Of a DNA stretch of 64,000 bases, positions 1 to 64,000 are shown one piece after another. The position numbers were made by a program, and so were the translations under genes. The stretch spans positions 194,001-258,000 of the forward strand of contig CAVYHE010000008.1 in NCBI GenBank assembly GCA_963768305.1, read 5' to 3'. Below the pieces are notes generated by a model that saw only the letters and a program-made list of their open reading frames with translations, was not told the origin of the DNA and made no database searches. This DNA comes from an uncultured bacterium. GTDB taxonomy: Bacteria > Margulisbacteria > WOR-1 > CAVSGV01. Each line of letters begins with the position of its first letter. Positions within the stretch are counted from its first letter, which is position 1.

Positions 1-265
1 ATGTTCGCGATATGATATTTATTGTCCTTCACGACAACGCATGACCCTATGCCGGCCGTTGTCACAGCCGCCTTCGGGGTGCTTGTTAGCGTCCCTATCG
101 CGCCTTCTTTATTTGAACCGTTCACTGCCATTTCCTGTATCCCCCTATATATAATATGTAAGGCCAAAGTGCCCAGAGTTCTATACATATTATATTCGTA
201 TCAACAAAGCCAAAACTTGCATGCAATTTGGCTTGCGCTTAACCTCTTTTAAGCCCTATCAGGCC

Positions 266-1096
266 TTATTCTTCGTCTTTAAATACCTCGTCTTTCAGGA
301 ATTCGTAATCATTAAGCCAGGAATGATCACCGCTCTCAGCGGATCTTTGCGCCAGGTCGCGGAATTCGTCGTTTTTGTCCACATACCACTGGTACGCCCA
401 CGCGAACTTCTCCAGCGGGTTCTCGTCCCAGGGCTGTTTTTTCGACTTACCGTCATCCATTATTATCTCGCCGAACACGTCCTCGTTCCTGGCAAGCGAT
501 TTCATGCTGAACCTGTCGAACAGGTCTTTCCACCTGTCCTTCGGTATCTTTACCAGCTTTGTCGCTATCTGGTACATGCTGTTCCCGGGCGCGAAATACT
601 TCCTGAATTCGGTCATGTTATATCCGCTTTCCGCTATGAATTTCATGAATTTCGCGAATTCCAGGTTGAAATGGTTCACGGCGTGGCCTATCTCATGGGT
701 CAGGACCTCCGGTATCTCCTTTGTCGCCAGGTTATCGAACAGGTAGATCCTCTTGTTGTCGCTGTCATAAGCCCCGCCTGCATGGATAAGAGTTTTCATT
801 AATCTGACCCTTGTTTCCTTGTTCTTCACAATCTGCTTGACCCCTATCAGGTGATGCCTGTGTTTCCTCTTCTTGAACCTTTTCAATATCTCCTCTACAA
901 CGAGAAGCTCCGGCGCGGTGAATTTGCAGTCCGTGTCAAGTATTTCTATGCCGAATTCCGCGGACACCCTTTTGCGGATCGGTATGCCGTCGGGAACGGG
1001 CACAGCGTCCGGCACGGTCTTCGGTGCTATCCTCGGCATGAGGAGCGTGAAGTTCACCGGCGTAGTAAGCGCGCTGTTTATCCGTGAAATTTCCAT
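266..1096 (-). CDS. hypothetical protein with HExxH zinc-metallopeptidase motif (ImmA/IrrE- or SprT-like)
   Basis: 276 aa ORF. It carries a THEIGHAVNH motif preceded by AYDSDNKRIYLFDN, a typical zincin-like active-site context. No other recognisable domain. Confidence 0.45.
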   Translation of the reverse strand: MEISRINSALTTPVNFTLLMPRIAPKTVPDAVPVPDGIPIRKRVSAEFGIEILDTDCKFTAPELLVVEEILKRFKKRKHRHHLIGVKQIVKNKETRVRLMKTLIHAGGAYDSDNKRIYLFDNLATKEIPEVLTHEIGHAVNHFNLEFAKFMKFIAESGYNMTEFRKYFAPGNSMYQIATKLVKIPKDRWKDLFDRFSMKSLARNEDVFGEIIMDDGKSKKQPWDENPLEKFAWAYQWYVDKNDEFRDLAQRSAESGDHSWLNDYEFLKDEVFKDEE

Positions 1097-1158
1097 AGTT
1101 CACCTATATATTTATCGAGATAAATAGGAGAAAACTTGCGGTCTTTAAATTGAAGGCC

Positions 1159-3594
1159 CTATTTCATTAACCAGGGATTTGGATATGACTGGGTCACCTT
1201 CTCGGGACTTTTCCCGCTTGTTTCCGATTTTCCCGGGGTCGGCGTCAATTGGCTGCCGTATTTCATGGCCCAAGGTATCGCATATGGCAAGGTGATCTTT
1301 TTAAGATGTTTTTTTGCCGCTCCCGGCTCCCCCTGAAGCAATGCTATTTGCCACAATCTGCTATAAACCTCTAAAAGCCTTTCGGATGCGGGAAAATCAT
1401 GAACGATAGATTCCAGCTTTGCTTTAGCCGCGTTATAATTTTCCTGCCCGATCAATATATCCGCCTGATGAAGCTTTGCCGTATCCGCCCACCGCGCTCG
1501 GGGAAATTTGTCGATAGCTTCCTGGTACACGGAATAAGATTCTCCGTTCGCAGCATGGCTAAAACGATTGTAATGCTCGTCGTCAAAGGCTTCCAGATTG
1601 CCTCCAAATTCGCCGCCTCCTTTATCCCATGTCATATCGATCGGGATAAGGGTAATTCCATCTCCTGCAACATCGAACAATACATTCCAAATATGGACGC
1701 TATTGGACATCGTTCCGGAATAAACATTTTTGAGGTTTGGATTCACATCCCTTATGCATTCGAACAGGGCGCTGAATACAGGAGTAAAATTACGGCAAAC
1801 TCCGACCCTATTCATGATCTTTTCTTCAATGGAAATATGGGGGAGGTCCGCCTTGGCGGTATCATCCTCGTAATTCATGATATATTCGGTCAACCTCGCA
1901 GCGAATAAGATCGCTTCTTTCGCGGATAATCTAGACAGATCTTCGCGGTAATGCCCCTGGACCCATCTTCGCAGATTATTTCTATCTGCAATATAATAAG
2001 AATCCTTATGGTCCAGAAGGATCTTAAGTTCAGGTCCGGTTTTGATCTTAACAGAAGGAACGGAAGGTTCATATTCAGAAAAGGTCGACGGGCAAACGGG
2101 CTTGCCGTCGATACTGGCATCGCGCCCGCCTTCGATATCCGCGTATAAATTCATTTGAAGCAGCTGTTTCTTGTAAATTGCGCCGTCGCTCTCACTGGGA
2201 GGGATCTCCTTTATTATCTTTTGCAGGCATTCCCGGGATTTTTCATAGTTTTCCTCATATACAAATACGTCCAGGGAAGCCTTTAAGCTTTCCATGCTGT
2301 AGGGAAAAACGTTTTGCATGATATTCAGGTTATTCTTGTATTCATCCCAGATCTGCCTGATCTGGGACGCAAGATCATCTTTTTCGTGAAGCATCAATAA
2401 ATTGGAATAGCAATTATTAAGGATCAGCATGGCGTCCAGGCTGGATGGCCTGCGTTCAAGGATCTTTTTGGAAACAAGGACGGCATTGTCATAATCGCTT
2501 ATTGAAGTTGATGGATGAGATGGATGATATGAATATGCTGTTGCCAGCGATATCATCGCATCCACTGTAAGAGGTTTTATCTGTTCCGCGTTTTTTAGAT
2601 CATCTATGGCAGCAAGATATTTCCCGCCTGCCAGATCTATGGTTCCCCGTAAAATATAATATTCAGATCTTTCGTCAAGCGTGGAATGGTCATCGATAGA
2701 AGAAGCATGTTTCAATTCGTTATATATTTTAAGCGCCTTGGGATAATTTTCTTTTTCACCTGAATCGTAATAGGACTGGGCAAGCGCCGTCAAAAGGGCG
2801 CTGTTTTTCGGATCAATGGTCTTTAGCCCATTATTGAAAGTATTTATAGCTTCTTTGTAATTGCCGATCTCGCGGTAAATTCTTCCCAATGCCAGAACGG
2901 CGTCGATATTATCCGGGTCCGACTGGCGCGCGCTCTTATAATTATTGATAGCCGATCCAATATCACCTTCTTTTTCGAAGATCTGCCCAAGGGTGTAATG
3001 CGATTCGGGGTCTTCCGATCCGCCGGCCAGATCTTTTAACGCTATTTCTTTCGCTTTTGCAAAAACCGCATTCGCATTTTCATATTCACCCATATCATAA
3101 AGCACGTTACCTTTCATAAAAATGGCATTCAGGTCCTCCGGATAATTTTTTAAGACGCCGTTATATATTTCCAGCGCTTTTTCCAGGTTACCTTTAAGAT
3201 ATTCTATGTTCCCCAGACCAAGATCCCCTGTGATATTACCGGAAAACACCGATTTGATCCTGTTAAATACCTCTTCAGCTTTTTCATACTGCCGGGCATC
3301 CAAGTATGATTCGGCGAGCTGAAAAAGATGAACATTTTCCTTGCCGGCATTCAATTTATTAAGCAATATCCCCGCTTCCGCGGTCTTTCCCAGTCTTATT
3401 AGTTCCTGCAACCTGGAAATATTACCCGGGATGTCATTTGTCCGGACAATGGTCGAAGGATCAACGGGAGGAGAAATATAAACTGAGCCTGTGGCAGGCG
3501 GAATTTTTGCGGCTTTTTTTTGCAGACTTGCAATCATCTCAACCGGTTTTGTTTTAACTGAAACTCTTGATGTCGTTGTTCCCTCAGGCTTCAT
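1159..3594 (-). CDS. TPR-repeat protein with C-terminal transglutaminase-like cysteine protease domain
   Basis: 811 aa. The N-terminal half has many TPR-like repeats (for example YYILRG, LALGRIYREIGNYKEA). The C-terminus has a Cys-His-Asp triad context (GVCRNFTPVFSALF, HIWNVLFD, IPIDMTWD) typical of the transglutaminase-like superfamily. Confidence 0.7.
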   Translation of the reverse strand: MKPEGTTTSRVSVKTKPVEMIASLQKKAAKIPPATGSVYISPPVDPSTIVRTNDIPGNISRLQELIRLGKTAEAGILLNKLNAGKENVHLFQLAESYLDARQYEKAEEVFNRIKSVFSGNITGDLGLGNIEYLKGNLEKALEIYNGVLKNYPEDLNAIFMKGNVLYDMGEYENANAVFAKAKEIALKDLAGGSEDPESHYTLGQIFEKEGDIGSAINNYKSARQSDPDNIDAVLALGRIYREIGNYKEAINTFNNGLKTIDPKNSALLTALAQSYYDSGEKENYPKALKIYNELKHASSIDDHSTLDERSEYYILRGTIDLAGGKYLAAIDDLKNAEQIKPLTVDAMISLATAYSYHPSHPSTSISDYDNAVLVSKKILERRPSSLDAMLILNNCYSNLLMLHEKDDLASQIRQIWDEYKNNLNIMQNVFPYSMESLKASLDVFVYEENYEKSRECLQKIIKEIPPSESDGAIYKKQLLQMNLYADIEGGRDASIDGKPVCPSTFSEYEPSVPSVKIKTGPELKILLDHKDSYYIADRNNLRRWVQGHYREDLSRLSAKEAILFAARLTEYIMNYEDDTAKADLPHISIEEKIMNRVGVCRNFTPVFSALFECIRDVNPNLKNVYSGTMSNSVHIWNVLFDVAGDGITLIPIDMTWDKGGGEFGGNLEAFDDEHYNRFSHAANGESYSVYQEAIDKFPRARWADTAKLHQADILIGQENYNAAKAKLESIVHDFPASERLLEVYSRLWQIALLQGEPGAAKKHLKKITLPYAIPWAMKYGSQLTPTPGKSETSGKSPEKVTQSYPNPWLMK

Positions 3595-3688
3595 TTATGC
3601 TCCTTTAAATAAAAAAATACTATTCAGCGAACACAAGAATTCCCCTACATATATATATATCGAAGGAAAGAGATGAAAACTTGCGGGG

Positions 3689-4543
3689 CTACTTTACAAG
3701 CATTGTCCCGATACCGCGGGTGGTGAATATCTCCAGTAGCAGTGCATGGGGAAGTTTCCCGTCGATTATATGGACCCGCCCGACGCCTGAGGAAATGGCA
3801 TCCAGGCCGTAGCTTACCTTAGGTATCATCCCGCCGGATATTACGCCTTTTTTTATCATGGACCTGGCGCTCTCGGAATTGATCTCGGGAATAAGCTTCC
3901 CGTCCTTGTTCAATACTCCCGCCACGTCGGTCATCAATATGAATTTATCGGCTCCGAGCATCTTCGCGATGGCGGAAGCAGCCGTATCGGCGTTGATATT
4001 GTAAAGCTTATTATCTGGACCCACGCCTATCGAAGAAATAACGGGAATCTTGCCTTTTTTAAGGGTTTTCAATATCTTCGACTTTTTGATCCTGTCCACC
4101 TCGCCGACATAACCGATGTCCACTTTGCCGTTCACGAGAAGCTTTTTCGCCTTTATAAGCGCTCCCCTTCTGCCGGAAAATTGTACCGGAAAGCCGCCGT
4201 GGCTTTTTATGAGTTTCGTTATCTCGGAATTGACCCGCGAAAGCGAGCGGTCGACTATCTTCATTGTTTCCGGCCCGGTCTTCCTGAAACCCATGACGAA
4301 TTCGACCTTGATCTTCTTCTTTTCCAGCATCTTATTTATCTCTTTGCCGCCGCCGTGGACAAGGATCACTTTTATGCCGACAAGGTTCAGAAGGACTATG
4401 TCCTGGATCACCTTGTCCTTTAATTCCGGATTAGTCATCGCGGCTCCGCCGTATTTCACCACAAAAAGCTTGCCGTGGAACTTCCTCAAATAAGGAAGCG
4501 CCTCGATCACGGTCTCAGCCCTTTTTATCAGAAATTTATACAT
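3689..4543 (-). CDS. argB: acetylglutamate kinase
   Basis: 284 aa. Carries the amino-acid-kinase motifs VVKYGGAAM and VLVHGGG, and sits directly downstream of argJ. Confidence 0.9.
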   Translation of the reverse strand: MYKFLIKRAETVIEALPYLRKFHGKLFVVKYGGAAMTNPELKDKVIQDIVLLNLVGIKVILVHGGGKEINKMLEKKKIKVEFVMGFRKTGPETMKIVDRSLSRVNSEITKLIKSHGGFPVQFSGRRGALIKAKKLLVNGKVDIGYVGEVDRIKKSKILKTLKKGKIPVISSIGVGPDNKLYNINADTAASAIAKMLGADKFILMTDVAGVLNKDGKLIPEINSESARSMIKKGVISGGMIPKVSYGLDAISSGVGRVHIIDGKLPHALLLEIFTTRGIGTMLVK

Positions 4544-4611
4544 TTATACTCCTTGCTTACAGCTTACGGCAAACGGCTTACAGCTGTTAGCCGTGAGCTG
4601 TGTGCCGTTAG

Positions 4612-5808
4612 CTAGGTGGTGTACTCCGCGTTTATCTTCACATAATCATACGTCAGGTCGCAGCCCCAGGCCGTTGCGCTGCTTTTGCCCCTTCCGAGAT
4701 TAATGTTGATAACGACTTCATTGCCCTTCAACTGTTTAGCGGCTTCGGTCTTGCTGCTGAGCACTGCCCTGCCATGGTTAACCACGTGCGTGTGGCCGAT
4801 AAAAACATCCACTTTATCCTGCCTGATATCCGCGCCGGAATATCCTATCGCCGCCATTATGCGGCCGAAATTCGGGTCCTCGCCGAATATCGCCGATTTG
4901 ACCAGGTCGGAACCCGCGACGGCTTTCGCGGCAAGCCTCGCATCATTCATTGATTTCGCTCCGGCGACACGAACCTCGATCAATTTGGTCGCCCCTTCTC
5001 CGTCCCTGGCTATCTCCTTGGCCAGATAAGTACAGACAAAAAGCAGCGCGTGCTTAAAATCATTCTCGTCTTTCCATATCAGCGGCCTGTTCTTTGCCAT
5101 TCCGTTAGCCAGGATAAAAACGCAGTCATTCGTGGACATGTCCCTGTCCACGACGGCCATGTTGAACGTCTTGCTCACTGCTTCCTTAAGATATAATTTC
5201 AGGATGATCGCTGGAATAGCCGCGTCGGTCGTGATGAACGCGAGCATTGTCGCCATGTTCGGCGCTATCATGCCCGAGCCCTTAGCGATCCCGCCGATAG
5301 TTATCACTTTTCCGCCGGCCTTTATCTGGACCGCTATTTCTTTTCGGCGTGTGTCGGTGGTCAATATAGCATCGGCCGCATCTCCTCCGCCGTCCTTGGA
5401 TAGCTGTCTAGAAAGCGTCCTTATGCCTGTAAGCACATTTGTCACCGGCAACCTGTAGCCGATCGATCCCGTGGACGCCAGCATGACATCGCCGTAATGG
5501 ATATTGAGAGCGCTGGCGACAGCTTTTCCCGTCAGCCGCGCGTCATCGATCCCATCATTACCGGTGCATGCGTTCGCGCAGCCGGAATTCGCCAGTATCG
5601 CGCGCGCCTTTAAGTTCCAGATATTCTCCATGGTAACAAGAACGGGAGCCGCTTTAACCTTATTTGTTGTGAATACAGCTGCCGCATTCGAGAGGACTTC
5701 GGAACATATCAGGGCAAGGTCCTTTTTACCGGATCTTTTTATCCCGCAGTGCATGCCCGCCGCCTTAAAGCCCTTCGGGGCCGTTATCCCGCCTCTGACT
5801 TTTTTCAT
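4612..5808 (-). CDS. argJ: bifunctional glutamate N-acetyltransferase / ornithine acetyltransferase
   Basis: ArgJ motifs GFKAAGMHCGIK and ATMLAFITTDA are present. The ORF track extends the ORF to 5973, overlapping argC. The true start is the ATG at 5806-5808 (MKKVRGGITAPKGF), which shares one base with the argC stop (TAATG). Confidence 0.88.
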   Translation of the reverse strand: MKKVRGGITAPKGFKAAGMHCGIKRSGKKDLALICSEVLSNAAAVFTTNKVKAAPVLVTMENIWNLKARAILANSGCANACTGNDGIDDARLTGKAVASALNIHYGDVMLASTGSIGYRLPVTNVLTGIRTLSRQLSKDGGGDAADAILTTDTRRKEIAVQIKAGGKVITIGGIAKGSGMIAPNMATMLAFITTDAAIPAIILKLYLKEAVSKTFNMAVVDRDMSTNDCVFILANGMAKNRPLIWKDENDFKHALLFVCTYLAKEIARDGEGATKLIEVRVAGAKSMNDARLAAKAVAGSDLVKSAIFGEDPNFGRIMAAIGYSGADIRQDKVDVFIGHTHVVNHGRAVLSSKTEAAKQLKGNEVVININLGRGKSSATAWGCDLTYDYVKINAEYTT

Positions 5809-6824
5809 TACGGATATACCGGCAGGAGCATCAGCCCGGCCGTTTCCTCCAGTCCGTACATTATGTTCATGTTCTGGACAGCCTGGCCGGATGCGCCCTT
5901 GATAAGGTTGTCTATCGCTGACAGGACTATGATGTTGTTCGCGCGCTTGTCGTATTTGACCGCTATGTCGCAATAATTTGACCCGTAAACGTATTTCGTG
6001 GACGGTTCTTTATCGGTTATGCGGATGAAGGGCTTTCCCTTATAGATATTCCGATAAATTTCGTAAAGCTTTTTTTCATCGACCGGCCTTTTTGCCTTGG
6101 CATAAATGGTAGCGAATATTCCCCTCGTCATGGGAATATAATGAGGAGTGAAAGTGATCTTGATCCCGCCGCCGACCGCGTTCTCGATCTCAGGAGTGTG
6201 ACGGTGCAATGCAATCTTATACGCGGAAACCCCTTCATTGCAATTAGGAAAATGAGTGGCATCGGTAAGCGCCTTTCCAGCTCCTGATATCCCTGATTTG
6301 GCGTCTATTACCACACTGTTGGGCTCAATCAATCCTTCCTTAATGAGCGGGTAAAGCGCCAGCGAAGAGGCTGTCGCATAACAGCCGGGGTTCGCGACCA
6401 GCCTTGCGCCCTTAACGTTATTGATCTCAGGAAGCCCGTAAGCAGCACTGCTTAAAAGGTTCTTGCTTGTATGGTCCATCTTGTACCATTCCTTGAAAAT
6501 GGAAGCGTCCTTAAAGCGGAAATCCGCGCTGAGGTCTATCACTTTCGCTCCGGCATCAAGAATTTTCGGAGCAAGGTTCATCGCCATTCCGTTCGGAAGA
6601 GCGAGGAACAAGACATCCGCTTTTGAAGCGAGCTTATCGATGTCCGGCGCCAGGTAGGGAATGTCCAGGATACTTTTCAAGTGAGGATAAACATCGGAGA
6701 TCTTCTCGCCCTTGTGAGACTCGGAAGTGACAAAAACAAGCTCCACATCAGGATGCTGCTGAAGCAGTCCCGCAAGGATGATGCCGGTGTAACCGGAGCC
6801 GCCAACTATGCCTGCTTTTACCAT
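5808..6824 (-). CDS. argC: N-acetyl-gamma-glutamyl-phosphate reductase
   Basis: 338 aa. N-terminal MVKAGIVGGSGYTG Rossmann motif with an ArgC-like catalytic Cys region. Gene order argC-argJ-argB. Confidence 0.9.
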   Translation of the reverse strand: MVKAGIVGGSGYTGIILAGLLQQHPDVELVFVTSESHKGEKISDVYPHLKSILDIPYLAPDIDKLASKADVLFLALPNGMAMNLAPKILDAGAKVIDLSADFRFKDASIFKEWYKMDHTSKNLLSSAAYGLPEINNVKGARLVANPGCYATASSLALYPLIKEGLIEPNSVVIDAKSGISGAGKALTDATHFPNCNEGVSAYKIALHRHTPEIENAVGGGIKITFTPHYIPMTRGIFATIYAKAKRPVDEKKLYEIYRNIYKGKPFIRITDKEPSTKYVYGSNYCDIAVKYDKRANNIIVLSAIDNLIKGASGQAVQNMNIMYGLEETAGLMLLPVYP

Positions 6825-6834
6825 ATTATTCTCC

Positions 6835-7341
6835 TTAATGATAACGTTTCACGCAAAACTTTTCGATGCTTACGGGTTCATTTTCCCGGATGCCCGCTTT
6901 TTGCCTGCAGATATTTATCTGCTGCTCCGCGGTATCCACGCCTTCCAGGTCGGGAAGCAAAAGCCCGCGCTTCATCCCGCAACTTACTATTATACCGTAC
7001 TTTTTCGGATCGAGCTCACTGATATTTGCCGGCTCCGGCAAGGTAAGCACGTCCACCGATATCTCGAGTCTCGGTATTTCTTCCGCCTCTACCGGCGGGA
7101 ATCTCGGATCATCGGTTGCCGCATGAATGGCATTAGCGATGATCTCCCCGGCAATGTTTTGTTTCGTAGGAAGGAAAGTGCCTATGCAGCCCCGGAGCAT
7201 GCCGTTCTTGTGTAGCGAAACAAAAACCCCTGCGCGGTCTTTTAATTCAGTAGGCAGGTCCGAAGGAATGTCGATCTTTTTCCCTTTATTGATAAAAGCC
7301 TCAATGGCTTTTTTGGCTAATTCAACCTGCGGGCTTGACAT
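6835..7341 (-). CDS. AMMECR1 domain protein (AmmeMemoRadiSam system protein A-like)
   Basis: Conserved RGCIG motif (LRGCIGTF). The likely start is M at 7341 (MSSPQVELAKKAIEAF). The longer ORF in the track overlaps the upstream gene. Confidence 0.8.
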   Translation of the reverse strand: MSSPQVELAKKAIEAFINKGKKIDIPSDLPTELKDRAGVFVSLHKNGMLRGCIGTFLPTKQNIAGEIIANAIHAATDDPRFPPVEAEEIPRLEISVDVLTLPEPANISELDPKKYGIIVSCGMKRGLLLPDLEGVDTAEQQINICRQKAGIRENEPVSIEKFCVKRYH

Positions 7342-8101
7342 CAAAAGCAGCCACCATGTATCCCACGCCGAACGGCCCCTCATATGAAAGGACCTCGGAC
7401 ACGACATCCAGGCCGTTGAGCGCGCCCATGAGCATGATTATGGACCTTAACCCGCATTCGCCCGCGGCTTCTATCATGTTCGGGTCCATTTTCAGTATGC
7501 CTTCGGCGTTATTCTCCCCTACCAGCCTGACTATCTCTCCGTCGAATTTTTTGCCTTCAGCGTTGAAGCCTGCCGGGGCATCGGGAGTTAATCTGTGGGA
7601 CATGTCTCCGCTGGCTATCACCGCCACTTTCCTGCCGAGATTATCCGATGCTATCCTTATCGTCTCGCCGAAATTGAAAAGGACGTCGTAAGGGAGCATT
7701 GCCAAAGCGATCGGTACTATCGGCTTTTTAAAACCCGCCACGGTCGGATAATACAGCGGAACAATTACGCCGTGGTCAAGCAGTGTTTCAGCGATATGCG
7801 ATACTTCGATATTCTTATTTCTTGCGGTCTTGATTATCTCATTTCCAAGGAGTGGATCTCCCTTAAACGAGAACACCGGCTTGTCGGCGCCGAAATAGCT
7901 GAGATTGCCCTCGAACACATGGTTCACATAGACCGGGACGGAGACCTGGGAAACATTCCCGTGGGGAGTTATGATGACGACAGAGTCGATATCTTTCGCT
8001 TTAAGCCTTCTACCGATCTCTTCCATGGCTTTTTTTGTTTTGCTGACCTCGGCTACCCGGTTTCCGCCGACCGCGGGGACAATAACGGGAGGATGGGGCA
8101 T
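7322..8101 (-). CDS. Memo-like / class III extradiol dioxygenase-fold protein (AmmeMemoRadiSam system protein B-like)
   Basis: Starts MPHPPVIVPAVGG (ATG at 8099-8101). Contains an ASGDMSHRL metal-binding-type motif. Sits immediately upstream of the AMMECR1 gene with a 20-nt overlap. The N-terminal 87 aa of the tracked ORF are probably not translated. Confidence 0.7.
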   Translation of the reverse strand: MPHPPVIVPAVGGNRVAEVSKTKKAMEEIGRRLKAKDIDSVVIITPHGNVSQVSVPVYVNHVFEGNLSYFGADKPVFSFKGDPLLGNEIIKTARNKNIEVSHIAETLLDHGVIVPLYYPTVAGFKKPIVPIALAMLPYDVLFNFGETIRIASDNLGRKVAVIASGDMSHRLTPDAPAGFNAEGKKFDGEIVRLVGENNAEGILKMDPNMIEAAGECGLRSIIMLMGALNGLDVVSEVLSYEGPFGVGYMVAAFDVKPAG

Positions 8102-8192
8102 GATGGACCCGAAAACTATCGGCAAATAACGCACCCGCCTTTCACGGCTATGATATAATATTCCAAGTTCAACTTCAATAGTTAGGGGTTTT

Positions 8193-9564
8193 ATGACATT
8201 AAAAATAAGCATTTCCGGGATCCGCGGGATAAGCGGGGATTCTCTGACGGACGAGGTCGTTTCCGATTTTTCAAAAGCGTTCGCATCCTTCATTAAAAAA
8301 GGGATCATCGTGATCGGCCGCGATCCCAGGCCTTCCGGCGAAAAGATAAAGGACATATTCATTTTAGATCTGAATTCCCTCGGCTTGGACGTTATCTACC
8401 TAGGCATCTGCCCCACGCCCACCGTCCAGTTCATGGTGAAGCATCTTAAAGCCGACGGCGGAGTGGTGATCACCGCCAGCCACAATCCAGCGCAATGGAA
8501 CGGCCTTAAATTCGTGAGAAAAGATGGCATCTTTTTGAACGCGGATGAGGCTGGAAGACTTGTCAGGTCATATGAGGAAAAGAAATTCATATCTTCTGAA
8601 AAACGGGGCAGCGTGAAGATACAAGAATCACCTTTAGAGCCGCATATCAATAAAGTTCTTCAATGCGTGGATGTTCAGTCGATAATCAAAAAGAAATTCA
8701 AGGTGGCCATCGACAGCTGCAACGGCGCAGGCTCGACGATTACGGTCAAGCTTTTGAAAAAACTGGGCTGCGATGTCGTCGAATTGAACACAAAAGAGAA
8801 CGGGGCTTTCCCCCATAATCCGGAGCCTATCCCTGAAAATTTGACGGGTCTGTGCAGCAAGGTCAGGGAAAGCCAAGCTGATATTGGGTTTGCCCAGGAT
8901 GCTGACGCGGACCGGTTGGCTATCGTAACCGAAAAAGGAGAAGCCCCCGGAGAAGAATATACTTTAGCAATTGCTGCCAACCACATATTGGAAAAACTAC
9001 AAACTCAAAGCTCAAAGTCCAAAGCTCAAAATAAGCTCAAAATCCCAAATCCAAAAATTGTCACTAATTTATCTACTAGTATGATGGTTGACGATATTGC
9101 AAAAAAATACGGGGCTAAAGTCATCAGGACAAAGGTCGGCGAGGTGAATGTCGCGGAGGAAATGGTGGAACAAAAGGCCGTGATCGGCGGGGAAGGCAAT
9201 GGCGGCGTGATGTATCCCATCATCGGATACGACCGCGACAGCTTGATCGGTATAGCGCTTATCCTTGAAGCACTTGCGGCATCGGACAAGACCATTTCCG
9301 ATATCATTGATTCGCTGCCGAAATATTCGATCGTAAAAAAGAAGGTCGATTGTTCATCAAAGGCTGAAGTTGATTCATTGTTAAGACAAGGTTGGGACGA
9401 AATTCGCGGGAGAAAAGCTTGATCTCACGGAAGGGATAAAAGTGATATTCAAGAACGCCTGGGTCCACGTGAGGGCCTCGAATACCGAGCCGGTGGTCAG
9501 GATAATCGCCGAAGCTGAGACAAAAGAAAAAGCGATGGAATTGATAAAAAAGGCTATCGATTAA
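8193..9564 (+). CDS. glmM: phosphoglucosamine mutase / phosphohexomutase (frameshifted)
   Basis: TASHNP phosphoserine-loop motif and a GEGNGG sugar-binding loop are present. The conserved C-terminal domain (KLDLTEGIKVIFKNAWVHVRASNTEPVVRIIAEAE) lies in the +1 frame after about 9408. A single-base insertion in GGGAGAAAAG splits the gene. Confidence 0.8.
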
Positions 9565-9565
9565 C

Positions 9566-10768
9566 CTATTTCTTCAAGCTCTCCATTATCCTCGATTTCG
9601 GAAGATCCAGCAAGTTCGCGGTCATATCCTCGGAGCCGGTCTTTTTGAAATAGATGCCCGACAGAGTTTTTTCCACGCTGTTCTTGAAATCCAGAAGGTC
9701 TTCGGGACGGGATGCCTGAAGGCCGTCGAAAACCATTTTGGAGCTCACCTGGATATCCTTAAGCGTTATCACGCCGCCTTCGCAAACAAGCACGGCATTT
9801 TCAAGAACGTTCTCAAGCTCCCTGTAATTTCCCGGCCAGCTGTAGTCGCACAGCATCCCCAGGGCATCCAGCGAAATGCTTTTAACGCTCTTTCCGTATT
9901 TATCGGAGTAGTCGGCTATATACGCTGCCAGCATATCCGGCATGTCCTCAACGCGCTCCTTGAGCGTGGGAACGGCTATTTTCTCCCAATCGGCAAAAAT
10001 AGGATTTTCCACGTGATCGTGAACGCCCGCCGTAATCGTAAGGTTCCCCTTAAGCGCCTTTCCTCTTATGTAATCCAGTATGCTGGCCTGATGTTTTTCA
10101 TCCACGGCGTTGAACCTGTCGAAATAAATGATATCTGACGATGCTATCGCTTCCTGCAGGACCATCCAGAATATGCTTTCCAGGCTTTCTTTGCGAAATA
10201 CAAGCATGTCCAGCGAGGTCAGCTTCCTTTTTATCCCGGAATGATCGCGTATGACCTTCGCTAGGCTTAGAGTGTCAATGCCGGATTCGGAGATAAAAAG
10301 GATGTTCCTGCGCTCTTTTATGGCATATTCAAGGTTTTTGACCAGCGCTCTTATCCTGCCTCCGCCGCCGACCAGCCATTTTTCATGGCCAAAGACCAGC
10401 CGTATGCCGGCGCCCTCCCCCCGCGAAAGGTTCGCTTTTACCGACCCAACTATCCTTTCGCTTAATGCCGGCTTTTTTATGAAATCCGCCACGCCGAGCC
10501 TGGAAGCCTCCACCGCTTCCGGTATGGTGACGTTAGAAGAGAGCATTATGACAGGCGAGAAAGGCGAGAGCCTTTTTATTTCTTTGTAAAGTGCTATGCC
10601 TTTCGCACCCTTCATATCGTCGTCGATGATGACAAAAATGCCGGGATGTTCTTCAGCCTTTTTTAGGACATCCGATCTGCTGACGGCGGATTCAATATTG
10701 TAAGATTCCCTGAGCGGGGAGATGACCGCGGGGTCGTCGCTAAAAACCAGGATATCGTGCTTCTTCAT
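9566..10768 (-). CDS. response regulator with degenerate sigma-54-activator (AAA+) domain, no HTH
   Basis: The N-terminal receiver domain has an FVIIDDDMKG acid pocket and a conserved Lys in DFIKKP. The central domain is homologous to NtrC-type enhancer-binding proteins (FGHEK and WPGNYRELENV). However, Walker A is SESGIDTL (no GK), Walker B is DRF not DE, and GAFTGA is replaced by WLVGGGG. Confidence 0.65.
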   Translation of the reverse strand: MKKHDILVFSDDPAVISPLRESYNIESAVSRSDVLKKAEEHPGIFVIIDDDMKGAKGIALYKEIKRLSPFSPVIMLSSNVTIPEAVEASRLGVADFIKKPALSERIVGSVKANLSRGEGAGIRLVFGHEKWLVGGGGRIRALVKNLEYAIKERRNILFISESGIDTLSLAKVIRDHSGIKRKLTSLDMLVFRKESLESIFWMVLQEAIASSDIIYFDRFNAVDEKHQASILDYIRGKALKGNLTITAGVHDHVENPIFADWEKIAVPTLKERVEDMPDMLAAYIADYSDKYGKSVKSISLDALGMLCDYSWPGNYRELENVLENAVLVCEGGVITLKDIQVSSKMVFDGLQASRPEDLLDFKNSVEKTLSGIYFKKTGSEDMTANLLDLPKSRIMESLKK

Positions 10769-10850
10769 TATTATCCTTCCTTGCCTCGATTATATCACCG
10801 GCCGGGAAGTGGGTAAAGTTATGACCAAGGCAAGGATGACATGGTCCGTA

Positions 10851-11585
10851 TTATGAAGCATTTTTAAAAAGACCTTCAATGTTCTTGATCTCATCGATCG
10901 TGTTGACCCCGAGCGTTTCATTCGGGTCCTCAGCCTTATAAGCAATGACCGTTAAATCTTTTCTTTTTAAGATCCCTATGACATCGGTAAGATAATATTC
11001 CTTTTGCGCGTTGTCCGGTTTGACCTCGTTCAAGGCGGCGAACAGGGCGCGAGAACTGAAACAGTATGTTCCGGTATTTATTTCCTTTATCAGCAATTCT
11101 TCGGCTGTCGCGTCTTTTTTTTCAACTATCTTGACCACCCGGCCCGAATTGTCCCTGACTATCCTGCCATAAGAACCCGGGTCCGGCAAGACAGCTGTCA
11201 TGACAGTTGCGGATACTGAAGGATCTTTTTGATGAAAATCGATCAATGCTTTCAGAGTATCGGAAGTGATGAGCGGCATATCCCCATTCAATACCAGGAC
11301 GACCATGTCCCCTTTCATGAGCGGGGCGGCCTGAGAGACCGCATGGCCTGTGCCCAATTGTTGTTTTTGTTCAACGAAAGTCACGTCAAAGCCTTCACAC
11401 TCTTCTTTTACAAGTTCGGCTTTGTAGCCGACAACGACAAAAACCCTGTCAAGCTTCAACTCATTTACCGCATGCAGGACGCGGACGATCATCGGTTCGC
11501 CCATGACAAGATGTGAAACTTTCGGGAGGTCGGATTTCATCCTGACGCCTTTTCCTGCGGCAAGGATGATCGCTGCGGTTTTCAT
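10851..11585 (-). CDS. sugar-1-phosphate nucleotidyltransferase, GlmU N-terminal-domain-like (no acetyltransferase domain)
   Basis: 244 aa. Nucleotide-binding signature MKTAAIILAAGKGVRMKS...LPKV with a GlmU-like uridylyltransferase core. Neighbour of the glmM-like gene. Confidence 0.75.
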   Translation of the reverse strand: MKTAAIILAAGKGVRMKSDLPKVSHLVMGEPMIVRVLHAVNELKLDRVFVVVGYKAELVKEECEGFDVTFVEQKQQLGTGHAVSQAAPLMKGDMVVLVLNGDMPLITSDTLKALIDFHQKDPSVSATVMTAVLPDPGSYGRIVRDNSGRVVKIVEKKDATAEELLIKEINTGTYCFSSRALFAALNEVKPDNAQKEYYLTDVIGILKRKDLTVIAYKAEDPNETLGVNTIDEIKNIEGLFKNAS

Positions 11586-11680
11586 ATGAAGTGATTATAG
11601 TTTTAAAAGTCCGTCTTGACAAGAAAATATGTAAAATGATAGTGTATCTATGTTAAATAAATATGGGGTGGGGGTGAAAA

Positions 11681-11941
11681 GTGTCAAAGACCTTATATGT
11701 GGGAAATCTCTCTTGGCAGACGACCGAAGCCGAATTGACGGGCGCTTTTGAGGCTCACGGGCAAGTGATATCCTCCAGGATAGTGACGGAAAAAGAGACC
11801 GGAAGATCCCGCGGTTTCGGGTTCGTGGAAGTGGAGGACGATGATGCGGGTAAAATGATAAAAGCGATGAATGGCTACGATCTGGGAGGAAGGGCGATAA
11901 TAGTCAATGAAGCCCGCCCTAAATCACCGCGAGGAGAATAA
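11681..11941 (+). CDS. RRM-type RNA-binding protein
   Basis: RNP2 motif LYVGNL and RNP1 motif RGFGFVEV. GTG start preceded by a GGGGGTGA Shine-Dalgarno. Confidence 0.85.
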   Translation: MSKTLYVGNLSWQTTEAELTGAFEAHGQVISSRIVTEKETGRSRGFGFVEVEDDDAGKMIKAMNGYDLGGRAIIVNEARPKSPRGE

Positions 11942-11955
11942 CCATCCAGATCAAA

Positions 11956-12525
11956 ATGGGTGAAAAAAATATCATCAGCAGGCTAAAGAGCCTTCTTGGC
12001 CCGTCCCGGTTCAGGCATTCCTTAAGGGTCATGGAGAAGGCTGTTTCCCTCTCAAATATACATAAGGTCGACCAAAAAAAAGCCGCGATCGCAGGTCTTC
12101 TCCATGATGTTTCAAGGTACATGGACCGCCCCGGACTTTTAAGGTTCGCTGAAAAAATAAAACTCAAGATCGATCCCATCTCAAGGCTGGAACCAAAGCT
12201 CCTTCACGCCCCCATCTCCGCGTATATCGCAAAGAAAAGGTTCGGGATAAACGACAGACAGATATTAAAAGCTATAAGTTCCCACACGCTTGGCCGCAAG
12301 TCCATGACGGCGCTGGAAAAGATCGTCTATATCGCGGACCACACGGAAGAAGGAAGGATGCATTCAGGCGCGGCAAAAGCAAGGCGGCTTGCGGAAAAGG
12401 ACCTTGATATGGCCGTTGTTGCCGTATCAACTTCTATGATAAAATACCTTACAGATAAAGATTTGCCTGTTCATCCGATGACATTTGAGGTCAGGAATTA
12501 TTATCTCCTAAAACATGGACAATAA
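11956..12525 (+). CDS. yqeK: HD-domain hydrolase, YqeK-like
   Basis: HSLRV...GLLHDVSRY HD motif context. Size is typical of YqeK. Confidence 0.75.
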   Translation: MGEKNIISRLKSLLGPSRFRHSLRVMEKAVSLSNIHKVDQKKAAIAGLLHDVSRYMDRPGLLRFAEKIKLKIDPISRLEPKLLHAPISAYIAKKRFGINDRQILKAISSHTLGRKSMTALEKIVYIADHTEEGRMHSGAAKARRLAEKDLDMAVVAVSTSMIKYLTDKDLPVHPMTFEVRNYYLLKHGQ

Positions 12526-12593
12526 AAGGAACTTAAATAAGCTTCATAAGAGACTTATAAAATTACTGGCTTCCCCGCCAAAAGAATTATCCA

Positions 12594-13520
12594 ATGCGGG
12601 CCGGAGCGCCCCAAAAAATCCGAAAAAACCGAAGAAAAAGTATCATAATGGCCATACTGATAGTTCTGGTCATCTGCATATCGTTGTTCTTAGGCGCAGC
12701 AACGGTCATGGTCGCCAGGTTCACTCTGCTGGAAGCGTTCCTTTCCATGATGTCCACCTCTTCCCTTATAGGAGAAACGAACGTGCTCGTGGTAGGTCTG
12801 GACAATGTGGAAGGGTCCCACAGGACGGATACCATTCTTGTTGTGCACGTTTCATCAAAATATAAAAAGATAAGCGTCGTATCCGTCCCGCGTGACACTA
12901 TCGTGAATATCCCTGCGATCGGCCTTACCAAGGTGAATCATGCATACGCATACGGCGGAATAGACCTGACGCGCGAGACTTTGGAGAATTTCTTCAGGAT
13001 CAAGATACCTTTTACTGTCGCCATAAACTTCGACGGGCTCGCGAAAGTCATTGATACTCTGGGCGGGCTTACGATAAATGTGGAAAAAAGGATGTATTAC
13101 GTGGACTACGCCGGCGGGCTTTATGTGGACCTGTACCCGGGCGAGCAGCTTTTGAACGGCAGGCAGGCCGTGGCATATGTAAGGTTCAGGCACGATGCTG
13201 AAGGCGACATAGGGAGGATACTGCGCCAGCAGAAATTCATCCAGGCGCTCGCACGCAAGATAGTCTCCAAAAAGGACGTCCTGAGCGCGCCAAAGGTCAT
13301 ACTGTCTCTCCTTTCCAACGTCAGTACGAACATGAATGTAAGGCAGATACTGGGGCTTTCCATGGCGATGAGGCAGTCCTTTGATATCGGCAATATAGAA
13401 ATGACATCTGTTCCCGGCGAATCGGTAATGATCGACAAGATCTATTATATGAAGCCGAATCCCGCGGAAGTGGACCGCATAGCCCGCCAGTATTTAAAAT
13501 CAAATATTGCTCGAAAATAA
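12594..13520 (+). CDS. LytR-CpsA-Psr (LCP) family cell-envelope phosphotransferase
   Basis: Single N-terminal transmembrane segment followed by an LCP core (NVLVVGLDN...RTDTILVVHV...SVPRDT...GGL). Confidence 0.85.
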   Translation: MRAGAPQKIRKNRRKSIIMAILIVLVICISLFLGAATVMVARFTLLEAFLSMMSTSSLIGETNVLVVGLDNVEGSHRTDTILVVHVSSKYKKISVVSVPRDTIVNIPAIGLTKVNHAYAYGGIDLTRETLENFFRIKIPFTVAINFDGLAKVIDTLGGLTINVEKRMYYVDYAGGLYVDLYPGEQLLNGRQAVAYVRFRHDAEGDIGRILRQQKFIQALARKIVSKKDVLSAPKVILSLLSNVSTNMNVRQILGLSMAMRQSFDIGNIEMTSVPGESVMIDKIYYMKPNPAEVDRIARQYLKSNIARK

Positions 13521-13541
13521 TACTGATACGGAGGAATTGAG

Positions 13542-13889
13542 ATAGCTAAGAAAAAAATAGATTTTACCGAGGTTATCTGCGAAATACTGGAAGACAAAAA
13601 GGCGGAAGATATCAGCATTGTTGATGTTTCAAAGTTCTCTTCGATAGCGGATCATTTCATCATTGCCACCAGCACATCCGCTCCGCATACAAGAGCCTTA
13701 ATGCAGGCGATCGACGACGGGATGGCCGAGCTTGGGTATAACGCTCCGAAGTGGCAGGGAAAGATAGAATCCAACTGGGTGGTGCTTGACCTGGGAGACA
13801 TAATCGTTCATATTATGGGAGCGGAAGCGCGCAAGCATTACAGCATCGAGGAGATATGGGAAAAAGCCGCGATAACGTATCATCTGTAG
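13542..13889 (+). CDS. rsfS: ribosome silencing factor RsfS (Iojap)
   Basis: Conserved KKAEDISIVDV...ADHFIIATSTS...WVVLDLGDIIVHIM. No in-frame ATG, GTG or TTG is available. A GGAGG Shine-Dalgarno at 13531-13535 sits 6 nt before an ATA at 13542, so this is a non-canonical start or a local sequence error. The track shows only the C-terminal 62 aa. Confidence 0.75.
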   Translation: MAKKKIDFTEVICEILEDKKAEDISIVDVSKFSSIADHFIIATSTSAPHTRALMQAIDDGMAELGYNAPKWQGKIESNWVVLDLGDIIVHIMGAEARKHYSIEEIWEKAAITYHL

Positions 13890-13897
13890 TTAGTTAT

Positions 13898-13970
13898 GGG
13901 GCCGTAGTTCAGCTGGGAGAACGCTTGACTGGCAGTCAAGAGGTCGGGAGTTCGATCCTCCCCGGCTCCA
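13898..13970 (+). tRNA. tRNA-Ala (anticodon GGC)
   Basis: Cloverleaf with a G3:U70 pair in the acceptor stem and anticodon loop CTGGCAG. No encoded CCA. Confidence 0.85.
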
Positions 13971-13994
13971 CTTTTTATTAATTAGGAAGATTTA

Positions 13995-14610
13995 TTGTTC
14001 AAACCATCCAAAATAATCGCCATCGGCCTTAATTATCACGATCATGCCAAGGAAATGAACTTGCCGATCCCCGATCAGCCCGTGATGTTCATGAAGCCGC
14101 CGACATCAGTGATAGGATAACGGCGATAACATCATCTACCCGCCGCAGACAAAGAATCTGCATTACGAAGGCGAACTTGCAGTGATAATAAAGGACAAGA
14201 TCAGGAATATTTCAAAAGAAGAAGCCGCAAACCACATCAAGGGTTATACTTGCTGCAATGATGTGACGGCAAGGGACCTGCAAAAACTGGACGGCCAGTG
14301 GACAAGGGCGAAATCTTTTGATACCTTCTGCCCTCTCGGCCCGAAGATGGTCAAAAACATCGATCCGCTGAATTTAAAGATAACGACCAGGGTCAATGGC
14401 ATCATCAAGCAGGATTCGAACACAAAGAACATGATATTTAATGTATACGAAATCGTTTCTTTTGTTTCCTCTGTCATGACGCTCCTGCCGGATGATATAA
14501 TAATAACAGGCACTCCGGCCGGGATCGGGCCGATGGAAGTCGGAGATACCGTCGAGGTCGAGATCGAAGGCATCGGGATATTGAAGAATATGATCAGCAA
14601 GGAGAGATGA
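13995..14610 (+). CDS. fumarylacetoacetate hydrolase (FAH) family protein (frameshifted)
   Basis: The N-terminal part (LFKPSKIIAIGLNYHDHAKEM...MFMKPPTSVIG) is in frame 0 and the rest (GDNIIYPPQTKNLHYEGELAVII...) in frame +1. One extra T near 14112 breaks SVIGNGDNIIYP. Confidence 0.75.
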
Positions 14611-14941
14611 ATGGAAAATATTACATTTGATCATTTTAAGGCGATGGAGCTAAAAGTGGCGCAGATCAAAGCTTGCGAGGATATTGAAGGCGCGGATAAG
14701 CTTTACAAGCTGACTATCGATATCGGCGAAGAGCGGACGATAGTCGCGGGGATCAAGCAGTTCTATTCAAAAGAAGAATTGATCGGGAAAAAGATCAGCG
14801 GTCGTTTCCAATCTTGAACCGAGAACACTGAGAGGCGTTACTTCTCACGGAATGCTCCTTGCAGCATCAACGGAAGACCGAACTTCTTTAACGCTTTTGA
14901 CCGTCGATAAAGATATTCCCAATGGCAGCAAGATCACCTAA
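14611..14941 (+). CDS. tRNA-binding domain protein (CsaA/Trbp111/MetRS C-terminal-like, frameshifted)
   Basis: FKAMELKVAQIKACEDIEGADKLYKLTIDIGEE matches the OB-fold tRNA-binding domain. The conserved C-terminus (AVVSNLEPRTLRGVTSHGMLLAASTED...PNGSKIT) is in the +1 frame. A single extra A near 14793 splits the gene. Confidence 0.75.
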
Positions 14942-15644
14942 ACCAATAACAACATTTCTCTTTGAGAACCTTACGCATAAAAAAGGTATCGTTCACTTCA
15001 TTTCAACAAGGAACGGCGGCGTAAGCAAAAAGCCATTTGATACATTTAATATCAGCTTTAATGTTTCGGATGATCCAAAAGATGTTCTGAAGAACAGAAA
15101 GCTTCTTGCAGAAGCCGTCGGGATCGATATTGGAAGTATTGTGACCGCAAAGCAGGTCCATGATAATAAAGTCGCTTTTGTGACTAAAGATATGAGAGGA
15201 AAAGGAGCGCTCGATTTTGCATCCGCCCTTGACGGGATAGACGCGATGTTAACGAACGTTCCTAAAATATGCCTGATGGTCCAGATCGCGGACTGCGTCC
15301 CTATCTTATTATATGACCCCGTTAAAAAAGTCATCGGCGCGGTCCATGCCGGATACAAAGGCACGATATTGAAGATAGCCGAAAATACCGTTAAAAGCAT
15401 GATAAAACAATACCGGTCCGATCCAAATGACATATATGTAGGAATAGGGCCATCGATCGGCCCGTGCTGTTACCATTTCGACCTTTGGAAAGCGAACAGG
15501 TCACAGATAAAAGAGTGTGGGGTCCCGGATCTGAACATCGAGACAGCCGGGATCTGCACGAACGACAGGACCGACACGTTCTTTTCTTTCCGCGCGGGCA
15601 AGGGAACTACGGGCAGGTTCGCCGCAGGTATAATGATATTATAA
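14922..15644 (+). CDS. pgeF: purine nucleoside phosphorylase / peptidoglycan editing factor PgeF (YfiH, DUF152)
   Basis: HFISTRNGGVSKKPFDTFN and VTAKQVHDNKV signature. Conserved Cys/His residues (ADCVP, AGYKG). Confidence 0.8.
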   Translation: MAARSPKPITTFLFENLTHKKGIVHFISTRNGGVSKKPFDTFNISFNVSDDPKDVLKNRKLLAEAVGIDIGSIVTAKQVHDNKVAFVTKDMRGKGALDFASALDGIDAMLTNVPKICLMVQIADCVPILLYDPVKKVIGAVHAGYKGTILKIAENTVKSMIKQYRSDPNDIYVGIGPSIGPCCYHFDLWKANRSQIKECGVPDLNIETAGICTNDRTDTFFSFRAGKGTTGRFAAGIMIL

Positions 15645-15717
15645 CCACCTCAGTATAAGCCTTTCATATTACTATTGAACAAAGTATAATATATTTAATT
15701 AGAATTAGCATAAAGGA

Positions 15718-16911
15718 TTGAAAATGCAAAATGCAACCCTTGTAAAGCAAAATATTAAGGATTATTCTGCGCCAGAATATTTATTTGATGATTTAATTGA
15801 TTTTGAACAACCATTTTTCAATGACCAAATTATTACTTATATCGGAAATAAAAGAGCTTTGTTACAATTTATTAATGAAGGCATTGTCACTGTAAAGAAT
15901 CGTTTATCAAAAAAATCGTTGATTATTTTTGATGGTTTCTCAGGGAGTGGGGTAGTCTCTAGACTGTTGAAGTATCACGCAAAAGAACTCCACGTAAACG
16001 ACTTAGAAGATTATTGCGAGATCCTAAATAAATGCTATTTAAGCAATAAATCAGAAGTCGATTTTGATTTCATTAAGTCCAATATTGATTGGCTTAATAA
16101 GAACAAACTAATCTCACACAAAAAAGCCCCTTGTTTTATCCAGTCAAATTATGCGCCGGCAAATGATAATAACATCAAAAAAGGTGAGAGGGTTTTTTAC
16201 ACAAATAGAAATGCAAAAATAATCGACAATCTAAAATATTTGATCAATAAACATATTGATAGACAGAAAAGACATTTTTTCCTCGCCCCATTAATAGTAA
16301 AAGCATCAATAAACACCAATACTTCTGGGGTTTTTAAGGGGTTTCATAAGAAAGATGGCATAGGATGGTTTGGTGGGCGAGGCGAAAATGCTTTAACAAG
16401 AATAAAAAGAGAAATACATTTAGATGTGCCCGTTTTTTCGGAAAAAGAATGCAAAGTAATTATCACAAAAGAAGACGTTAATAAACTTGTTAAGTCCAAT
16501 AAAATACCAAAAGAATATGACCTGGCATATTTTGATCCCCCTTACAATCAACACCCTTATGGCTCCAACTATTTTATGCTTAATATTATTGCCAATGAAA
16601 AAAAAGCGATTGAAATACAGGATGGGGTTAGCGGTATAGCAAAAGACTGGAATAGATCTGCCTACAATAAGAAGCAGCAAGCCGAAGTTGCATTTGAAGA
16701 ATTAATTCAGAATACCAGGGCAAAATATATTTTAATATCATATAACAATGAAGGAATAATCGACCAATGCAAATTAAAAATGATTTTAGAGAAATATGGG
16801 AAGGTTGATGTTATTGAAAAGGAATATAATACATATAGAGGCTCGAGAAATCTAAATAATAGAAATATTAAAGTTAGGGAGATGTTGTGGATTTTGGAGA
16901 AAAATAAATAA
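15718..16911 (+). CDS. N6-adenine DNA methyltransferase, Dam/D12 class
   Basis: N-terminal YIGNKRALL motif, motif I FDGFSGSG and motif IV DPPYN, in alpha-class order. The gene is very AT-rich compared with its flanks. Confidence 0.8.
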   Translation: MKMQNATLVKQNIKDYSAPEYLFDDLIDFEQPFFNDQIITYIGNKRALLQFINEGIVTVKNRLSKKSLIIFDGFSGSGVVSRLLKYHAKELHVNDLEDYCEILNKCYLSNKSEVDFDFIKSNIDWLNKNKLISHKKAPCFIQSNYAPANDNNIKKGERVFYTNRNAKIIDNLKYLINKHIDRQKRHFFLAPLIVKASINTNTSGVFKGFHKKDGIGWFGGRGENALTRIKREIHLDVPVFSEKECKVIITKEDVNKLVKSNKIPKEYDLAYFDPPYNQHPYGSNYFMLNIIANEKKAIEIQDGVSGIAKDWNRSAYNKKQQAEVAFEELIQNTRAKYILISYNNEGIIDQCKLKMILEKYGKVDVIEKEYNTYRGSRNLNNRNIKVREMLWILEKNK

Positions 16912-16921
16912 AGGATGGATT

Positions 16922-17629
16922 ATGTCACATAAAAACCAATTAAGAAAACAAAGAGCTGGAACCATTATTAATGTTACCTCAAAGAAACAAGAAAGCGATA
17001 TTATTAAAGCACTTAGAGTTGTTGAGGATAAAATCAAAAAAGAGTTTCCGAAAATACAATTAGACTTTAAGAAGAATTGGTTATTAGATGAAATCATTAA
17101 AAGGCTTCATATCTTTTTTCCTGAAATTGAATTTCATTGTTATTCAAATAAAAGCAACATGAGGCCTGATGGTGGCATATTGTTTATAAAGAAAAGTGCG
17201 GATGGGGAACTCTTCCCAATTTTAATAACGGAGGCAAAAAATCAAGGGACAAATGACATTAGAAAGGCTGAGGGGAAAAGTAAGCAAGCTCTTGGAAATG
17301 CTATAGAAAGACTTGGAAAAAATGTTATTGGATTTAGAACCGCACTTTTAAATGAATCGATTTTTCCGTTTATTTGTTTTGGCTATGGATGTGATTTCTC
17401 AGAAAATGAAACAATTGTAGACAGAGTTGGGACAATCGCAATGTTTGGCAAACTGAACAAAACATACCTTCACAATGAAGGGGAAAACAGGTTTAATCGT
17501 GGGAGTTTTTATTTTCGAGAAAAGAGATGGTCGCCTGAAGAAATGTCAAAATTAATGTATGAAATAGCAAAAGGCAGTATCTATTATTATTTTTCTAAGT
17601 ATGGCCAAAAATCTTTCGAGAAGCTTTAA
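16922..17629 (+). CDS. EcoRI-family type II restriction endonuclease
   Basis: The segment RPDGGILFIKKSADGELFPILITEAKNQG...ALGNAIER...ESIFPF aligns closely with the EcoRI catalytic core (PD...EAK, GNAIERS). Immediately downstream of the methyltransferase. Confidence 0.8.
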   Translation: MSHKNQLRKQRAGTIINVTSKKQESDIIKALRVVEDKIKKEFPKIQLDFKKNWLLDEIIKRLHIFFPEIEFHCYSNKSNMRPDGGILFIKKSADGELFPILITEAKNQGTNDIRKAEGKSKQALGNAIERLGKNVIGFRTALLNESIFPFICFGYGCDFSENETIVDRVGTIAMFGKLNKTYLHNEGENRFNRGSFYFREKRWSPEEMSKLMYEIAKGSIYYYFSKYGQKSFEKL

Positions 17630-17731
17630 ATGATAAATGTGTGTTGTACAAGCTAACCATTTGAATTTTATTTAATTATTTTCCTTTCATTCTTCCCCAA
17701 TACAAATTTTATCTGATTAATATTATGTCAT

Positions 17732-17760
17732 TTGACTAACTTTTCCCGTTAACATAAAAT
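17732..17760 (+). promoter_or_regulatory. sigma-70-type promoter of ppsA (TTGACT-N17-TAAAAT)
   Basis: Canonical -35 and -10 hexamers with a 17-nt spacer, 19 nt upstream of the ppsA start. A GAGGTGG Shine-Dalgarno follows. Confidence 0.55.
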
Positions 17761-17778
17761 AACTTCAAGAGGTGGCCA

Positions 17779-20170
17779 ATGAGCGAATATAAATTTATCC
17801 GCTGGTTCGAAGAATTAGGTTCAAAGGACGTACCCGTTGTGGGAGGAAAGAACGCGAACCTCGGGGAAATGATAACGACGCTTAAGGATAAAGGAATACC
17901 GGTTCCCGACGGATTTGCCACCACTTCCGACGCCTACTGGAAATTCCTGGAATTCAACAAGATCGGCGACAAGATGAAGCCTCTCATAGGACAATACAAG
18001 AAAAACCCGAAGATGCTGGAAAAGACCGGAAAGGCCGTCCGAAATCTGTTCCTGGATTCAAAATTCCCGCCTGAAGTCAGTGAAGAAATATCGAAAGCCT
18101 ATCGGGAACTCTGCGGACGCTACAAATCGAAGGTCATTGATGTTGCAGTGCGAAGCAGCGCGACGGCCGAAGACCTTCCGGAAGCGAGTTTCGCGGGGCA
18201 GCAGGAAACCTTCCTGAACATTTCCGGAGAAAAAGAGCTGATCGACGCCTGCGTAAAATGCTACGCCTCTTTATTCACCGACAGGGCCATATCTTACCGC
18301 GAAGAAAAGAATTTTGACCATCTCAAGGTCGCGTTGTCTATCGGCGTGCAAAAGATGGTCCGTTCGGACCTTGCGGGATCGGGCGTCATGTTCTCGCTGG
18401 ACACGGACACCGGATTCAGGAAAGTCGTTATCATAAACGCATCGTGGGGGCTCGGGGAAAATATCGTGCAGGGGACCGTCAACCCGGACGAATACATAGT
18501 CTTTAAGCCGCTCCTTGATAAAAAAGAATTCAAGCCTGTAATTGAAAAGAACCTGGGAGAAAAAGAACAAAAGATGGTCTATGTGAAGAGCGGCGGCAAA
18601 AAAACGCTTAACATAAAGACCACGGAAAAGGAAAGGCTTTCCTACGTCCTCAATGAAGATGAAATTCTTCAACTGGCAAGATGGGCGGTGATCATCGAGG
18701 ACCATTACGGCCATCCGATGGACATGGAATGGGCAAAGGACGGCAAGACCGGCGATATTTTCATGGTCCAGGCAAGGGCCGAAACAGTTGAATCCAGGAA
18801 AGAAGCGTCCATATTCAAGGAATACCGCCTTCTGGGAACGGGAAAGAAACTGCTAGAGGGAATGGCGGTAGGCGAAGCCATCGTTGCCGGAAAAGCGCAG
18901 GTCCTTATGGACCCGAAGCAGATCGACAAGTTCGAGGACGGCTCCATACTTGTGACAACGATGACCGATCCAGACTGGGTCCCGATAATGAAAAAAGCTT
19001 CCGGGATTATCACTGACCACGGCGGAAGGACCTCGCACGCGGCCATCGTAAGCAGGGAGCTCGGAATACCTGCCATAGTCGGAACGGGGAACGCCACAAA
19101 GATCCTGAAGCACGGTCAGGAGATCACTCTTTCATGCGAGGGCGAAAAAGGATTCGTCTATGACGGATATGTCAAATATGAAGCCATCGACCTGGACCTG
19201 AAGGGCCTGCCGGAGACAAAAACGCAGATAATGATGAACATAGGCGATCCCGCTGCGGGCTTCAGGTGGTGGAAGCTACCAGCCAAGGGCATAGGACTTG
19301 CGAGGATGGAATTCATAATCACCAACCACATAAAGATACATCCGATGGCGCTCGTAAAATTCCGCCAGCTGAAGGATCTTAAAGCCAAGAAGCTCATACT
19401 CGAGCTCACCCGCGGGTTCAAGGACAAATCGGAATATTTCGTTGACCACCTCGCCAGGGGCATGGCGATGATAGGAGCTTCGCAATACCCCTACCCCGTT
19501 ATAGTAAGGATGAGCGACTTCAAGACCAATGAATATGCCGGCCTCATCGGCGGAGCGCAATTCGAAGCCCATGAAGAGAACCCGATGATAGGTTTCCGGG
19601 GAGCTTCCCGATATTATGACGATAAATACAGGGAAGGATTCGCTCTTGAATGCAGGGCGATCAAGAGAGTGCGCGAGCAGATGGGCATAACTAATGTGAT
19701 AGTGATGATCCCTTTTTGCAGGACCGTGGAAGAAGCCGACAAATGCCTTGCAGGAAATGGAGAAGAACGGATTAAAACGCGGCGAGAACGGCCTGCAAGT
19801 TTACGTGATGGCGGAGATACCTTCAAATATAATTCTGGCCGACCAGTTCTCGCAGAGGTTCGACGGTTTTTCCATCGGCTCGAACGACCTGACACAGCTT
19901 ACCCTGGGCATTGACAGGGATTCCGCGCAGCTGGCGAAGCTGTTCGATGAAAGGAACGAAGCGATAAAAAGATCGATAAGCAGTTTGATAAAAACAGCTC
20001 ATGAAAATAAAGTTAAGGTCGGGATCTGCGGGCAGGCTCCGAGCGATTATCCCGATTTCGCCGCGTTCCTGGTGGAAAAAGGCATCGATTCCATATCGCT
20101 TAATCCCGACAGCGTGATCGAGATCATCAAGACAGTGGCGGAAGCCGAAAAGAGGATCGGCCGGAACTGA
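17779..20170 (+). CDS. ppsA: phosphoenolpyruvate synthase (pyruvate, water dikinase) (frameshifted)
   Basis: Full-length PpsA homology, including the GGRTSHAAIVSRELGIPAIVG phosphohistidine region. The C-terminal PEP-utilising domain (ENGLKRGENGLQVYVMAEIPSN...) is in another frame. One extra base near 19748 (AAATGCC) splits the gene into tracked ORFs 17779-19914 and 19748-20170. Confidence 0.9.
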
Positions 20171-20178
20171 ATCCCCCG

Positions 20179-20207
20179 TTCAAAATTCCCTCAAACTGGT
20201 ATATAAT
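20179..20207 (+). promoter_or_regulatory. sigma-70-type promoter of ppdK (TTCAAA-N17-TATAAT with TGG extension)
   Basis: Sequence match located 40 nt upstream of the ppdK start. Confidence 0.5.
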
Positions 20208-20247
20208 GTACGGGTTTCTTGTAAAAATTTAGAAAGGCGGAAATAAA

Positions 20248-22954
20248 ATGGCAAAGGCAAGAAAAGGCTCAGGCTCATCAAAGGGAGGAAAAAAATACGT
20301 TTATTACTTCGGCGACGGAAAGGCCGAAGGCAACGGGCAGATGAAGGACCTTCTAGGGGGGAAAGGCGCGGGTCTCGCCGAAATGACGAACACCGGCGTG
20401 CCGGTGCCGTCTGGTTTCACCATCACGACAGAGGTCTGCAACATATTCTATAAGGTGGGGAGCAAGGTCCCTGCGGAAGTCACAAAACAGCAGGCAAAAT
20501 ACGTCGAGACCCTTGAGGGTTCCATGGGGGCCAAGCTCGGCGACCTGCGAAATCCCCTTCTGGTTTCGGTAAGATCGGGTTCGAAATTCTCAATGCCGGG
20601 CATGATGGACACCATCCTTAACCTTGGACTTAATGACGAGACTGTCCACGGCCTGATAACGAAAACAAAGAACGAAAGGTTCGCTTATGATTGCTACAGG
20701 CGCTTCATCCAGATGTTCGGCAATGTCGTCCTGGAGATGGAAAAGAACGAATTCGAGCACATATTGCAGGGCAAAAAGGAAGAGCTCGGCGTGATACTTG
20801 ACACGGACCTCAAGGCGGATGACCTGAAGGACCTGATATTAAGATACAAAAAGACCGTGAAAGAATCGACTGGAAGCGATTTTCCCCAAGACGCAAGAGT
20901 GCAGCTTGATATGGCGCGCGACGCCGTCTTCAAGTCTTGGATGAACCCCAGGGCAATCACTTACCGGAAGCTGAATGATATTCCGAACAACCTCGGCACC
21001 GCCGTCAACGTCCAGGCCATGGTCTTCGGGAACATGGGCGATGATTCGGCCACCGGCGTGGGATTTACAAGGAACCCCGCGACCGGGGAGAATAAATTCT
21101 ACGGCGAATACCTTACGAACGCCCAGGGCGAGGACGTGGTCGCCGGCATAAGAACGCCTCAGCCGATAACAAAGCTTGAAAAGGAGATGCCGTCGGTTTA
21201 CAAACAGCTTAGGGCGATAACCTCAAAGCTTGAAAAACACTACCGCGATATACAGGATTTCGAATTCACCATACAGAAAGGCAAGTTATACATGCTGCAG
21301 ACCAGGACCGGCAAGAGGACCGCTCCGGCGGCCGTAAGGATAGCCGTTGAGATGGTGGATGAAGGCCTTATAACAAAAGAGGAAGCGATACTCAGGATAG
21401 ATCCGGCGAGCCTCGATCAGCTTCTCCATCCGGTCATCGATCCTAAAGCCAAGGTGAAGGTTATAGCAAAAGGCCTTCCCGCTTCGCCGGGAGCCGCCAC
21501 CGGGATTGTGGTGTTCACCGCCGATGAAGCCGTGAAAAGAGCAGCGGAAAAGACGATACTTGTCCGCAATGAGACCTCTCCCGATGATATCCACGGCATG
21601 GACGCTGCGCAGGGGATCCTGACCGCAAGGGGCGGCATGACATCCCACGCCGCCGTGGTCGCGCGCGGAATGGGGAAATGCTGCGTTGCCGGCTGCGAGG
21701 AAATAAAAGTAGACGAAAAAGGAAAAAAGTTCAGCGTAAAAGATTGCGTTGTCAAAGAAGGCGACTGGATCACGCTTAACGGGACCACGGGCGAGGTCAT
21801 ACTTGGCCGCGTTCCTACGATCGAGCCTTCCCTGTCAGGAGAATTCGGCGAAGCTGATGAAGTGGGCTGATTCATTCAGGAAAATAGGCGTCCGCGCGAA
21901 CGCGGATATCCCTCATGACGCGCATGTAGCGAGAGGTTTCGGGGCGGAGGGAATAGGACTTTGCCGCACGGAACACATGTTCTTCGCCGAAGACAGACTG
22001 CCTCACATGCAGGCAATGATCATGGCAAAGACCGAGCCGGACAGGCGAAAAGCGCTTGCAAAACTTTTGCCGATGCAGCGAAGCGACTTCATGGGCCTGT
22101 TCAAGGAAATGAAGGGATATCCCGTCACGATAAGGCTGCTCGATCCGCCTCTACATGAATTCCTGCCAAAGAGGGAGGATTTGATGGTGGAGATCGCTGT
22201 CCTTAAGGCGACCGGGGGCGACAAAGAAAAGATAGCCCAAAAAGAAAAAATACTGGAAAGAGTGGAAGATCTGCATGAACTGAATCCCATGCTTGGGCAT
22301 CGCGGCTGCCGCCTTGGCATCGCTTATCCGGAAATAACCGAGATGCAGGCTCAGGCCATCATAGAAGCCGCATGCGAGCTTAAAAAAGAAGGGATGAAGA
22401 TCATCCCCGAGATAATGATACCTCTCGTCGGGCACATTAACGAGCTGAAGAACCAGAAAACGATAATAAAGAAGATCGCGGAAGAAACGATAAAGAAATA
22501 CGGAAGCAAGGTGGAATATAAGATCGGCACAATGATAGAGCTTCCCAGGGCGGCTGTCACCGCCGATGAGATCGCCACGGAAGCGGAATTCTTCTCGTTC
22601 GGAACAAATGACCTAACGCAGACCACCTTCGGGTTCAGCAGGGATGATGTCGTCAAGTTCCTTAACAGCTATATTGACAAGGGCATACTGGAAAAAGACC
22701 CGTTCGCGACGCTCGACCAGGGCGGGGTGGGCAAACTTGTGAAGATGGGGGTCGCGGGAGGCAGGTCGGTTAACAAGCACTTGAAGATCGGTATCTGCGG
22801 AGAGCATGGCGGAGATCCGGCATCGGTGGAATTTTGCCACAGGACCGGTCTTAATTATGTAAGCTGCTCTCCATATCGAGTTCCGATCGCGCGCCTTGCG
22901 GCAGCGCACGCGGCAATAAAAGAAAAGTCAAAGGTCCATTATACGACAAAGTAG
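20248..22954 (+). CDS. ppdK: pyruvate, phosphate dikinase (frameshifted)
   Basis: PPDK N-terminal ATP-grasp region, phosphohistidine region ([15 protein letters not shown]) and C-terminal PEP/pyruvate domain. An extra G near 21848 (GAATTCGGCGAAG versus expected GAATTCGCGAAG giving [15 protein letters not shown]) splits the gene into 20248-21870 and 21749-22954. Confidence 0.9.
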
Positions 22955-22966
22955 ATATTTGAACTT

Positions 22967-23012
22967 GCTGCCCGCCCAGGCATTAATGCCTAAGGCGGGC
23001 AGACCAAGTTTT
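22967..23012 (+). terminator. rho-independent terminator after ppdK
   Basis: A 9-bp GC-rich stem CTGCCCGCC...GGCGGGCAG with a nested inner hairpin, followed by a T-run. Confidence 0.6.
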
Positions 23013-23104
23013 CCCTTCGGCAGTTTTCTTGATAAAGATGCAAATTTGATTGACATGTTTTTCGCGTCATATCAACAATTTCTATTACAAGCAACAAGAA
23101 CCAC

Positions 23105-23133
23105 TTGACAAGATCAGGGAACATCTGTAAAAT
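23105..23133 (+). promoter_or_regulatory. sigma-70-type promoter of dgt-dnaG-rpoD operon (TTGACA-N17-TAAAAT)
   Basis: Perfect -35 hexamer, 17-nt spacer and a -10 with 5/6 match, 43 nt upstream of the dgt start. Confidence 0.6.
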
Positions 23134-23175
23134 ATCTGGTTCGCGACATCATTTTATCCGCTGCCAGGGGGCTTA

Positions 23176-24207
23176 ATGCAGATCCGCAAAGAGATCGAAG
23201 AACGAGAAGATATTTTCCTTTCACCATACGCGGTCAGATCAAAGAACTCCAAAGGCCGGGACAAAAAAGAAAAAGAAGACAGCATAAGAACGTGCTTTCA
23301 AAGGGACAGGGACAGGATACTTCATTCCAAAGCTTTCAGAAGATTAAAACACAAGACCCAGGTTTTCATTTCACCCGTAGAGGACCATTACAGGACAAGG
23401 ATGACCCATACGCTGGAAGTATCCCAGATAGCAAGGACAATCGCGCGCGCGCTTTGCTTGAACGAGGACCTGACGGAAGCGATAGCGCTTGGACATGACC
23501 TTGGGCACACTCCTTTCGGCCACGCCGGGGAAGATGTGCTTAATGATATTCTGAAAACGCTCGATGTCGCGCCAAAAAGGTATTTTATGCATAACGAGCA
23601 GAGCGTCAGGGTGGTGGAAGTGCTTGAAAATCACGGCAAGGGCTTGAACCTTACCTGGGAAGTACGCGACGGGATAATGCATCATCCGCAGAAAGACAAG
23701 CAGCTTCCTGCAACACTCGAGGGACAGATAGTTCGCTATGCCGACCATATCGCATATATCAGGCATGATATCGAGGACAGCATCCTGGCGGGCGTCATAA
23801 AAAAGAAAGATCTGCCGAAAAAACACACGAAAGTGCTCGGGGAAAACATTTTGGATACCATCATCCCGAATATCATCGAAAAAAGCAGAGGCAAGAACAG
23901 GATACAGATGGACAAGCATATTGAAGATGCGATGAACGGATTATATGATTTTCTTTATGAGAAGGTTTACATCAGCCCCACGGCAAAAGGAGAGGAAAAA
24001 AAGATCCCGGCCATGATAACCCAGCTGTTCAAGTATTATCACGAAAACCCGGAAAAGCTTCCCTATTACAAGAAAAAATGGACAGAGAAAGAGATAGTAC
24101 AGAACATAGTTGATTTTATCGCAGGGATGACCGACAGGTACGCCACGAACAAATTCACGGAGATCTTCGTGCCCAATGAATGGCGCGCTAATACGGACAT
24201 AAAATGA
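23176..24207 (+). CDS. dgt: dGTPase-like HD-domain deoxynucleoside triphosphate triphosphohydrolase
   Basis: RTRMTHTLEVSQIAR...GHDLGHTPFGHAGE HD motif. The stop overlaps the dnaG start. Confidence 0.85.
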   Translation: MQIRKEIEEREDIFLSPYAVRSKNSKGRDKKEKEDSIRTCFQRDRDRILHSKAFRRLKHKTQVFISPVEDHYRTRMTHTLEVSQIARTIARALCLNEDLTEAIALGHDLGHTPFGHAGEDVLNDILKTLDVAPKRYFMHNEQSVRVVEVLENHGKGLNLTWEVRDGIMHHPQKDKQLPATLEGQIVRYADHIAYIRHDIEDSILAGVIKKKDLPKKHTKVLGENILDTIIPNIIEKSRGKNRIQMDKHIEDAMNGLYDFLYEKVYISPTAKGEEKKIPAMITQLFKYYHENPEKLPYYKKKWTEKEIVQNIVDFIAGMTDRYATNKFTEIFVPNEWRANTDIK

Positions 24208-25985
24208 TACCCAGCTCCACGATCGATGAAATAAGGAATAAAACCGATATCCTTCAGATTGTCGGCGAGTACGTACCGCTTAAAAAAAGAGGCAAGAACT
24301 ATCTTGGGCTGTGCCCTTTTCATTCCGAAAAAACGCCTTCATTCACGGTAAGCCCCGATAAGCAGATATTCCATTGTTTCGGGTGCAACGAGGGAGGGAA
24401 TGTCTTTTCATTCCTGATGAAGATGGAGAACATAAGCTTTGCGGAAGCCGTGGAACTTCTCGGAAGCAAGATCGGGATAACGGTCCAAAAGACCTCAACG
24501 CCTTCAATGACAAAGAATGACAAGGACAAGCTGATAGAAATAATGGAGCTCGCGCAAAGGTTCTACCGGGAGAATCTGGACAGCGAGGAAGGCGCCGTCG
24601 CCCGCGATTACCTGGAAAAAAGAGGGATCTCTGATGGATCCGCCAAAGCTTTCAAGCTCGGTTATTCTTCCAACAAATGGGACAGTCTACTGAACTATCT
24701 TTATAAAAGAGGCGTGGACCGGAAAGATATGGAAAAACTGGGACTGATAATTGAAAGGGCGGACAAGAGCGGGCATTACGACAGGTTCAGGGGCAGGCTC
24801 ATGTTCCCGATATCCGATCTTAAGGGGCGTGTGATCGGATTCGGCGGCAGGGTGATCCCTTCCGGTACTCCTTCCGAGGAGGAAGCGAAATACATAAATT
24901 CGCCGGACTCTCCCATTTACAATAAAGGTTATTCGCTTTACGGAATCGATGTCACAAAAGAAGAGATCAGGAGATCGAGGACCGCGATCCTGGTGGAAGG
25001 CAATGTCGATCTTGTTTCCTGCTGGCAGTACGGGATAAAGAACGTTGTCTGTCCTCTGGGCACAGGTTTCACGCCGAATCAGGCAAAGATAATGCGCAGG
25101 TTCGCCGATAATGTGATAATCGCTTTTGACCGCGACAACGCCGGCAATGCCGCCACCGCCAGGAGCGTGGATATTTTGAAAGACGAAGGCTTGAACGTGA
25201 AAGTTGCCAGATACGAGGGCGGCAAAGATCCCGATGAGGCACTTAAGGCAAAGGGCGCCGAAGCTTTCCAAAAGTCGCTGAATGAAGCGGTCTCATGGAT
25301 GGAATTCATGGTAATGAATGCTATATCAAAATACAACATAAAAGAGATCGAAGGGCGCGCAAAAGCGGCGAAAGAAGCCGCCCTGATAATAGCGCAAGAA
25401 AAGGACGACTTGATACGAGGAGAATACATCAAGCTTGCCGCGAAAAAGCTGGGATTCGGCACAGAAGATATCGAGTCTGAGGTCAAACGGCTCGGGTTCT
25501 ATACTGAAAAAGGCGGCACGATATCCCTTAGAAGAAGCGTGGAAAAGCCGTCATCCAAGACGGAAATAGCGGAAGAATGTCTTATCAAACTTTCGGTAAG
25601 CAATAAGGAGATCATGGACCTGTTTAAAAAGTCATTAACCTGGCAGGAATTCACCGGGAAAAACACGAGAACGATCGCGGAGTTCCTTCAGGCAGCTGAA
25701 ATTGATGCGGGGGATCCGTCACATTTCATCCTTGAAAATCTTCCGGACGAAGATTCAAAAAAATTATTTTCAAGGATAATGGTTAGCGATATTCCCGCGG
25801 ACAATGTGCAAAAAACAGCGCGGGACTGCATTAACACGATAAAGATATTCCACCTGAAATCAAGGATGGATGGCATAAGGAAAGAGATGGCGGTCGCTGA
25901 AAAAGAGGGCAAATTGCAGGATGTTTCCAGCCTGCACAGGGAATTCGCGAATTTGAACGAAAATTACAGGTCTCTGCAAAATTAA
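24204..25985 (+). CDS. dnaG: DNA primase
   Basis: Zinc-ribbon region CPFHSEKTPSF...FHCFGCNEGGNVFSF and a TOPRIM region (EGNVDLVS...DRDNAG). Confidence 0.9.
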   Translation: MIPSSTIDEIRNKTDILQIVGEYVPLKKRGKNYLGLCPFHSEKTPSFTVSPDKQIFHCFGCNEGGNVFSFLMKMENISFAEAVELLGSKIGITVQKTSTPSMTKNDKDKLIEIMELAQRFYRENLDSEEGAVARDYLEKRGISDGSAKAFKLGYSSNKWDSLLNYLYKRGVDRKDMEKLGLIIERADKSGHYDRFRGRLMFPISDLKGRVIGFGGRVIPSGTPSEEEAKYINSPDSPIYNKGYSLYGIDVTKEEIRRSRTAILVEGNVDLVSCWQYGIKNVVCPLGTGFTPNQAKIMRRFADNVIIAFDRDNAGNAATARSVDILKDEGLNVKVARYEGGKDPDEALKAKGAEAFQKSLNEAVSWMEFMVMNAISKYNIKEIEGRAKAAKEAALIIAQEKDDLIRGEYIKLAAKKLGFGTEDIESEVKRLGFYTEKGGTISLRRSVEKPSSKTEIAEECLIKLSVSNKEIMDLFKKSLTWQEFTGKNTRTIAEFLQAAEIDAGDPSHFILENLPDEDSKKLFSRIMVSDIPADNVQKTARDCINTIKIFHLKSRMDGIRKEMAVAEKEGKLQDVSSLHREFANLNENYRSLQN

Positions 25986-25986
25986 G

Positions 25987-26014
25987 TGAAATTTCGAGCG
26001 ATTTATCACGATAA
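25987..26014 (+). promoter_or_regulatory. SigD/FliA-type promoter (TGAAA-N17-CGATAAT) immediately upstream of rpoD
   Basis: GTGAAATTTCGAGCGATTTATCACGATAATA. Same motif and spacing as the nine other instances in this window. Confidence 0.5.
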
Positions 26015-26036
26015 TACATAAGTAAAGGAGATAAAA

Positions 26037-27091
26037 ATGAAAGAAGGAACGAATTTAAAGACGTTGAAGAATGCCGGCGAGAAGAAGGGATATCTTACTC
26101 CGGAAGAGATAATGTCCATTTATCCGGAGCCGGAGAAGAACATTGCCGAGATAGAGGAGCTTCTGACGCACGGCATAGAAATATCCGAGAACAAAGATAA
26201 GAAGATAGCGCCTTCTCCGGAAGAAACGAATCTTGACGTCACCGAAACAGAAGTAAAGAGCGCCGGCATAGACGATACCGTCAGGATGTACCTGAGGGAG
26301 ATAGGGAAATACAAGCTTCTTTCCCCCACGGACGAGATAGACTGCGCAAGGAAAGTTCGCGCTGGAAGCCTGAAGGACAAGCACAGGCTTACGAATTCGA
26401 ACCTGAGGCTGGTCGTTTCAATCGCGAAAAAATATACGGGCCGCGGGATGCTTTTCCTTGACCTGATACAGGAAGGCAACCTGGGATTGATAAGGGCTGT
26501 GGAAAAATTCGACCACAGGAAAGGGTATAAATTCAGTACTTACGCCACGTGGTGGGTAAGACAAGCAATAACGCGTTCTATAGCCGACCAGGCGCGAACC
26601 ATCAGGATCCCCGTTCACATGGTGGAAACCATGAACCGCCTGAGGAAGGTTTCGCGAACGCTCCTGCAGCAGCTGGGAAGGCGTCCCACCGAGGAAGAAA
26701 TAGCGAAAAGGTCCAGGATGTCGGTGGACAAAGTACGGGAGATAATAAAGATCTCGCAGATACCGCTTTCGCTTGAAATGCCTGTCGGTGACGAGGATTC
26801 TTCGCGCCTTGGCGATTTTGTGAAAGACACCGCCGTTCAGGCGCCGGATGAAGTGGTCCTTCATGGGCTATTAAGGGAAGACCTTGAGGAAGTAATGTCA
26901 TCGCTTTCTGACAGGGAAAAGACCGTGCTTAAGCTAAGGTTTGGCCTTGATGACGGCCAGCCGAGGACCTTGAAGAAGTTGGAAAAGTTTTCAATGTCAC
27001 CCGCGAGAGGATACGTCAGATAGAAGCGAAAGCCTTGAGGAAATTAAGGCATCCTACCCGCAGCAAAAAACTTAAGGAATATCTTAGATAA
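26037..27091 (+). CDS. rpoD: RNA polymerase sigma-70 factor (primary sigma, frameshifted near C-terminus)
   Basis: Region 2 ([27 protein letters not shown]...[17 protein letters not shown]) and region 3 are present. Region 4.2 ([28 protein letters not shown]) lies in the -1 frame. One missing G near 26975 breaks the gene. The tracked ORF ends early at 27023. Confidence 0.9.
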
Positions 27092-27097
27092 AGAGTT

Positions 27098-27940
27098 CTA
27101 TTTTCTCTTGATGAGCATTACCTGATACGTAAGGTATTTCCTGAAAACATCCTTCTTTAGCGGAACCAGATTATTCACGATGATCTGCCTTATCGGTTTG
27201 CCTTTTACCCTGAACTTGAGGAACAGGTTAATTAGCCAGTAAACCGGCGGAAGATGCACCTGCATGGTCGTCAAAATACAGCTAAGTACCGGCCTGATAT
27301 AATTAAGATAAACATTGCTGCCGTATTCAAGTGTCGGAAGGATGCCCTCGGTTATATCCTGTTTGCTTATGATCTTGAAGCCGGCCTTGTCAATTTCCTT
27401 GAGATAATCTTTCAGGCTGCCCGAAGGTAAATTTGGCACACCTTTCGCGGTTTCTTTCTTGAAATAATCAGATATCAGGAGGCGGCCAGCTGGCCGCAGA
27501 AGCGACGAGATCTTTTTCAGCCCTTCAGCGAACGGGATGTATTGCACGGATTCGCTCATTAATATGAGATCAAACCTCTGGTCGGTGTCGAATTTTTCCA
27601 GCGTGGTCAGCTTGAATCCGGCCTTGCCTTTCGTATTCTTCCGGAAAAGCTGGCCCTGATAAGGGTCCGGGCATATGCCTGTTACTTGGTAGCCGAGGCT
27701 TGATAATTTCGCCGCATTCCCCCCTACTCCGCAGCCAACGTCAAGTATGGTATTTACGCCTCTTGGTATCGTCTTTATCAGATTTTTAAGATATCTTTCC
27801 TGAGCGGCCTGGAAATTTTCAAGCGTCAGCTTATCGCCCTTTTTCCACAGGCCGAAATGGAGATAATTTGTTTTTGAAAGATCAAGATAAAGCTTGAGTA
27901 CCGGCTGAATTCTGACCTTTGTTTTTTCGATCTCCTGCAT
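27098..27940 (-). CDS. class I SAM-dependent methyltransferase
   Basis: Motif I ILDVGCGVGGNA with a Rossmann-fold methyltransferase core. Confidence 0.75.
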   Translation of the reverse strand: MQEIEKTKVRIQPVLKLYLDLSKTNYLHFGLWKKGDKLTLENFQAAQERYLKNLIKTIPRGVNTILDVGCGVGGNAAKLSSLGYQVTGICPDPYQGQLFRKNTKGKAGFKLTTLEKFDTDQRFDLILMSESVQYIPFAEGLKKISSLLRPAGRLLISDYFKKETAKGVPNLPSGSLKDYLKEIDKAGFKIISKQDITEGILPTLEYGSNVYLNYIRPVLSCILTTMQVHLPPVYWLINLFLKFRVKGKPIRQIIVNNLVPLKKDVFRKYLTYQVMLIKRK

Positions 27941-28038
27941 TATCGGGTAATTTTATCAAATTTGGCATGCATTCGCAATGAACCTGCCGCCGATACCTTG
28001 AAATATCTTGATTTTCTGATAAACTGATATTTAGAAAT

Positions 28039-28110
28039 GGCCCCATCGTCTAACGGTTAGGACATCAGCTTTTCAAGCTGACGATCGGGGTTCGATTCCC
28101 CGTGGGGCTA
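28039..28110 (+). tRNA. tRNA-Glu (anticodon TTC)
   Basis: Cloverleaf with anticodon loop TTTTCAA and T-loop TTCGATT. G1:U72 wobble at the acceptor end. Confidence 0.8.
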
Positions 28111-28209
28111 TTTAATTTAGGGGAGCTTCTTGGAATGAGGCTGAGAACTTCGATTTAATCGGAGGACCCGACAACTTGATCAGGATAATGCCTGCGAAAG
28201 GAGACAAAA

Positions 28210-29178
28210 GTGAAAAAAGAAAACCTGCCCGAACTTGGAAAGATACCTCCCGAATTTTTCGACCGCGTCATTTATCCACGGTTAGGCGCAAAAAATAAGA
28301 ACATCATGATCGGTCCGAGACATGGGGTCGATTACGGAGTATTAAAGGTCGGCTCAAAGTACATGGCGATGTCCACCGATCCATTCTTCATAGTCCCGCA
28401 ATTAGGCTTTATGAAAGCCGCGTGGTTCGCTTTTCATATTATATGCAGCGATGTCGCCGTATCGGGGCTGAAACCTGAATATCTGGCGATCGATCTTAAT
28501 CTGCCGCCCGAAATGACAGAAGCTCAGCTGGAAGAGATGTGGGAGACCGTGCACGAAGAATCAAAAAAGTACGACATTAGCATAATCACCGGTCATACCG
28601 CGCGATATACCGGATGTAATTATCCGATGGTCGGAGGAGCGACGGCGATAGCTATCGGCACAAAGAAAGAATTGCGCGGCCCTTTCAGGGTAAGGACCGG
28701 CGACCGGATAGTCATTACAAAAGGGCCGGCAATAGAAACGACCGGACTTTTAGCCGTCTTATTTCCCGACAGGTTCATCAGGGCAGGCGGAAAAGCTTTT
28801 CAGAAAGAAGCCGCTGGCGTTTTTGATCAGATGTCAGTGATGGATGATTGCGCGATAGCACGTGGATTGGAAGGGGTTCGAGTGATGCACGACGCGACCG
28901 AATGCGGCATATGGGGCGGGCTTTATGAAATGGCAAGAGCCGGAAATTACGGTCTGATGATAGAAGAAGAGCTGATCCCTATTCAGCCGGTGATCAAGAA
29001 AACAGCTGAACTGTTCGATTTTGACCCGTTCTGCGCAATAAGCGAGGGGACTTTACTGGCTATAGTTGATAAAAAAGAAACGGACAAGTTAATCTCAGCG
29101 TTCAGGAAAAATAGAATCTTAAGCGCGGTCGTCGGCGAAGTTGTCGAAAGTAAAAAAGGGATAAAGATCAAGAACTGA
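28210..29178 (+). CDS. AIR-synthase-related (PurM-like superfamily) protein of unknown role (HypE/ThiL-like)
   Basis: 322 aa with a PurM-like N-domain (GVDYGVLKVG...AMSTDPF) and C-domain. GTG start. Confidence 0.6.
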   Translation: MKKENLPELGKIPPEFFDRVIYPRLGAKNKNIMIGPRHGVDYGVLKVGSKYMAMSTDPFFIVPQLGFMKAAWFAFHIICSDVAVSGLKPEYLAIDLNLPPEMTEAQLEEMWETVHEESKKYDISIITGHTARYTGCNYPMVGGATAIAIGTKKELRGPFRVRTGDRIVITKGPAIETTGLLAVLFPDRFIRAGGKAFQKEAAGVFDQMSVMDDCAIARGLEGVRVMHDATECGIWGGLYEMARAGNYGLMIEEELIPIQPVIKKTAELFDFDPFCAISEGTLLAIVDKKETDKLISAFRKNRILSAVVGEVVESKKGIKIKN

Positions 29179-29254
29179 CAATGGAGAAAGAACGCTGGAA
29201 CATCCTAAAACGGACCCTTACTGGAAATTGGCGGCGGAATTCTCGAAGTAATAT

Positions 29255-30106
29255 CTACAGTTTCGGTTGAGCGGGTTTCTTTAAATTTTTGTCTATCTTA
29301 AGCTTCATCCCTATTTTCAGGCTGTAATCGGTAAGCCCGTTCATTTCAGCGATCTCCTTGTAATAGGAAGCCGAACCGTTAAAATATTTCCTTGAAATGC
29401 TCATAAGCGTGTCTCCGGCCGCCACAGTGTGATAGACAATGGCGCTTTCTTTGGGCGTTTCAGCTGATGCAACCGCCGGCATTCCGCTTTTCTTTATGCT
29501 CAAGTCGATCTTCAATCTTGTCCCCTGCGGAACATAGCCGACGTTCTTTATATTGTTCAGTTTCGCTATTTCCATGTAATAGTCGGGGCTTCCATAATAC
29601 TTGGTTGAAATGCTGGCCAGCGTATCTCCCATCTCCACATCATGATAAACGATGTTGGATTCCGCCGTCGCTTGCGGGCTTGACGGCTGAAGATCCGGGT
29701 ATTTCTCTCTGATATCCGCGATCTTTTTCAGCACCGCATTTTCCTGGGCGGATGCCCCGCCCTCCAACGTTTTTAATTGCGAAGCCTTTTTCCCGTCCCT
29801 TGCCGCTTTTGCCTTCATGATCTTTTTGTTCAAATATTCGAGATAGTTATCCAGCTTTTCGCGCTCGTTTTCAAGTGAATTGAGCTCTGTCTGGGCTTTT
29901 TCAAGATCCGCAGCCGCTGTTTCTTGCGAAGACAAGGCATTGGGCATAACTTCGACTGAAGACGCATGGGGAATGACTTCAACTTCGGGAGTGGCAACTG
30001 TTGGCTGCGGCTCTTCCTCTATCGCGGGACCGCCCATCGCGAACGCAGCGGGTGAAACCAAAACAACCGATAGCAGTATTAGGGCAAATATGGCGCTTTG
30101 TTTCAT
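29255..30106 (-). CDS. secreted LysM-domain protein (two LysM repeats, coiled-coil)
   Basis: Signal peptide MKQSAIFALILLSVVLVSPAAFA and two LysM motifs (IVYHDVEMGDTLASIS..., IVYHTVAAGDTLMSIS...). Confidence 0.8.
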   Translation of the reverse strand: MKQSAIFALILLSVVLVSPAAFAMGGPAIEEEPQPTVATPEVEVIPHASSVEVMPNALSSQETAAADLEKAQTELNSLENEREKLDNYLEYLNKKIMKAKAARDGKKASQLKTLEGGASAQENAVLKKIADIREKYPDLQPSSPQATAESNIVYHDVEMGDTLASISTKYYGSPDYYMEIAKLNNIKNVGYVPQGTRLKIDLSIKKSGMPAVASAETPKESAIVYHTVAAGDTLMSISRKYFNGSASYYKEIAEMNGLTDYSLKIGMKLKIDKNLKKPAQPKL

Positions 30107-30188
30107 ATCGGTGCGGATTCTAGCACACTATATTTATCAAGTAAACATAGTCAATGAGAAAACTCGGGACGAGAGAAAATGAGAAAAC

Positions 30189-30262
<74 letters not shown>

Positions 30263-30277
30263 GCCACATGAATTAAC

Positions 30278-30349
30278 TGGGCGCCGTTGGGATCGAACCA
30301 ACGACCTCCTCGGTGTAAGCGAGGCATTCTACCACTGAACTAGGCGCCC
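30278..30349 (-). tRNA. tRNA-Val (anticodon TAC)
   Basis: The reverse complement has acceptor GGGCGCC/GGCGCCC and anticodon loop CTTACAC. Confidence 0.85.
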
Positions 30350-30351
30350 AC

Positions 30352-30423
30352 TGGGCGCGAGAGGGATTGAACCTCTGACTTCTTGCGTGTGAAGCAAGCG
30401 TTCTACCACTGAACTACGCGCCC
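30352..30423 (-). tRNA. tRNA-Val (anticodon CAC)
   Basis: The reverse complement has acceptor GGGCGCG/CGCGCCC and anticodon loop TTCACAC. Only 2 nt separate it from the neighbouring tRNA-Val. Confidence 0.85.
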
Positions 30424-30506
30424 GCAGCTTTCTATTTTACTCCGCCGACGGCAGGACAGGCAAGGTCTTTTCAAGAAGAATGGATTCTGGTATAATCCGC
30501 ATCTGA

Positions 30507-30947
30507 ATGATTATGACAAATATCATGCCCTATATTAACAACTTGCTTTTCATTTTTAATGGTTTTATTGATAAATTGCTCTATATAAGCAATAACTCCG
30601 ATAAGGTCATTGTCGCGATAATTTTTGCGGCGATCGTCGTTCTTGCATTGATATTTTATGTCATCATTTTCATGATAAATGATTATTCTTCCACAAAAAA
30701 ATCGGAAAAGAAAGCGCCGAGCACTCACCAGCTGCTGGTGGACCTTCAACATGAGATGCTTAAGGAATTGAAAGGCACCTCCAGGCAGAACGCGATAATG
30801 ATAGAGCTGACCGTCCTGTTCATATTGGTCTCGATCTTTGGTATCATAATCGGAATAGAAGGGCCGCAGAAAAGCATGGCAATGCTAAGGCAGGCCGGCT
30901 CTTACCTTAGCTTATTGATCAGTAATGTCATGCACGGATACAGATAA
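30507..30947 (+). CDS. hypothetical membrane protein
   Basis: 146 aa with two predicted transmembrane helices and AT-rich codon usage. Preceded by a TTCAAG...TGGTATAAT sigma-70-like promoter. Confidence 0.4.
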   Translation: MIMTNIMPYINNLLFIFNGFIDKLLYISNNSDKVIVAIIFAAIVVLALIFYVIIFMINDYSSTKKSEKKAPSTHQLLVDLQHEMLKELKGTSRQNAIMIELTVLFILVSIFGIIIGIEGPQKSMAMLRQAGSYLSLLISNVMHGYR

Positions 30948-30957
30948 GGGGGTTTTT

Positions 30958-31134
30958 ATGGGTGAAAAAAAAGAAACGTTCGAAGAGCTCATGAACAAGG
31001 TGGAGGAATTCGAGAAAACGGTCTCGGGGCTTCTGGAGAATATCAGGAAATTCAAGTCCAAGCTCTTAGACAATAAAAAGCGTTACGGGCCTGACACTTC
31101 TAAGTGGCCAGTCAACGAAGAGATCCAAAAATAA
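30958..31134 (+). CDS. small hypothetical coiled-coil protein
   Basis: 58 aa from the ATG at 30958 (MGEKKETFEELMNKVEEFEK...). The tracked ORF starts earlier, at 30925. Confidence 0.3.
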   Translation: MGEKKETFEELMNKVEEFEKTVSGLLENIRKFKSKLLDNKKRYGPDTSKWPVNEEIQK

Positions 31135-31155
31135 CTGATCCGGATCCGGGATTTC

Positions 31156-31227
<72 letters not shown>

Positions 31228-31236
31228 TGATTAAAA

Positions 31237-31566
31237 ATGAAACAAAAGCTCTATAAACTGGTCGTCTATGTCCCCCAAACCCACATTGAACAGGTAAGGA
31301 TAGCCGTATCGAATTCCGGCGGAGGGATCATCGGAAAATACGACAGCTGCTCTTTTATGACAAGCGGGATCGGTACCTACAGGCCGCTTAATGGTGCCAA
31401 GCCGTTCAAGGGAGAGATAGGAAAACTGGAAAGGGTCGGCGAAGCAAGGCTGGAGATCACCATCGCGAAAAACAAATTGAAGAAAGCCATATCAGCGATG
31501 AAAAAGGTGCACCCTTATGAGGAACCGGCTTATGATGTTTACGAACTAGCCGGTGAAAACCCTTAA
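31237..31566 (+). CDS. small PII-like-fold protein resembling the insert domain of NIF3/YqfO family (alternatively CutA-like)
   Basis: 109 aa. KLVVYVPQTHIEQVRIAV...CSF...GTYRPLNGAKPFKGEIGKLERVGEARLE...HPYEEPAYDVYEL resembles the conserved segment I recall from NIF3/DUF34 proteins. The assignment is tentative. Confidence 0.4.
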   Translation: MKQKLYKLVVYVPQTHIEQVRIAVSNSGGGIIGKYDSCSFMTSGIGTYRPLNGAKPFKGEIGKLERVGEARLEITIAKNKLKKAISAMKKVHPYEEPAYDVYELAGENP

Positions 31567-32313
31567 TTTCCCCGTCTTCGGGTTCTTCCTTACCTCAAGA
31601 TTCATCTTAAAGACATGCTTCAGGTTCTCGGCCGTAAGGACGGCATCCGGCTTTCCGAAAGCCACGACCTCGCCTTTATTGATAAGCATAAGCTTTCTGG
31701 AGAACCTGGCCGCAAGATTAAGATCGTGGAATGTCGCTATCAGCAGTTTGTCCACTCTTAAGTGCCTCAGCATCCTCAATACCTTCACCTGGAAACGGAA
31801 ATCCAGATGCGATGTGGGTTCGTCCAGGAGCAGTATCTTCGGCTCCTGCGCCAGCGCTCTTGCAATGGCCACCCTCTGGAATTCGCCGCCCGAAAGGCTC
31901 GTTACCGGAGTGTTGATGAGATTCTCCACCTTAAGGTCAATTGCGGCCTGACCCGCGACCTTGAAATCTTTCTCTGACTCAAAAGAGAACCTGCCGATGT
32001 ACGGCGTCCTGCCCAGAAGCACCGTTTCTTCCACGGTGAAACCGGATGCCGGGACCATAAGCTGGGGAACAAAAGCTATGCGTTTTGCTATCTCGTTCCT
32101 GTCTATCTTGCGTATGTCCTTCCCTCGCAGCTTGACCTGCCCGTTGCTTATAATGATAAGTCCGGCAATCGCCCTTAATAAGGTTGTTTTTCCGCAGCCG
32201 TTGGGACCGATGATGCCGATGAAGTCCCCTATGTCCGCGTCGAAATTGATGTTCTTCACGACAACATTGTTCTCATAACCTGCGTCCAGAGCCTCCACTT
32301 TCAGCATTTCCAT
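31546..32313 (-). CDS. ABC transporter ATP-binding protein (iron-siderophore/cobalamin type)
   Basis: Walker A GPNGCGKTT, ABC signature LSGGEFQRV and Walker B LLLDEPTSHLD. Confidence 0.85.
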   Translation of the reverse strand: MEMLKVEALDAGYENNVVVKNINFDADIGDFIGIIGPNGCGKTTLLRAIAGLIIISNGQVKLRGKDIRKIDRNEIAKRIAFVPQLMVPASGFTVEETVLLGRTPYIGRFSFESEKDFKVAGQAAIDLKVENLINTPVTSLSGGEFQRVAIARALAQEPKILLLDEPTSHLDFRFQVKVLRMLRHLRVDKLLIATFHDLNLAARFSRKLMLINKGEVVAFGKPDAVLTAENLKHVFKMNLEVRKNPKTGKLRVFTG

Positions 32314-33137
32314 TATAATCCCAACCTCCTTCTATGGAGCGCATTAACGAAGAACGGCAAGCTCAAGGCAACCATCATTATCCCCAGGGGGAACTCGGTC
32401 GTGAATATTATCCTTGAGAAAATATCCATCAGAATGACCAGCGATGCGGTGGCAAGCATTGAGACAGGTATCATGTATTTGTAATTGACGCCGGCGACAA
32501 GGCGGATGAAATACGGGAATATGAGCCCGGCCAGGCACATAAGCCCGCACGTGTAAGCTGCCGCCACCGAAATGAGGACTGTAATAATGAGGAGGAATGC
32601 GCGGACCTTACTTACTTCTATACCCAGCGTTCTTGCGGTGTAGACGCCGAAAGAAAGTGCGTTCATATCTTTGTAATAGAATACATATACTATAAGCCCC
32701 AGAATAGTGAAAATGGACGCGACCAAAACCTTATCCCACGTCGTTCCCGCAAGCGTTCCCAGGAACCAGGGATAGAACGAATGGACGTTCATCCCGATGA
32801 TTATCATAATCGTGAATATGACCGCGGCCACAAAATCGATCATGTAAAGGGTTTTAACGGTGAACCTGTCGATGACCCTGGTCCCGAAAATTCCCAACAA
32901 TATCGAACCTGCGAGCGCAAGCAATCCACCGGACAGGATCTCCAGTATCAAACGGGGCATCCTTTCCTGCCAGATGACGTTTGATATGTCAGGGTTTGCC
33001 GCCGGGGAGAACACGGATAAGAAGACTTTTGAAGCAGGTATCCTGGGAAGCCCCATTAAAAGGGAAAGAAAGCCAATCATCGCGATGACAATAAGAAGAA
33101 AAATAATGAACGGGACCCTGTGCTTAAGTCGGTTCAA
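32313..33137 (-). CDS. FecCD-family ABC transporter permease
   Basis: Polytopic membrane protein with FecCD-like conserved segments. At 274 aa it is somewhat short, and internal indels cannot be excluded. Confidence 0.75.
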   Translation of the reverse strand: MNRLKHRVPFIIFLLIVIAMIGFLSLLMGLPRIPASKVFLSVFSPAANPDISNVIWQERMPRLILEILSGGLLALAGSILLGIFGTRVIDRFTVKTLYMIDFVAAVIFTIMIIIGMNVHSFYPWFLGTLAGTTWDKVLVASIFTILGLIVYVFYYKDMNALSFGVYTARTLGIEVSKVRAFLLIITVLISVAAAYTCGLMCLAGLIFPYFIRLVAGVNYKYMIPVSMLATASLVILMDIFSRIIFTTEFPLGIMMVALSLPFFVNALHRRRLGL

Positions 33138-34063
33138 TTGCCCTCCTGTTTCACGCTCCCTGATTCGGGAGTCACCGGCCAGTCGTAAGCGTACGCGGCT
33201 ATTTGCTCCAGCGCGTCCACAACTCTCGGTCCGGGTCTTGAAAAAACTTCTTTATCCAGAGACATGCCCTTGGGAGTATTATATATGTCTTTGGCGCTGC
33301 CCGCAACATTTTTGCCTGTGATTATGATATCCGGTGAAAGCTTTTTCAATTCATCCTTTTTCATGGTCGGGAACATGCCTTTTCCCTTCGGGGAAATATC
33401 CGAAAAACCCGCGATCCTTAAAATATCATGTAAGTATGTCCCCTCTCCTGCCGCCGTGAGCGGTCTTTTTTTGACAACAGCGAGCGCTTTCAGTCTTCTT
33501 TCCTTTTGCCCTCGCGCTTCCACCCAATCCACGCGCCTTTTCATCCTTTGGAGCAGGCTGTATGCCGAATGCTCCTTGTTCGTCATGGTTCCGATGACCG
33601 ATATAGTATCGTATATATCTCGGAGGCTGTGAGGATCCACAGTGAACACATTGACCGGGGCAGGTCTTGCTTCATCAGTCGCTTCATTTGTCGCCGGAAT
33701 GACCATTATCTGCCGAAGTTTGGAAATATCATCCTTCTGCCCTTCCAGATTGGCAAGGATAAGGTCGGGCTTAAGCTCAATGACCTTTTTGATGTCCACC
33801 CTCTCGTCGCCGACGCTTTGGATATTTTTCGCATCAGCGGGATAGTCGCAATTCCTGGTAACGCCGACGATCTTATCTTTCAGGTTGAACGCAAAAAGGA
33901 TCTCGGTGATGGCGGGATCTATCGAGATTATTCTGGACGGTGCCTGTTCCTGTTTAATAAGGTCGCCGGACGCGTCCTTTATTTTAACGGGGTAGATTAT
34001 CCTGTTAAAGCTGATGCCGTAAGCGATCCCGGAAGTTATGGATATCGCCAACAGCAAGGTCAA
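33134..34063 (-). CDS. periplasmic substrate-binding protein, class 8 (iron-siderophore/B12-binding)
   Basis: N-terminal anchor followed by a PBP fold (RIISIDPAITEILFAFNLKDKIVGVT). Forms an operon with the permease and ATPase. Confidence 0.8.
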   Translation of the reverse strand: MTLLLAISITSGIAYGISFNRIIYPVKIKDASGDLIKQEQAPSRIISIDPAITEILFAFNLKDKIVGVTRNCDYPADAKNIQSVGDERVDIKKVIELKPDLILANLEGQKDDISKLRQIMVIPATNEATDEARPAPVNVFTVDPHSLRDIYDTISVIGTMTNKEHSAYSLLQRMKRRVDWVEARGQKERRLKALAVVKKRPLTAAGEGTYLHDILRIAGFSDISPKGKGMFPTMKKDELKKLSPDIIITGKNVAGSAKDIYNTPKGMSLDKEVFSRPGPRVVDALEQIAAYAYDWPVTPESGSVKQEGN

Positions 34064-34189
34064 TTAAGCGTTTCCTGATATTAATCGCCCCTTTCGGAGG
34101 TAATAATCATATAATCTATTTCGGAAAGAATCAACCTTTCCTTATAATTCATAATGGCAAAAAATGTCTGAGCATGGAGGCAATTTAAA

Positions 34190-34217
34190 TGAAATTTCCC
34201 GGCAAATGCGTCGATAA
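34190..34217 (+). promoter_or_regulatory. SigD/FliA-type promoter (TGAAA-N17-CGATAAT) of paralog-array copy 1
   Basis: ATGAAATTTCCCGGCAAATGCGTCGATAATAT. Confidence 0.55.
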
Positions 34218-34292
34218 TATGATTGAGGTGGCGCATGAGCGGTTCATCCCATATAGAATTATCCGGTATGACCGAAAGGAGAAGCTGATCCC

Positions 34293-35222
34293 ATGGAAGA
34301 TATAACGCCTGTAATTGGGGGAAAGGTGCCCAGGCGCTGGGCGCACGATCAGTTCCAAGAAAAAATAAGAGTGCGGCTGAGCGGTCCCCTGCATTCCGTC
34401 CTGTTACGCGGTATCCCTGTCATCATCTCATTCAGGGCGTACGCACAGGACGTTCCAAATGATATCCGCAATATCAATGAACTTTCAGAGGGCTGTACAG
34501 GAAACAGTGGCATAAGAACGAGGATATATTTCGGATCTTTGAAAAAGCGCTGACGCTGCTCTCCGCTGCAAAGATCGACCAGGAGCAACATTACAATTAT
34601 GAGTTGGACCTGGGAAAACTTGCGAACGCGTATCTTGCGGTGAATGCACTTTATAAAAAAGATGAGCCCGAGCTCCATAAAAAAGCCGTCGAATTCCTCA
34701 AGAAACCGATGAGGAGCGGGTCATTCCACTTGCTCAGGGAGACAGGCGCGGCAAGGAGGGTTTACGAATCGCCCGTTTTCATGCGTTTCAAGCGCCAATC
34801 CTGCACATTGTCCGAATTAAATGTAATGACCGGGGAATGGTTCGGGAAGCTGATCAGGGAGCTGCATGGTTCAGGCGTTCTGCTCAAGCCCGCGCTTAAA
34901 AAAGAGCTCATGGACCAGTTTACAAGCTATGAGCAGATCTTATATATGTTCTCGGAGCATCTTTTCTGCAATTACCTTGCGACTGACGGGCGATCGATGA
35001 GGCTCCTGAAAAGGTCAATGGAAGCCGCCGCCTCGGCGGCGCGGGACCCTTTGCCGAAAAAAAAGACATCATGCTGGACCTGTCCATTCTCATGCCGGAA
35101 AAATTGAAGAAGCTTAAGATAAATGAAACGAAGATCGAGGATATCATTGAATGCACGGATAACAGATCGGTGACGCAGTTCCTGGTCGAGGCCCGCGCGC
35201 TGGGAAATCGGACACTGCAATA
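34293..35222 (+). CDS. paralog-array copy 1, family Y protein of unknown function (two frame disruptions)
   Basis: Homologous over its full length to copy 4 (36851-37701). Carries the conserved NEDIFRIFEKA and GAARRVYESP motifs. There is a frame break near 34535 and another in an A8 run near 35065. The tracked ORFs 34293-34553 and 34604-35107 plus the tail to 35222 belong to one gene. Confidence 0.6.
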
Positions 35223-35245
35223 ATATAACTTTTTTCTGCTCTTGC

Positions 35246-35274
35246 TGAAATTTTCGCCCTATTTTAACGATAAT
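35246..35274 (+). promoter_or_regulatory. SigD/FliA-type promoter of paralog-array copy 2
   Basis: CTGAAATTTTCGCCCTATTTTAACGATAATATT followed by an AAGGGGG Shine-Dalgarno and the ATG at 35292. Confidence 0.55.
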
Positions 35275-35291
35275 ATTATAAAGGGGGAATT

Positions 35292-36232
35292 ATGAACAAA
35301 ATTGGGCATGCCTATTAAAGAGAAGTCTGGAAGGCTGCGTGAGAGACCAGAAGAATCCTGAGACTAATCAAAACATACATGGTCCGAAACCCATCGAGTG
35401 CTTCAAAGAGCTCATAGACCAATTTAACAATGTTAAGGCAAAATATCAATTCTGGTTGACATTTAATAAAGAGCAGGATCAGATGAAAATGGATTGGCCA
35501 AGATAATAATAAATCACCCTTACAAAAGAAGAAATTGCAGGAACTATTTAAAGGGCCATAAAGGTCAACAACCATATCGCGGTCAGAAAACTGGAGACTG
35601 TTAAATCCGCTTATTGCCTTAACCTTGAATATGACTACGAATTGGACCTCGAAAACACTCACAGAAAGATCATACCCTTATAATTCAAGAAAAAATGAGC
35701 TTGGATCAAACGCCGATAGTTTCCTGATGTCGTAAACACAGACGAAATAACAGGTATTTATGATGAGCCGCTGGGAACATTAAGGACAATGGGTGTCATG
35801 AAAAGAAAATATGATCCGCCGATATTTCCTTTCATCCCTAAATCTTGTTTCGTTGCGACCCTTACAGAAATTAAAAACATGTGCGGCGCGTGGTTTGGTT
35901 TCCATTTTGAGTTCGCCGAAAAATCAAATGTCCAATTGAATTTCCTCGGACAGGAAACATCCAACATTGAAGATCTTGCCATAAAAATTAAAAAGCATCA
36001 TCTTTCAGAGGACGGCAGGACGCTTCTGCTTTTTCAAAAAGCTGTTCGAGCGGCGATCTCGTATAACTCAGGAAGATTGACCAAGATAACCCTTGATCTT
36101 TGGCAGGTGACGCCGAAAAAGCTTGAGGAAAAAAACATCAGCGAAAAAGATGTTGAGGATTTGATTGACAATAAGGATAACGGCGCCATTATCAGATTTT
36201 TAAGGGAAAAGATCGGCGCGCTAATAATTTAA
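35292..36232 (+). pseudogene. paralog-array copy 2, family Y (N-terminal half disrupted by stops and frameshifts, C-terminal 147 aa intact)
   Basis: MNKIGHAY then a stop. Fragments RAIKVNNHIAV...EYDYELDLENTHRKII (35552-35691) and the 35789-36232 ORF align with copies 1 and 4. The antisense ORF 35315-35662 in the track is spurious. Confidence 0.55.
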
Positions 36233-36233
36233 C

Positions 36234-36767
36234 ATGCCTAAATACATGAATGTTAGAAGTGCACATGTCAAGTTGGTATACACCCGTCGACGCTATCAAA
36301 CTGTTGCGATGACCGGAATATTGCCCAAGTGCCCCGAAGATATGTCCCAAAAAATAAACCGCAAATTCGAACCGCATCTCTTTAACGCCCTGCAAAGCAA
36401 AACCTCGATATTTTTCGGGGAAACCTGCGTATCATCCTCCAGGGCCCTTGCAATGATCATACACGGATATGAAACAAGGTGCCCAAAAACCAGGATCGTT
36501 TTTTCAGATGACAAATTGAACATGCTGCTGAAAGCGATAAAGATCGCCGGCAAAGCCAACAGGAAAATTCTCGGTTCGCGCGATAAGGACTACTTATACC
36601 ACGTGCAGCTTGGAAAACTGCTTCCGACTCTGAACAAAATGGCGTCCTTTCAGCGAAAACTGAATGCTTTCAAGGGTCAGGAAAATGAAAAAGCCGCATT
36701 GACAATATTAGAGGAGATGGGCGCCATTGATTTGAAGTATTCGCCGCAAGCACCTGATTTCATATAA
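36234..36767 (+). CDS. paralog-array copy 3, family Y, C-terminally truncated variant
   Basis: 177 aa. A continuous reading frame across the region where copies 1 and 4 are broken (MIIHGYETRCPKTRIVFSDDKLNMLLKAIKIAG). Ends just after the Y-SP motif (AIDLKYSPQAP). Starts 1 nt after the copy 2 stop and has no promoter of its own. Confidence 0.55.
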   Translation: MPKYMNVRSAHVKLVYTRRRYQTVAMTGILPKCPEDMSQKINRKFEPHLFNALQSKTSIFFGETCVSSSRALAMIIHGYETRCPKTRIVFSDDKLNMLLKAIKIAGKANRKILGSRDKDYLYHVQLGKLLPTLNKMASFQRKLNAFKGQENEKAALTILEEMGAIDLKYSPQAPDFI

Positions 36768-36803
36768 TTCCCGCCTCCTCAACCCTTATTTTCCGCTTTC
36801 CAC

Positions 36804-36831
36804 TGAAATTCCCTCTTTATTTTGACGATAT
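36804..36831 (+). promoter_or_regulatory. SigD/FliA-type promoter of paralog-array copy 4
   Basis: CTGAAATTCCCTCTTTATTTTGACGATATATAT followed by a GAGGGA Shine-Dalgarno and the ATG at 36851. Confidence 0.55.
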
Positions 36832-36850
36832 ATATATAGAGGGAAAATAT

Positions 36851-37701
36851 ATGGTTATTGAACAAGCGGGCAGGGTTTTTGGCCTCGTGAGAATGAACTA
36901 CATGAGCGCCAGGATCAAAACCAGAATATCCGGAAGGTTCGAAGGTCTTCTGAAAGAAGCTTCAACCCTAAAAACGTCCGTTAGTTTTTACGGCATTATG
37001 ATACATAATGCCGGGGAATGTCCAGGGTAATCGCCGGCCGCAGATCGGACATCAATGAGGATACCCTGCATATTTTTGAGAAAGCCATTAAAACTAACAA
37101 CGCTTCATTCGCTGCGGATTATGTGTCTGAATTGGAGCTGGAAAACCTGCTTCCTCATCACCTTTCAACATATATACAGCAAAATAAATTAAATGACTTC
37201 CTGAAAAGCGAAGATCCGGCCTTATCGCTCGCCATTCTCAGAGAGTTCGGCGCGGCAAGAAGATTATATTATTCACCGATGAAATTATTCCGCGAGTCAG
37301 GATGGATCAATAATTCAAAAGATGTTTATGACCTTACGGAACACCATTTCGGCGGGCTCGTACAGAAAGCGATGGAATCGGGCATCGTAGTAAAGATCAA
37401 CTTTGGCACTGTCAAGGGAATCGAAGACCTGTCAAAGGCGATCTGGGTTAATCATCTTGCCGAGGACGGGCAAACTTTCCTAATGTTAAAAAAGGCGCTC
37501 GAAAACACTATTTCAGATGCGAAAAGGAATCAGCAAATGTTATATACTCTTGACCTTGGCTATTTGGTCCCAAGCCATGCTAAAGTAAATGGCGGCTTGA
37601 ATGACGCCATGATAGACAACATCATCGATGAAAAAGATCCCAGTATAGTGTATGGATTTCTTGTCCAATATCGGGTGCTCGATCTAAGATACCGCAGTTG
37701 A
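36851..37701 (+). CDS. paralog-array copy 4, family Y (one frame break near 37020)
   Basis: The 59-aa N-terminal ORF (MVIEQAGRVFGLVRMNYMSARIKTRISGRFEGLL...) and the 37018-37701 ORF (MSRVIAGRRSDINEDTLHIFEKAIK...GAARRLYYSP...) together align with copy 1 and copy 3. Confidence 0.6.
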
Positions 37702-37718
37702 ACGCGCCCGTCGGCGTC

Positions 37719-39860
37719 CTACTTTATCCCCAGCGATTTTAAAGTTTCAGCGGAAGCTATTATTTTTCGGGGTTTATTGTCATTCTCAAGCGCCGAGACC
37801 ACACCCGCGGCCTCCATCTCATCCATCAGCCGCGCGGCGCGGTTGTAGCCGATCCTCATCCTTCTCTGCAGGTGCGAAGTGGATGCCTGACCGCCCGTGA
37901 CTATTATCTTAACCGCTTCGGCGAACAGGTCGTCATGCCCGCCCTCAGTCGATACGCTCCCTGATTCCCCCGCTCCGTACTCGATGTCGATGATCTCCTG
38001 AGAATACTGCGGCTGGGCCTGTTTCTTTATAAAATTCGTTATTTTTTCCACTTCATTATCGGAAACGAACGCGCCTTGCAGCCTGAACGGCTTCATCGCG
38101 CCTACCGGATGATAAAGCATATCTCCCCGCCCCAAAAGCTTTTCGGCGCCCGACATATCTAGTATTACGCGGGAATCCACCTGAGTCGCCACAGCAAAAG
38201 ATATTCTTGACGGGATATTTGCCTTTATCAATCCCGTGATGACATCTACGGACGGCCTCTGCGTCGCAATGACAAGGTGAATGCCTGTCGCGCGCGCCAT
38301 TTGGGCAATGCGGCATATCGTCGTTTCAACTTCCGTGGCGGCCACCATCATCATGTCCGCGAGTTCATCCACGATTATGACGATATAAGGCAGTCTTTCC
38401 ATTTCCTTTGGCGACCTGTCGGCTTTCGCGTTAAAAGCTTCCAGGTTCCTGACTCCGGCCGAGTAAAATGATTTATAGCGACGGTCCATTTCGCGAAGGA
38501 CCCATTCCTTTAACGTCCTCGATGCTTTTTTCGGGTCGGTCACGACAGGGGCAAGAAGGTGCGGGATATCATTATAATGCGTGAATTCAACCATCTTGGG
38601 ATCTATCATCACGAATTTCACTTCATCGGGCCTCGCCCTTAAAAGGATGCTTGTGATCAGCGTGTTTATGCAAACGCTTTTCCCCGATCCGGTCGTTCCG
38701 GCGATCAGCAGGTGTGGCATTCTTGTCAGGTCGCCGTAGATAGGCGTCCCGGAAAGGTCTTTGCCGATGCCGATAAGGAGTTTTGAATGATGGTTCTGGA
38801 ATTCTTCGGTCTTCGCTATTTCTCTAAGTCTTACCGGAGTTATCGATGGATTAGGCACTTCTATGCCCACTGCCGCTTTTCCGGGAATGGGTGCTTCTAT
38901 CCTTACGCCCTGAGAGGCAAGGTTCAGCGATATGTCGTCGGCAAGGTTCGCGATCCTGCTTACCTTAACTCCCGGCTCAGGCTGGACCTCGTATCTTGTA
39001 ACAGCAGGCCCCTGATGAACAGCGATGACAGAAGCTTCTATCCCGAACGATCTCAAGGTTTCTTCAAGTGCTCTCTTGCGGATCTCAATTGTCTCCTTCA
39101 TCTTTTCTTCCCTCTGGCGGTCCCTGTCCGTGGGGCTGTCCAGAAGTTCCAAAGGAGGAAGCTCGTACCTGCCAAGTTTCTTCGGGGTGATGACGGACGG
39201 TCTTGACGCAGGTCTCTCGACCGGCTTTTTTTCTTCATGCGTCTCAAGCTCGAACGCCGCGTTGTTCAATTCTTTTATTACGGGGATCATCGATGGTATT
39301 GACCTTTTCTCCTCCGCCTCTTCCATCCTTTGCTTCGGCCTTTGCCTTCTTTTGAATATCATGTCCCACAGTCTTGAAATTGAGTGGGTCAGAGTGATGT
39401 TGAATATCAGTATCAGTGAAATGAGGAAGATCGATGACAGTACGACATACGCTCCTGTGGTCCCGAATATCCCATTCAGTCCGCCTTTGATAACGGCACC
39501 CAGGTACCCGCCATCGCCGTAGGAGATGAGCGTTGAAAAGAGAAGGATAATGCCCAGGAACTGGGCTGTAATGATTATGAACTGCTTCCTGAGCATGAGG
39601 AGCACGCCGAAAAGTCCCAGGAAATACGGCAGCATATAAACGCCTATGCCGATCAATGGCTTCAGGAATTTGCGGATGACGTAAAGCCCCATCAGTCCTG
39701 TGGATGATCCGGATCCGGAGCTGGTGGATATGAATATGAAAAGAGCCAGGGCGATAAGCAGTATCCCTATTATGTCCTGACTTAAGTGAGAGGGTTTTCT
39801 ATATTTCTCGAATTTCCGCTTTCTGGCCAATCCTTGTACCTCGCGGAAATTATAGCACAA
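37719..39860 (-). CDS. ftsK: DNA translocase FtsK/SpoIIIE
   Basis: N-terminal membrane domain and motor domain with Walker A GTTGSGKSV. The C-terminal gamma winged-helix is present (QASTSHLQRRMRIGYNRAARLMDEME). Confidence 0.9.
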   Translation of the reverse strand: MCYNFREVQGLARKRKFEKYRKPSHLSQDIIGILLIALALFIFISTSSGSGSSTGLMGLYVIRKFLKPLIGIGVYMLPYFLGLFGVLLMLRKQFIIITAQFLGIILLFSTLISYGDGGYLGAVIKGGLNGIFGTTGAYVVLSSIFLISLILIFNITLTHSISRLWDMIFKRRQRPKQRMEEAEEKRSIPSMIPVIKELNNAAFELETHEEKKPVERPASRPSVITPKKLGRYELPPLELLDSPTDRDRQREEKMKETIEIRKRALEETLRSFGIEASVIAVHQGPAVTRYEVQPEPGVKVSRIANLADDISLNLASQGVRIEAPIPGKAAVGIEVPNPSITPVRLREIAKTEEFQNHHSKLLIGIGKDLSGTPIYGDLTRMPHLLIAGTTGSGKSVCINTLITSILLRARPDEVKFVMIDPKMVEFTHYNDIPHLLAPVVTDPKKASRTLKEWVLREMDRRYKSFYSAGVRNLEAFNAKADRSPKEMERLPYIVIIVDELADMMMVAATEVETTICRIAQMARATGIHLVIATQRPSVDVITGLIKANIPSRISFAVATQVDSRVILDMSGAEKLLGRGDMLYHPVGAMKPFRLQGAFVSDNEVEKITNFIKKQAQPQYSQEIIDIEYGAGESGSVSTEGGHDDLFAEAVKIIVTGGQASTSHLQRRMRIGYNRAARLMDEMEAAGVVSALENDNKPRKIIASAETLKSLGIK

Positions 39861-40097
39861 AAGGAATTAGGGCTAAAGCATCCTCATTTCTGTCAATTCC
39901 TAGTTTTAAAATAATCCTGAAAAAGCGGGAGTTTGAAATAGATCAGGAATGATCAATCGATATAAGAATTCCAATAAGCTTGATTCCACTTGCCAAAAGC
40001 GATACATATATTTTTCAATGTTCGGGAAAGATCCGATATCGGAGAGCGGGCCCGGAGCAGATCCGGGTGTTCCTCTAAATATTGCGTTACATCACTT

Positions 40098-40598
40098 TCA
40101 TCTAACGAACTTCAACGGTTCAAGTCCGGGAGTGATCTTTATCCAGGAATCCTTATCCCGAGGACCTGTCAACATAGCCGTACTAAGCAAATGATTGTGG
40201 AAAAGAGAAAATGTTTTTATAAAATATTTATATGGATCTGGTTCGTGAATTGAGGTTGATTTTGCTTTTAAGTATTCGAGATCGGATATCCAGACAACTC
40301 TTTGAAGTTTATTGCAAATATCAAGAATTTTCGCGCTTCGATCTTCTACGGTAAATTTCTTTACCTTCCTGATATTATCAAAAGGGACCCCGGCAGATAT
40401 AAATGCTTTGCGCACGAGGCTTGCGCGCTCCAAGAACTCGATCGAATGCTTTCTGGGCAGAACTCCCAAAGCTTTTGCGGTTTTCCGATTTACCCTGATG
40501 AATTGACAACCGCTATCACCGCCACTTATGTGAACAAAGGGAATATCTCTGCGGCAGTTGATCCTAAGAAAATCTTCCGGCATATCTTTCCTCCTCAA
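40098..40598 (-). CDS. family A paralog 1, hypothetical protein with conserved C-terminal W-I-K-I-T-P-G-L-E-P-L motif
   Basis: 166 aa with a TTG start and AAGGTG Shine-Dalgarno. Shares RRDIPFVHISGGDSGCQFIRVNRKTAKALGVLPRKHSIEFLE and the C-terminal DSWIKITPGLEPLKFV with the 41389-41958 protein. Confidence 0.55.
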   Translation of the reverse strand: MRRKDMPEDFLRINCRRDIPFVHISGGDSGCQFIRVNRKTAKALGVLPRKHSIEFLERASLVRKAFISAGVPFDNIRKVKKFTVEDRSAKILDICNKLQRVVWISDLEYLKAKSTSIHEPDPYKYFIKTFSLFHNHLLSTAMLTGPRDKDSWIKITPGLEPLKFVR

Positions 40599-40622
40599 AT
40601 TTTGACACCTTTAACTGTTTAT

Positions 40623-40649
40623 TTATCGACAAATCATGCCGAAAATTCA
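40623..40649 (-). promoter_or_regulatory. SigD/FliA-type promoter variant (TTGAAT-N16-CGATAAA) of family A paralog 1
   Basis: Reverse complement TTGAATTTTCGGCATGATTTGTCGATAAAT. Confidence 0.45.
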
Positions 40650-40840
40650 ATTTTTCTAATCTTTTTCCCCGTGTCTTTTCAAAACATCAAGAATATGAGC
40701 TGTAAAAGCCCTTTCGCTTTCCCTTTCTGCATTAAAAGTTGAGATCGCAAATGAATCTTCATCATAGGGAGAGCTTATAACACGGGAATCCCCTTTCGTT
40801 TCACTTGCAAAGGTCCTTTCCTCTAACCGCATTGCAGAGC

Positions 40841-41179
40841 TTAAAAGTTTGAGGGCTTCTTGATGAGCACTGAGACCGGATTTAAGCAGAGTATCGATAT
40901 TGCCGTCAATCCTCTCTTTAACAAAAATGTGGCTAAGATCATTGGCCGCGATCTGGAATTTTTAAGTTTATTAACATTGCGTGGTGCTTCCAGGGACTTT
41001 TTGTAAGTAATGCGCAATTTTTCTATCCTTCCAGCGAGCATTGTTACATTAACCCCGCTATTTGAAATTTGAGGAGCAAGCCGGCTTCTAACCGCAAATA
41101 AAGGTTCCCTGACGATTTTCCTTAGCATATTTAGCCCTTTCGGGAGGTGAAGAGCCCCTATGTTCATTTTTATCATCAA
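40841..41179 (-). CDS. family A paralog 3 (diverged, shorter)
   Basis: 112 aa. The N-terminus MIKMNIGALHLPKGLNML...LAPQISNSG resembles the N-terminal region of the two longer paralogs. It lacks the C-terminal ITPGLEPL motif. Confidence 0.4.
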   Translation of the reverse strand: MMIKMNIGALHLPKGLNMLRKIVREPLFAVRSRLAPQISNSGVNVTMLAGRIEKLRITYKKSLEAPRNVNKLKNSRSRPMILATFLLKRGLTAISILCLNPVSVLIKKPSNF

Positions 41180-41216
41180 AATCCCTCCTTAATCATCACT
41201 GAACTGTTCTCCTTAT

Positions 41217-41244
41217 ATATCGTTAGCATTCTTTAAAAATTTCA
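41217..41244 (-). promoter_or_regulatory. SigD/FliA-type promoter of family A paralog 3
   Basis: Reverse complement GTGAAATTTTTAAAGAATGCTAACGATATATAAGGAG. Confidence 0.5.
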
Positions 41245-41388
41245 CTTTTTTGGCAATGATTATTAGGCGAAAATCCGATAAAAGCTTTTTTATTACCGGA
41301 TCTGATGGCGCCAAAATGTTTATTGATAACGCTCAGTTGCTACCCGGTCTTATTGATAAGCCAGTATGTAAGTCTTTAATTCCTGCCA

Positions 41389-41958
41389 TCAGAGTTCTTT
41401 CTGATGTTTTATTAAATAATCCTTTACGGCATTTTTGCCTACAAAACTTAATGGTTCAAGGCCGGGAGTGATCTGGATCCAACAATCCCTGTCAGATGGT
41501 ATCGTTAATGCGGATCTGTTGAGTAAACGCATTTCAAATATGGAAAATGCTTCCTTAAGATATTGATGAAGATCTATGCTGAGATTATTGTGAATATCAA
41601 TACGTAAAAAGGCGAAGTCCCGTTCATTAAAGATGTTCGTGAATTTATCGCACACTTTGAAGACTTGGTTGCCGAGAGCTATTGAGGCGCGTAATTGCTC
41701 CACCCCGTTCATTTTGGAAAGATCTAATTGTGCATCATTGATAAAAGGATTTGATCCCGAGGAAGATATGAATGTTTTGATCAGGAGGGACTGGATCTCC
41801 AAATGCGCGAGCGGATAACTGCGCGGGGCGAGCCCGAGAACTTTTGCAGCCCCAGCATCAATTCTTATTTCTTTCCTGCCGGATAGTCCCCTGCTTATGC
41901 GGCCAAAGGGAATATTTACGTTCAAACTAGCCGCCCTGAGAACTTTTGATATACTCAT
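41389..41958 (-). CDS. family A paralog 2, hypothetical protein with C-terminal W-I-Q-I-T-P-G-L-E-P-L motif
   Basis: 189 aa. NVNIPFGRISRGLSGRKEIRIDAGAAKVLGLAPRSYPLAHLE and the C-terminal DCWIQITPGLEPLSFV are shared with paralog 1. Confidence 0.55.
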   Translation of the reverse strand: MSISKVLRAASLNVNIPFGRISRGLSGRKEIRIDAGAAKVLGLAPRSYPLAHLEIQSLLIKTFISSSGSNPFINDAQLDLSKMNGVEQLRASIALGNQVFKVCDKFTNIFNERDFAFLRIDIHNNLSIDLHQYLKEAFSIFEMRLLNRSALTIPSDRDCWIQITPGLEPLSFVGKNAVKDYLIKHQKEL

Positions 41959-42011
41959 ATAACTGCCTTCTTCCTTGATAATTTGACCTGTTCACTCTCT
42001 AATACGTTATT

Positions 42012-42039
42012 TTATCGGCAATATTTGCGAAAAATTTCA
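42012..42039 (-). promoter_or_regulatory. SigD/FliA-type promoter of family A paralog 2 (perfect GCCGATAA -10)
   Basis: Reverse complement GTGAAATTTTTCGCAAATATTGCCGATAAAAT. Confidence 0.55.
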
Positions 42040-42126
42040 CTTTTTGCGCGAAGATCTTTTAGGGAATTGAGACTTAAAAAAGCGCGAAATGCGAGGTGTT
42101 TAAATGCGGAAAATTCTATTGATCTG

Positions 42127-43008
42127 CTATCTTGATCTTTCCCACTTATCGAACATGACAATAAGCGGGCTGGCGACGAAAATGGAAGAATATGCTCCGC
42201 AGGTGAACCCGATGAACAGCGTCAGCGCGAAATCCTTTATCGTGGCGCCGCCAAAAATGAGCAGCGAAAGGTTCATGAAAAGCACGGTCAGCACAGTGTT
42301 TATGGATCTCGCCATCGTCTGATTGACCGCTTCGTTCACAACGTCCCCGAACGGCTTTTTGGAATAGCCCGGCTTGTTCAGGTCTTCTCTCACACGGTCG
42401 AATATGACTATTGTATCGCAAATGGAATAACCAAGTATCGTAAGTATCGCCGCGATGAACCAAGTATCAATATTCCTCCACAATAAGGCCATAATTCCGA
42501 CAGTTATTGTAGCATCGTGAAGAAGAGCTATGACCGCCGCGACTGAATACTTGAATTCGAACCGGAAAGCTACATATATCAGTATGCACACTGTCGCCAG
42601 GAGAAGCGACCAGAACGCCTGACGTCTCAATTCGCTGCCCACAACGGGACCGATGGTATCCGCTTCCAAAAGCTCCATTGTGGGATACTTTTCCCTTATC
42701 CCGTCCACCATCTTCGTCCTGTCCTCCGTGGATAAAGGATCTGTGCTGATGATGATATTATTGCCTTCGGACCTCTGGATAACGCTTTCCTGCCTTCCGA
42801 ATTTGCTTAATATCACGCGGATATCGCTTATGGAAACCGCGCCGTCGAATTTAATGTTAAGGACCGTTCCGCCGGTAAAATCTATACCAAAGTTCATGAC
42901 CTTCCCTTTCATTATCCCGTTCGATAATAGGGCGAAGATCCCGAGGGCTATGAAAAAGCCAGAGAGCATGAACCACGATCTTGTTTTTCCTATGACGTTC
43001 AATGTCAT
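42127..43008 (-). CDS. secF: protein translocase subunit SecF
   Basis: 293 aa with six transmembrane helices and SecF conserved segments. Its start overlaps the secD stop. Confidence 0.9.
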   Translation of the reverse strand: MTLNVIGKTRSWFMLSGFFIALGIFALLSNGIMKGKVMNFGIDFTGGTVLNIKFDGAVSISDIRVILSKFGRQESVIQRSEGNNIIISTDPLSTEDRTKMVDGIREKYPTMELLEADTIGPVVGSELRRQAFWSLLLATVCILIYVAFRFEFKYSVAAVIALLHDATITVGIMALLWRNIDTWFIAAILTILGYSICDTIVIFDRVREDLNKPGYSKKPFGDVVNEAVNQTMARSINTVLTVLFMNLSLLIFGGATIKDFALTLFIGFTCGAYSSIFVASPLIVMFDKWERSR

Positions 43009-44348
43009 TTTTTGAATCCCCTGTACAATAATTTGCTGTCCGGCTTTGATATGATCTTACCGTCAACGGACATTTCCAGCATCATGTGCGTGATGGTGAG
43101 CGCCGTGAAAAGAGACGCAACGATACCGACGGATAACGTGACGGCGAATCCTTTGATGGTCCCCGTCCCGAGCCAGAATAGCGTCGCCGCGGCTACCAAG
43201 GTCGTGACGTGAGAATCAAATATCGCCGTGAACGCTCTCTTGAAACTGACCTCTATGGCCAGCGCAAGCGTTTTCCCCGTGTTTAACTCTTCCTTCAATC
43301 TTTCAAATATGATGATGTTCGTGTCCACGGCCATGCCGATGGTGAGCAGGAATCCTGCGATGCCAGGAAGCGTGAGCGTGGTCCTCAATAAGGAAAGGAT
43401 GGCGATATTTATCAAGCAATATATCACAAGCGCTATGTCCGCGATAAAGCCGGGATACCTGTAGTAACTGATCATGAATACGATAATGAAAGCTATGCCG
43501 ATCATGCCGGCGAATTTGCTCTTGTCAATGGAATCGCGGCCGAGCGTGGGCCCGATGACACGGTTCTCTATCGCGCGGACGGGGACAGGTAAAGCGCCTG
43601 CCTTTAATTTCACGACAAGGTCCTGGACTTCATCTATGGTGAAGTTGCCGGATATCTGTGCCCTCCCGCCTGATATGGGTTCCCTGACATTCGGCGCGGA
43701 GATTATCTTTTTATCCAGAAGTATGGCGAGAGGCTTTCCGACGCTTCTTGTTGTTACATCGGAGAACAACTGGGAGCCTTTTCCGTTGAATTCTATATCA
43801 ACAACAGGATTGCCGTAGCTGTCTATCCCGGGCCACGCGCCTTTAAGGTCGGAACCTGTAAGAGCGGTGTTCTTCAATATTATGGGCCGCTCGGAAACGA
43901 CCTCGCTTCCCCTGTACTCTTTTACCTTATCCAGCCGCGCGCCCTTGCCGTAAAATTCTTCGATCCTTTTGGGAGTGAGCGTTTTCTCATCGCCGGGCGC
44001 CCATTCCGCCTCGACAAATTCAAGCTGAGCGGTGTCTCCTATAACTTTTATCGCCCTGTCGGGATCCTTTATCCCGGGGAGTTCCACGATTACCTGCGAT
44101 TTGCCTTTGCGCTGGATGGTGGGCTCCGTCACTCCAAGGGCGTCTATCCTGTTGCGGATGACCGCAACAACGCCCGCAACGGAATCATCGGTGACTTTAG
44201 CCGACGAAGTTTCGTAGGCTTCCAGTACTAATCTTGTGCCGCCCTGAAGATCAAGTCCCAGCGTGAGCGGCATATACATTATTGCCGCAATGGAAGCAAT
44301 GACTATTGCAAGGATGAAAAGGAAACGTAATTGGTTTAAGTTCTTCAT
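43005..44348 (-). CDS. secD: protein translocase subunit SecD
   Basis: 447 aa with a periplasmic domain and C-terminal RND-like transmembrane domain. Order is secD then secF. Confidence 0.9.
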   Translation of the reverse strand: MKNLNQLRFLFILAIVIASIAAIMYMPLTLGLDLQGGTRLVLEAYETSSAKVTDDSVAGVVAVIRNRIDALGVTEPTIQRKGKSQVIVELPGIKDPDRAIKVIGDTAQLEFVEAEWAPGDEKTLTPKRIEEFYGKGARLDKVKEYRGSEVVSERPIILKNTALTGSDLKGAWPGIDSYGNPVVDIEFNGKGSQLFSDVTTRSVGKPLAILLDKKIISAPNVREPISGGRAQISGNFTIDEVQDLVVKLKAGALPVPVRAIENRVIGPTLGRDSIDKSKFAGMIGIAFIIVFMISYYRYPGFIADIALVIYCLINIAILSLLRTTLTLPGIAGFLLTIGMAVDTNIIIFERLKEELNTGKTLALAIEVSFKRAFTAIFDSHVTTLVAAATLFWLGTGTIKGFAVTLSVGIVASLFTALTITHMMLEMSVDGKIISKPDSKLLYRGFKK

Positions 44349-44405
44349 GTCCCTCCAAAAAACATGGTGATTATATCATGGGAGGGGGAGAATTTCAAAA
44401 ACCGG

Positions 44406-45272
44406 TCAAATGGTTCGCGGAGGCTTGTGGCGTAAGTCGATGATCATCGTATTATCGGGTTCGACAGGAATTATGTCATCCCCCTCTTCGTGAAGCACAT
44501 CATCTTTATGAAACACATGGTCATTATTGGTATCAGCGAATTTTACTGCCTTTTTTCTGCCTCCGTGAAAGCCTCGGTGAAGCTTGGTGATCTTTAGATG
44601 CGAGAGTTTCCCTGCGTAAGAGCTCATCATCCTTTCAACCTCCACTGAACCGGCGCACAAAAACCGTTGATTGGATAAAGCTCTGACAAAAACTTTTAAG
44701 ACCTTGTCCATTGTTTTTTGGGTAGCTTTTCCGCTGACCCGGACCACCAGAGTGAAATCCTTGAAGGGATCGATCCCCGGCACGGACCGCAAACCTTTAT
44801 TAAAATTCAAGTTGAAAAGGTTTGAGGGGTCTCCCTTGAACGGCTGCCATAATATCTTCACTTCAAATCCGTTAGGCACCGCATCCATGATCTCTCCAAT
44901 GTTAGTAAAAAAGTTGTGTTTGTTCAGGCTGCTTATCACTTTGCCGGGCAATTCAACCCGCTTTTCAATGCATTCTCTGAGAGGCCGTCTCGGCATTTGG
45001 AAACCTTTGCTTTGGAAACTGCCTGCGAGGCCGTTTTCCTCGATAACCTCAGCCAATCTGGGCAAAAGATCTTTCCTGACATGCTTCATGAAAGCTTCGG
45101 GATTTTGCTCGAGAGGGTTTTTTCCGCTTGGAACGATCTCATTGCTTACCGATCCCGAAGCTATGTACCCCTTTTTAGCGCTCTCAAGATGCTTCTGAAA
45201 GGGGCTGAACCTTACAGCTTCGGCATGAGACGCGTGTTTCCCGAAATTCCCGATTTTTCTTGTTGATATCAA
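44406..45272 (-). CDS. hypothetical protein (288 aa)
   Basis: TTG start with an AAGGTGG Shine-Dalgarno. No recognisable domain. Confidence 0.5.
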   Translation of the reverse strand: MISTRKIGNFGKHASHAEAVRFSPFQKHLESAKKGYIASGSVSNEIVPSGKNPLEQNPEAFMKHVRKDLLPRLAEVIEENGLAGSFQSKGFQMPRRPLRECIEKRVELPGKVISSLNKHNFFTNIGEIMDAVPNGFEVKILWQPFKGDPSNLFNLNFNKGLRSVPGIDPFKDFTLVVRVSGKATQKTMDKVLKVFVRALSNQRFLCAGSVEVERMMSSYAGKLSHLKITKLHRGFHGGRKKAVKFADTNNDHVFHKDDVLHEEGDDIIPVEPDNTMIIDLRHKPPRTI

Positions 45273-45290
45273 TATAGTTCCACCTTTATT

Positions 45291-45318
45291 ATATCGGCTT
45301 TTTGGCGTGAAAATTTCA
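45291..45318 (-). promoter_or_regulatory. SigD/FliA-type promoter (perfect GCCGATAT -10)
   Basis: Reverse complement CTGAAATTTTCACGCCAAAAAGCCGATATAAT, located 19 nt upstream of the TTG start of the 288-aa hypothetical. Confidence 0.55.
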
Positions 45319-45354
45319 GTTTTTCTGCGGAAAACTGGAGATAGGAGAACTGCC

Positions 45355-45984
45355 TTACATCCCCTTTATGACGCTGGATTCCATGAAAGCCGAGACCGCG
45401 AGGATGGGAACGCAAACTAGGAAATAAGCATGCACACGCAATGCCATCATTGCGGCTATATAGACCGATATCTTTTCCACCGCCGCCGGGCTGGAATTGC
45501 TAACCGCCGAAACCGCCAGGGCAATGGACATTCCCATTCCCAGCGCAACAGAAAAAACCAGGATCTCAAGCACGATAACAAGCGTCGAAAAAAGCATCAT
45601 CAGGAACATATTGTTAACTATCCGGATCTCCCCCATATCAAAACCCATGCCTGCCGAGTTTGGCGGAATGAACACAGTCAATCCTATGTTCATCCCCGTC
45701 AAGAAAGTTATAATGAACGGCAGTATCACAAAAAGCCCGGAGAGCATGTACAGCATTATCGAGATCGAATTAAAAAAGAAAATTATAAGGAATATCCTGG
45801 CAAAGCTTGCTTTTGGATTTATGAATTTTGCCATTATCGCCATGAACTTGCGCGGGAACCACAGCAATATTTTTATTTTGAAAAGATCCACCGGATAAGA
45901 AAAACAGAAGCCGGCGAAGAAAATGATCAGCGCCAGCCAGGCAAAATAGATGTTTTCCTTAATGATCAAAACAGCTTCGGCCAT
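45355..45984 (-). CDS. polytopic membrane protein (SpoIIM/DUF95-like, tentative)
   Basis: 209 aa with five to six transmembrane helices. Confidence 0.45.
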   Translation of the reverse strand: MAEAVLIIKENIYFAWLALIIFFAGFCFSYPVDLFKIKILLWFPRKFMAIMAKFINPKASFARIFLIIFFFNSISIMLYMLSGLFVILPFIITFLTGMNIGLTVFIPPNSAGMGFDMGEIRIVNNMFLMMLFSTLVIVLEILVFSVALGMGMSIALAVSAVSNSSPAAVEKISVYIAAMMALRVHAYFLVCVPILAVSAFMESSVIKGM

Positions 45985-47057
45985 CAGAGTTTACCTTCCT
46001 TGATCTTATATCTGATATTTTCCATCAATTTCATGAAATGTTTGATATTGTGGAGCGTCATCAAGGTCAGCGGAAGTATTTCCTTTGCGATGAATAAATG
46101 CCTGATGTAAGCCCTGCTGAAATTTTTGCATGCATAACAATCACAGGTACCGCTCAAAGGGCTAAAATCTTTTTCGAATTTCGCGTTCTTTATGATCTCT
46201 TTGCCGTTATCCGTGAAGAACGCGCCGTGGCGCGCCAGCCTGGTAGGTATCACGCAGTCAAAAAGATCGATCCCATACTTGACGGCTTCTTCAATATCTT
46301 CGGGGAATCCAACTCCCATCAAATGTTTTGGTTTTTCATATTCGAGGTTTGATGCCGATATTTCGAGCATCTCCAGCATCAATTCTTTCGGCTCGCCCAC
46401 CGACAATCCGCCGATGCCGTATCCCGGGAAGCCGATTGACTGAATTTCTTCAGCTGACCGTTTTCGAAGATCTTTGAACATGCCGCCCTGGACTACGCCG
46501 AATAACTCTTGCTTTGAATTATTTAATTTGCTGAAAGCTTTCTTGCTTCTATTGGCCCATAGTTTTGTCTTTTCAACTGCAGACAACGCCTCAGACTTTG
46601 TACAGGGATAATGAACGCATTCATCCAGAGGCATTATTATATCCGAGCCAAAAATCGATTGGATCTCGATGATTTTTTCAGGAGTTAGAAGATGCTCGGA
46701 GCCGTCGATGTGAGAATTGAAAGTTACGCCTTCATCCGTGATCTTCCGCAGCCTGCTAAGGCTGAAGACCTGAAATCCGCCGCTGTCCGTCAATATAGGG
46801 CCGCTCCAGCCAATGAACTTATGCAGACCTCCCGCCGCCTTAATGACCTCCGTCCCCGGCCTGAGATACAGATGATATGTGTTGCAAAGGATGATCTGCG
46901 CGCCGGTGTCCTTCACCTGTTGAGGAGTAACAGCTTTCACTGAGCCTTGAGTGCCAACGGGCATGAACGCTGGAGTATCGATCACTCCGTGAGCTGTAAG
47001 CAGCTTGCCTGTTCTTGCTTTTGATCTTGAGCTTTTATGGGTTATGTCGAACATCAC
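45984..47057 (-). CDS. tgt: queuine tRNA-ribosyltransferase
   Basis: TGT signature (GVIDTPAFMPVGTQGSVK...ILCNTYHL) and a C-terminal zinc site (CDCYACKNFSRAY). Confidence 0.9.
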   Translation of the reverse strand: MMFDITHKSSRSKARTGKLLTAHGVIDTPAFMPVGTQGSVKAVTPQQVKDTGAQIILCNTYHLYLRPGTEVIKAAGGLHKFIGWSGPILTDSGGFQVFSLSRLRKITDEGVTFNSHIDGSEHLLTPEKIIEIQSIFGSDIIMPLDECVHYPCTKSEALSAVEKTKLWANRSKKAFSKLNNSKQELFGVVQGGMFKDLRKRSAEEIQSIGFPGYGIGGLSVGEPKELMLEMLEISASNLEYEKPKHLMGVGFPEDIEEAVKYGIDLFDCVIPTRLARHGAFFTDNGKEIIKNAKFEKDFSPLSGTCDCYACKNFSRAYIRHLFIAKEILPLTLMTLHNIKHFMKLMENIRYKIKEGKL

Positions 47058-47063
47058 GTATGA

Positions 47064-48104
47064 TTATAGTATAAGCATGGCGTCACCGAAACTGAAGAAT
47101 CTGTACTCCTGTTTTATGGCTTCCCTGTACGCCGTTTTTATGAGCTCTATCCCCGAAGCCCCCGATCTGTCCGCTTCGGCCGCAAAAGCAGAGACCAGCA
47201 TCATCAGCGTCGATCTCGGGAGATGGAAATTGGTTATCATCGCGTCCACGACCTTGAATTTGTATCCGGGATAAATGAAAATATCCGTCGTTCCTTTTCC
47301 CGGAGCGCTCGCCGATTCCAAAAGCCTGGTCGATGTCGTACCGACAGCAATTACGCGGCCGCCTTTGCTTTTTGTTGAATCGATCTTATCCAGAACATCC
47401 TGCGATATTTCATATTCCTCGCTGTGCATCTTGTGGTCGGCGACATTGTCAACTCTTACCGGAGCAAAAGTGCCGTAGCCGGTATGGAGAGTAACATACG
47501 CCTTATCCGCTTCGATCTTATCAAGAAGATCTTCCGTGAAATGCAGCCCTGCCGTGGGTGCCGCCGTCGCACCGGGGTTCTGGGCATATACTGTTTGATA
47601 CCTGTCTCCGTAAGCCGTAAGCTGTGAGCTGTCAGCATTTATGTAAGGGGGCAGAGGGACATTGCCATATTTTTCCAGATCGCTGTTAAAACCTTCAACG
47701 CTGGCAAAATAAAGGATGGCACTGCCATCCTCGAGCTTCCCCTTAACTTCCGCGTAAAAACCTTTGCCGAATTCTATGATGTCGCCGATATCAAGCCGTT
47801 TCGCCGGCTTTATAAGCGCTTCCCATATATTATCATCCATCCTCTTATCAAGAAGGACTTCTATCTTTGCCCCGCCGCCGTATTTTTTCCCGTGAATGCG
47901 CGCGGGGATCACTTTCGTATCGTTAAGGACGAGGAGATCGTTGGGATTTATATATCCGGCAATGTCGCTGAATTTTTTATGATCGACCTTCCCGGTTTTT
48001 CTATTGACTACCATAAGTCGGGAGCCGTCGCGCTTATTCGCGGGCCGCTGCGCGATCAATCTTTCCGGAAGCTCATAATCAAAGTCGGAGGTGCTGAACA
48101 TCAA
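47064..48104 (-). CDS. queA: S-adenosylmethionine:tRNA ribosyltransferase-isomerase
   Basis: FDYELPERLIAQRP N-terminus with full-length QueA homology. Adjacent to tgt. Confidence 0.9.
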   Translation of the reverse strand: MMFSTSDFDYELPERLIAQRPANKRDGSRLMVVNRKTGKVDHKKFSDIAGYINPNDLLVLNDTKVIPARIHGKKYGGGAKIEVLLDKRMDDNIWEALIKPAKRLDIGDIIEFGKGFYAEVKGKLEDGSAILYFASVEGFNSDLEKYGNVPLPPYINADSSQLTAYGDRYQTVYAQNPGATAAPTAGLHFTEDLLDKIEADKAYVTLHTGYGTFAPVRVDNVADHKMHSEEYEISQDVLDKIDSTKSKGGRVIAVGTTSTRLLESASAPGKGTTDIFIYPGYKFKVVDAMITNFHLPRSTLMMLVSAFAAEADRSGASGIELIKTAYREAIKQEYRFFSFGDAMLIL

Positions 48105-48107
48105 TAA

Positions 48108-48332
48108 TTATCTGCGCCCGATCACATTGAATATTATCGTCAGCAGGAGGGACAGGAGCAGCATTGTCACGATCGGGAAATAGATCGTCATCCCCTCTTT
48201 TTTAATTATGATATCGCCGGGCAGGCGCCCGAACCACGGGACTTTCCCGAAAAGCACAAGGACAGAGCCGGTAACTATGAGGATCACGCCGAAAAGAATC
48301 AGCGATCGTCCGATACTCTCGATTGACATCAT
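48108..48332 (-). CDS. small membrane protein (DUF2905-like)
   Basis: 74 aa with two transmembrane helices (MTIYFPIVTMLLLSLLLTI). Confidence 0.45.
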   Translation of the reverse strand: MMSIESIGRSLILFGVILIVTGSVLVLFGKVPWFGRLPGDIIIKKEGMTIYFPIVTMLLLSLLLTIIFNVIGRR

Positions 48333-48341
48333 ACGATGATT

Positions 48342-49159
48342 TTAGTCTTTGAGGGTTGCCCTGTAAAGCAGGTTTTTGGGGACTTTCAGCCGTTTCGCCA
48401 CTATTTTTACCGCGTTGCTCTTCGGAATGCCAGCTTCAATAAGATCGTCCACCAGCATCTCGGGGTCTATGCCTGCCTTCTCCGGCGCTTTCTCGCCTTC
48501 GATCACAAGAACAAATTCTCCTTTGGGTTTGACCTTTGAGAATTTATCGATCATCTGAGAAGCCGTGCCCCTCGCGATCTCCTCGAATTTTTTCGTCAAT
48601 TCCCTCGCAACACACATTTTCCTGTCCCTGAAACCGCTTTTAATATCTTCAAGGGTTTCCAGGAGGCGATGAGGTGCTTCATATAATATGATCGTCCTCT
48701 CTTCACGTGACAGCTTCTCGAAAATTCTTTTCTTGCGGAAGGCTTCACGGGAGGAAAACCCTCAAAAGCAAAGCTTTCGGTCTTAAGCCCTGAAACGGAA
48801 AGCGCGGCGATCAAAGCGGACGCACCAGGGATCACTTCGATCTTAATCCCTTCGCCTGCCGCTGCTTTAACCAGCTCCTGTCCGGGATCGGATATCCCTG
48901 GCATTCCCGCGTCAGAAACAAGAGCGACTTTTTTACCCTCTTTTAATTTATTGATGATGAAAGCCGTCTTTGTCTTCATGTTGAATTTATGGTATGAGGT
49001 CGTCGGCGTTTTTATATGATATTTATCAAGAAGTATTTTCGTATGGCGCGTGTCTTCGCAGGCGATAATATCCGCTGATCTGAGCGTTTCAACCGCACGG
49101 AAAGTGATGTCCTGAATATTGCCTATGGGGGTACCTACTATGTAGAGATATCCGGCCAT
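48342..49159 (-). CDS. rsmI: 16S rRNA (cytidine1402-2'-O)-methyltransferase RsmI (frameshifted)
   Basis: N-terminal tetrapyrrole-methylase fold (YIVGTPIGNIQDITFRAVETLRSADIIACEDTRHT). The conserved C-terminus (MCVARELTKKFEE...KGEFVLVIEG) is in another frame. The break is in an A-run near 48730 (ARKEFS versus expected RKKRIFEKLSREERTIILYEAPHRL). Confidence 0.8.
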
Positions 49160-49179
49160 TTATCTATCTTTATACGGGG

Positions 49180-49557
49180 CTACGCAACACTGTGTGATGA
49201 GGATGATTCCAGCATCACTTTTCCCTTGAATATGGCGCCTTCATTCACCATCAATTTATCACTGATAATGTCCCCGTAAACTTTGCCTTTTTTCGTTATC
49301 TCCAGCCCGCCGCTGGCGGTAATGTTCCCGTTAACATTCCCTGATACGATTATCCTTTCGCCGGAGATCGTGCCTACGACTTTACTGCCTTCGCTCACAA
49401 GGATGTCGCCATGAGCCTGTATCTTGCCCTCGAATTCTCCGCCCATCCTTATGGAGCCTTTCGTGATTATTTCCCCTTTTATCTGCGTGTCATCGCCTAT
49501 AATTGAGTTGATCCCGACATAATCCGATGTTTTCTTTCCGCTCCCGAACACTGCCAT
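49180..49557 (-). CDS. bactofilin (polymer-forming cytoskeletal protein)
   Basis: Repetitive beta-helical bactofilin domain (GEIITKGSIRMGGEFEGKIQAHGDILVSEGSKVVGTISGERIIVSG...). Confidence 0.85.
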   Translation of the reverse strand: MAVFGSGKKTSDYVGINSIIGDDTQIKGEIITKGSIRMGGEFEGKIQAHGDILVSEGSKVVGTISGERIIVSGNVNGNITASGGLEITKKGKVYGDIISDKLMVNEGAIFKGKVMLESSSSHSVA

Positions 49558-49629
49558 AATTCCTCCTCCTGTTCAAATAATAATTTCTTGATCTTTTATT
49601 GTGTCAATTGGGAATTGATGATCAAACCC

Positions 49630-50550
49630 CTACCATACTCTGTTCGCAGTAAAGACGTCAAGGTTCAAATATTTCATTGGGCTTATCGCAAAGCCGTTTT
49701 TCCTTATTTCATAATGGCAATGCGGCCCTGTTGCAAACCCCGTAGCCCCGACTTCCGATATTATCTGGCCTTTGATTACCCTCTGTCCCACGGAAACCAG
49801 AAGCTTCGAATTGTGTCCGTAAAGCGTCTGGATGCCGTAGCCGTGGTCCACCATAACCGTCTTTCCGAAGCCGCCTTTCCAGCCGGCAAAGCTGACGACA
49901 CCGTTCGCGGTTACCCTTACCGGATTCCCGTACCACGCGGTGATATCGATCCCCGTATGCATGCCTCTCCACGGAAAATATCTGTAGCCAAAGCCGGAAA
50001 CTATCCTTCCATATATAGGCCAGATGGACGGGGTTACCGCGAACCTGGTTTTCAATGAAGCCGCCGTTTCTCGAAGATTCGCAAGATTTTCGTCGGATTG
50101 CCTCACGCTTTCCTTAAGGTAGGATAATTCATTTGTTATTTTATCTATTTTATACGCCATTGTGTTGTCCAGAAGCGAAAGCTGGGCAGGTTCTTTTGTG
50201 GCCGCGAGCATCTGGTTTATGTTGTTGTTGTCCTTAAGTTTCAATCCCAGCAGTCTTCTCAGCTCCGAATCGCGGTCAACAAGTTCCTTTAAAGCTTTTT
50301 TCAACTGATTGACCTGACCGGAGAAGAAATCTATCCTGTCTTTCTGCTCTTCGTTCACCTGAAGCATTATGCGATAGTGGATCAATTTCCTGGTCATGAC
50401 GGAAGAATAAACTATGGAAGAGCCGATCATCATCAAAGAAACAAAAAATATGCCGATGAGAGTGTAGACGACCCACTCTTTCATCTTGAAGTTCACAACC
50501 CCCTTGTCGGAGTTGTGAGGCACTATCATAAACGTTATTTCTTTCGCCAT
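49630..50550 (-). CDS. M23-family peptidoglycan endopeptidase with N-terminal coiled-coil (EnvC/LytM-like)
   Basis: HTGIDITA...GYGIQTLYGHNS...GPHCHYEI zinc-site motifs. Transmembrane anchor followed by a long coiled-coil. Confidence 0.85.
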   Translation of the reverse strand: MAKEITFMIVPHNSDKGVVNFKMKEWVVYTLIGIFFVSLMMIGSSIVYSSVMTRKLIHYRIMLQVNEEQKDRIDFFSGQVNQLKKALKELVDRDSELRRLLGLKLKDNNNINQMLAATKEPAQLSLLDNTMAYKIDKITNELSYLKESVRQSDENLANLRETAASLKTRFAVTPSIWPIYGRIVSGFGYRYFPWRGMHTGIDITAWYGNPVRVTANGVVSFAGWKGGFGKTVMVDHGYGIQTLYGHNSKLLVSVGQRVIKGQIISEVGATGFATGPHCHYEIRKNGFAISPMKYLNLDVFTANRVW

Positions 50551-50610
50551 TATGGCAATATCCTAGCAAAGTATAATTGAAAGTCAATGGAAAATGACAA
50601 GTTCCATTTA

Positions 50611-50714
50611 TCGGGGCGGCGGGATTTGAACCCTGCTCGCGATTCTTGTCTGACTTCGCACAATATAAAAATCAAGGAAAGACAAAAATCGCTCGGACCT
50701 CCACACCCCAAAGG
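50611..50714 (-). other. tRNA-Pro(GGG) remnant: anticodon-loop/variable region plus intact T-arm and acceptor 3' half, split by a 62-nt hairpin insert (50634-50695)
   Basis: Positions 50611-50633 are identical to the 3' end of the intact tRNA at 50738. CCTTTGGGGTGTGGAGGTC (reverse complement) matches the anticodon-loop region. There is no 5' acceptor or D-arm. Confidence 0.6.
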
Positions 50715-50737
50715 ACAATTAATTAAGGTTCCATTCA

Positions 50738-50813
50738 TCGGGGCGGCGGGATTTGAACCCACGACCTCCACTACCCCAAAGTGGCGCCTTAGACCAAGCT
50801 GGGCCACGCCCCG
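50738..50813 (-). tRNA. tRNA-Pro (anticodon GGG)
   Basis: The reverse complement folds as a cloverleaf with acceptor CGGGGCG/CGCCCCG, anticodon loop TTGGGGT and T-loop TTCAAAT. Confidence 0.85.
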
Positions 50814-50820
50814 ATGAATG

Positions 50821-50964
50821 GATGGAGATTATAGTGATTTAAACTAATTCACGACCTCTACACCCCAAAGGCGAGAGAATTGTGTTTTACATTATACTTT
50901 TTATAATGCGATAGCAAACACAATTCTCGAGAAAGCGCCTTAGACCAAGCTGGGCCACGCCCCG
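50821..50964 (-). other. tRNA-Pro(GGG) remnant: intact 5' half (acceptor, D-arm), a 63-nt hairpin insert (50872-50934), anticodon-loop and degenerate 3' part
   Basis: Positions 50935-50964 are identical to the 5' half of the intact tRNA. The insert has terminal inverted repeats GAGAATTGTGTT/AACACAATTCTC and a nested palindrome CATTATAAAAAGTATAATG. The T-arm is destroyed. Confidence 0.6.
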
Positions 50965-50974
50965 ATAAAAGATA

Positions 50975-51601
50975 TTAATGGCTGAAATACTTTTTGACCG
51001 AACTGAACGCCTTGTTCCCCCGGCCGCTGAATATTTTAACAATATCCGCGCGATGTGTAAACAATCCTACCAGAAAATATAAAAAGCCGAATAAAACATA
51101 AGTGTTCGACATCCTAAAGCAATACATCAAGATGGGAAGGATCAGCATGCAGATAAGCGAGCTAATAATGAAATAATCCGTAACGATCGTAAAAAATATC
51201 CACCCCAATATTATGATCAGCGTTATGTAAGCGTTTATCCCGAACATCGCGCCTGTTGTAGTGGCCACGCCTTTGCCGCCGGAAAACCCCAGAAATACTG
51301 GAAAATCGTGGCCCAGGATAGCGGCAAGCCCCGCAAACCCCATCGAAATGTCAGTTCCTAATATTTTTTTTGCCAGAAGCACCGGTATCAGGCCTTTAAA
51401 AAGATCAAACGCGTACACAAGCGCTGCCAGGACAGGGCCTATAACGATAAGGACATTCGTCGCGCCCATATTGCCCGTGCCTTTTTGCCTTATGTCGATC
51501 CCGGAATTTATTTTCCCCGCAAGATAAGCGGATGGTATTGAGCCGAAAAGGTATGAAAAGAAAGTCAAGGCAGCCAATATGATCACATGATTATTGATCA
51601 A
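50975..51601 (-). CDS. plsY: glycerol-3-phosphate acyltransferase PlsY
   Basis: GTGNMGATN and GKGVAT motifs in a polytopic membrane protein. Confidence 0.88.
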   Translation of the reverse strand: MINNHVIILAALTFFSYLFGSIPSAYLAGKINSGIDIRQKGTGNMGATNVLIVIGPVLAALVYAFDLFKGLIPVLLAKKILGTDISMGFAGLAAILGHDFPVFLGFSGGKGVATTTGAMFGINAYITLIIILGWIFFTIVTDYFIISSLICMLILPILMYCFRMSNTYVLFGFLYFLVGLFTHRADIVKIFSGRGNKAFSSVKKYFSH

Positions 51602-52810
51602 GATTAAATTCTTTATGAAGCAGCTCCATCGCTTTCTTGGCCTGGTCCGCCTTTACGACGCAGGAGATCTTTATTTCCGAAGTGCTGATCATTTCCAGGT
51701 TTATTCCGTTCCTTCCAAGGACATCGAACATTGTTCCCGCGACCCCGGGCTTGGATATCATCCCAACGCCGACTATGGAAACTTTCGCGACCTTGTCATC
51801 GGAAATGACGCCTTCGGCGCCAAGCTCTGCTGCGACCACTTTTGTTACTTCGACCGCTTTTTTCATATCGGGCTTTGAGACCGTGAACGCCATGTCCGCC
51901 ATGGATCCGGATGAATGTATGCTCTGAATGATCATGTCGATATTTATTTTTTCGTTGCCCAGCGCTCTTGAATATCTTTGCGGCAATGCCGGGTTTGTCA
52001 GGTATCTTCAGTATGCCCGACTTTCGCTATATTCGCGTCGATAGCCACTCCCGATACCACATCTTTTTTTTCCATTTCAGATACCTCCTTGATATAAGTT
52101 CCTTCAACGTCAGACAAGCTGGAGCGAAGATGGATAACAAGCCCGTAATTCTTCGCGCATTCCACAGCCCTCGGATGCAGAACTTGAGCGCCCAGGCTCG
52201 CCAGCTCCAGCATTTCGTCATAAGATATGTATTTCAATTTCCTCGCATTCGTAACGATTCTCGGATCGGCGGTGTAAATACCGTCAACATCGGTGTATAT
52301 CTCGCAGACGTCCGCCTTTAAAGCCGATGCGATGACCACTGCTGATGTGTCAGACCCGCCCCTGCCAATTGTCGTAATGTCGCCGTGGCTGTCTATCCCT
52401 TGAAAACCGGTGACTACGACAATTTTCCCCTGGCTCAATTCGTGCTGTATTCTGTCCAGTTTAATATGAGTGATGCGGGCTTTGGACGGAATGTCCTCTG
52501 TGTGAACGCCTGCCTGCCATCCAGTTAATGATACCGCTTTAAAGCCAAGCGCATGTATCGCCATAGTAAGAAGTGCGGCAGAAACCTGCTCGCCCGTGGA
52601 AAGCAGCATGTCATATTCCCTTGGATCCGGGCTATCGGTTATCTGATTAAGAAGGCCGATAAGCTCGTCAGTTGTATCCCCCATGGCGGAAACGACCACG
52701 ACTACATTATTACCTGCGGCTTTCGCTGCAGTCACTCTGGCAGCGACACTTTTTATGCGCTCAACAGAGCCGACCGATGACCCGCCGTATTTTTGGACGA
52801 TCAATGCCAT
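51591..52810 (-). CDS. lysC: aspartate kinase (two frameshifts between kinase and ACT domains)
   Basis: N-terminal kinase domain (IVQKYGGSSVGS) in the 51998-52810 ORF and tandem ACT domains in the 51591-51986 ORF. The linker AKVGILKIPDKPGIAAKIF is in a third frame. Extra bases near 51990 (GGG run) and near 51965 (AAGA) split the gene. Confidence 0.85.
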
Positions 52811-52850
52811 AGTTCATGAATTATACCATAGCGCCTATTTTGTTGTTATA

Positions 52851-53282
52851 ATGAATTCAATGTTCATTATAACCCAGCGGCAGTACGATATTATAATGCA
52901 CCAGGCGCAGGCATGTTACCCGCAGGAATCAGGCGGAATCCTGGGAGGAAGGGAAGATGTTATCCTGGGCGTACTCCCTGTTTTTAATCAATATCTTTAT
53001 GACAGGACCGGCTCATTTGGCATGACAGCCGATGACATCGACCGCGGTTACAGGTTCCTTGAAAAGAATAAGCTTGATTACTACGGGGTTTATCACAGCC
53101 ATCCCAAAGGAATTCCGTATCCTTCAAAACAGGACCTTTCGCACGGGCAAAAGTACCATTTCATAATCGGGCTGGCCGACAGGTATAATCCCGAATTATT
53201 TGCCTGGCAGGTGGAAAAAGGGGAAATTACGCAGGTGCCTATCAGGATAGTTGATGAAAATTCGTGGAGCAGATGTATTTAA
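52851..53282 (+). CDS. MPN/JAMM-family metalloprotease (Mov34/RadC-like)
   Basis: JAMM motif E-x(n)-HSHP-x(7)-SKQD (YPQESGGILGG...VYHSHPKGIPYPSKQD). ATG at 52851. The tracked longer ORF overlaps lysC in antisense. Confidence 0.75.
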   Translation: MNSMFIITQRQYDIIMHQAQACYPQESGGILGGREDVILGVLPVFNQYLYDRTGSFGMTADDIDRGYRFLEKNKLDYYGVYHSHPKGIPYPSKQDLSHGQKYHFIIGLADRYNPELFAWQVEKGEITQVPIRIVDENSWSRCI

Positions 53283-53530
53283 GCCCCGAAAAACCGAACC
53301 TCGCGGAAGCGGCTCCCGACGAAGCGGCCAAGCTTGCCGGAATGATCCAGGGCATCCTTGACGGGACTATCGAATATAAGAAAGACGCCGCCACAATATG
53401 GGATTCTTCAACGTTCAGCACTAAAGCATAATCTCCCTCCTTCTCCCTTTGATAAAGGGGGTTAGGAGGATTTAAGTGGCTGCGAGTGGAACGAGCGGGG
53501 GATTAACCAATCTGCTATAATCATTCCGTT

Positions 53531-55948
53531 ATGTCTGAATATGATCACAAACTAATCGAAAAGAAGTGGCAGGATTTCTGGGACAAAAATAAAACATATC
53601 GATGTTCCGAAGATGCCGCTTTTACAAAGAAAAATCGGTTCTATTGCCTGGACATGTTCCCCTATCCCTCCGGCGCCGGCCTCCACGTGGGACATCCGGA
53701 AGGATACACCGCATCCGATATTCTCTGCCGGTATAAAAGGATGAACGGGTTCAATGTTCTCCATCCCATGGGATGGGACGCTTTCGGCCTGCCGGCTGAA
53801 AATTACGCGATAAAGACAGGCACGCATCCGCAGAGATCCACGGAAAAGAACATCGAAATATTCAAGCGCCAGATCAAAAGTTTCGGATTTTCCTATGACT
53901 GGGACAGGGAAATAAACACGACGGATCCGGATTATTTCAAATGGACGCAATGGATATTCCTCAAGCTTTTTGAAAAAGGCCTGGCTTATGAAGCGACCGT
54001 CCCCATCAACTGGTGCCCGTCCTGCAAGACGGGGCTCGCGAATGAGGAGGTCATCGACGGCGCCTGCGCCAGATGCGGAACAACGGTCACAAAAAAAGAC
54101 ATGCGCCAGTGGATGCTGAAAATCACCGCTTATGCCGATCGCCTCCTGGAAGGACTAAATGATCTTGAATGGCCGGAACCCATCAAGCTTATGCAGAGGA
54201 ACTGGATCGGAAAAAGCGTCGGAGCTGAAGTTGATTTTAAGATCGACGGCTCAAAAGAATCACTGAGAGTTTTCACGACAAGACCGGACACTCTTTTCGG
54301 CGCCACTTACATGGTCCTTGCGCCGGAACACCCGCTTGTACTTGAGATAACTACGGAAGAACACTCGGCTGAAGTTCAGGATTACATAGAAAGAACGCGC
54401 CAAAAAAGCGACCTTGAAAGAGAGCATCTTTTAAAATCCAAGACCGGCGTTTTTACCGGCGCTTACGCCGTCAATCCCGTCAATAATGAGAAGATCCCCA
54501 TCTGGATATCCGATTACGTGCTGATAACATACGGCACCGGCGCGATAATGGCGGTGCCCGCACACGATGAAAGGGATTTTGAATTCGCGACAAAATTCGG
54601 ATTGAAGATAATTCAGGTGGTTTCGAAAGATGGCGATACTCAAGAGCTCGCCGAAGCTTTTGTTGATGAAGGAATTGCGGTCAATTCGGGACAATACAAC
54701 GGTTTGAAGACAGCCGATTTCAAAGAGAAGATCTCAAAAGACCTGGAAAAAAAAGGCGTCGGAAAGAAAACCATCAATTACAAATTGCGCGACTGGGTGT
54801 TCTCCCGCCAGAGATACTGGGGCGAGCCCATCCCCGTGGTCCATTGCGAAAAATGCGGCGTAGTCGCGATACCAGAAAGCGAGCTCCCGCTAAAGCTTCC
54901 GGAAGTGAAAAAATATGAGCCGACGGGAACCGGCGAATCCCCTCTCGCGGGTATTAAAGAATGGGTGAATACCAAATGCCCAAAATGCAAAGGTCCCGCG
55001 AAAAGGGAAACGAACACCATGCCGCAGTGGGCAGGAAGCAACTGGTATTTCCTGCGCTATATTGATCCGAAAAACATTAAAGCTCTGGCTGATAAGGAGA
55101 AGATCAAGTACTGGATGCCTGTCGATCATTACATCGGCGGAGCTGAGCATGCGGTGCTTCATCTTCTCTATTCAAGGTTCTGGTATAAATTCCTTTTTGA
55201 TATCGGAGTTGTACAGAGCGATGAACCGTTCAAGAAACTGACGAACCAGGGTTTGATACTTGCCGAGGACGGCCAGAAGATGAGCAAGTCCCTGGGCAAT
55301 GTGGTGAATCCGGATATCGTTGTTTCTGAGTTCGGCGCTGACGCTTTCAGGATGTACGAGATGTTCATGGGCCCGCTTGAGATGGTGAAGCCGTGGTCAA
55401 CGAACGGAATAATCGGTCTCCGCCGCTTCCTGGAAAAGGTCTGGCGGCTTTATGACAATAAGGTCGACTATGGACCTCTTCCAAAGAATATCGAAATTCT
55501 CCTGCATAAAACCATTAAAAAAGTCGGGGAAGATGTGGAGAACCTGAGGTTCAACACCGCAATATCGGCAATGATGATCCTTATTAATGAAATTTCGAAT
55601 CTCAAAACTCTTAACTCACAACTTTCCCGTGACTTTCTCTTGATCCTCGCTCCTTTCGCGCCGCACATGACGGAGGAATTATGGGAAAAGATCGGTGAGA
55701 TGCCGTCGATACATAAACAGCAATGGCCGAAATTCAACCACACGCTTATCAAAGATGAAAAAATTACGATAGTTATCCAGGTTAATGGAAAACTTCGGGA
55801 TAATATCCAGGTCGCAGCCGATGCGGGAGAAGAGGAAATTAAAAAGCTGGCGGCTTCCAGCGCAAAGGTTAAGGTTTTTATTGAAGGGAAGAAGATCGCT
55901 AAAACGATCTATGTCCCGAAGAAACTTGTTAACATCGTTATATCTTGA
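53531..55948 (+). CDS. leuS: leucine--tRNA ligase
   Basis: HIGH ([10 protein letters not shown]) and KMSKS motifs with CP1 editing and zinc-binding Cys clusters. 805 aa and intact. Confidence 0.92.
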
Positions 55949-56066
55949 TCTTCCTGTCCCCAAAATAACACTTGCTTTATTAAACGGACCGTGCTATACT
56001 CTCTCCTGTAAGTCGAAGTTAGTGGTGTACTCGTTAGATATTTTTTAATATTTTGTAGCGCGTAGG

Positions 56067-56101
56067 GATCCAAGGCCATTTCGTCTTGGGTCTTTTTTTT
56101 T
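56067..56101 (+). terminator. rho-independent terminator after leuS
   Basis: An 8-bp stem GATCCAAG...CTTGGGTC followed by a T-run of about 9. Confidence 0.65.
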
Positions 56102-56150
56102 GAGAGTCATTAACTAAAGAACGTAGAATACGAGCGAGGTGAAAAACAGA

Positions 56151-56420
56151 ATGACAAAGAGTTTATTTGTAGGCAATCTTCCGTGGTCGGTGACCGAGGA
56201 CGAGCTTAAGAGCAAGTTCGAGGAGCACGTAAAAGTTACCGCGGTAAGGCTGATAACCGACAAGATGACCGGCAGAGCCAAAGGATTCGGCTTTGTGGAA
56301 GTCGAGGATTCAGAGATGGACAAAGCCATCTCCTCAATGAACGGCCAGAAGATCGGCGATCGCGAGATCGTTGTGAACGAAGCCAGGCCGAGAGCTGAGA
56401 GGTCGGACAGAAGGTTCTAA
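56151..56420 (+). CDS. RRM-type RNA-binding protein (second paralog)
   Basis: RNP2 LFVGNL and RNP1 KGFGFVEV. ATG at 56151 with a GAGGTGA Shine-Dalgarno. The track starts 12 nt earlier at a GTG. Confidence 0.85.
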   Translation: MTKSLFVGNLPWSVTEDELKSKFEEHVKVTAVRLITDKMTGRAKGFGFVEVEDSEMDKAISSMNGQKIGDREIVVNEARPRAERSDRRF

Positions 56421-56442
56421 GAACTTTCAGTTATAAATCAAA

Positions 56443-56478
56443 GGCCCGTTATGCTTGATTGCATGCGGGCCTTTTTTT
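56443..56478. terminator. bidirectional rho-independent terminator between convergent genes
   Basis: GGCCCG...CGGGCC stem followed by a T7 run, with an A-run on the other side. Confidence 0.65.
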
Positions 56479-56496
56479 GTTCGCACTTCCTGATAT

Positions 56497-56970
56497 CTAA
56501 TCGTTCTTATTCGATTGAACAAGATAATGAAGGAAATTATTTACCGATCTTTTAACTGAGAAATACCCGTATAAAGTTAACGCGGAGATGGCAGGCCCAA
56601 TAGCCATGAAGATCTCATTCTGAAACAAATATGCCGCGCCGCCGATGAACAGTCCGGTCCCTATTAAGGTCTTATCTGCAGTATCGAGTTTGTTAGCTTT
56701 CACTTTATATTCACTTAGTTCATATTTAGGTTCGTTAAATAACTGGTATTTCTGCGCCGCATTCAGCGCCAGCTCCATTCTGGTTGTTTTTGTAGAAGAC
56801 CTTGTAGTGCTTTCAAAATGAAGTAAAAACTTTGCCATAAGGCTTGTCTTCACTGTTCTCCCCTCTTCACCTTGCTGAACTTTTAAACCCTTTGTTCGCA
56901 ATAAAAGCAACATATGCGCTGTAAGTTTCGGTGTCCCGACTTTTTTTATTCCAAATAATCTCATAAACAT
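56497..56970 (-). CDS. hypothetical protein with C-terminal transmembrane helix (157 aa)
   Basis: ATG start. A predicted transmembrane helix (LIGTGLFIGGAAYLFQNEIFMAIGPAISALTLYGYF) near the C-terminus. No known domain. Confidence 0.5.
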   Translation of the reverse strand: MFMRLFGIKKVGTPKLTAHMLLLLRTKGLKVQQGEEGRTVKTSLMAKFLLHFESTTRSSTKTTRMELALNAAQKYQLFNEPKYELSEYKVKANKLDTADKTLIGTGLFIGGAAYLFQNEIFMAIGPAISALTLYGYFSVKRSVNNFLHYLVQSNKND

Positions 56971-56997
56971 CCTCTCTCAGGTATTTCGCACGAATTA

Positions 56998-57025
56998 TTA
57001 TCGTCATATTTCCACGAAAATTTCA
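56998..57025 (-). promoter_or_regulatory. SigD/FliA-type promoter of the 157-aa hypothetical
   Basis: Reverse complement ATGAAATTTTCGTGGAAATATGACGATAATAAT. Confidence 0.55.
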
Positions 57026-57091
57026 TTTTTTCTGATGAGTATTTGGAAGTATGTCAGGACATAACAAGCGGTAATAAGTTATAATGATCAT

Positions 57092-58390
57092 ATGAAAGTC
57101 GGCGTAATATCTCTAGGATGCCCAAAAAATCTCACCGATACCGAAGCCGTCCTCGGGCTTCTGGTCGATTCAGGCTACGAATTAACGAACAATAAGAACG
57201 AAGCCGAAATAATGATAATAAATACCTGCGCTTTCATCGGCGACGCAAGGGATGAAGCTTACAAGATCATAAAAGAGATATCAAAGCTTAAGTCAAAAGG
57301 AAAACTGAAATTCCTGGTCGTCGCGGGATGCCTGCCGAAAAGATACAAGAACGAGCTTTTTGATAAATTCGAGGAGATCGACGCTATTGTCGGGCCGGGG
57401 CAGATCGACAAGATCATTTACATCCTCAGGAATTTGGGCCACAAAAAAAAGATATCGCTCCTTGAAGGAACCCACTGCCTTTTCACCCATAAGACGCCGA
57501 GGATCAAGGCAACTCCGAATTATTATGCCTATATCAAGATCGCTGACGGATGTAATAATCGATGCTCATACTGCATTGTTCCAAGCTTGAGAGGCAAATA
57601 TCAAAGCCGGCCGATGGCCTCGATAGTCAGCGAAGTAAAAGATCTGGTTCGAAAAGGTCTGAAAGAAGCCATTCTGGTCGCGCAGGACACGACCATGTAC
57701 GGAACAGACCTGTATGGAAAGCCCTCTTTACATATTCTATGCAAAAAACTTGCCCGAATAAGCGGATTGAAATGGATCCGTATAATGTACGCGCATCCCA
57801 AACATGTTACGTATGAACTTATCGAAGTGATGGCAAAAGAGCCAAAAATTTGCAAGTATCTTGACTTGCCTATACAGCATTCCTGTGATAAGATTTTAAA
57901 GTCCATGAGGCGGAGGATATCCGCTGAAAAGCTCAGGAATTTGATCGAAAAGTTAAGGAGGAAAATACCCGGGATAGCGATAAGGACATCCGTCATCGTC
58001 GGTTATCCCGGAGAGACAGTTCCCGATTTTAACAAATTGATTTCGTTCATTAAGGAAGAGAGGTTTGAGAGACTGGGAGTATTCAAGTACAGCAGGGAAT
58101 CAGGCACTCCCGCGGCCAAATTGGGGGATCAAGTTGGCGGGCGGATAAAAGACCAGAGGTTTCATAAGTTAATGCGCTTGCAGCGCGAGATTTCCAGAAA
58201 GTCTCTGAAAAATATGATAGGAAAAGTGATAGAAGTCATATCGGAAGGAAGGCTAGGGCGGTCCTACATGGACGCCCCGGAGATCGACGGCGTTGTCAAG
58301 ATGGATAAATATGTCCCGAACGGGAAGATCGTGTCTGTGAAAATTACGGGGTCAGGCCCGTATGATCTTTCCGGCGCCGTTTTTACTTGA
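57092..58390 (+). CDS. rimO: ribosomal protein S12 methylthiotransferase RimO (MiaB-family radical SAM)
   Basis: MTTase N-domain Cys residues (ISLGCPKN, NTCAF), radical-SAM motif CNNRCSYC and a C-terminal TRAM domain. Confidence 0.85.
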   Translation: MKVGVISLGCPKNLTDTEAVLGLLVDSGYELTNNKNEAEIMIINTCAFIGDARDEAYKIIKEISKLKSKGKLKFLVVAGCLPKRYKNELFDKFEEIDAIVGPGQIDKIIYILRNLGHKKKISLLEGTHCLFTHKTPRIKATPNYYAYIKIADGCNNRCSYCIVPSLRGKYQSRPMASIVSEVKDLVRKGLKEAILVAQDTTMYGTDLYGKPSLHILCKKLARISGLKWIRIMYAHPKHVTYELIEVMAKEPKICKYLDLPIQHSCDKILKSMRRRISAEKLRNLIEKLRRKIPGIAIRTSVIVGYPGETVPDFNKLISFIKEERFERLGVFKYSRESGTPAAKLGDQVGGRIKDQRFHKLMRLQREISRKSLKNMIGKVIEVISEGRLGRSYMDAPEIDGVVKMDKYVPNGKIVSVKITGSGPYDLSGAVFT

Positions 58391-58902
58391 ACCTGCCTAA
58401 TTCCGTAACTTTTTTAAGAATACTTTTAATCCCCCTGCTGGTCTACTTTTTGCTCTCGCCTCATATTCCTAATGGCAATATCATTGCTGTAGTTATTTTC
58501 GGCATTGTAGCTGCTTCCGACGCCCTGGACGGGTATCTTGCCAGGAAGCTGAAGCAGGAAACGGTCATCGGGAAGATATTCGATCCCGTTGCAGACAAGA
58601 TACTTGTGTTATCCGCTTTGCTTTGTTTGGTTGAACTTGGAAGAGTTTCGTCTATACCTGTGATGTTGATAATCGCGAGAGATTTTGCGGTGACAGGACT
58701 CCGGATAGCGGCCGGCTCCTCCGGCAAGATAATTGCTGCTGATAAAATGGGCAAATACAAGGCAGCCTTGCTTGATGTAGCAGCCGGCATATTGATCCTG
58801 AACTGGCCCTACGGGAACCTGATCTTATGGATGGGCGTCATACTGGCGGTAATATCGGGGATCGATTATTTTATTAAAAATAGGGGTATCTTTAATGGGT
58901 GA
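58387..58902 (+). CDS. pgsA: CDP-diacylglycerol--glycerol-3-phosphate 3-phosphatidyltransferase
   Basis: CDP-alcohol phosphatidyltransferase motif D-x2-DG-x2-AR...G-x3-D-x3-D (ASDALDGYLARKL...FDPVADKI). Confidence 0.85.
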   Translation: MNLPNSVTFLRILLIPLLVYFLLSPHIPNGNIIAVVIFGIVAASDALDGYLARKLKQETVIGKIFDPVADKILVLSALLCLVELGRVSSIPVMLIIARDFAVTGLRIAAGSSGKIIAADKMGKYKAALLDVAAGILILNWPYGNLILWMGVILAVISGIDYFIKNRGIFNG

Positions 58903-59446
58903 GTCGGAAGTCAAGCTTGAGGACTTTTTTACCCGCGTCCTTTCCGTCATTGGAAAGACAACCGAGGTGGAAGTCGCGGAGCTTTTGAAAAAGGCGAAAA
59001 AGACCGTCGCTGTGGCGGAATCGCTCACCGGGGGATCCATCTCAAGCAAGCTTACAAGCCAGCCTGGAAGCTCGGAATTCTTTGTGGGCGGGATCATTGC
59101 CTACAATAACAGAATAAAAGTAATGGAGTTGGGCGTTCCGGCGAATATCATTGCGCATGAAAGCCCGGTCAGCAAAGAGGTGGCTATCGTGATGGCCGAG
59201 GGGATAAGAAAAAGATACCGGGCTGATATCGGACTTTCGGCAACGGGAGTAGCGGGTCCAACCGGCACTACGCCGCCAAAGCCGATCGGTCTTGTTTACA
59301 TAGGCCTTGCGTCTGACCAGGGAACGGTTTTCAAGGAGCTACAGCTTTCGGGCGGACGCAGCGAAATACGGGAAAAAGCCGCCGCTGCCGCACTTGGCTT
59401 GCTCTGGCTGCATTTAGGCGGAGAAGAGGCATTGAATAAAGTTTAA
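58895..59446 (+). CDS. cinA: CinA C-terminal domain protein (nicotinamide-nucleotide amidohydrolase PncC-like)
   Basis: VAVAESLTGGSISSKLTSQPGSSEFFVGGIIAYNN signature. Confidence 0.85.
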   Translation: MGESEVKLEDFFTRVLSVIGKTTEVEVAELLKKAKKTVAVAESLTGGSISSKLTSQPGSSEFFVGGIIAYNNRIKVMELGVPANIIAHESPVSKEVAIVMAEGIRKRYRADIGLSATGVAGPTGTTPPKPIGLVYIGLASDQGTVFKELQLSGGRSEIREKAAAAALGLLWLHLGGEEALNKV

Positions 59447-59541
59447 TGAATATTGGGGAGTAGACCCGAAGGGTCGTTGAGGGGCTTGCCCCTCAAGTAA
59501 CGAGAGTTAGAGCAAAGTAACAACAAAGGAGGAGTAATAAT

Positions 59542-60567
59542 ATGGCAGACGAAAAAAAGAAAGCATTGGAAATGGCGATAACGCAGATAGAAAAGAACTG
59601 CGGCAAGGGTTCCATAATGAGAATGGACAAGGCGTCAAAGATGGACGTGGAGGTGATCCCGTCCGGGGTGTTCGCTCTTGATGCCGCTCTGGGAGTGGGC
59701 GGATTCCCGAAAGGAAGGATAATCGAGATATACGGGCCCGAAGGCGGCGGAAAAACCACCGTTTCGCTCCAGGCAATAGCCGAAGCGCAGAAACGGGGAG
59801 GCATTGCGGCGTTCATCGATGCCGAGCATGCACTTTCTCCGGTATATGCAAAAAAACTCGGCGTTGATATTAACAATCTTCTCATATCTCAACCTGACTA
59901 CGGTGAGCAGGCACTGGAGATAGCTGAAACTTTGATCAGGTCTGGAGCCGTCGATATCATAGTTGTCGATTCGGTCGCCGCCTTAGTTCCGAAAGCGGAG
60001 ATCGAGGGAGAGATGGGAGATTTCCAGGTAGGCCTTCAGGCAAGGTTGATGTCAAAGGCGCTAAGAAAATTGACCGCGGTCATCAGCAAGGGGAAGACCG
60101 TAATGATCTTCATCAACCAGCTGAGGGAAAAGATCGGGATAATGTTCGGCAATCCCGAAGTCACGCCGGGCGGCAGAGCGCTGAAATTCTATTCTTCGGT
60201 CCGGCTGGAAGTAAGGGCAAGTGAAAAGATAAAGGATGCGGACAGGATAATAGGGACAAAGGTGAAAGTGAAGGTAGTGAAGAATAAGGTGGCACCTCCT
60301 TTCAGGGAAGCTTTCTTCACACTGATACACGGGGAAGGCATTTCAAAGGGCGCGGACATCCTTGACAGTTCCATTGCCGCAGGGATAGCGGAAAAGAGCG
60401 GCGCATGGTTCACTTATAAAGGGGAGAAGATAGGACAGGGATGGGAGAACAGCGTGAAAATACTGGAAGAGAACAGGGAGCTTGCGAAAAAAATGGAAAG
60501 CGACCTTAGGAAATACGTTTTGAACCCGGGAAAACCAGCGGTAGTGGCGGAAACGAAGAAGAAATAA
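59542..60567 (+). CDS. recA: recombinase RecA
   Basis: Walker [11 protein letters not shown]1/L2 loops and full-length RecA homology. Confidence 0.92.
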
Positions 60568-60603
60568 CGGACACTGGCGCGTAATAGAAGGAGGATGAGT
60601 TAA

Positions 60604-62151
60604 ATGAATTTAGCGAGCTTTATCTACAGCACGGTGCTCGCTGTCATCGTATTCGCGATGTTCGTCGCGTATATCATGATCAGAAGGAGCATGGCGGAGC
60701 AGAAGATCCGCGTGGCACAGGAAACGGCGAAGCGGATCCTGGAGGACGCAAAGCGCGACGCCGAGACAAAAAGACGGGAAGCGATACTGGAGGCAAAAGA
60801 TGAGTCACTGAAATTAAGGCAGGAATTCGATAAGGAGACGAAGGAAAGAAAAGCGGAGCTTTTCAACCTGGAAAAAAGGCTTCTACAGCGCGAAGAGAGC
60901 ATGGACGCGCGTGAGAAAAATGTCGAAGAGGCCAAGAAAAAATTGGTCTCCGCGGAAGCCGACATCGCAAAAATGCGGGTGCTTCTGGAAGAATTGAGAG
61001 TTCAGCATGTTAAAGAGCTGGAAAAAGTTTCCGGCTTGACCAGGGAGGAAGGTATCAAGACCCTTTTAAAGAACCTGGAAAAGGACATGGACAGGGAAGC
61101 AGCTCTTCTGATAAAGGCGAAGGAAGAACAGATGAAAAAGGACGCGGACAAGATGGCGAAAGAGATATTATCCACCGCCATCCAGCGCTGCGCCGTGGAC
61201 CATGTCGTGGAATCCACAATTACCGTGGTCGAGCTTCCGAACGATGAAATGAAAGGGCGCATTATCGGGCGTGAAGGAAGGAATATCCGCGCGTTCGAAA
61301 CATTGACAGGTGTTGATCTGATAGTGGATGACACGCCGGGAGCAGTTATCATATCGGGTTTTGATCCGGTAAGAAGGGAAACCGCCAGATTGACTTTGAC
61401 AAAACTTATCGCCGACGGAAGGATCCATCCGGCGAGAGTCGAAGAAATGTATAATAAGTCGAAGGAAGAACTGAAAGCTGCCATGTGGGAGCATGGTGAA
61501 AAGGCCACATTTGAAGCGGATGTCCACGGCCTGCCTCCGGTCTTGATCCAGATGCTCGGGAGATTGAGGTACAGGACCAGCTACGGACAGAATGTTCTTC
61601 AGCATTCAGTAGAGGTCGCGAAGATCTCCGGAATGATCGCGGCAGAACTTGGCGTTAATGTGAAGCTGGCAAAAAGGGCCGGACTTCTCCATGACATAGG
61701 AAAGGCCATTGATCAGGAATCCGAAGGGACACATACAAAACTTGGCGTTACGTTCGCCCAGAAAGCGGGCGAATCGCCGGAAGTCCTTCACGCCATAGCC
61801 GCACATCACGGCGACGAACCGGCGCGCACCGCCGAAGCGGTCATAGTGGCCGTGGCTGACGCCATATCGGCTTCAAGGCCGGGCGCGAGGCGCGACACTC
61901 TGGAAGCTTACATAAAGAGGCTGGAAAACCTGGAGAAAGTCGCCTGCTCGTTTGAGGGAGTTGAAAAATGCTTCGCCATTCAGGCCGGAAGAGAAGTAAG
62001 GATAATGGTCCAGCCGGACAAGCTTGACGACCTTATGTCGACAAAACTCGCGCACGATGTCGCAAGGAAGATCGAAGCTGAGCTGGATTACCCGGGCGAA
62101 GTAAAAGTGACGGTCATAAGGGAGACCAGGGCGACGGATACCGCAAAATGA
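60604..62151 (+). CDS. rny: ribonuclease Y
   Basis: N-terminal transmembrane helix, coiled-coil, KH domain ([15 protein letters not shown]) and HD domain (LLHDIGKA...HHG). Confidence 0.9.
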
Positions 62152-62957
62152 AGATACTATTCATAGGGGACATAATCGGGCGGCCGGGGCGCACGATCAC
62201 CGCGAGCCTACTGCCGGAGCTGAAAAAGGAGTTCTCGCCTGACGTCGTGATAGCGAATGGGGAGAATTCTGCAGCGGGAGTAGGCATCACTAAAAAGGTT
62301 TATGACGAGCTGATGGACATGGGCATTGACGTCATAACCATGGGGAACCACATCTGGGACAGGAAAGAATTCCTGCCGGACATCGCGTCCTGCCCCAACC
62401 TTGTGAGGCCCGCGAATTATCCCGAAGGCGTCCCTGGAAAAGGCTATGATGTTTATTCATCGAAAGGGATAAAGTACGGGGTAGTTAATCTGGTCGGGCG
62501 CGTTTTCATGTCCTGCATAAACGATCCGTTCCAGACGGCGAATGATATTGTTCAAAAAATTAAGCATGAAACCCATATCATATTCATTGATTTTCACGGA
62601 GAGGCGACATCGGAGAAGAACGCGCTCGCGTGGTATCTGGACGGAAAAGTTTCCGCCGTGATAGGGACGCACACCCATATCCAGACCGCTGATGAAAGGA
62701 TACTCCCGAAAGGAACGGCGTTCATCACGGACGCCGGAATGGTGGGCGCTTATGATTCGATCATAGGCGTGCAAAAGGAGCAGATAATCAAGAGATTTCT
62801 ACTTTCCATGCCCGAGCGTTTCGAGCCGGAAGACAAAGGCCCCGGCATCTTCAACGGGCTTGTCATTGATATTGACGAAAGCGGAAAGGCCAGAGAGATA
62901 AAGAGGATTTACAAGGTCATACCGGACATGGGGAACATAGCGAAGCAAGAGAGTTAG
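62148..62957 (+). CDS. ymdB: YmdB-family metallophosphoesterase (2',3'-cyclic nucleotide phosphodiesterase)
   Basis: [15 protein letters not shown]...ANGENSAAG...GNHIWD metallophosphatase motifs. Conserved synteny downstream of rny. Confidence 0.88.
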
Positions 62958-63006
62958 GTTTTCGAAAAACATCTCCCATCCCTTTCAAAATATTTTCACC
63001 AAAAAG

Positions 63007-63034
63007 TGAAATTCCCGCACAAAACTGCCGATAA
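63007..63034 (+). promoter_or_regulatory. SigD/FliA-type promoter (TGAAA-N17-GCCGATAA) of the LRR protein gene
   Basis: GTGAAATTCCCGCACAAAACTGCCGATAATGG followed by an AGGAGG Shine-Dalgarno and the ATG at 63053. Confidence 0.55.
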
Positions 63035-63052
63035 TGGCACAGGAGGAACTAT

Positions 63053-63544
63053 ATGTCCGTATTTAAGATATTTAGAGGATTAATTCCATTTAAGAAAGTG
63101 TCCGGCGGTCTTGATGCTGGGAAACACCAGCTGCATTCTCAACATACGCTAAGATATCTAAATACTTTGTCCGGTACCATACTAGGCCTCAGTATCAAGG
63201 ATAATTCAGAAAATGCGAAGACGGATATTTTAAGTAAATTTACAAAACTTCGATCCTTGACCATTTCTTGCCGTTTTGTTCATTATATTAATATTTTGAA
63301 AAAATTAGAGTATTTGGAGAATGTATGCATATATGATACTCCATTAAAAAGCCTGGAAATGTTAAGGAATCACGAAAAGATCAGGAACTTAACATTAAAA
63401 AATACTTATGTGGCAGATCTTGAACCTTTAAAGAATTGTCCAAATTTAATGTCATTACGGTTAGAAGGTAATCGTTATCTTACTAAACAGCAAATTGAAT
63501 CGCTAAGAAAAATGCTCCCGAAATGTGAAATAAAGACCTTTTGA
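63053..63544 (+). CDS. small leucine-rich-repeat (LRR) protein
   Basis: 163 aa, AT-rich. LRR consensus segments (LRSLTISC..., IRNLTLKNTYVADLEPLKNCPNLMSLRLEGN). Confidence 0.65.
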   Translation: MSVFKIFRGLIPFKKVSGGLDAGKHQLHSQHTLRYLNTLSGTILGLSIKDNSENAKTDILSKFTKLRSLTISCRFVHYINILKKLEYLENVCIYDTPLKSLEMLRNHEKIRNLTLKNTYVADLEPLKNCPNLMSLRLEGNRYLTKQQIESLRKMLPKCEIKTF

Positions 63545-63610
63545 TGTTCATGTGGCGAGGGCCTGATAGGGGATCGATCATTATTTAAATCTGGCAGGTG
63601 AAAAAATAAT

Positions 63611-64000
63611 ATGACAACATCAGACACTACTTCGATCGGCAATAAAGTCAACGCCTACGGCGCTAAATCCGCGACTGCCGGAATAGCGACTCAGCTGGAT
63701 AAAGCCTTCAAAGTTTGCGGGGATTTTCCGTTTTCCCGCGAATATGTCCGGGGTCTCCTGGCTAACGGCCAAGTTTCCTTAAAAGAAATGGAACAGCTCC
63801 AAAATAAACATCTCGGCCCTGACGGATTATATGCGCTTTTAGTTTACTCTTTGGCCAGAAAGACCATTAAAAAGGGGTTAATTTCCGCCCATTATCTTCC
63901 TTATCTTAAGACAATGGCCAATCAAATACTGAATGGCCGCCTTCATTGTAAAAGATCCAACGCCTCATTTGCCGGAGCCAGTGTTGATGCAATATTCGAT
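63611..64000 (+). CDS. hypothetical protein, 3'-truncated by window end
   Basis: ATG at 63611. The open frame runs to the window edge (at least 130 aa). No recognisable domain. Confidence 0.4.
   Translation, partial: MTTSDTTSIGNKVNAYGAKSATAGIATQLDKAFKVCGDFPFSREYVRGLLANGQVSLKEMEQLQNKHLGPDGLYALLVYSLARKTIKKGLISAHYLPYLKTMANQILNGRLHCKRSNASFAGASVDAIFD

Follow-up and report, generated by a model that had tools for sequence, protein, structure and literature searches.

The stretch of DNA analyzed here, a window of 64,000 nucleotides, contains two related minus-strand genes, A (41389..41958) and B (40098..40583 as read in the window), which lie between secF and ftsK, in a hypervariable island of cassettes. 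Gene A is an intact ORF coding for a 189-amino-acid member of the A type (family HMM E = 1.6e-85); its product is identical to the database protein P0001, and its orthologs are 81%–85% identical. The B-type protein, as read in the window, has 161 amino acids and ends just after ...ITPGLEPLKFV. BLASTP aligns A with B at 37% identity over 159 amino acids (E = 1e-28), and we conclude that they are true paralogs. An earlier note on this DNA had described two conserved blocks in these proteins, and both are indeed present: an N-terminal block, IPFxxISxGxxG...AKxLG...LE, and a C-terminal block, D(S/C)WI(K/Q)ITPGLEPL(K/S)FV. Orthologs from other metagenomes keep the two blocks, and the invariant C-terminal motif ascribed to a genuine paralog family is confirmed as WIxITPGLEP. 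When the family HMM was run against the six-frame translation of the whole 64 kb, exactly two members were recovered (E = 1.6e-85 and 2.2e-84). Both proteins are basic (pI 9.5–9.9), neither was found to carry a signal peptide or a transmembrane segment, and we infer that they are soluble and non-enzymatic.

The most likely start codon of B is an ATG (40583) that is preceded by a GGAGG ribosome-binding site and agrees with the start of the orthologs, MPEDF; the TTG at 40598 is an unlikely start. At its other end, B is cut short by a 1-nt insertion near 40100, as judged against its orthologs in three of the compared loci (L001, L007, and L009). The displaced 3′ part of the gene (DESDVTQYLEEHPDLL...NSYID*; 39953..40100, minus strand) lies in another frame, which stays open for 44 codons up to a stop at 39953–39955. 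A tblastn alignment across B accordingly switches from frame −3 to frame −1, and in a DNA alignment the sequence past the indel is ~95% identical to that of L001. Restoring the displaced part yields a B protein of 209 amino acids, the length of the orthologs P0006 and P0007. A 286-amino-acid orphan, rpoD (1-nt indel at about 26968), and rsmI are also frameshifted. Because rpoD and rsmI are affected too, an assembly error is the most likely source of the indel that truncates B here, and since frameshifts hit even rpoD, reading this assembly ORF by ORF is unsafe.

A and B are separated by a cassette that lies outside the family (40596..41375, minus strand), as seen in blastn and tblastx comparisons of the island with L001 and L002. 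It corresponds to a 780-bp insertion that is missing in relatives of the L001 type, where the gap between A and B is 33 nt. The 112-amino-acid ORF in this cassette (40841..41179, minus strand; pI 11.9) had been counted in the earlier note as a diverged, shorter member of the family. This assignment is not borne out: BLASTP gave E = 1.3, hhalign a probability of 0.04%, and there was no HMM match in any frame. By sequence comparison, the ORF is unrelated to A and B, and no homolog of it was detected in local comparisons or in the profile libraries tried. Hence the proposed paralog family stands as far as the homology of A and B is concerned, but BLASTP, hhalign, and the HMM agree on two members here rather than three. 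A second ORF of the cassette, 58 amino acids long and in another frame (40656..40832, minus strand), is homologous to the C terminus of a 250-amino-acid orphan that occupies the island in L002 (BLASTP E = 5e-5 and 8e-6); it is probably what remains of a gene, or else a gene disrupted by an indel. We also considered the 112- and 58-amino-acid ORFs as a single gene corresponding to the 250-amino-acid protein of L002 and rejected this, as only the last ~57 residues match.

Four architectures of the island were found among the compared loci: A, insert, B in this window; A-B, 270, 271, 197 in the L001 type; A, 250 in the L002 type; and B only in L007. Such presence/absence polymorphism and shuffling of cassettes among close relatives is what an array of conflict cassettes (orphan immunity, toxin-antitoxin, or anti-phage) might look like, with A and B acting as immunity- or antitoxin-like binders. 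A promoter for each cassette, the small size and fast evolution of the proteins, and a slightly lower GC content (0.40 versus about 0.47) point the same way. However, nothing turned up when A, B, their distant homolog P0009, and the neighboring cassette proteins were scanned against Pfam, NCBIfam, PADLOC, and PHROGs, no toxin, integrase, or secretion gene adjoins the cassettes, no viral relatives were found, and the same native promoter class precedes unrelated orphans elsewhere in the genome. We therefore consider the conflict-cassette reading quite improbable. Turns of the GC skew were also inspected as a possible replication terminus and dismissed, as the skew merely tracks gene orientation.

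The orphan family formed by A and B is very small and restricted to its lineage: among some 15 billion proteins it numbers seven sequences, all from close relatives save for one distant homolog, P0009 (hhalign 97.6%). An exhaustive HMMER search of 1.84e9 representatives returned nothing beyond A- and B-type sequences and P0009, and a word-index search with P0009 returned only P0009 itself. No family members were found in GTDB genomes, in JGI metagenome contigs (two scans), or in IMG/VR viral contigs. One further candidate, P0008 (1,220 amino acids, matching with 11 stretches), proved to be a translated tandem-repeat artefact. The dN/dS ratio is about 0.29–0.38 for the family versus 0.05–0.07 for secF; both genes are coding and fast-evolving, under purifying but relaxed selection. 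As to the host, the six-gene synteny rimO-pgsA-cinA-recA-rny-ymdB is shared with WOR-1 (RecA, 71% identity; RNase Y, 69.5% identity), and sequence comparison places candidate division WOR-1 (Saganbacteria) as its closest identified relative.

Structure prediction was done with AlphaFold. A first run with A as the target and six sequences was unusable (pLDDT 43), whereas AlphaFold2 with the B-type protein P0007 as the target and seven sequences including P0009 reached pLDDT 78 and pTM 0.74. The resulting model has nine helices and five strands of 3–4 residues each (16–19, 28–30, 45–47, 146–149, and 158–160); the predicted fold has a core of four to five helices and a small β sheet. The N-terminal block (IPFxxIS / xIRVD / AKxLG) is predicted to form a strand-strand-helix unit and the C-terminal block (WIxITPGLEPLxFV) a hairpin. 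The two conserved blocks are probably structural partners that together would make up one binding surface; their placement in one sheet relies on the secondary-structure string rather than on coordinates. No significant fold match for the model was found in the PDB or in viral structure sets, and PDB sequence searches with profiles of the full length and of the N-terminal part yielded no significant match. Given the confident model and the lack of a PDB or viral counterpart, the family may represent a new fold or domain.

The model bears directly on a speculation of the earlier note, namely that A and B might be PilZ proteins; in that case they would act as c-di-GMP receptors of the PilZ type controlled by sigma-28, in the manner of the flagellar brake YcgR. 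Like PilZ proteins (PF07238), members of the family are small, and sigma-28-like control may apply to them, as their promoters are sigma-28-like (see below). An RxxxR element is found in two of the three subtypes, B (RINCR) and P0009 (RNFSR), shortly before the ISxG block. However, it is not family-wide, being absent from all A-type sequences (RAASL), and its distance to the ISxG stretch is about 7 residues versus the 20–30 expected for PilZ. The second PilZ element, (D/N)xSxxG, occurs in no member: the aligned stretch reads HISGGD in B, RISRGL in A, and HLSRSH in P0009, without D/N at position 1 and without G at position 6. In profile-HMM searches (PF07238 and others), six members gave no Pfam match even at E ≤ 10. 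The predicted fold, a mainly helical α/β structure with five short strands, contains no six-stranded β barrel of the PilZ kind, and Foldseek against the PDB gave no significant match (best E = 0.87), with no PilZ structure among the 50 matches listed. Flagellar genes are not found nearby either. The note had named the lack of significant HMM or structural similarity as grounds for giving the idea up, and no significant similarity of either kind was seen. At the level of sequence and model, PilZ is already refuted, and A and B are not PilZ domains; a role as c-di-GMP receptors is hardly credible.

Some likeness was noticed between the N-terminal part of the family and cradle-loop barrels, i.e., the swapped hairpin of AbrB/MazE/SpoVT and the N-domain of Cdc48/VAT. 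The pattern G-x-x-x-I-R-(I/V)-D-x-x-x-A-K-x-L-G-(V/L) is similar to GRKIVRIDRQTAARLGV in a Cdc48 N-domain, a non-significant match (E = 0.076) that was the sole hint from sequence of a known binding module, and the strand-strand-helix element also resembles AbrB GRVVIPIELRRTLGI. The basic character of A and B is a further point of likeness. A and B have no Pfam match and no significant Foldseek match, and the rest of the predicted structure is a helical bundle foreign to those families. We treat this likeness, seen in sequence, as a lead only. With low confidence, we favor a role of A and B as small regulators or adaptors, in which the predicted module would bind a partner (DNA or protein) and the variable C-terminal tail would set localization. 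This tail is missing in A, is predicted to be a long amphipathic helix in B, and takes the form of hydrophobic, membrane-type segments in P0009. The functional proposal is based on a model built from seven sequences.

Each of the three ORFs had been assigned a SigD-type promoter in the earlier note, and all three sites are present, the one of B as a variant lacking one A. The promoter of A (42012..42039, minus strand) reads TGAAA-N17-CGATAA, equivalent to GAAA-N15-GCCGATAA, and the motif is kept upstream of A orthologs in L001–L005 and L008–L011. That of B (40623..40650, minus strand) reads TTGAAT-N16-(GT)CGATAA, its GAAA run being one A short; the ortholog in L007 has the exact motif. In the inserted cassette, TGAAA-N17-CGATAT (41217..41244, minus strand) precedes the 112-amino-acid ORF. 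The general form TGAAA-N17-CGATAW occurs in nine exact copies in the 64 kb versus 0.21 expected, and none of 100 shuffles reached nine. Each of the nine copies leads, on the same strand and within 18–75 nt, to a start codon that has a ribosome-binding site, and promoters of this class precede at least nine transcription units in the window. Their targets include many fast-evolving orphans without Pfam matches, as well as rpoD. The motif is also found upstream of P0009 and of orthologs in relatives, and only once in 80 unrelated recA loci. We conclude that the promoter class is lineage-wide and not private to A and B. A palindromic operator, GAAAtTTTC, within the motif was considered and rejected because the length of the T run varies between copies.

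The consensus for sigma-28 comprises a −35 element TAAA(G), a spacer of 15 nt, and the −10 octamer GCCGATAA (PMC12784957). The −10 element of A matches this octamer at eight of eight positions, that of B (GTCGATAA) at seven, and that of the middle cassette (AACGATAT) at five, with the core kept. At the exact sites, GAAA(T) lies exactly 15 nt from the −10 octamer, and the first −35 base is G rather than T in every copy. The sites resemble promoters of the FliA/SigD/WhiG class in having nnCGATAA 15 bp downstream of a −35 core (GAAA/TAAA) followed by a T-rich tail, and in being set apart from the canonical sigma-70 promoters of the same organism; they differ in the first −35 base and in their unusually high density, 9–10 sites in 64 kb. 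The range of targets is another difference: apart from rpoD, they are here almost exclusively orphans specific to the lineage, and no flagellar or chemotaxis genes were seen in the window or in the relatives' loci, which leaves no evident sign of a classical FliA regulon. Non-flagellar sigma-28 regulons do occur, for example the Chlamydia late genes and the WhiG regulon of Streptomyces. A literature search on Saganbacteria and flagella yielded nothing useful.

The shared promoter might instead be independent of sigma-28, being either a variant of the housekeeping promoter particular to this lineage (GTGAAA-N18-GATAAT) or the target of another alternative sigma factor, e.g., of the ECF type; A and B would then simply be orphans that are strongly or constitutively expressed, or stress-induced. 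The motif does precede rpoD, its nTGAAA and GATAAT resemble TTGACA and TATAAT, and read as TGAAAT-N16-CGATAA it has the same spacing as an ECF site of the sigma-W type, TGAAAC-N16-CGTATA. Scanning the longer ORFs of the 64 kb, together with the flanks available from relatives, revealed no sigma factor gene other than rpoD; that neither a FliA gene nor flagellar genes were seen there likewise fits this alternative. In contrast, secD and two further annotated genes are preceded by canonical sigma-70 promoters (matching at least 11 of 12 positions; TTGAAA-17-TGnTATAAT and similar), all nine sites show CGA instead of T at −12, and none of the nine shows the ECF hallmarks (AAC in −35, CGT in −10). 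In addition, the −10 element of A is exactly GCCGATAA at N15 from GAAA, and the targets are all orphans except rpoD. On this evidence, we regard a promoter class independent of sigma-28 as unlikely, though less so than the conflict-cassette reading of the island.

The preferred reading places A and B in a large regulon under a candidate alternative, sigma-28-like sigma factor; this regulon would consist mostly of lineage-specific accessory proteins rather than flagellar ones. For the combined explanation, in which A and B are orphan paralogs of a variable island, belong to a sigma-28-like regulon, and provide a partner-binding module that is not PilZ, we put the chances at about even. Taken alone, A and B are just another pair of hypothetical proteins. 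The promoter class, sharply defined and strongly enriched, offers an entry point to an alternative-sigma regulon of an uncultured sibling lineage of Cyanobacteria and, apart from rpoD, marks fast-evolving orphan genes. More tentatively, and as a reading that is less likely than not, we suggest that this relative of WOR-1 (Saganbacteria) uses a sigma-28-like factor to run a large non-flagellar program of fast-evolving, cassette-borne orphans that feeds back on rpoD. Such a program would include A and B with their previously unseen fold, a family of 286-, 310-, and 326-amino-acid proteins, an LRR protein, and others, and, if real, would mean that a candidate phylum has a regulon for an "accessory proteome" tied to a particular stage or interaction.

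Four minus-strand ORFs lie between secF (42127-43008) and ftsK (37722-39830): A (41389-41958, 189 aa), a 112-aa ORF (40841-41179), a 58-aa ORF (40656-40832), and B (40098-40598 as read). A and B are 37% identical across 159 residues (E = 1e-28) and have in common both conserved blocks described in the earlier note, which had counted the 112-aa ORF as a third paralog. The latter resembled neither A nor B (BLASTP E = 1.3; profile comparison probability 0.04%), and a family HMM run against all six frames of the 64 kb matched only A (1.6e-85) and B (2.2e-84). The paralogy of A and B thus stands, and the family has two members here, not three. Both proteins are basic and have neither a signal peptide nor a transmembrane segment. 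Selection on them is purifying but relaxed (dN/dS 0.29-0.38 versus 0.05-0.07 for secF). The most likely start of B is the ATG at 40583, since a GGAGG site precedes it and it agrees with the ortholog start MPEDF.

Judged against three orthologs, B carries a 1-nt insertion directly after ...KFV; the displaced frame is ~95% identical over 44 codons, with a stop at 39953. In rpoD (26037-27095, plus strand), an essential gene, a 1-nt deletion near 26968 (TTGGAA to TTGAA) takes out and replaces region 4.2, and the +1 frame restores a 39-residue stretch as in a 351-aa ortholog (P0015). Frame switches were also found in rsmI/TP_methylase (48345-49156, minus strand, frame -1 to -3) and in a 286-aa orphan (36851-37701, plus strand), which is split into 59 + 227 aa compared with relatives; a 310-aa orphan (34293-35107, plus strand) is split into 86 + 167 aa, and aspartokinase (51591-52810, minus strand) into ORFs of 270 and 131 aa versus a single gene of ~410 aa in relatives. 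Because an essential gene is broken, the simplest reading is that an indel-prone assembly lies behind these frameshifts, in which case B would really be a 209-aa protein. The related locus L007, likewise from a "contig_"-named assembly, is similarly fragmented. At 17779-22954 (plus strand) there are two tandem sets of PEP-utilising enzyme domains, the first a 711-aa ORF and the second a 540-aa ORF with an overlapping 401-aa ORF, which together suggest a single gene broken by a frameshift. A response regulator (9566-10768, minus strand) combines a receiver domain with an AAA+ lid, its match to sigma-54 activators being confined to the C-terminal part; its central ATPase core was not detected, and the gene may be degenerate or indel-broken.

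The orthologs recovered by word-index searching were all near-identical (81-87% identity) and came from a few metagenomes. Exhaustive HMMER searching of 1.84 billion representatives added just two matches, one of which (P0008) was rejected as a translated tandem-repeat artefact. The other, P0009 (256 aa, E = 4e-5), aligned with the family across the whole domain, including WINTPPGLEHL (hhalign, 97.6%), and this profile alignment confirmed it as a true distant homolog; its C terminus has an extra hydrophobic region. With P0009 as query only P0009 itself was recovered, and a family scan of JGI contigs, viral contigs, and GTDB genomes, whose representatives do not include the window's own genome, gave no matches. 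Upstream of P0009, the short contig L006 (1-330) is full of degenerate ATTCG(A/C)G-like repeats, e.g., cattcgcta, gaattcgcgtgcatt, and gtcattcgagatt.

The earlier note had also raised, as a speculation, a PilZ c-di-GMP-binding signature, which did not hold up. No member matched PilZ or any other Pfam family, even at E ≤ 10, and NCBIfam was also empty. RxxxR occurs in B and P0009 and is absent from A; (D/N)xSxxG occurs in no member, and the spacing relative to RxxxR is wrong for PilZ. For the 209-aa B ortholog, AlphaFold2 modelling from seven sequences (pLDDT 78, pTM 0.74) predicted nine helices together with five short strands (16-19, 28-30, 45-47, 146-149, and 158-160), so that the predicted fold is no beta-barrel; neither PDB (best E = 0.87) nor BFVD (best E = 0.37) gave a significant Foldseek match to it. 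We conclude that A and B make up a genuine orphan family with two members and do not belong to PilZ.

The predicted strands fall within the two conserved blocks. In the model, a strand-strand-helix unit is made up of IPFxxIS, xIRVD, and AKxLG, and a hairpin of WIxI-TPGLEP-xFV; we infer that the two blocks would come together as a single small sheet resting on a helical scaffold, and this would account for their joint conservation. The N-terminal element bears a weak resemblance to the beta-alpha-beta unit of cradle-loop barrels and also to AbrB-type regulators; in PDB the best sequence match, a Cdc48 N-domain (GRKIVRIDRQTAARLGV), was not significant (E = 0.076). Tentatively, our working model is a small regulator or adaptor that would bind a partner, DNA or protein. 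Its localisation would depend on the variable tail, which A lacks and which is a predicted amphipathic helix in B and a set of hydrophobic segments in P0009.

The SigD-type promoters proposed for all three ORFs were borne out: AAAAAnTGAAATTTT...nnCGATAA/T precedes A, B, and the 112-aa ORF, the B promoter having one A fewer in its GAAA run than in L007. The window holds nine exact copies of TGAAA-N17-CGATAW versus 0.21 expected, and no shuffle got to nine; downstream of every copy, at a distance of 18-75 nt and on the same strand, lies a start codon with a ribosome-binding site. The motif is conserved ahead of the orthologs in each related locus, and in L006 ahead of P0009; 80 unrelated recA loci yielded a single copy. 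Three other genes (secD, one that is dGTPase-like, and one for a nucleotidyltransferase) instead carry canonical TTGACA-17-TATAAT promoters (11/12 matches). Enrichment, conservation, and this contrast establish a real and distinct promoter class. The A promoter, GAAA-N15-GCCGATAA, has a -10 octamer of sigma-28 type at canonical spacing, and its -35 core begins with G where the sigma-28 consensus has T (PMC12784957). The preferred reading takes the motif as the site for a putative sigma-28-like alternative sigma; use by a different sigma is a competing explanation, and among the window ORFs scanned the only sigma gene was rpoD.

The motif is not private to A and B but defines a broad putative orphan regulon: it also precedes rpoD, the 112-aa ORF, 288-aa and 157-aa orphans, a small LRR protein, and, at 34.2-37.7 kb, three genes from a second family of orphan paralogs. 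None of the motif-driven genes of relatives has a Pfam match. The promoter is of more interest than the paralogs, since it flags a large set of fast-evolving orphans as a putative regulon. The second paralog family (34190-37701, plus strand, on the far side of ftsK) comprises ORFs of 167, 147, 177, and 227 aa, with exact motif copies at 34190, 35246, and 36804; its intact relatives have 286, 310, and 326 aa, and its orthologs are just 35-66% identical versus 75-95% for flanking housekeeping genes. The 288-aa orphan (44406-45318, minus strand; motif at 45291-45318) lies directly upstream of secD and is 43% identical to its 326-aa ortholog, versus 92% for secD; a near-perfect extended sigma-70 promoter, TTGAAA-17-TGnTATAAT, lies between them (44370-44398). 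The LRR protein (163 aa, 63007-63544, plus strand) has an N terminus, RGLIPFKKVSGG, resembling the B block RRDIPFVHISGG (8/12 identical, BLAST E = 0.46), which could reflect chance or a common N-terminal module.

Syntenic loci reveal the secF-ftsK interval as a cassette island, in which four architectures occur: A, a 780-bp insert, and B in this window; A and B 33 nt apart, then a trio of paralogs (270, 271, and 197 aa) from a further orphan family, in the L001 type; A, then a 250-aa orphan, in the L002 type; and B alone in L007. The insert (40596-41375) is missing from the L001 type, and its 58-aa ORF matches the C terminus of the L002 250-aa protein. The island genes, A and B included, might instead be conflict or immunity cassettes, a rival to the regulator or adaptor role suggested for A and B. 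The 270/271/197-aa tandem paralogs (L001 11330-13557; also L008-L011; pairwise E 1e-12 to 1e-39) occupy this island and gave no Pfam, PADLOC, or PHROG match.

RecA and five flanking genes (rimO-pgsA-cinA-recA-rny-ymdB) best matched candidate division WOR-1 (Saganbacteria) RIFOXYB2_FULL_37_13 in order and identity (RecA 71%, RNase Y 69.5%), followed by a Riflemargulisbacteria MAG. At 15718-17629 (plus strand), where GC is low (0.31-0.35 versus ~0.47), lie genes for a D12-class N6-adenine methyltransferase and an EcoRI-family endonuclease; the pair is probably a type II restriction-modification system gained by horizontal transfer. Directly after a tRNA, a TPP riboswitch (28109-28219, plus strand; 55.2 bits, barely over the gathering score) lies upstream of an AIRS-family (ThiL-like) gene (28210-29178).

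Follow-up and report, generated by a model that had tools for sequence, protein, structure and literature searches.

The locus described here is a stretch of 354 nt between plsY and an M23 peptidase gene, within 64 kb of contiguous DNA that we refer to as the window (Table 1). It holds one intact tRNA-Pro(GGG) gene, B, and two partial copies, A and C. An earlier note on this DNA had reported the intact gene and both partial copies, and all of the elements it listed are present where it had placed them, every one on the minus strand. Read in that direction the order is plsY, A, B, C and the M23 peptidase gene. Copy A (50821-50964) comprises tRNA positions 1-30, a 63-nt hairpin (I1), a piece of the anticodon and variable region, and a decayed T arm. 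Copy C (50611-50714) has no 5' half, and comprises a second anticodon/variable piece, a 62-nt hairpin (I2), and a perfect T arm and acceptor 3' end. When tRNA finders were applied, as the note had proposed, ARAGORN and Rfam called B alone. The first observation is confirmed, while its interpretation, a tandem triplication with mobile inserts or integrase-mediated rearrangement, is partly supported.

The genes recognised by Pfam in the window are bacterial (QueA, bacterial TGT, PlsY, M23 peptidase, bactofilin and LeuRS), and both the nearest named homologues of PlsY and the hits among genomes belong to Candidatus Margulisiibacteriota or Saganbacteria. The host is a Margulisbacteria-like bacterium. 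An assembly artefact is ruled out, as an independent Logan assembly (L001, run ERR10755942) reads from the 3' end of B through C into the M23 gene with two small indels, and many further assemblies, one complete chromosome and one single-cell genome among them, show this architecture too. Two genes close to the locus in the window are frameshifted, so small indel errors may be present. The plsY-tRNA-M23 order is also kept in relatives. The promoter-like sequence ahead of the M23 gene is the 3' boundary of the locus, and no terminator was found at the locus. Near the locus, the window contains no nuclease, integrase or transposase, so the origin of the arrangement had to be inferred from other genomes.

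Table 1. Features of the tRNA-Pro(GGG) locus and its neighbours, in minus-strand order
Feature	Position	Strand	Basis
plsY (glycerol-3-phosphate acyltransferase), upstream gene	50975..51601	-	Pfam PF02660, E 2e-44
Promoter-like TTTACA-17-TAAAAT within plsY 3' end	51061..51033	-	Promoter scan
Outer leader TTTAT	50965..50969	-	12-nt inverted repeat, 100% complementary; paired in whole-region fold
E1, relic 5' part of outer tRNA copy	50935..50964	-	Repeat D2; blastn 30/30
I1, 63-nt conserved hairpin	50872..50934	-	Fold, covariation, RNAalifold, nest-type loci
E2(A), CCTTTGGGGTGTAGAGGTCGTG	50850..50871	-	Repeat D1; sequence reading
Putative degenerate T arm of A (GTGAATTAGTTTAAATCAC) and TATAAT box	50828..50852	-	Sequence reading
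Inner leader TCCATTCAT	50814..50822	-	16-nt inverted repeat, 100% complementary
B, live tRNA-Pro(GGG), 76 nt, CCA not encoded	50738..50813	-	ARAGORN; Rfam tRNA 55.4 bits
Inner trailer TGAATGGA and spacer ACCTTAATTAATTGT	50715..50737	-	Compared with L013/L110 TGAAGGGAACATTAAGGAAAAACACAATTCCCTCG
E2(C), CCTTTGGGGTGTGGAGGTC, second relic anticodon/variable piece	50696..50714	-	Repeat D1
I2, 62-nt conserved hairpin between tRNA positions 48 and 51	50634..50695	-	Covariation, empty site, single copy
E3, relic T arm and acceptor 3' strand with discriminator	50611..50633	-	Repeat D3; blastn 23/23 to B
Outer trailer TAAATGGAAC	50601..50610	-	Sequence reading
Promoter-like TTGACT-16-TAGGAT of M23 peptidase gene	50560..50587	-	Promoter scan; conserved in relatives
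M23 peptidase gene, downstream	49630..50550	-	Pfam PF01551

The sequence of B is 100% identical in many relatives. The 3'-most base of its leader, 50814, pairs with the discriminator A at 50738 and the other eight pair with trailer bases 50737..50730, so that leader and trailer lengthen the acceptor stem by 9 bp; among the seven tRNAs of the window, only B has such an extension. The spacer beyond the trailer is probably a shortened remnant of the right flank of I1. The outer copy is framed in a similar manner, wherein the leader TTTAT pairs with the discriminator A at 50611 and with trailer bases 50610..50607 (together ATAAA), lengthening the outer acceptor helix. A near-identical trailer follows E3 (repeat D3, 33 nt, 97%), and this outer trailer is the trailer of B with a G to A change that gives the match to the leader of A. 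Read in this way, the leader-trailer pairs of B and of A/C differ in a compensatory manner.

E1 covers the acceptor 5' strand, the D arm and the start of the anticodon stem, is the same as in B, and belongs to a 35-nt repeat (D2, 97%). E2(A) is a relic of the anticodon loop, the 3' side of the anticodon stem, the variable loop and the start of the T stem, with four rather than five nucleotides between the loop and AGGTC; E2(C) is identical to it at 18 of 19 positions and 79% identical to B. The stretch 50852..50834 is likely a degenerate T arm of A, and is followed by the TATAAT box at 50833..50828.

Both inserts are AT-rich (GC 0.30 and 0.40, vs 0.47 for the window) and form hairpins with terminal inverted repeats, as the earlier note had described. 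The fold of I1 (-24.1 kcal/mol, z = -5.2) has a perfect 13-bp stem (50928..50916 with 50887..50875) and, inside it, an 8-bp palindrome; no clear target-site duplication is visible around this insert. The I1 loop contains TTGCTA ... TATAAT/TAATGT, a box that the promoter scan left unscored owing to a spacer of 15. Transcripts from a promoter within I1 would begin after the 5' arm, so such a promoter could not on its own account for a conserved I1 stem. The stem of I2 is also 13 bp long, with one G.U pair (50692..50680 with 50651..50639); the fold of I2 at -20.1 kcal/mol (z = -1.75) is not significant from its own sequence, and the stem is instead backed by covariation. I2 resembles an insertion, in that direct repeats, CGAGC (50695..50691) and GCGAGC (50640..50635), lie on either side of it, and the relative L098 has a matching empty site, GATC-GCGAGC-AGGGTTC.

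The nested plan in relatives

At least 12 related loci follow the same plan, up to three shells deep. In their full form, the 5' half consists of an outer leader, tRNA positions 1-27, the left flank of I1, an inner leader and the live tRNA; the 3' half consists of an inner trailer, the right flank of I1, tRNA positions 30-48, I2, positions 51-76 and an outer trailer. In L002 a relic copy precedes a full nest, whose I1 loop holds the live tRNA, and beyond that nest comes an older 3' relic; further nests are found in L012, L013, L014, L018, L024, L034, L050/L088, L051, L093, L098, L109, L110 and L111. L050 and L088 look like a single locus split at a repeat. The loci form a graded series, from a single tRNA in L007, through a tRNA with a 3' relic in L005, to the A, B and C of the window. 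As the live tRNA lies inside the I1 loop in several relatives, I1 corresponds to the two flanks of a tRNA cassette brought together. Copy A of the window would have lost the tRNA from its I1, leaving the flanks joined across a TAT...TAT junction, and the shell around B would have lost its own 5' part.

We see from these comparisons that the 354 nt are one compound locus, with B lying between the two parts of an older, dead copy, the 5' part being A and the 3' part C. The nested plan is ancestral to the Margulisbacteria-like clade and has been inherited at the plsY-M23 site.

Some outer copies raise the question of whether they yield a tRNA themselves. Removal in silico of both inserts from L093 gives a perfect cloverleaf, and its outer acceptor stem (CGGAGCG/CGCTCCG) and anticodon stem (TCACC/GGTGA) show compensatory differences from the inner tRNA; L013 and L110 similarly have an outer acceptor CGGGGTG/CACCCCG vs an inner CGGGGCG/CGCCCCG. 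The outer copy might thus be an interrupted gene, from whose RNA I1 with the inner tRNA, and also I2, are removed to give a second functional tRNA-Pro. The positions of the inserts resemble those of non-canonical archaeal introns. However, the host is bacterial, Rfam shows no intron family, and no bulge-helix-bulge (3-4-3) motif could be drawn by hand at the I1 or I2 junctions. Copies A and C of the window are not one continuous copy, and when joined in silico they have a broken anticodon stem; the outer anticodon stem cannot form in L110 or L050 either, and the outer copies of L012, L013, L024, L051, L098 and L111 are truncated or carry extra D-loop or T-loop hairpins. We consider an interrupted gene to be extremely improbable.

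The likeness to the disrupted tRNA genes of archaea, with their multiple introns, split or permuted forms and bulge-helix-bulge junctions (PMC3978253, PMC4033280), for which a Caldiarchaeum model exists (PMC3293823), nevertheless extends beyond L093. There are hairpin-forming interruptions at the D-loop, at 26/27-30, in the T stem and in the T-loop, as well as leader-trailer pairing. Set against this are the bacterial host, the missing junction motif, the complete tRNA inside an insert, and an outer anticodon arm that is degenerate in the window and in most relatives.

Several other assignments were tried and rejected. An archaeal intron or split tRNA, suggested by the GC-rich tRNAs that lack CCA, does not agree with the bacterial Pfam genes and junctions at which no bulge-helix-bulge can be drawn. 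Group I introns of bacterial tRNAs have a ribozyme fold, are usually >200 nt and lie in the anticodon loop; the inserts here are 62-63 nt at 27/30 and 48/51, and an Rfam E-value scan gave no intron family. The loop of A and C taken together can be read as TTTGGGG, as in a tRNA-Pro(UGG), but the anticodon stem lacks its 5' strand, and all relics share a 1-nt loss, which indicates derivation from GGG-type copies. Nor are A and C functional tRNAs, given the calls for B only and the broken stem of A + C.

Helices and constraint

In the fold of the whole region (-146 kcal/mol, z = -6.7), the 5' strand of A and the 3' strand of C pair with each other, and RNAalifold likewise yields an outer helix, a stem in I1 and the cloverleaf. 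A leader-trailer extension of the live tRNA by 8-9 bp is present in all loci of the nest lineage, compared to 0-2 bp in most outgroups; four outgroup loci have extensions of 5-12 bp. Covariation was assessed in hand-built alignments of short anchored pieces from phylogenetically related sequences. For the leader-trailer helix (14 loci), 45 cells are changed on both sides (0/500 shuffles), with up to four pair types at one position. In I1, 96% of cells are paired and four pairs are changed on both sides (score 0.179 vs 0.113; 0/500 shuffles), and in I2 98% are paired and 6 of the 13 pairs are changed on both sides (0/500 shuffles). These comparative data show that the leader-trailer, I1 and I2 helices have been kept through compensatory substitutions.

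Constraint is also apparent from rates of change. At 4-fold sites of plsY the window is 0.70, 0.47 and 0.51 identical to L002, L109 and L110, respectively, whereas between species I1 with E2 is 0.82-0.90 identical and I2 0.77-0.87 identical. With relics at 77-90% and synonymous sites at 47-70%, the relics are under selection. This runs against the idea, raised in the earlier note, of copies in decay.

On that note's model, tRNA-Pro was triplicated in tandem and two of the copies were then struck by miniature inverted-repeat elements (MITEs); these copies would now be decaying neutrally. Three related, collinear copies are indeed present, two of them dead, but the layout is nested, with A and C as shells around B. 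The inserts share with MITEs their small size, AT-richness and terminal inverted repeats, and the 5-6 bp direct repeat of I2, with an empty-site allele, may be a further likeness; in L109 and L111, the leader and 5' half are duplicated, which fits tandem duplication as well as nesting. Uniqueness of the inserts had been named beforehand as the outcome that would speak against mobile repeats, and in the search for further copies I1 and I2 were each found once in the 64-kb window. Elsewhere they are tied to tRNA-Pro: none lies away from it in 136 fetched loci, a viral collection gave no true match, and a metagenome pattern search returned 74 loci of which only five were real. Unlike MITEs, the inserts occur once in each genome region examined, always at one orthologous site, with stems and loops under purifying selection, and in relatives I1 surrounds a live tRNA. 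It is shown that the architecture is orthologous across species and that I1 and I2 are single-copy in the sequences examined; a triplication struck by MITEs is decidedly unlikely.

The same helices might instead be kept at the DNA level, as single-stranded recombination or transposition hairpins like integron attC sites or IS200/IS605 ends, whose complementarity persists because mobility or recombination requires the hairpin. Structure is kept while sequence varies, the GIY-YIG and other ORF cassettes of relatives are bounded by short hairpins, and double-hairpin relics occur in the D- and T-loops of dead copies. For I1, with 12 G.T and seven A.C mismatches and no strand asymmetry, selection may have acted on a DNA hairpin. 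The mismatches of I2, by contrast, read on the tRNA strand as nine G.T vs zero A.C, which favours RNA. The loop sequences of I1 and I2 are conserved too, both hairpins are fixed at one orthologous site, and no recombinase or HUH transposase was seen at any locus. On balance, DNA-level hairpins appear very unlikely as the explanation.

Phages, GIY-YIG genes and the possible origin of the shells

The T arm and 3' end of tRNA-Pro were found on ten viral contigs. In one of them (L122) positions 54-76 lie beside a tyrosine integrase, and a 42.7-kb provirus has the piece at both ends. Several of these contigs are GC-rich, so the hits may come from hosts of other phyla, and blastn of the region against phage records returned only ordinary tRNA-Pro genes. 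The view that mobile DNA acts at this tRNA holds to the extent that viral contigs carry its 3' end in an attP-like form, but not as regards the inserts being MITEs.

Partial tRNA genes are known to derive from integrative elements, such as the tycheposons of Prochlorococcus (bioRxiv 10.1101/2020.12.28.424599), and tRNA fragments of such elements have been discussed further (bioRxiv 10.1101/2022.07.05.498093). The present locus resembles these cases in its partial copies around a live tRNA at a hotspot, and in the phage-like contigs with the same tRNA 3' end, once beside an integrase. A and C could accordingly be attL/attR scars of tyrosine-integrase elements that lost their interior, the inserts being leftover element ends. 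The 3' part is repeated downstream of the live gene, with E3 followed by the same trailer as B; in L109 a 178-aa ORF without any hit separates the live tRNA from a relic of positions 27-76; and the oldest 3' relics of relatives begin exactly at the anticodon loop. Anticodon-loop att sites usually give such a start, as reported by Williams in 2002.

Integration that restores the 3' end would, however, yield 3' relics only, as normally the 3' part alone is duplicated. It leaves unexplained the 5' half (E1) copied upstream, the duplicated anticodon piece, and a live gene within the hairpin that interrupts an older copy. Complementarity and covariation link the left flank of I1 to the right one, and the relics are conserved. 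No element lies between the copies, and no integrase was found in the window flanks or in or next to the related nested loci examined, only on separate viral contigs. We therefore view att scars as an unlikely origin of the whole arrangement.

A second type of gene is associated with this tRNA. GIY-YIG ORFs with flanking hairpins adjoin tRNA-Pro(GGG) in L015, L017, L021 and L022, and no such gene occurs in the window. The phage T4 enzyme SegB is a GIY-YIG homing endonuclease encoded within a tRNA gene cluster (PMC2330249), and the likeness lies in the position of these genes directly beside the tRNA, and in the dead 5' or 3' tRNA fragments around them, which would fit endonuclease-driven replacement. 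They differ from SegB in encoding putative endonucleases of only 79-81 aa, with the catalytic domain alone. Other ORFs are also inserted at the loci of relatives, including a 304-aa DUF5677 protein in L021 and an ORF in L112 that matches sigma-70 region 2 only; no mobility function was found in these.

A proposed structured precursor and its meaning

The reading that we favour, with a probability of about 0.6, is a conserved nested relic locus that would be transcribed as one structured precursor, its shells having arisen by repeated cassette insertion. The single precursor may span the whole stretch, starting from the promoter-like site in the plsY 3' end, from the I1 box TTGCTA...TAATGT/TATAAT, or from both. 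Relic halves that could otherwise mispair with the live tRNA would be locked in their own helices, and these helices, together with the leader-trailer extension, may build a long stalk; RNase P and RNase Z, perhaps along with RNase III, would cut the tRNA free of it. In bacterial rRNA operons, leader-trailer processing stalks are RNase III substrates. The likeness is that of a long helix, maintained by covariation, built from sequences up- and downstream of a stable RNA gene; the difference is that here a tRNA is enclosed, that the helix consists partly of relic tRNA halves, and that the stalk role is a prediction.

As for the shells, replacement tRNA cassettes or other small cassettes would have entered the resident gene at 26/27-30 and 48-51, after which parts of the locus would have been duplicated or deleted. 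The hairpin-bounded GIY-YIG cassettes and the integrase phages seen at this tRNA in relatives are the likely drivers.

A further possibility, which we rate as unlikely, is that of a selfish, hairpin-bounded cassette that homes to a fixed position in tRNA-Pro(GGG) and brings its own replacement tRNA, and whose newest copy the host could not do without. Each invasion would bury the prior gene as a shell, up to three in relatives, and shells would stay paired through their co-transcription with the live tRNA. In a bolder version, some outer copies, such as that of L093, might mature to a tRNA via a novel bacterial pathway.

Partial tRNA genes in bacteria are normally taken as passive scars of integration. 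Here the scars are concentric and regular, are conserved over deep divergence with compensated helices, and surround the only live copy. Our literature searches found no description of nested or self-replaced bacterial tRNA genes. Annotation of tRNAs will be misled by loci of this kind, which can also break assemblies. If the relics do belong to a structured precursor, as we favour, this would be a bacterial pre-tRNA with an rRNA-like stalk made from dead tRNA halves; if the shells result from repeated self-replacement, it would be a new strategy for a selfish element. The locus would also give bacteria a counterpart of the disrupted archaeal tRNA genes, and could thus inform the debate on the origin of interrupted and split tRNA genes.

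Organization of the tRNA-Pro(GGG) locus

The minus strand carries, in order, plsY, three collinear tRNA-Pro-related units (A, B and C) and an M23 peptidase gene, as listed in the table. B is the live gene and the sole unit called; its 5' relic A and 3' relic C gave no tRNA call with ARAGORN or Rfam. Each relic holds a hairpin insert, I1 in A and I2 in C, and C ends with a near-copy of the trailer of B. The earlier note's description of an intact tRNA bracketed by two interrupted partial copies proved accurate, with every element where that note had placed it. The locus is not an assembly artefact, because L001, assembled independently from a different sequencing run, shows the same B-C-M23 stretch apart from two small indels.

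Features of the tRNA-Pro(GGG) locus (window coordinates)
Feature	Position	Strand	Remarks
plsY	50975-51601	minus	upstream of all three tRNA-Pro units
Candidate promoter TTTACA-17-TAAAAT	51033-51061	minus	plsY 3' end; promoter scan
A, 5' piece	50964..50935	minus	30 nt identical to B positions 1-30
I1, 63-nt insert of A	50934..50872	minus	directly after A 5' piece
Candidate promoters TTGCTA-15-TATAAT or TTGCTA-17-TAATGT	in I1		by eye; conserved in related loci L002, L109, L014
A, anticodon-loop/variable piece	50871..50850	minus	followed by decayed T arm
B, intact tRNA-Pro(GGG)	50813..50738	minus	ARAGORN and Rfam
C, anticodon/variable piece	50714..50696	minus	18/19 identical to A's piece
I2, 62-nt insert of C	50695..50634	minus	after C anticodon/variable piece
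C, 3' piece	50633..50611	minus	23 nt identical to B (T arm, acceptor 3' end)
M23 peptidase gene	49630-50550	minus	after units A, B and C

Two nearby minus-strand genes are split: aspartate kinase (51591-52810) into ORFs of 270 and 131 aa in different frames (orthologues single, 405 aa), and the TP_methylase gene (48342-49159) into ORFs of 187 and 91 aa (orthologues single, 272-276 aa). These are either pseudogenes or assembly indel errors, which bears on 1-nt details of the tRNA locus. Elsewhere in the window, a TPP riboswitch (28038-28219, plus; Rfam 55.2 bits, barely over the gathering score) begins at the final bases of tRNA-Glu(UUC), and GC content drops to 0.33 at 16001-18000, against about 0.47 elsewhere.

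Nested tRNA genes in related loci

Relatives keep the gene order plsY-tRNA-M23-bactofilin, with intergenic lengths from 134 to 1040 nt. Among the loci fetched for comparison, L007 is a single tRNA with no companions and L005 a tRNA with one decayed 3' relic. In L002 (PlsY 85% identical), an A-like relic copy (tRNA 1-30, I1, anticodon piece) is followed by a second copy. In this copy a complete live tRNA-Pro(GGG) interrupts I1, and beyond I1 come the anticodon piece, I2 and the 3' end; the locus closes with an older 3' relic. Such a nest, in which a live tRNA lies in the I1 loop within an older copy, is also seen in L012, L013, L110, L024 (a single-cell genome), L050/L088, L051, L093 and L098, with variants of the plan in L014 (a complete chromosome), L018, L034, L109 and L111. 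L088 and L050 come from one sample, have 46 nt in common at their ends, and appear to be one locus with three 5' shells, or enclosing relic copies. L093 has a full nest (5600-5900, minus) at another site, between tRNA-Leu(CAA) and tRNA-Leu(CAG) instead of plsY and M23.

Comparison of interrupted and uninterrupted forms shows that the window's I1 equals the left plus the right flank of a split I1, as if a deletion between two TAT triplets had removed a tRNA together with its leader. Unit A is orthologous to the relic copy of L002, L014 and L109, and B with C is a nest whose own 5' shell is lost, as is most of the I1 right flank.

The relics are more conserved than expected of freely decaying sequence. 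Identity between the window and L002, L109 and L110 is 0.70, 0.47 and 0.51 at plsY 4-fold sites; among these species it is 0.82-0.90 for I1 with the adjoining anticodon/variable piece and 0.77-0.87 for I2. Since both exceed the 4-fold values, the relics are under constraint.

The whole 386 nt folds at -146 kcal/mol (z = -6.7), and I1 and I2 folded alone give z = -5.2 and -1.75. In the whole-region fold, the A leader and acceptor 5' strand pair with the C acceptor 3' strand and trailer, forming a helix around the I1 and I2 hairpins and, between them, the B cloverleaf, which leader-trailer pairing extends by 9 bp; RNAalifold independently recovered the same nested structure. Across species, paired cells reach 96% in the I1 stem (4 pairs changed on both sides), 98% in the I2 stem (6 of 13 pairs) and 94% in the live-tRNA leader-trailer extension (45 cells changed on both sides, up to four pair types per position), and in each case 0 of 500 shuffles reach the score. 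This extension is mostly 8-9 bp in nest-lineage loci (6-7 bp in L024, L051 and L093) and mostly 0-2 bp in outgroups (5-12 bp in four, L020, L023, L025 and L026); the other six tRNAs of the window have none. I2 mismatches on the tRNA strand are all G.T (9, vs 0 A.C), which favours pairing at the RNA level; I1 mismatches show no such bias.

Mobile DNA and the origin of the shells

The inserts are not multicopy elements, which goes against the miniature inverted-repeat elements suggested in the earlier note. Neither I1 nor I2 has a further copy in the 64-kb window, every true match among 74 metagenome matches to a degenerate I1 pattern is linked to tRNA-Pro, and the viral collection contained no true match to the pattern of either. 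I2 is confined to these nests, at one copy per locus. Because direct repeats, (G)CGAGC ... GCGAGC, bracket I2 and L098 has a form without it (GATC-GCGAGC-AGGGTTC), I2 would either have started as an insertion or be removable by deletion between the repeats.

The tRNA-Pro gene is clearly targeted by mobile DNA, with no recombinase or nuclease at the window locus itself. An attP-like piece comprising its T arm and 3' end is present on viral contigs, in one case (L122:7019-8285) with a tyrosine integrase adjoining tRNA-Pro positions 54-76. A tRNA-Pro 3' piece also stands at both ends of one 42.7-kb provirus (loci L114 and L117). Integrase scars account for 3' relics, but leave the 5' relics and the live gene inside I1 unexplained. 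Repeated insertion of a replacement cassette, then local duplication and deletion, would be a better-fitting origin of the shells.

Related loci have small GIY-YIG ORFs (79-81 aa) that encode just the catalytic domain (L015:2237-2476, L017:849-1094, L021:5740-5985, L022:2787-3032). They always directly adjoin tRNA-Pro(GGG), amid dead 5' or 3' tRNA fragments, and are bounded by short hairpins (TCCTCC...GGAGGA, TTCTCC...GGAGAA); in L022 a relic from T-loop to 3' end follows the ORF. Cargo ORFs lie between tRNA-Pro pieces at L109:2418-2954 (no Pfam match) and L021:4671-5585 (DUF5677). By eye, both contain an R-x4-H motif (VRNAVCH, LRSHAIH), which looks like a HEPN RNase signature. In L021 (4450-6250, minus), tRNA positions 1-16 and a double hairpin recur in inverted orientation some 1.5 kb downstream of their direct copy. 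Between these two copies are the live tRNA, the GIY-YIG gene and the 304-aa DUF5677 ORF, and the arrangement resembles an element whose long terminal inverted repeats include a tRNA fragment. Dead copies in relatives hold double-hairpin relics in D-loops or T-loops. Short GC-rich palindromes (for example CCGCCTCTGGCGG, CCTGCCTGCCGGCAGG and GAAGCCTTGGCGAAG) recur across species in or next to dead tRNA copies (relic D-loops, T-loops and flanks of L012, L018, L110, L111 and L002), a candidate REP-like family.

Outer copies and proposed release of the live tRNA

Joined in silico, the outer pieces form a perfect cloverleaf in L093 alone, where the outer copy without both inserts would be a perfect tRNA-Pro(GGG) and differs from the inner one by compensatory pairs in the acceptor and anticodon stems. 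The joined copies of the window, L110 and L050 cannot form the anticodon stem, and many outer copies are truncated or carry extra hairpins in the D-loop or T-loop. No bulge-helix-bulge motif could be traced by hand at the I1 or I2 junctions, and Rfam gave no intron family. Genes around the locus are bacterial (QueA, bacterial TGT, PlsY, M23 peptidase, bactofilin, LeuRS), and the nearest named homologues of PlsY, like the genomes with the same tRNA 5' half, belong to Candidatus Margulisiibacteriota, Saganbacteria or WOR-1; archaeal-type splicing is thus not expected. The window's outer copies are unlikely to be functional interrupted genes, a role that L093-like copies might conceivably have.

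The whole stretch is probably transcribed as one precursor, with the tabulated candidates as possible promoters; the plsY candidate lies inside the conserved FTHRxDIVxI coding end, and relatives have it in the same place. The relic halves match parts of the live tRNA exactly and might mispair with it. In the proposed mechanism, their own helices would hold them and, with the leader-trailer extension, build a long stalk; RNase P and RNase Z, possibly with RNase III, would free tRNA-Pro(GGG) from this stalk.

Five known kinds of system have features in common with this locus: att-site tRNA fragments, disrupted archaeal tRNA genes, MITEs, rRNA processing stalks and the T4 SegB-tRNA association. 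It departs from the first three in at least one defining property each. No account of a bacterial tRNA gene enclosed by its own conserved relics came up in full-text literature searches. We class the locus with tRNA gene relics at an insertion hotspot. Release of tRNA-Pro(GGG) from a relic-built stalk would be its likeliest mode of action, and would explain why pairing is under selection in every shell.
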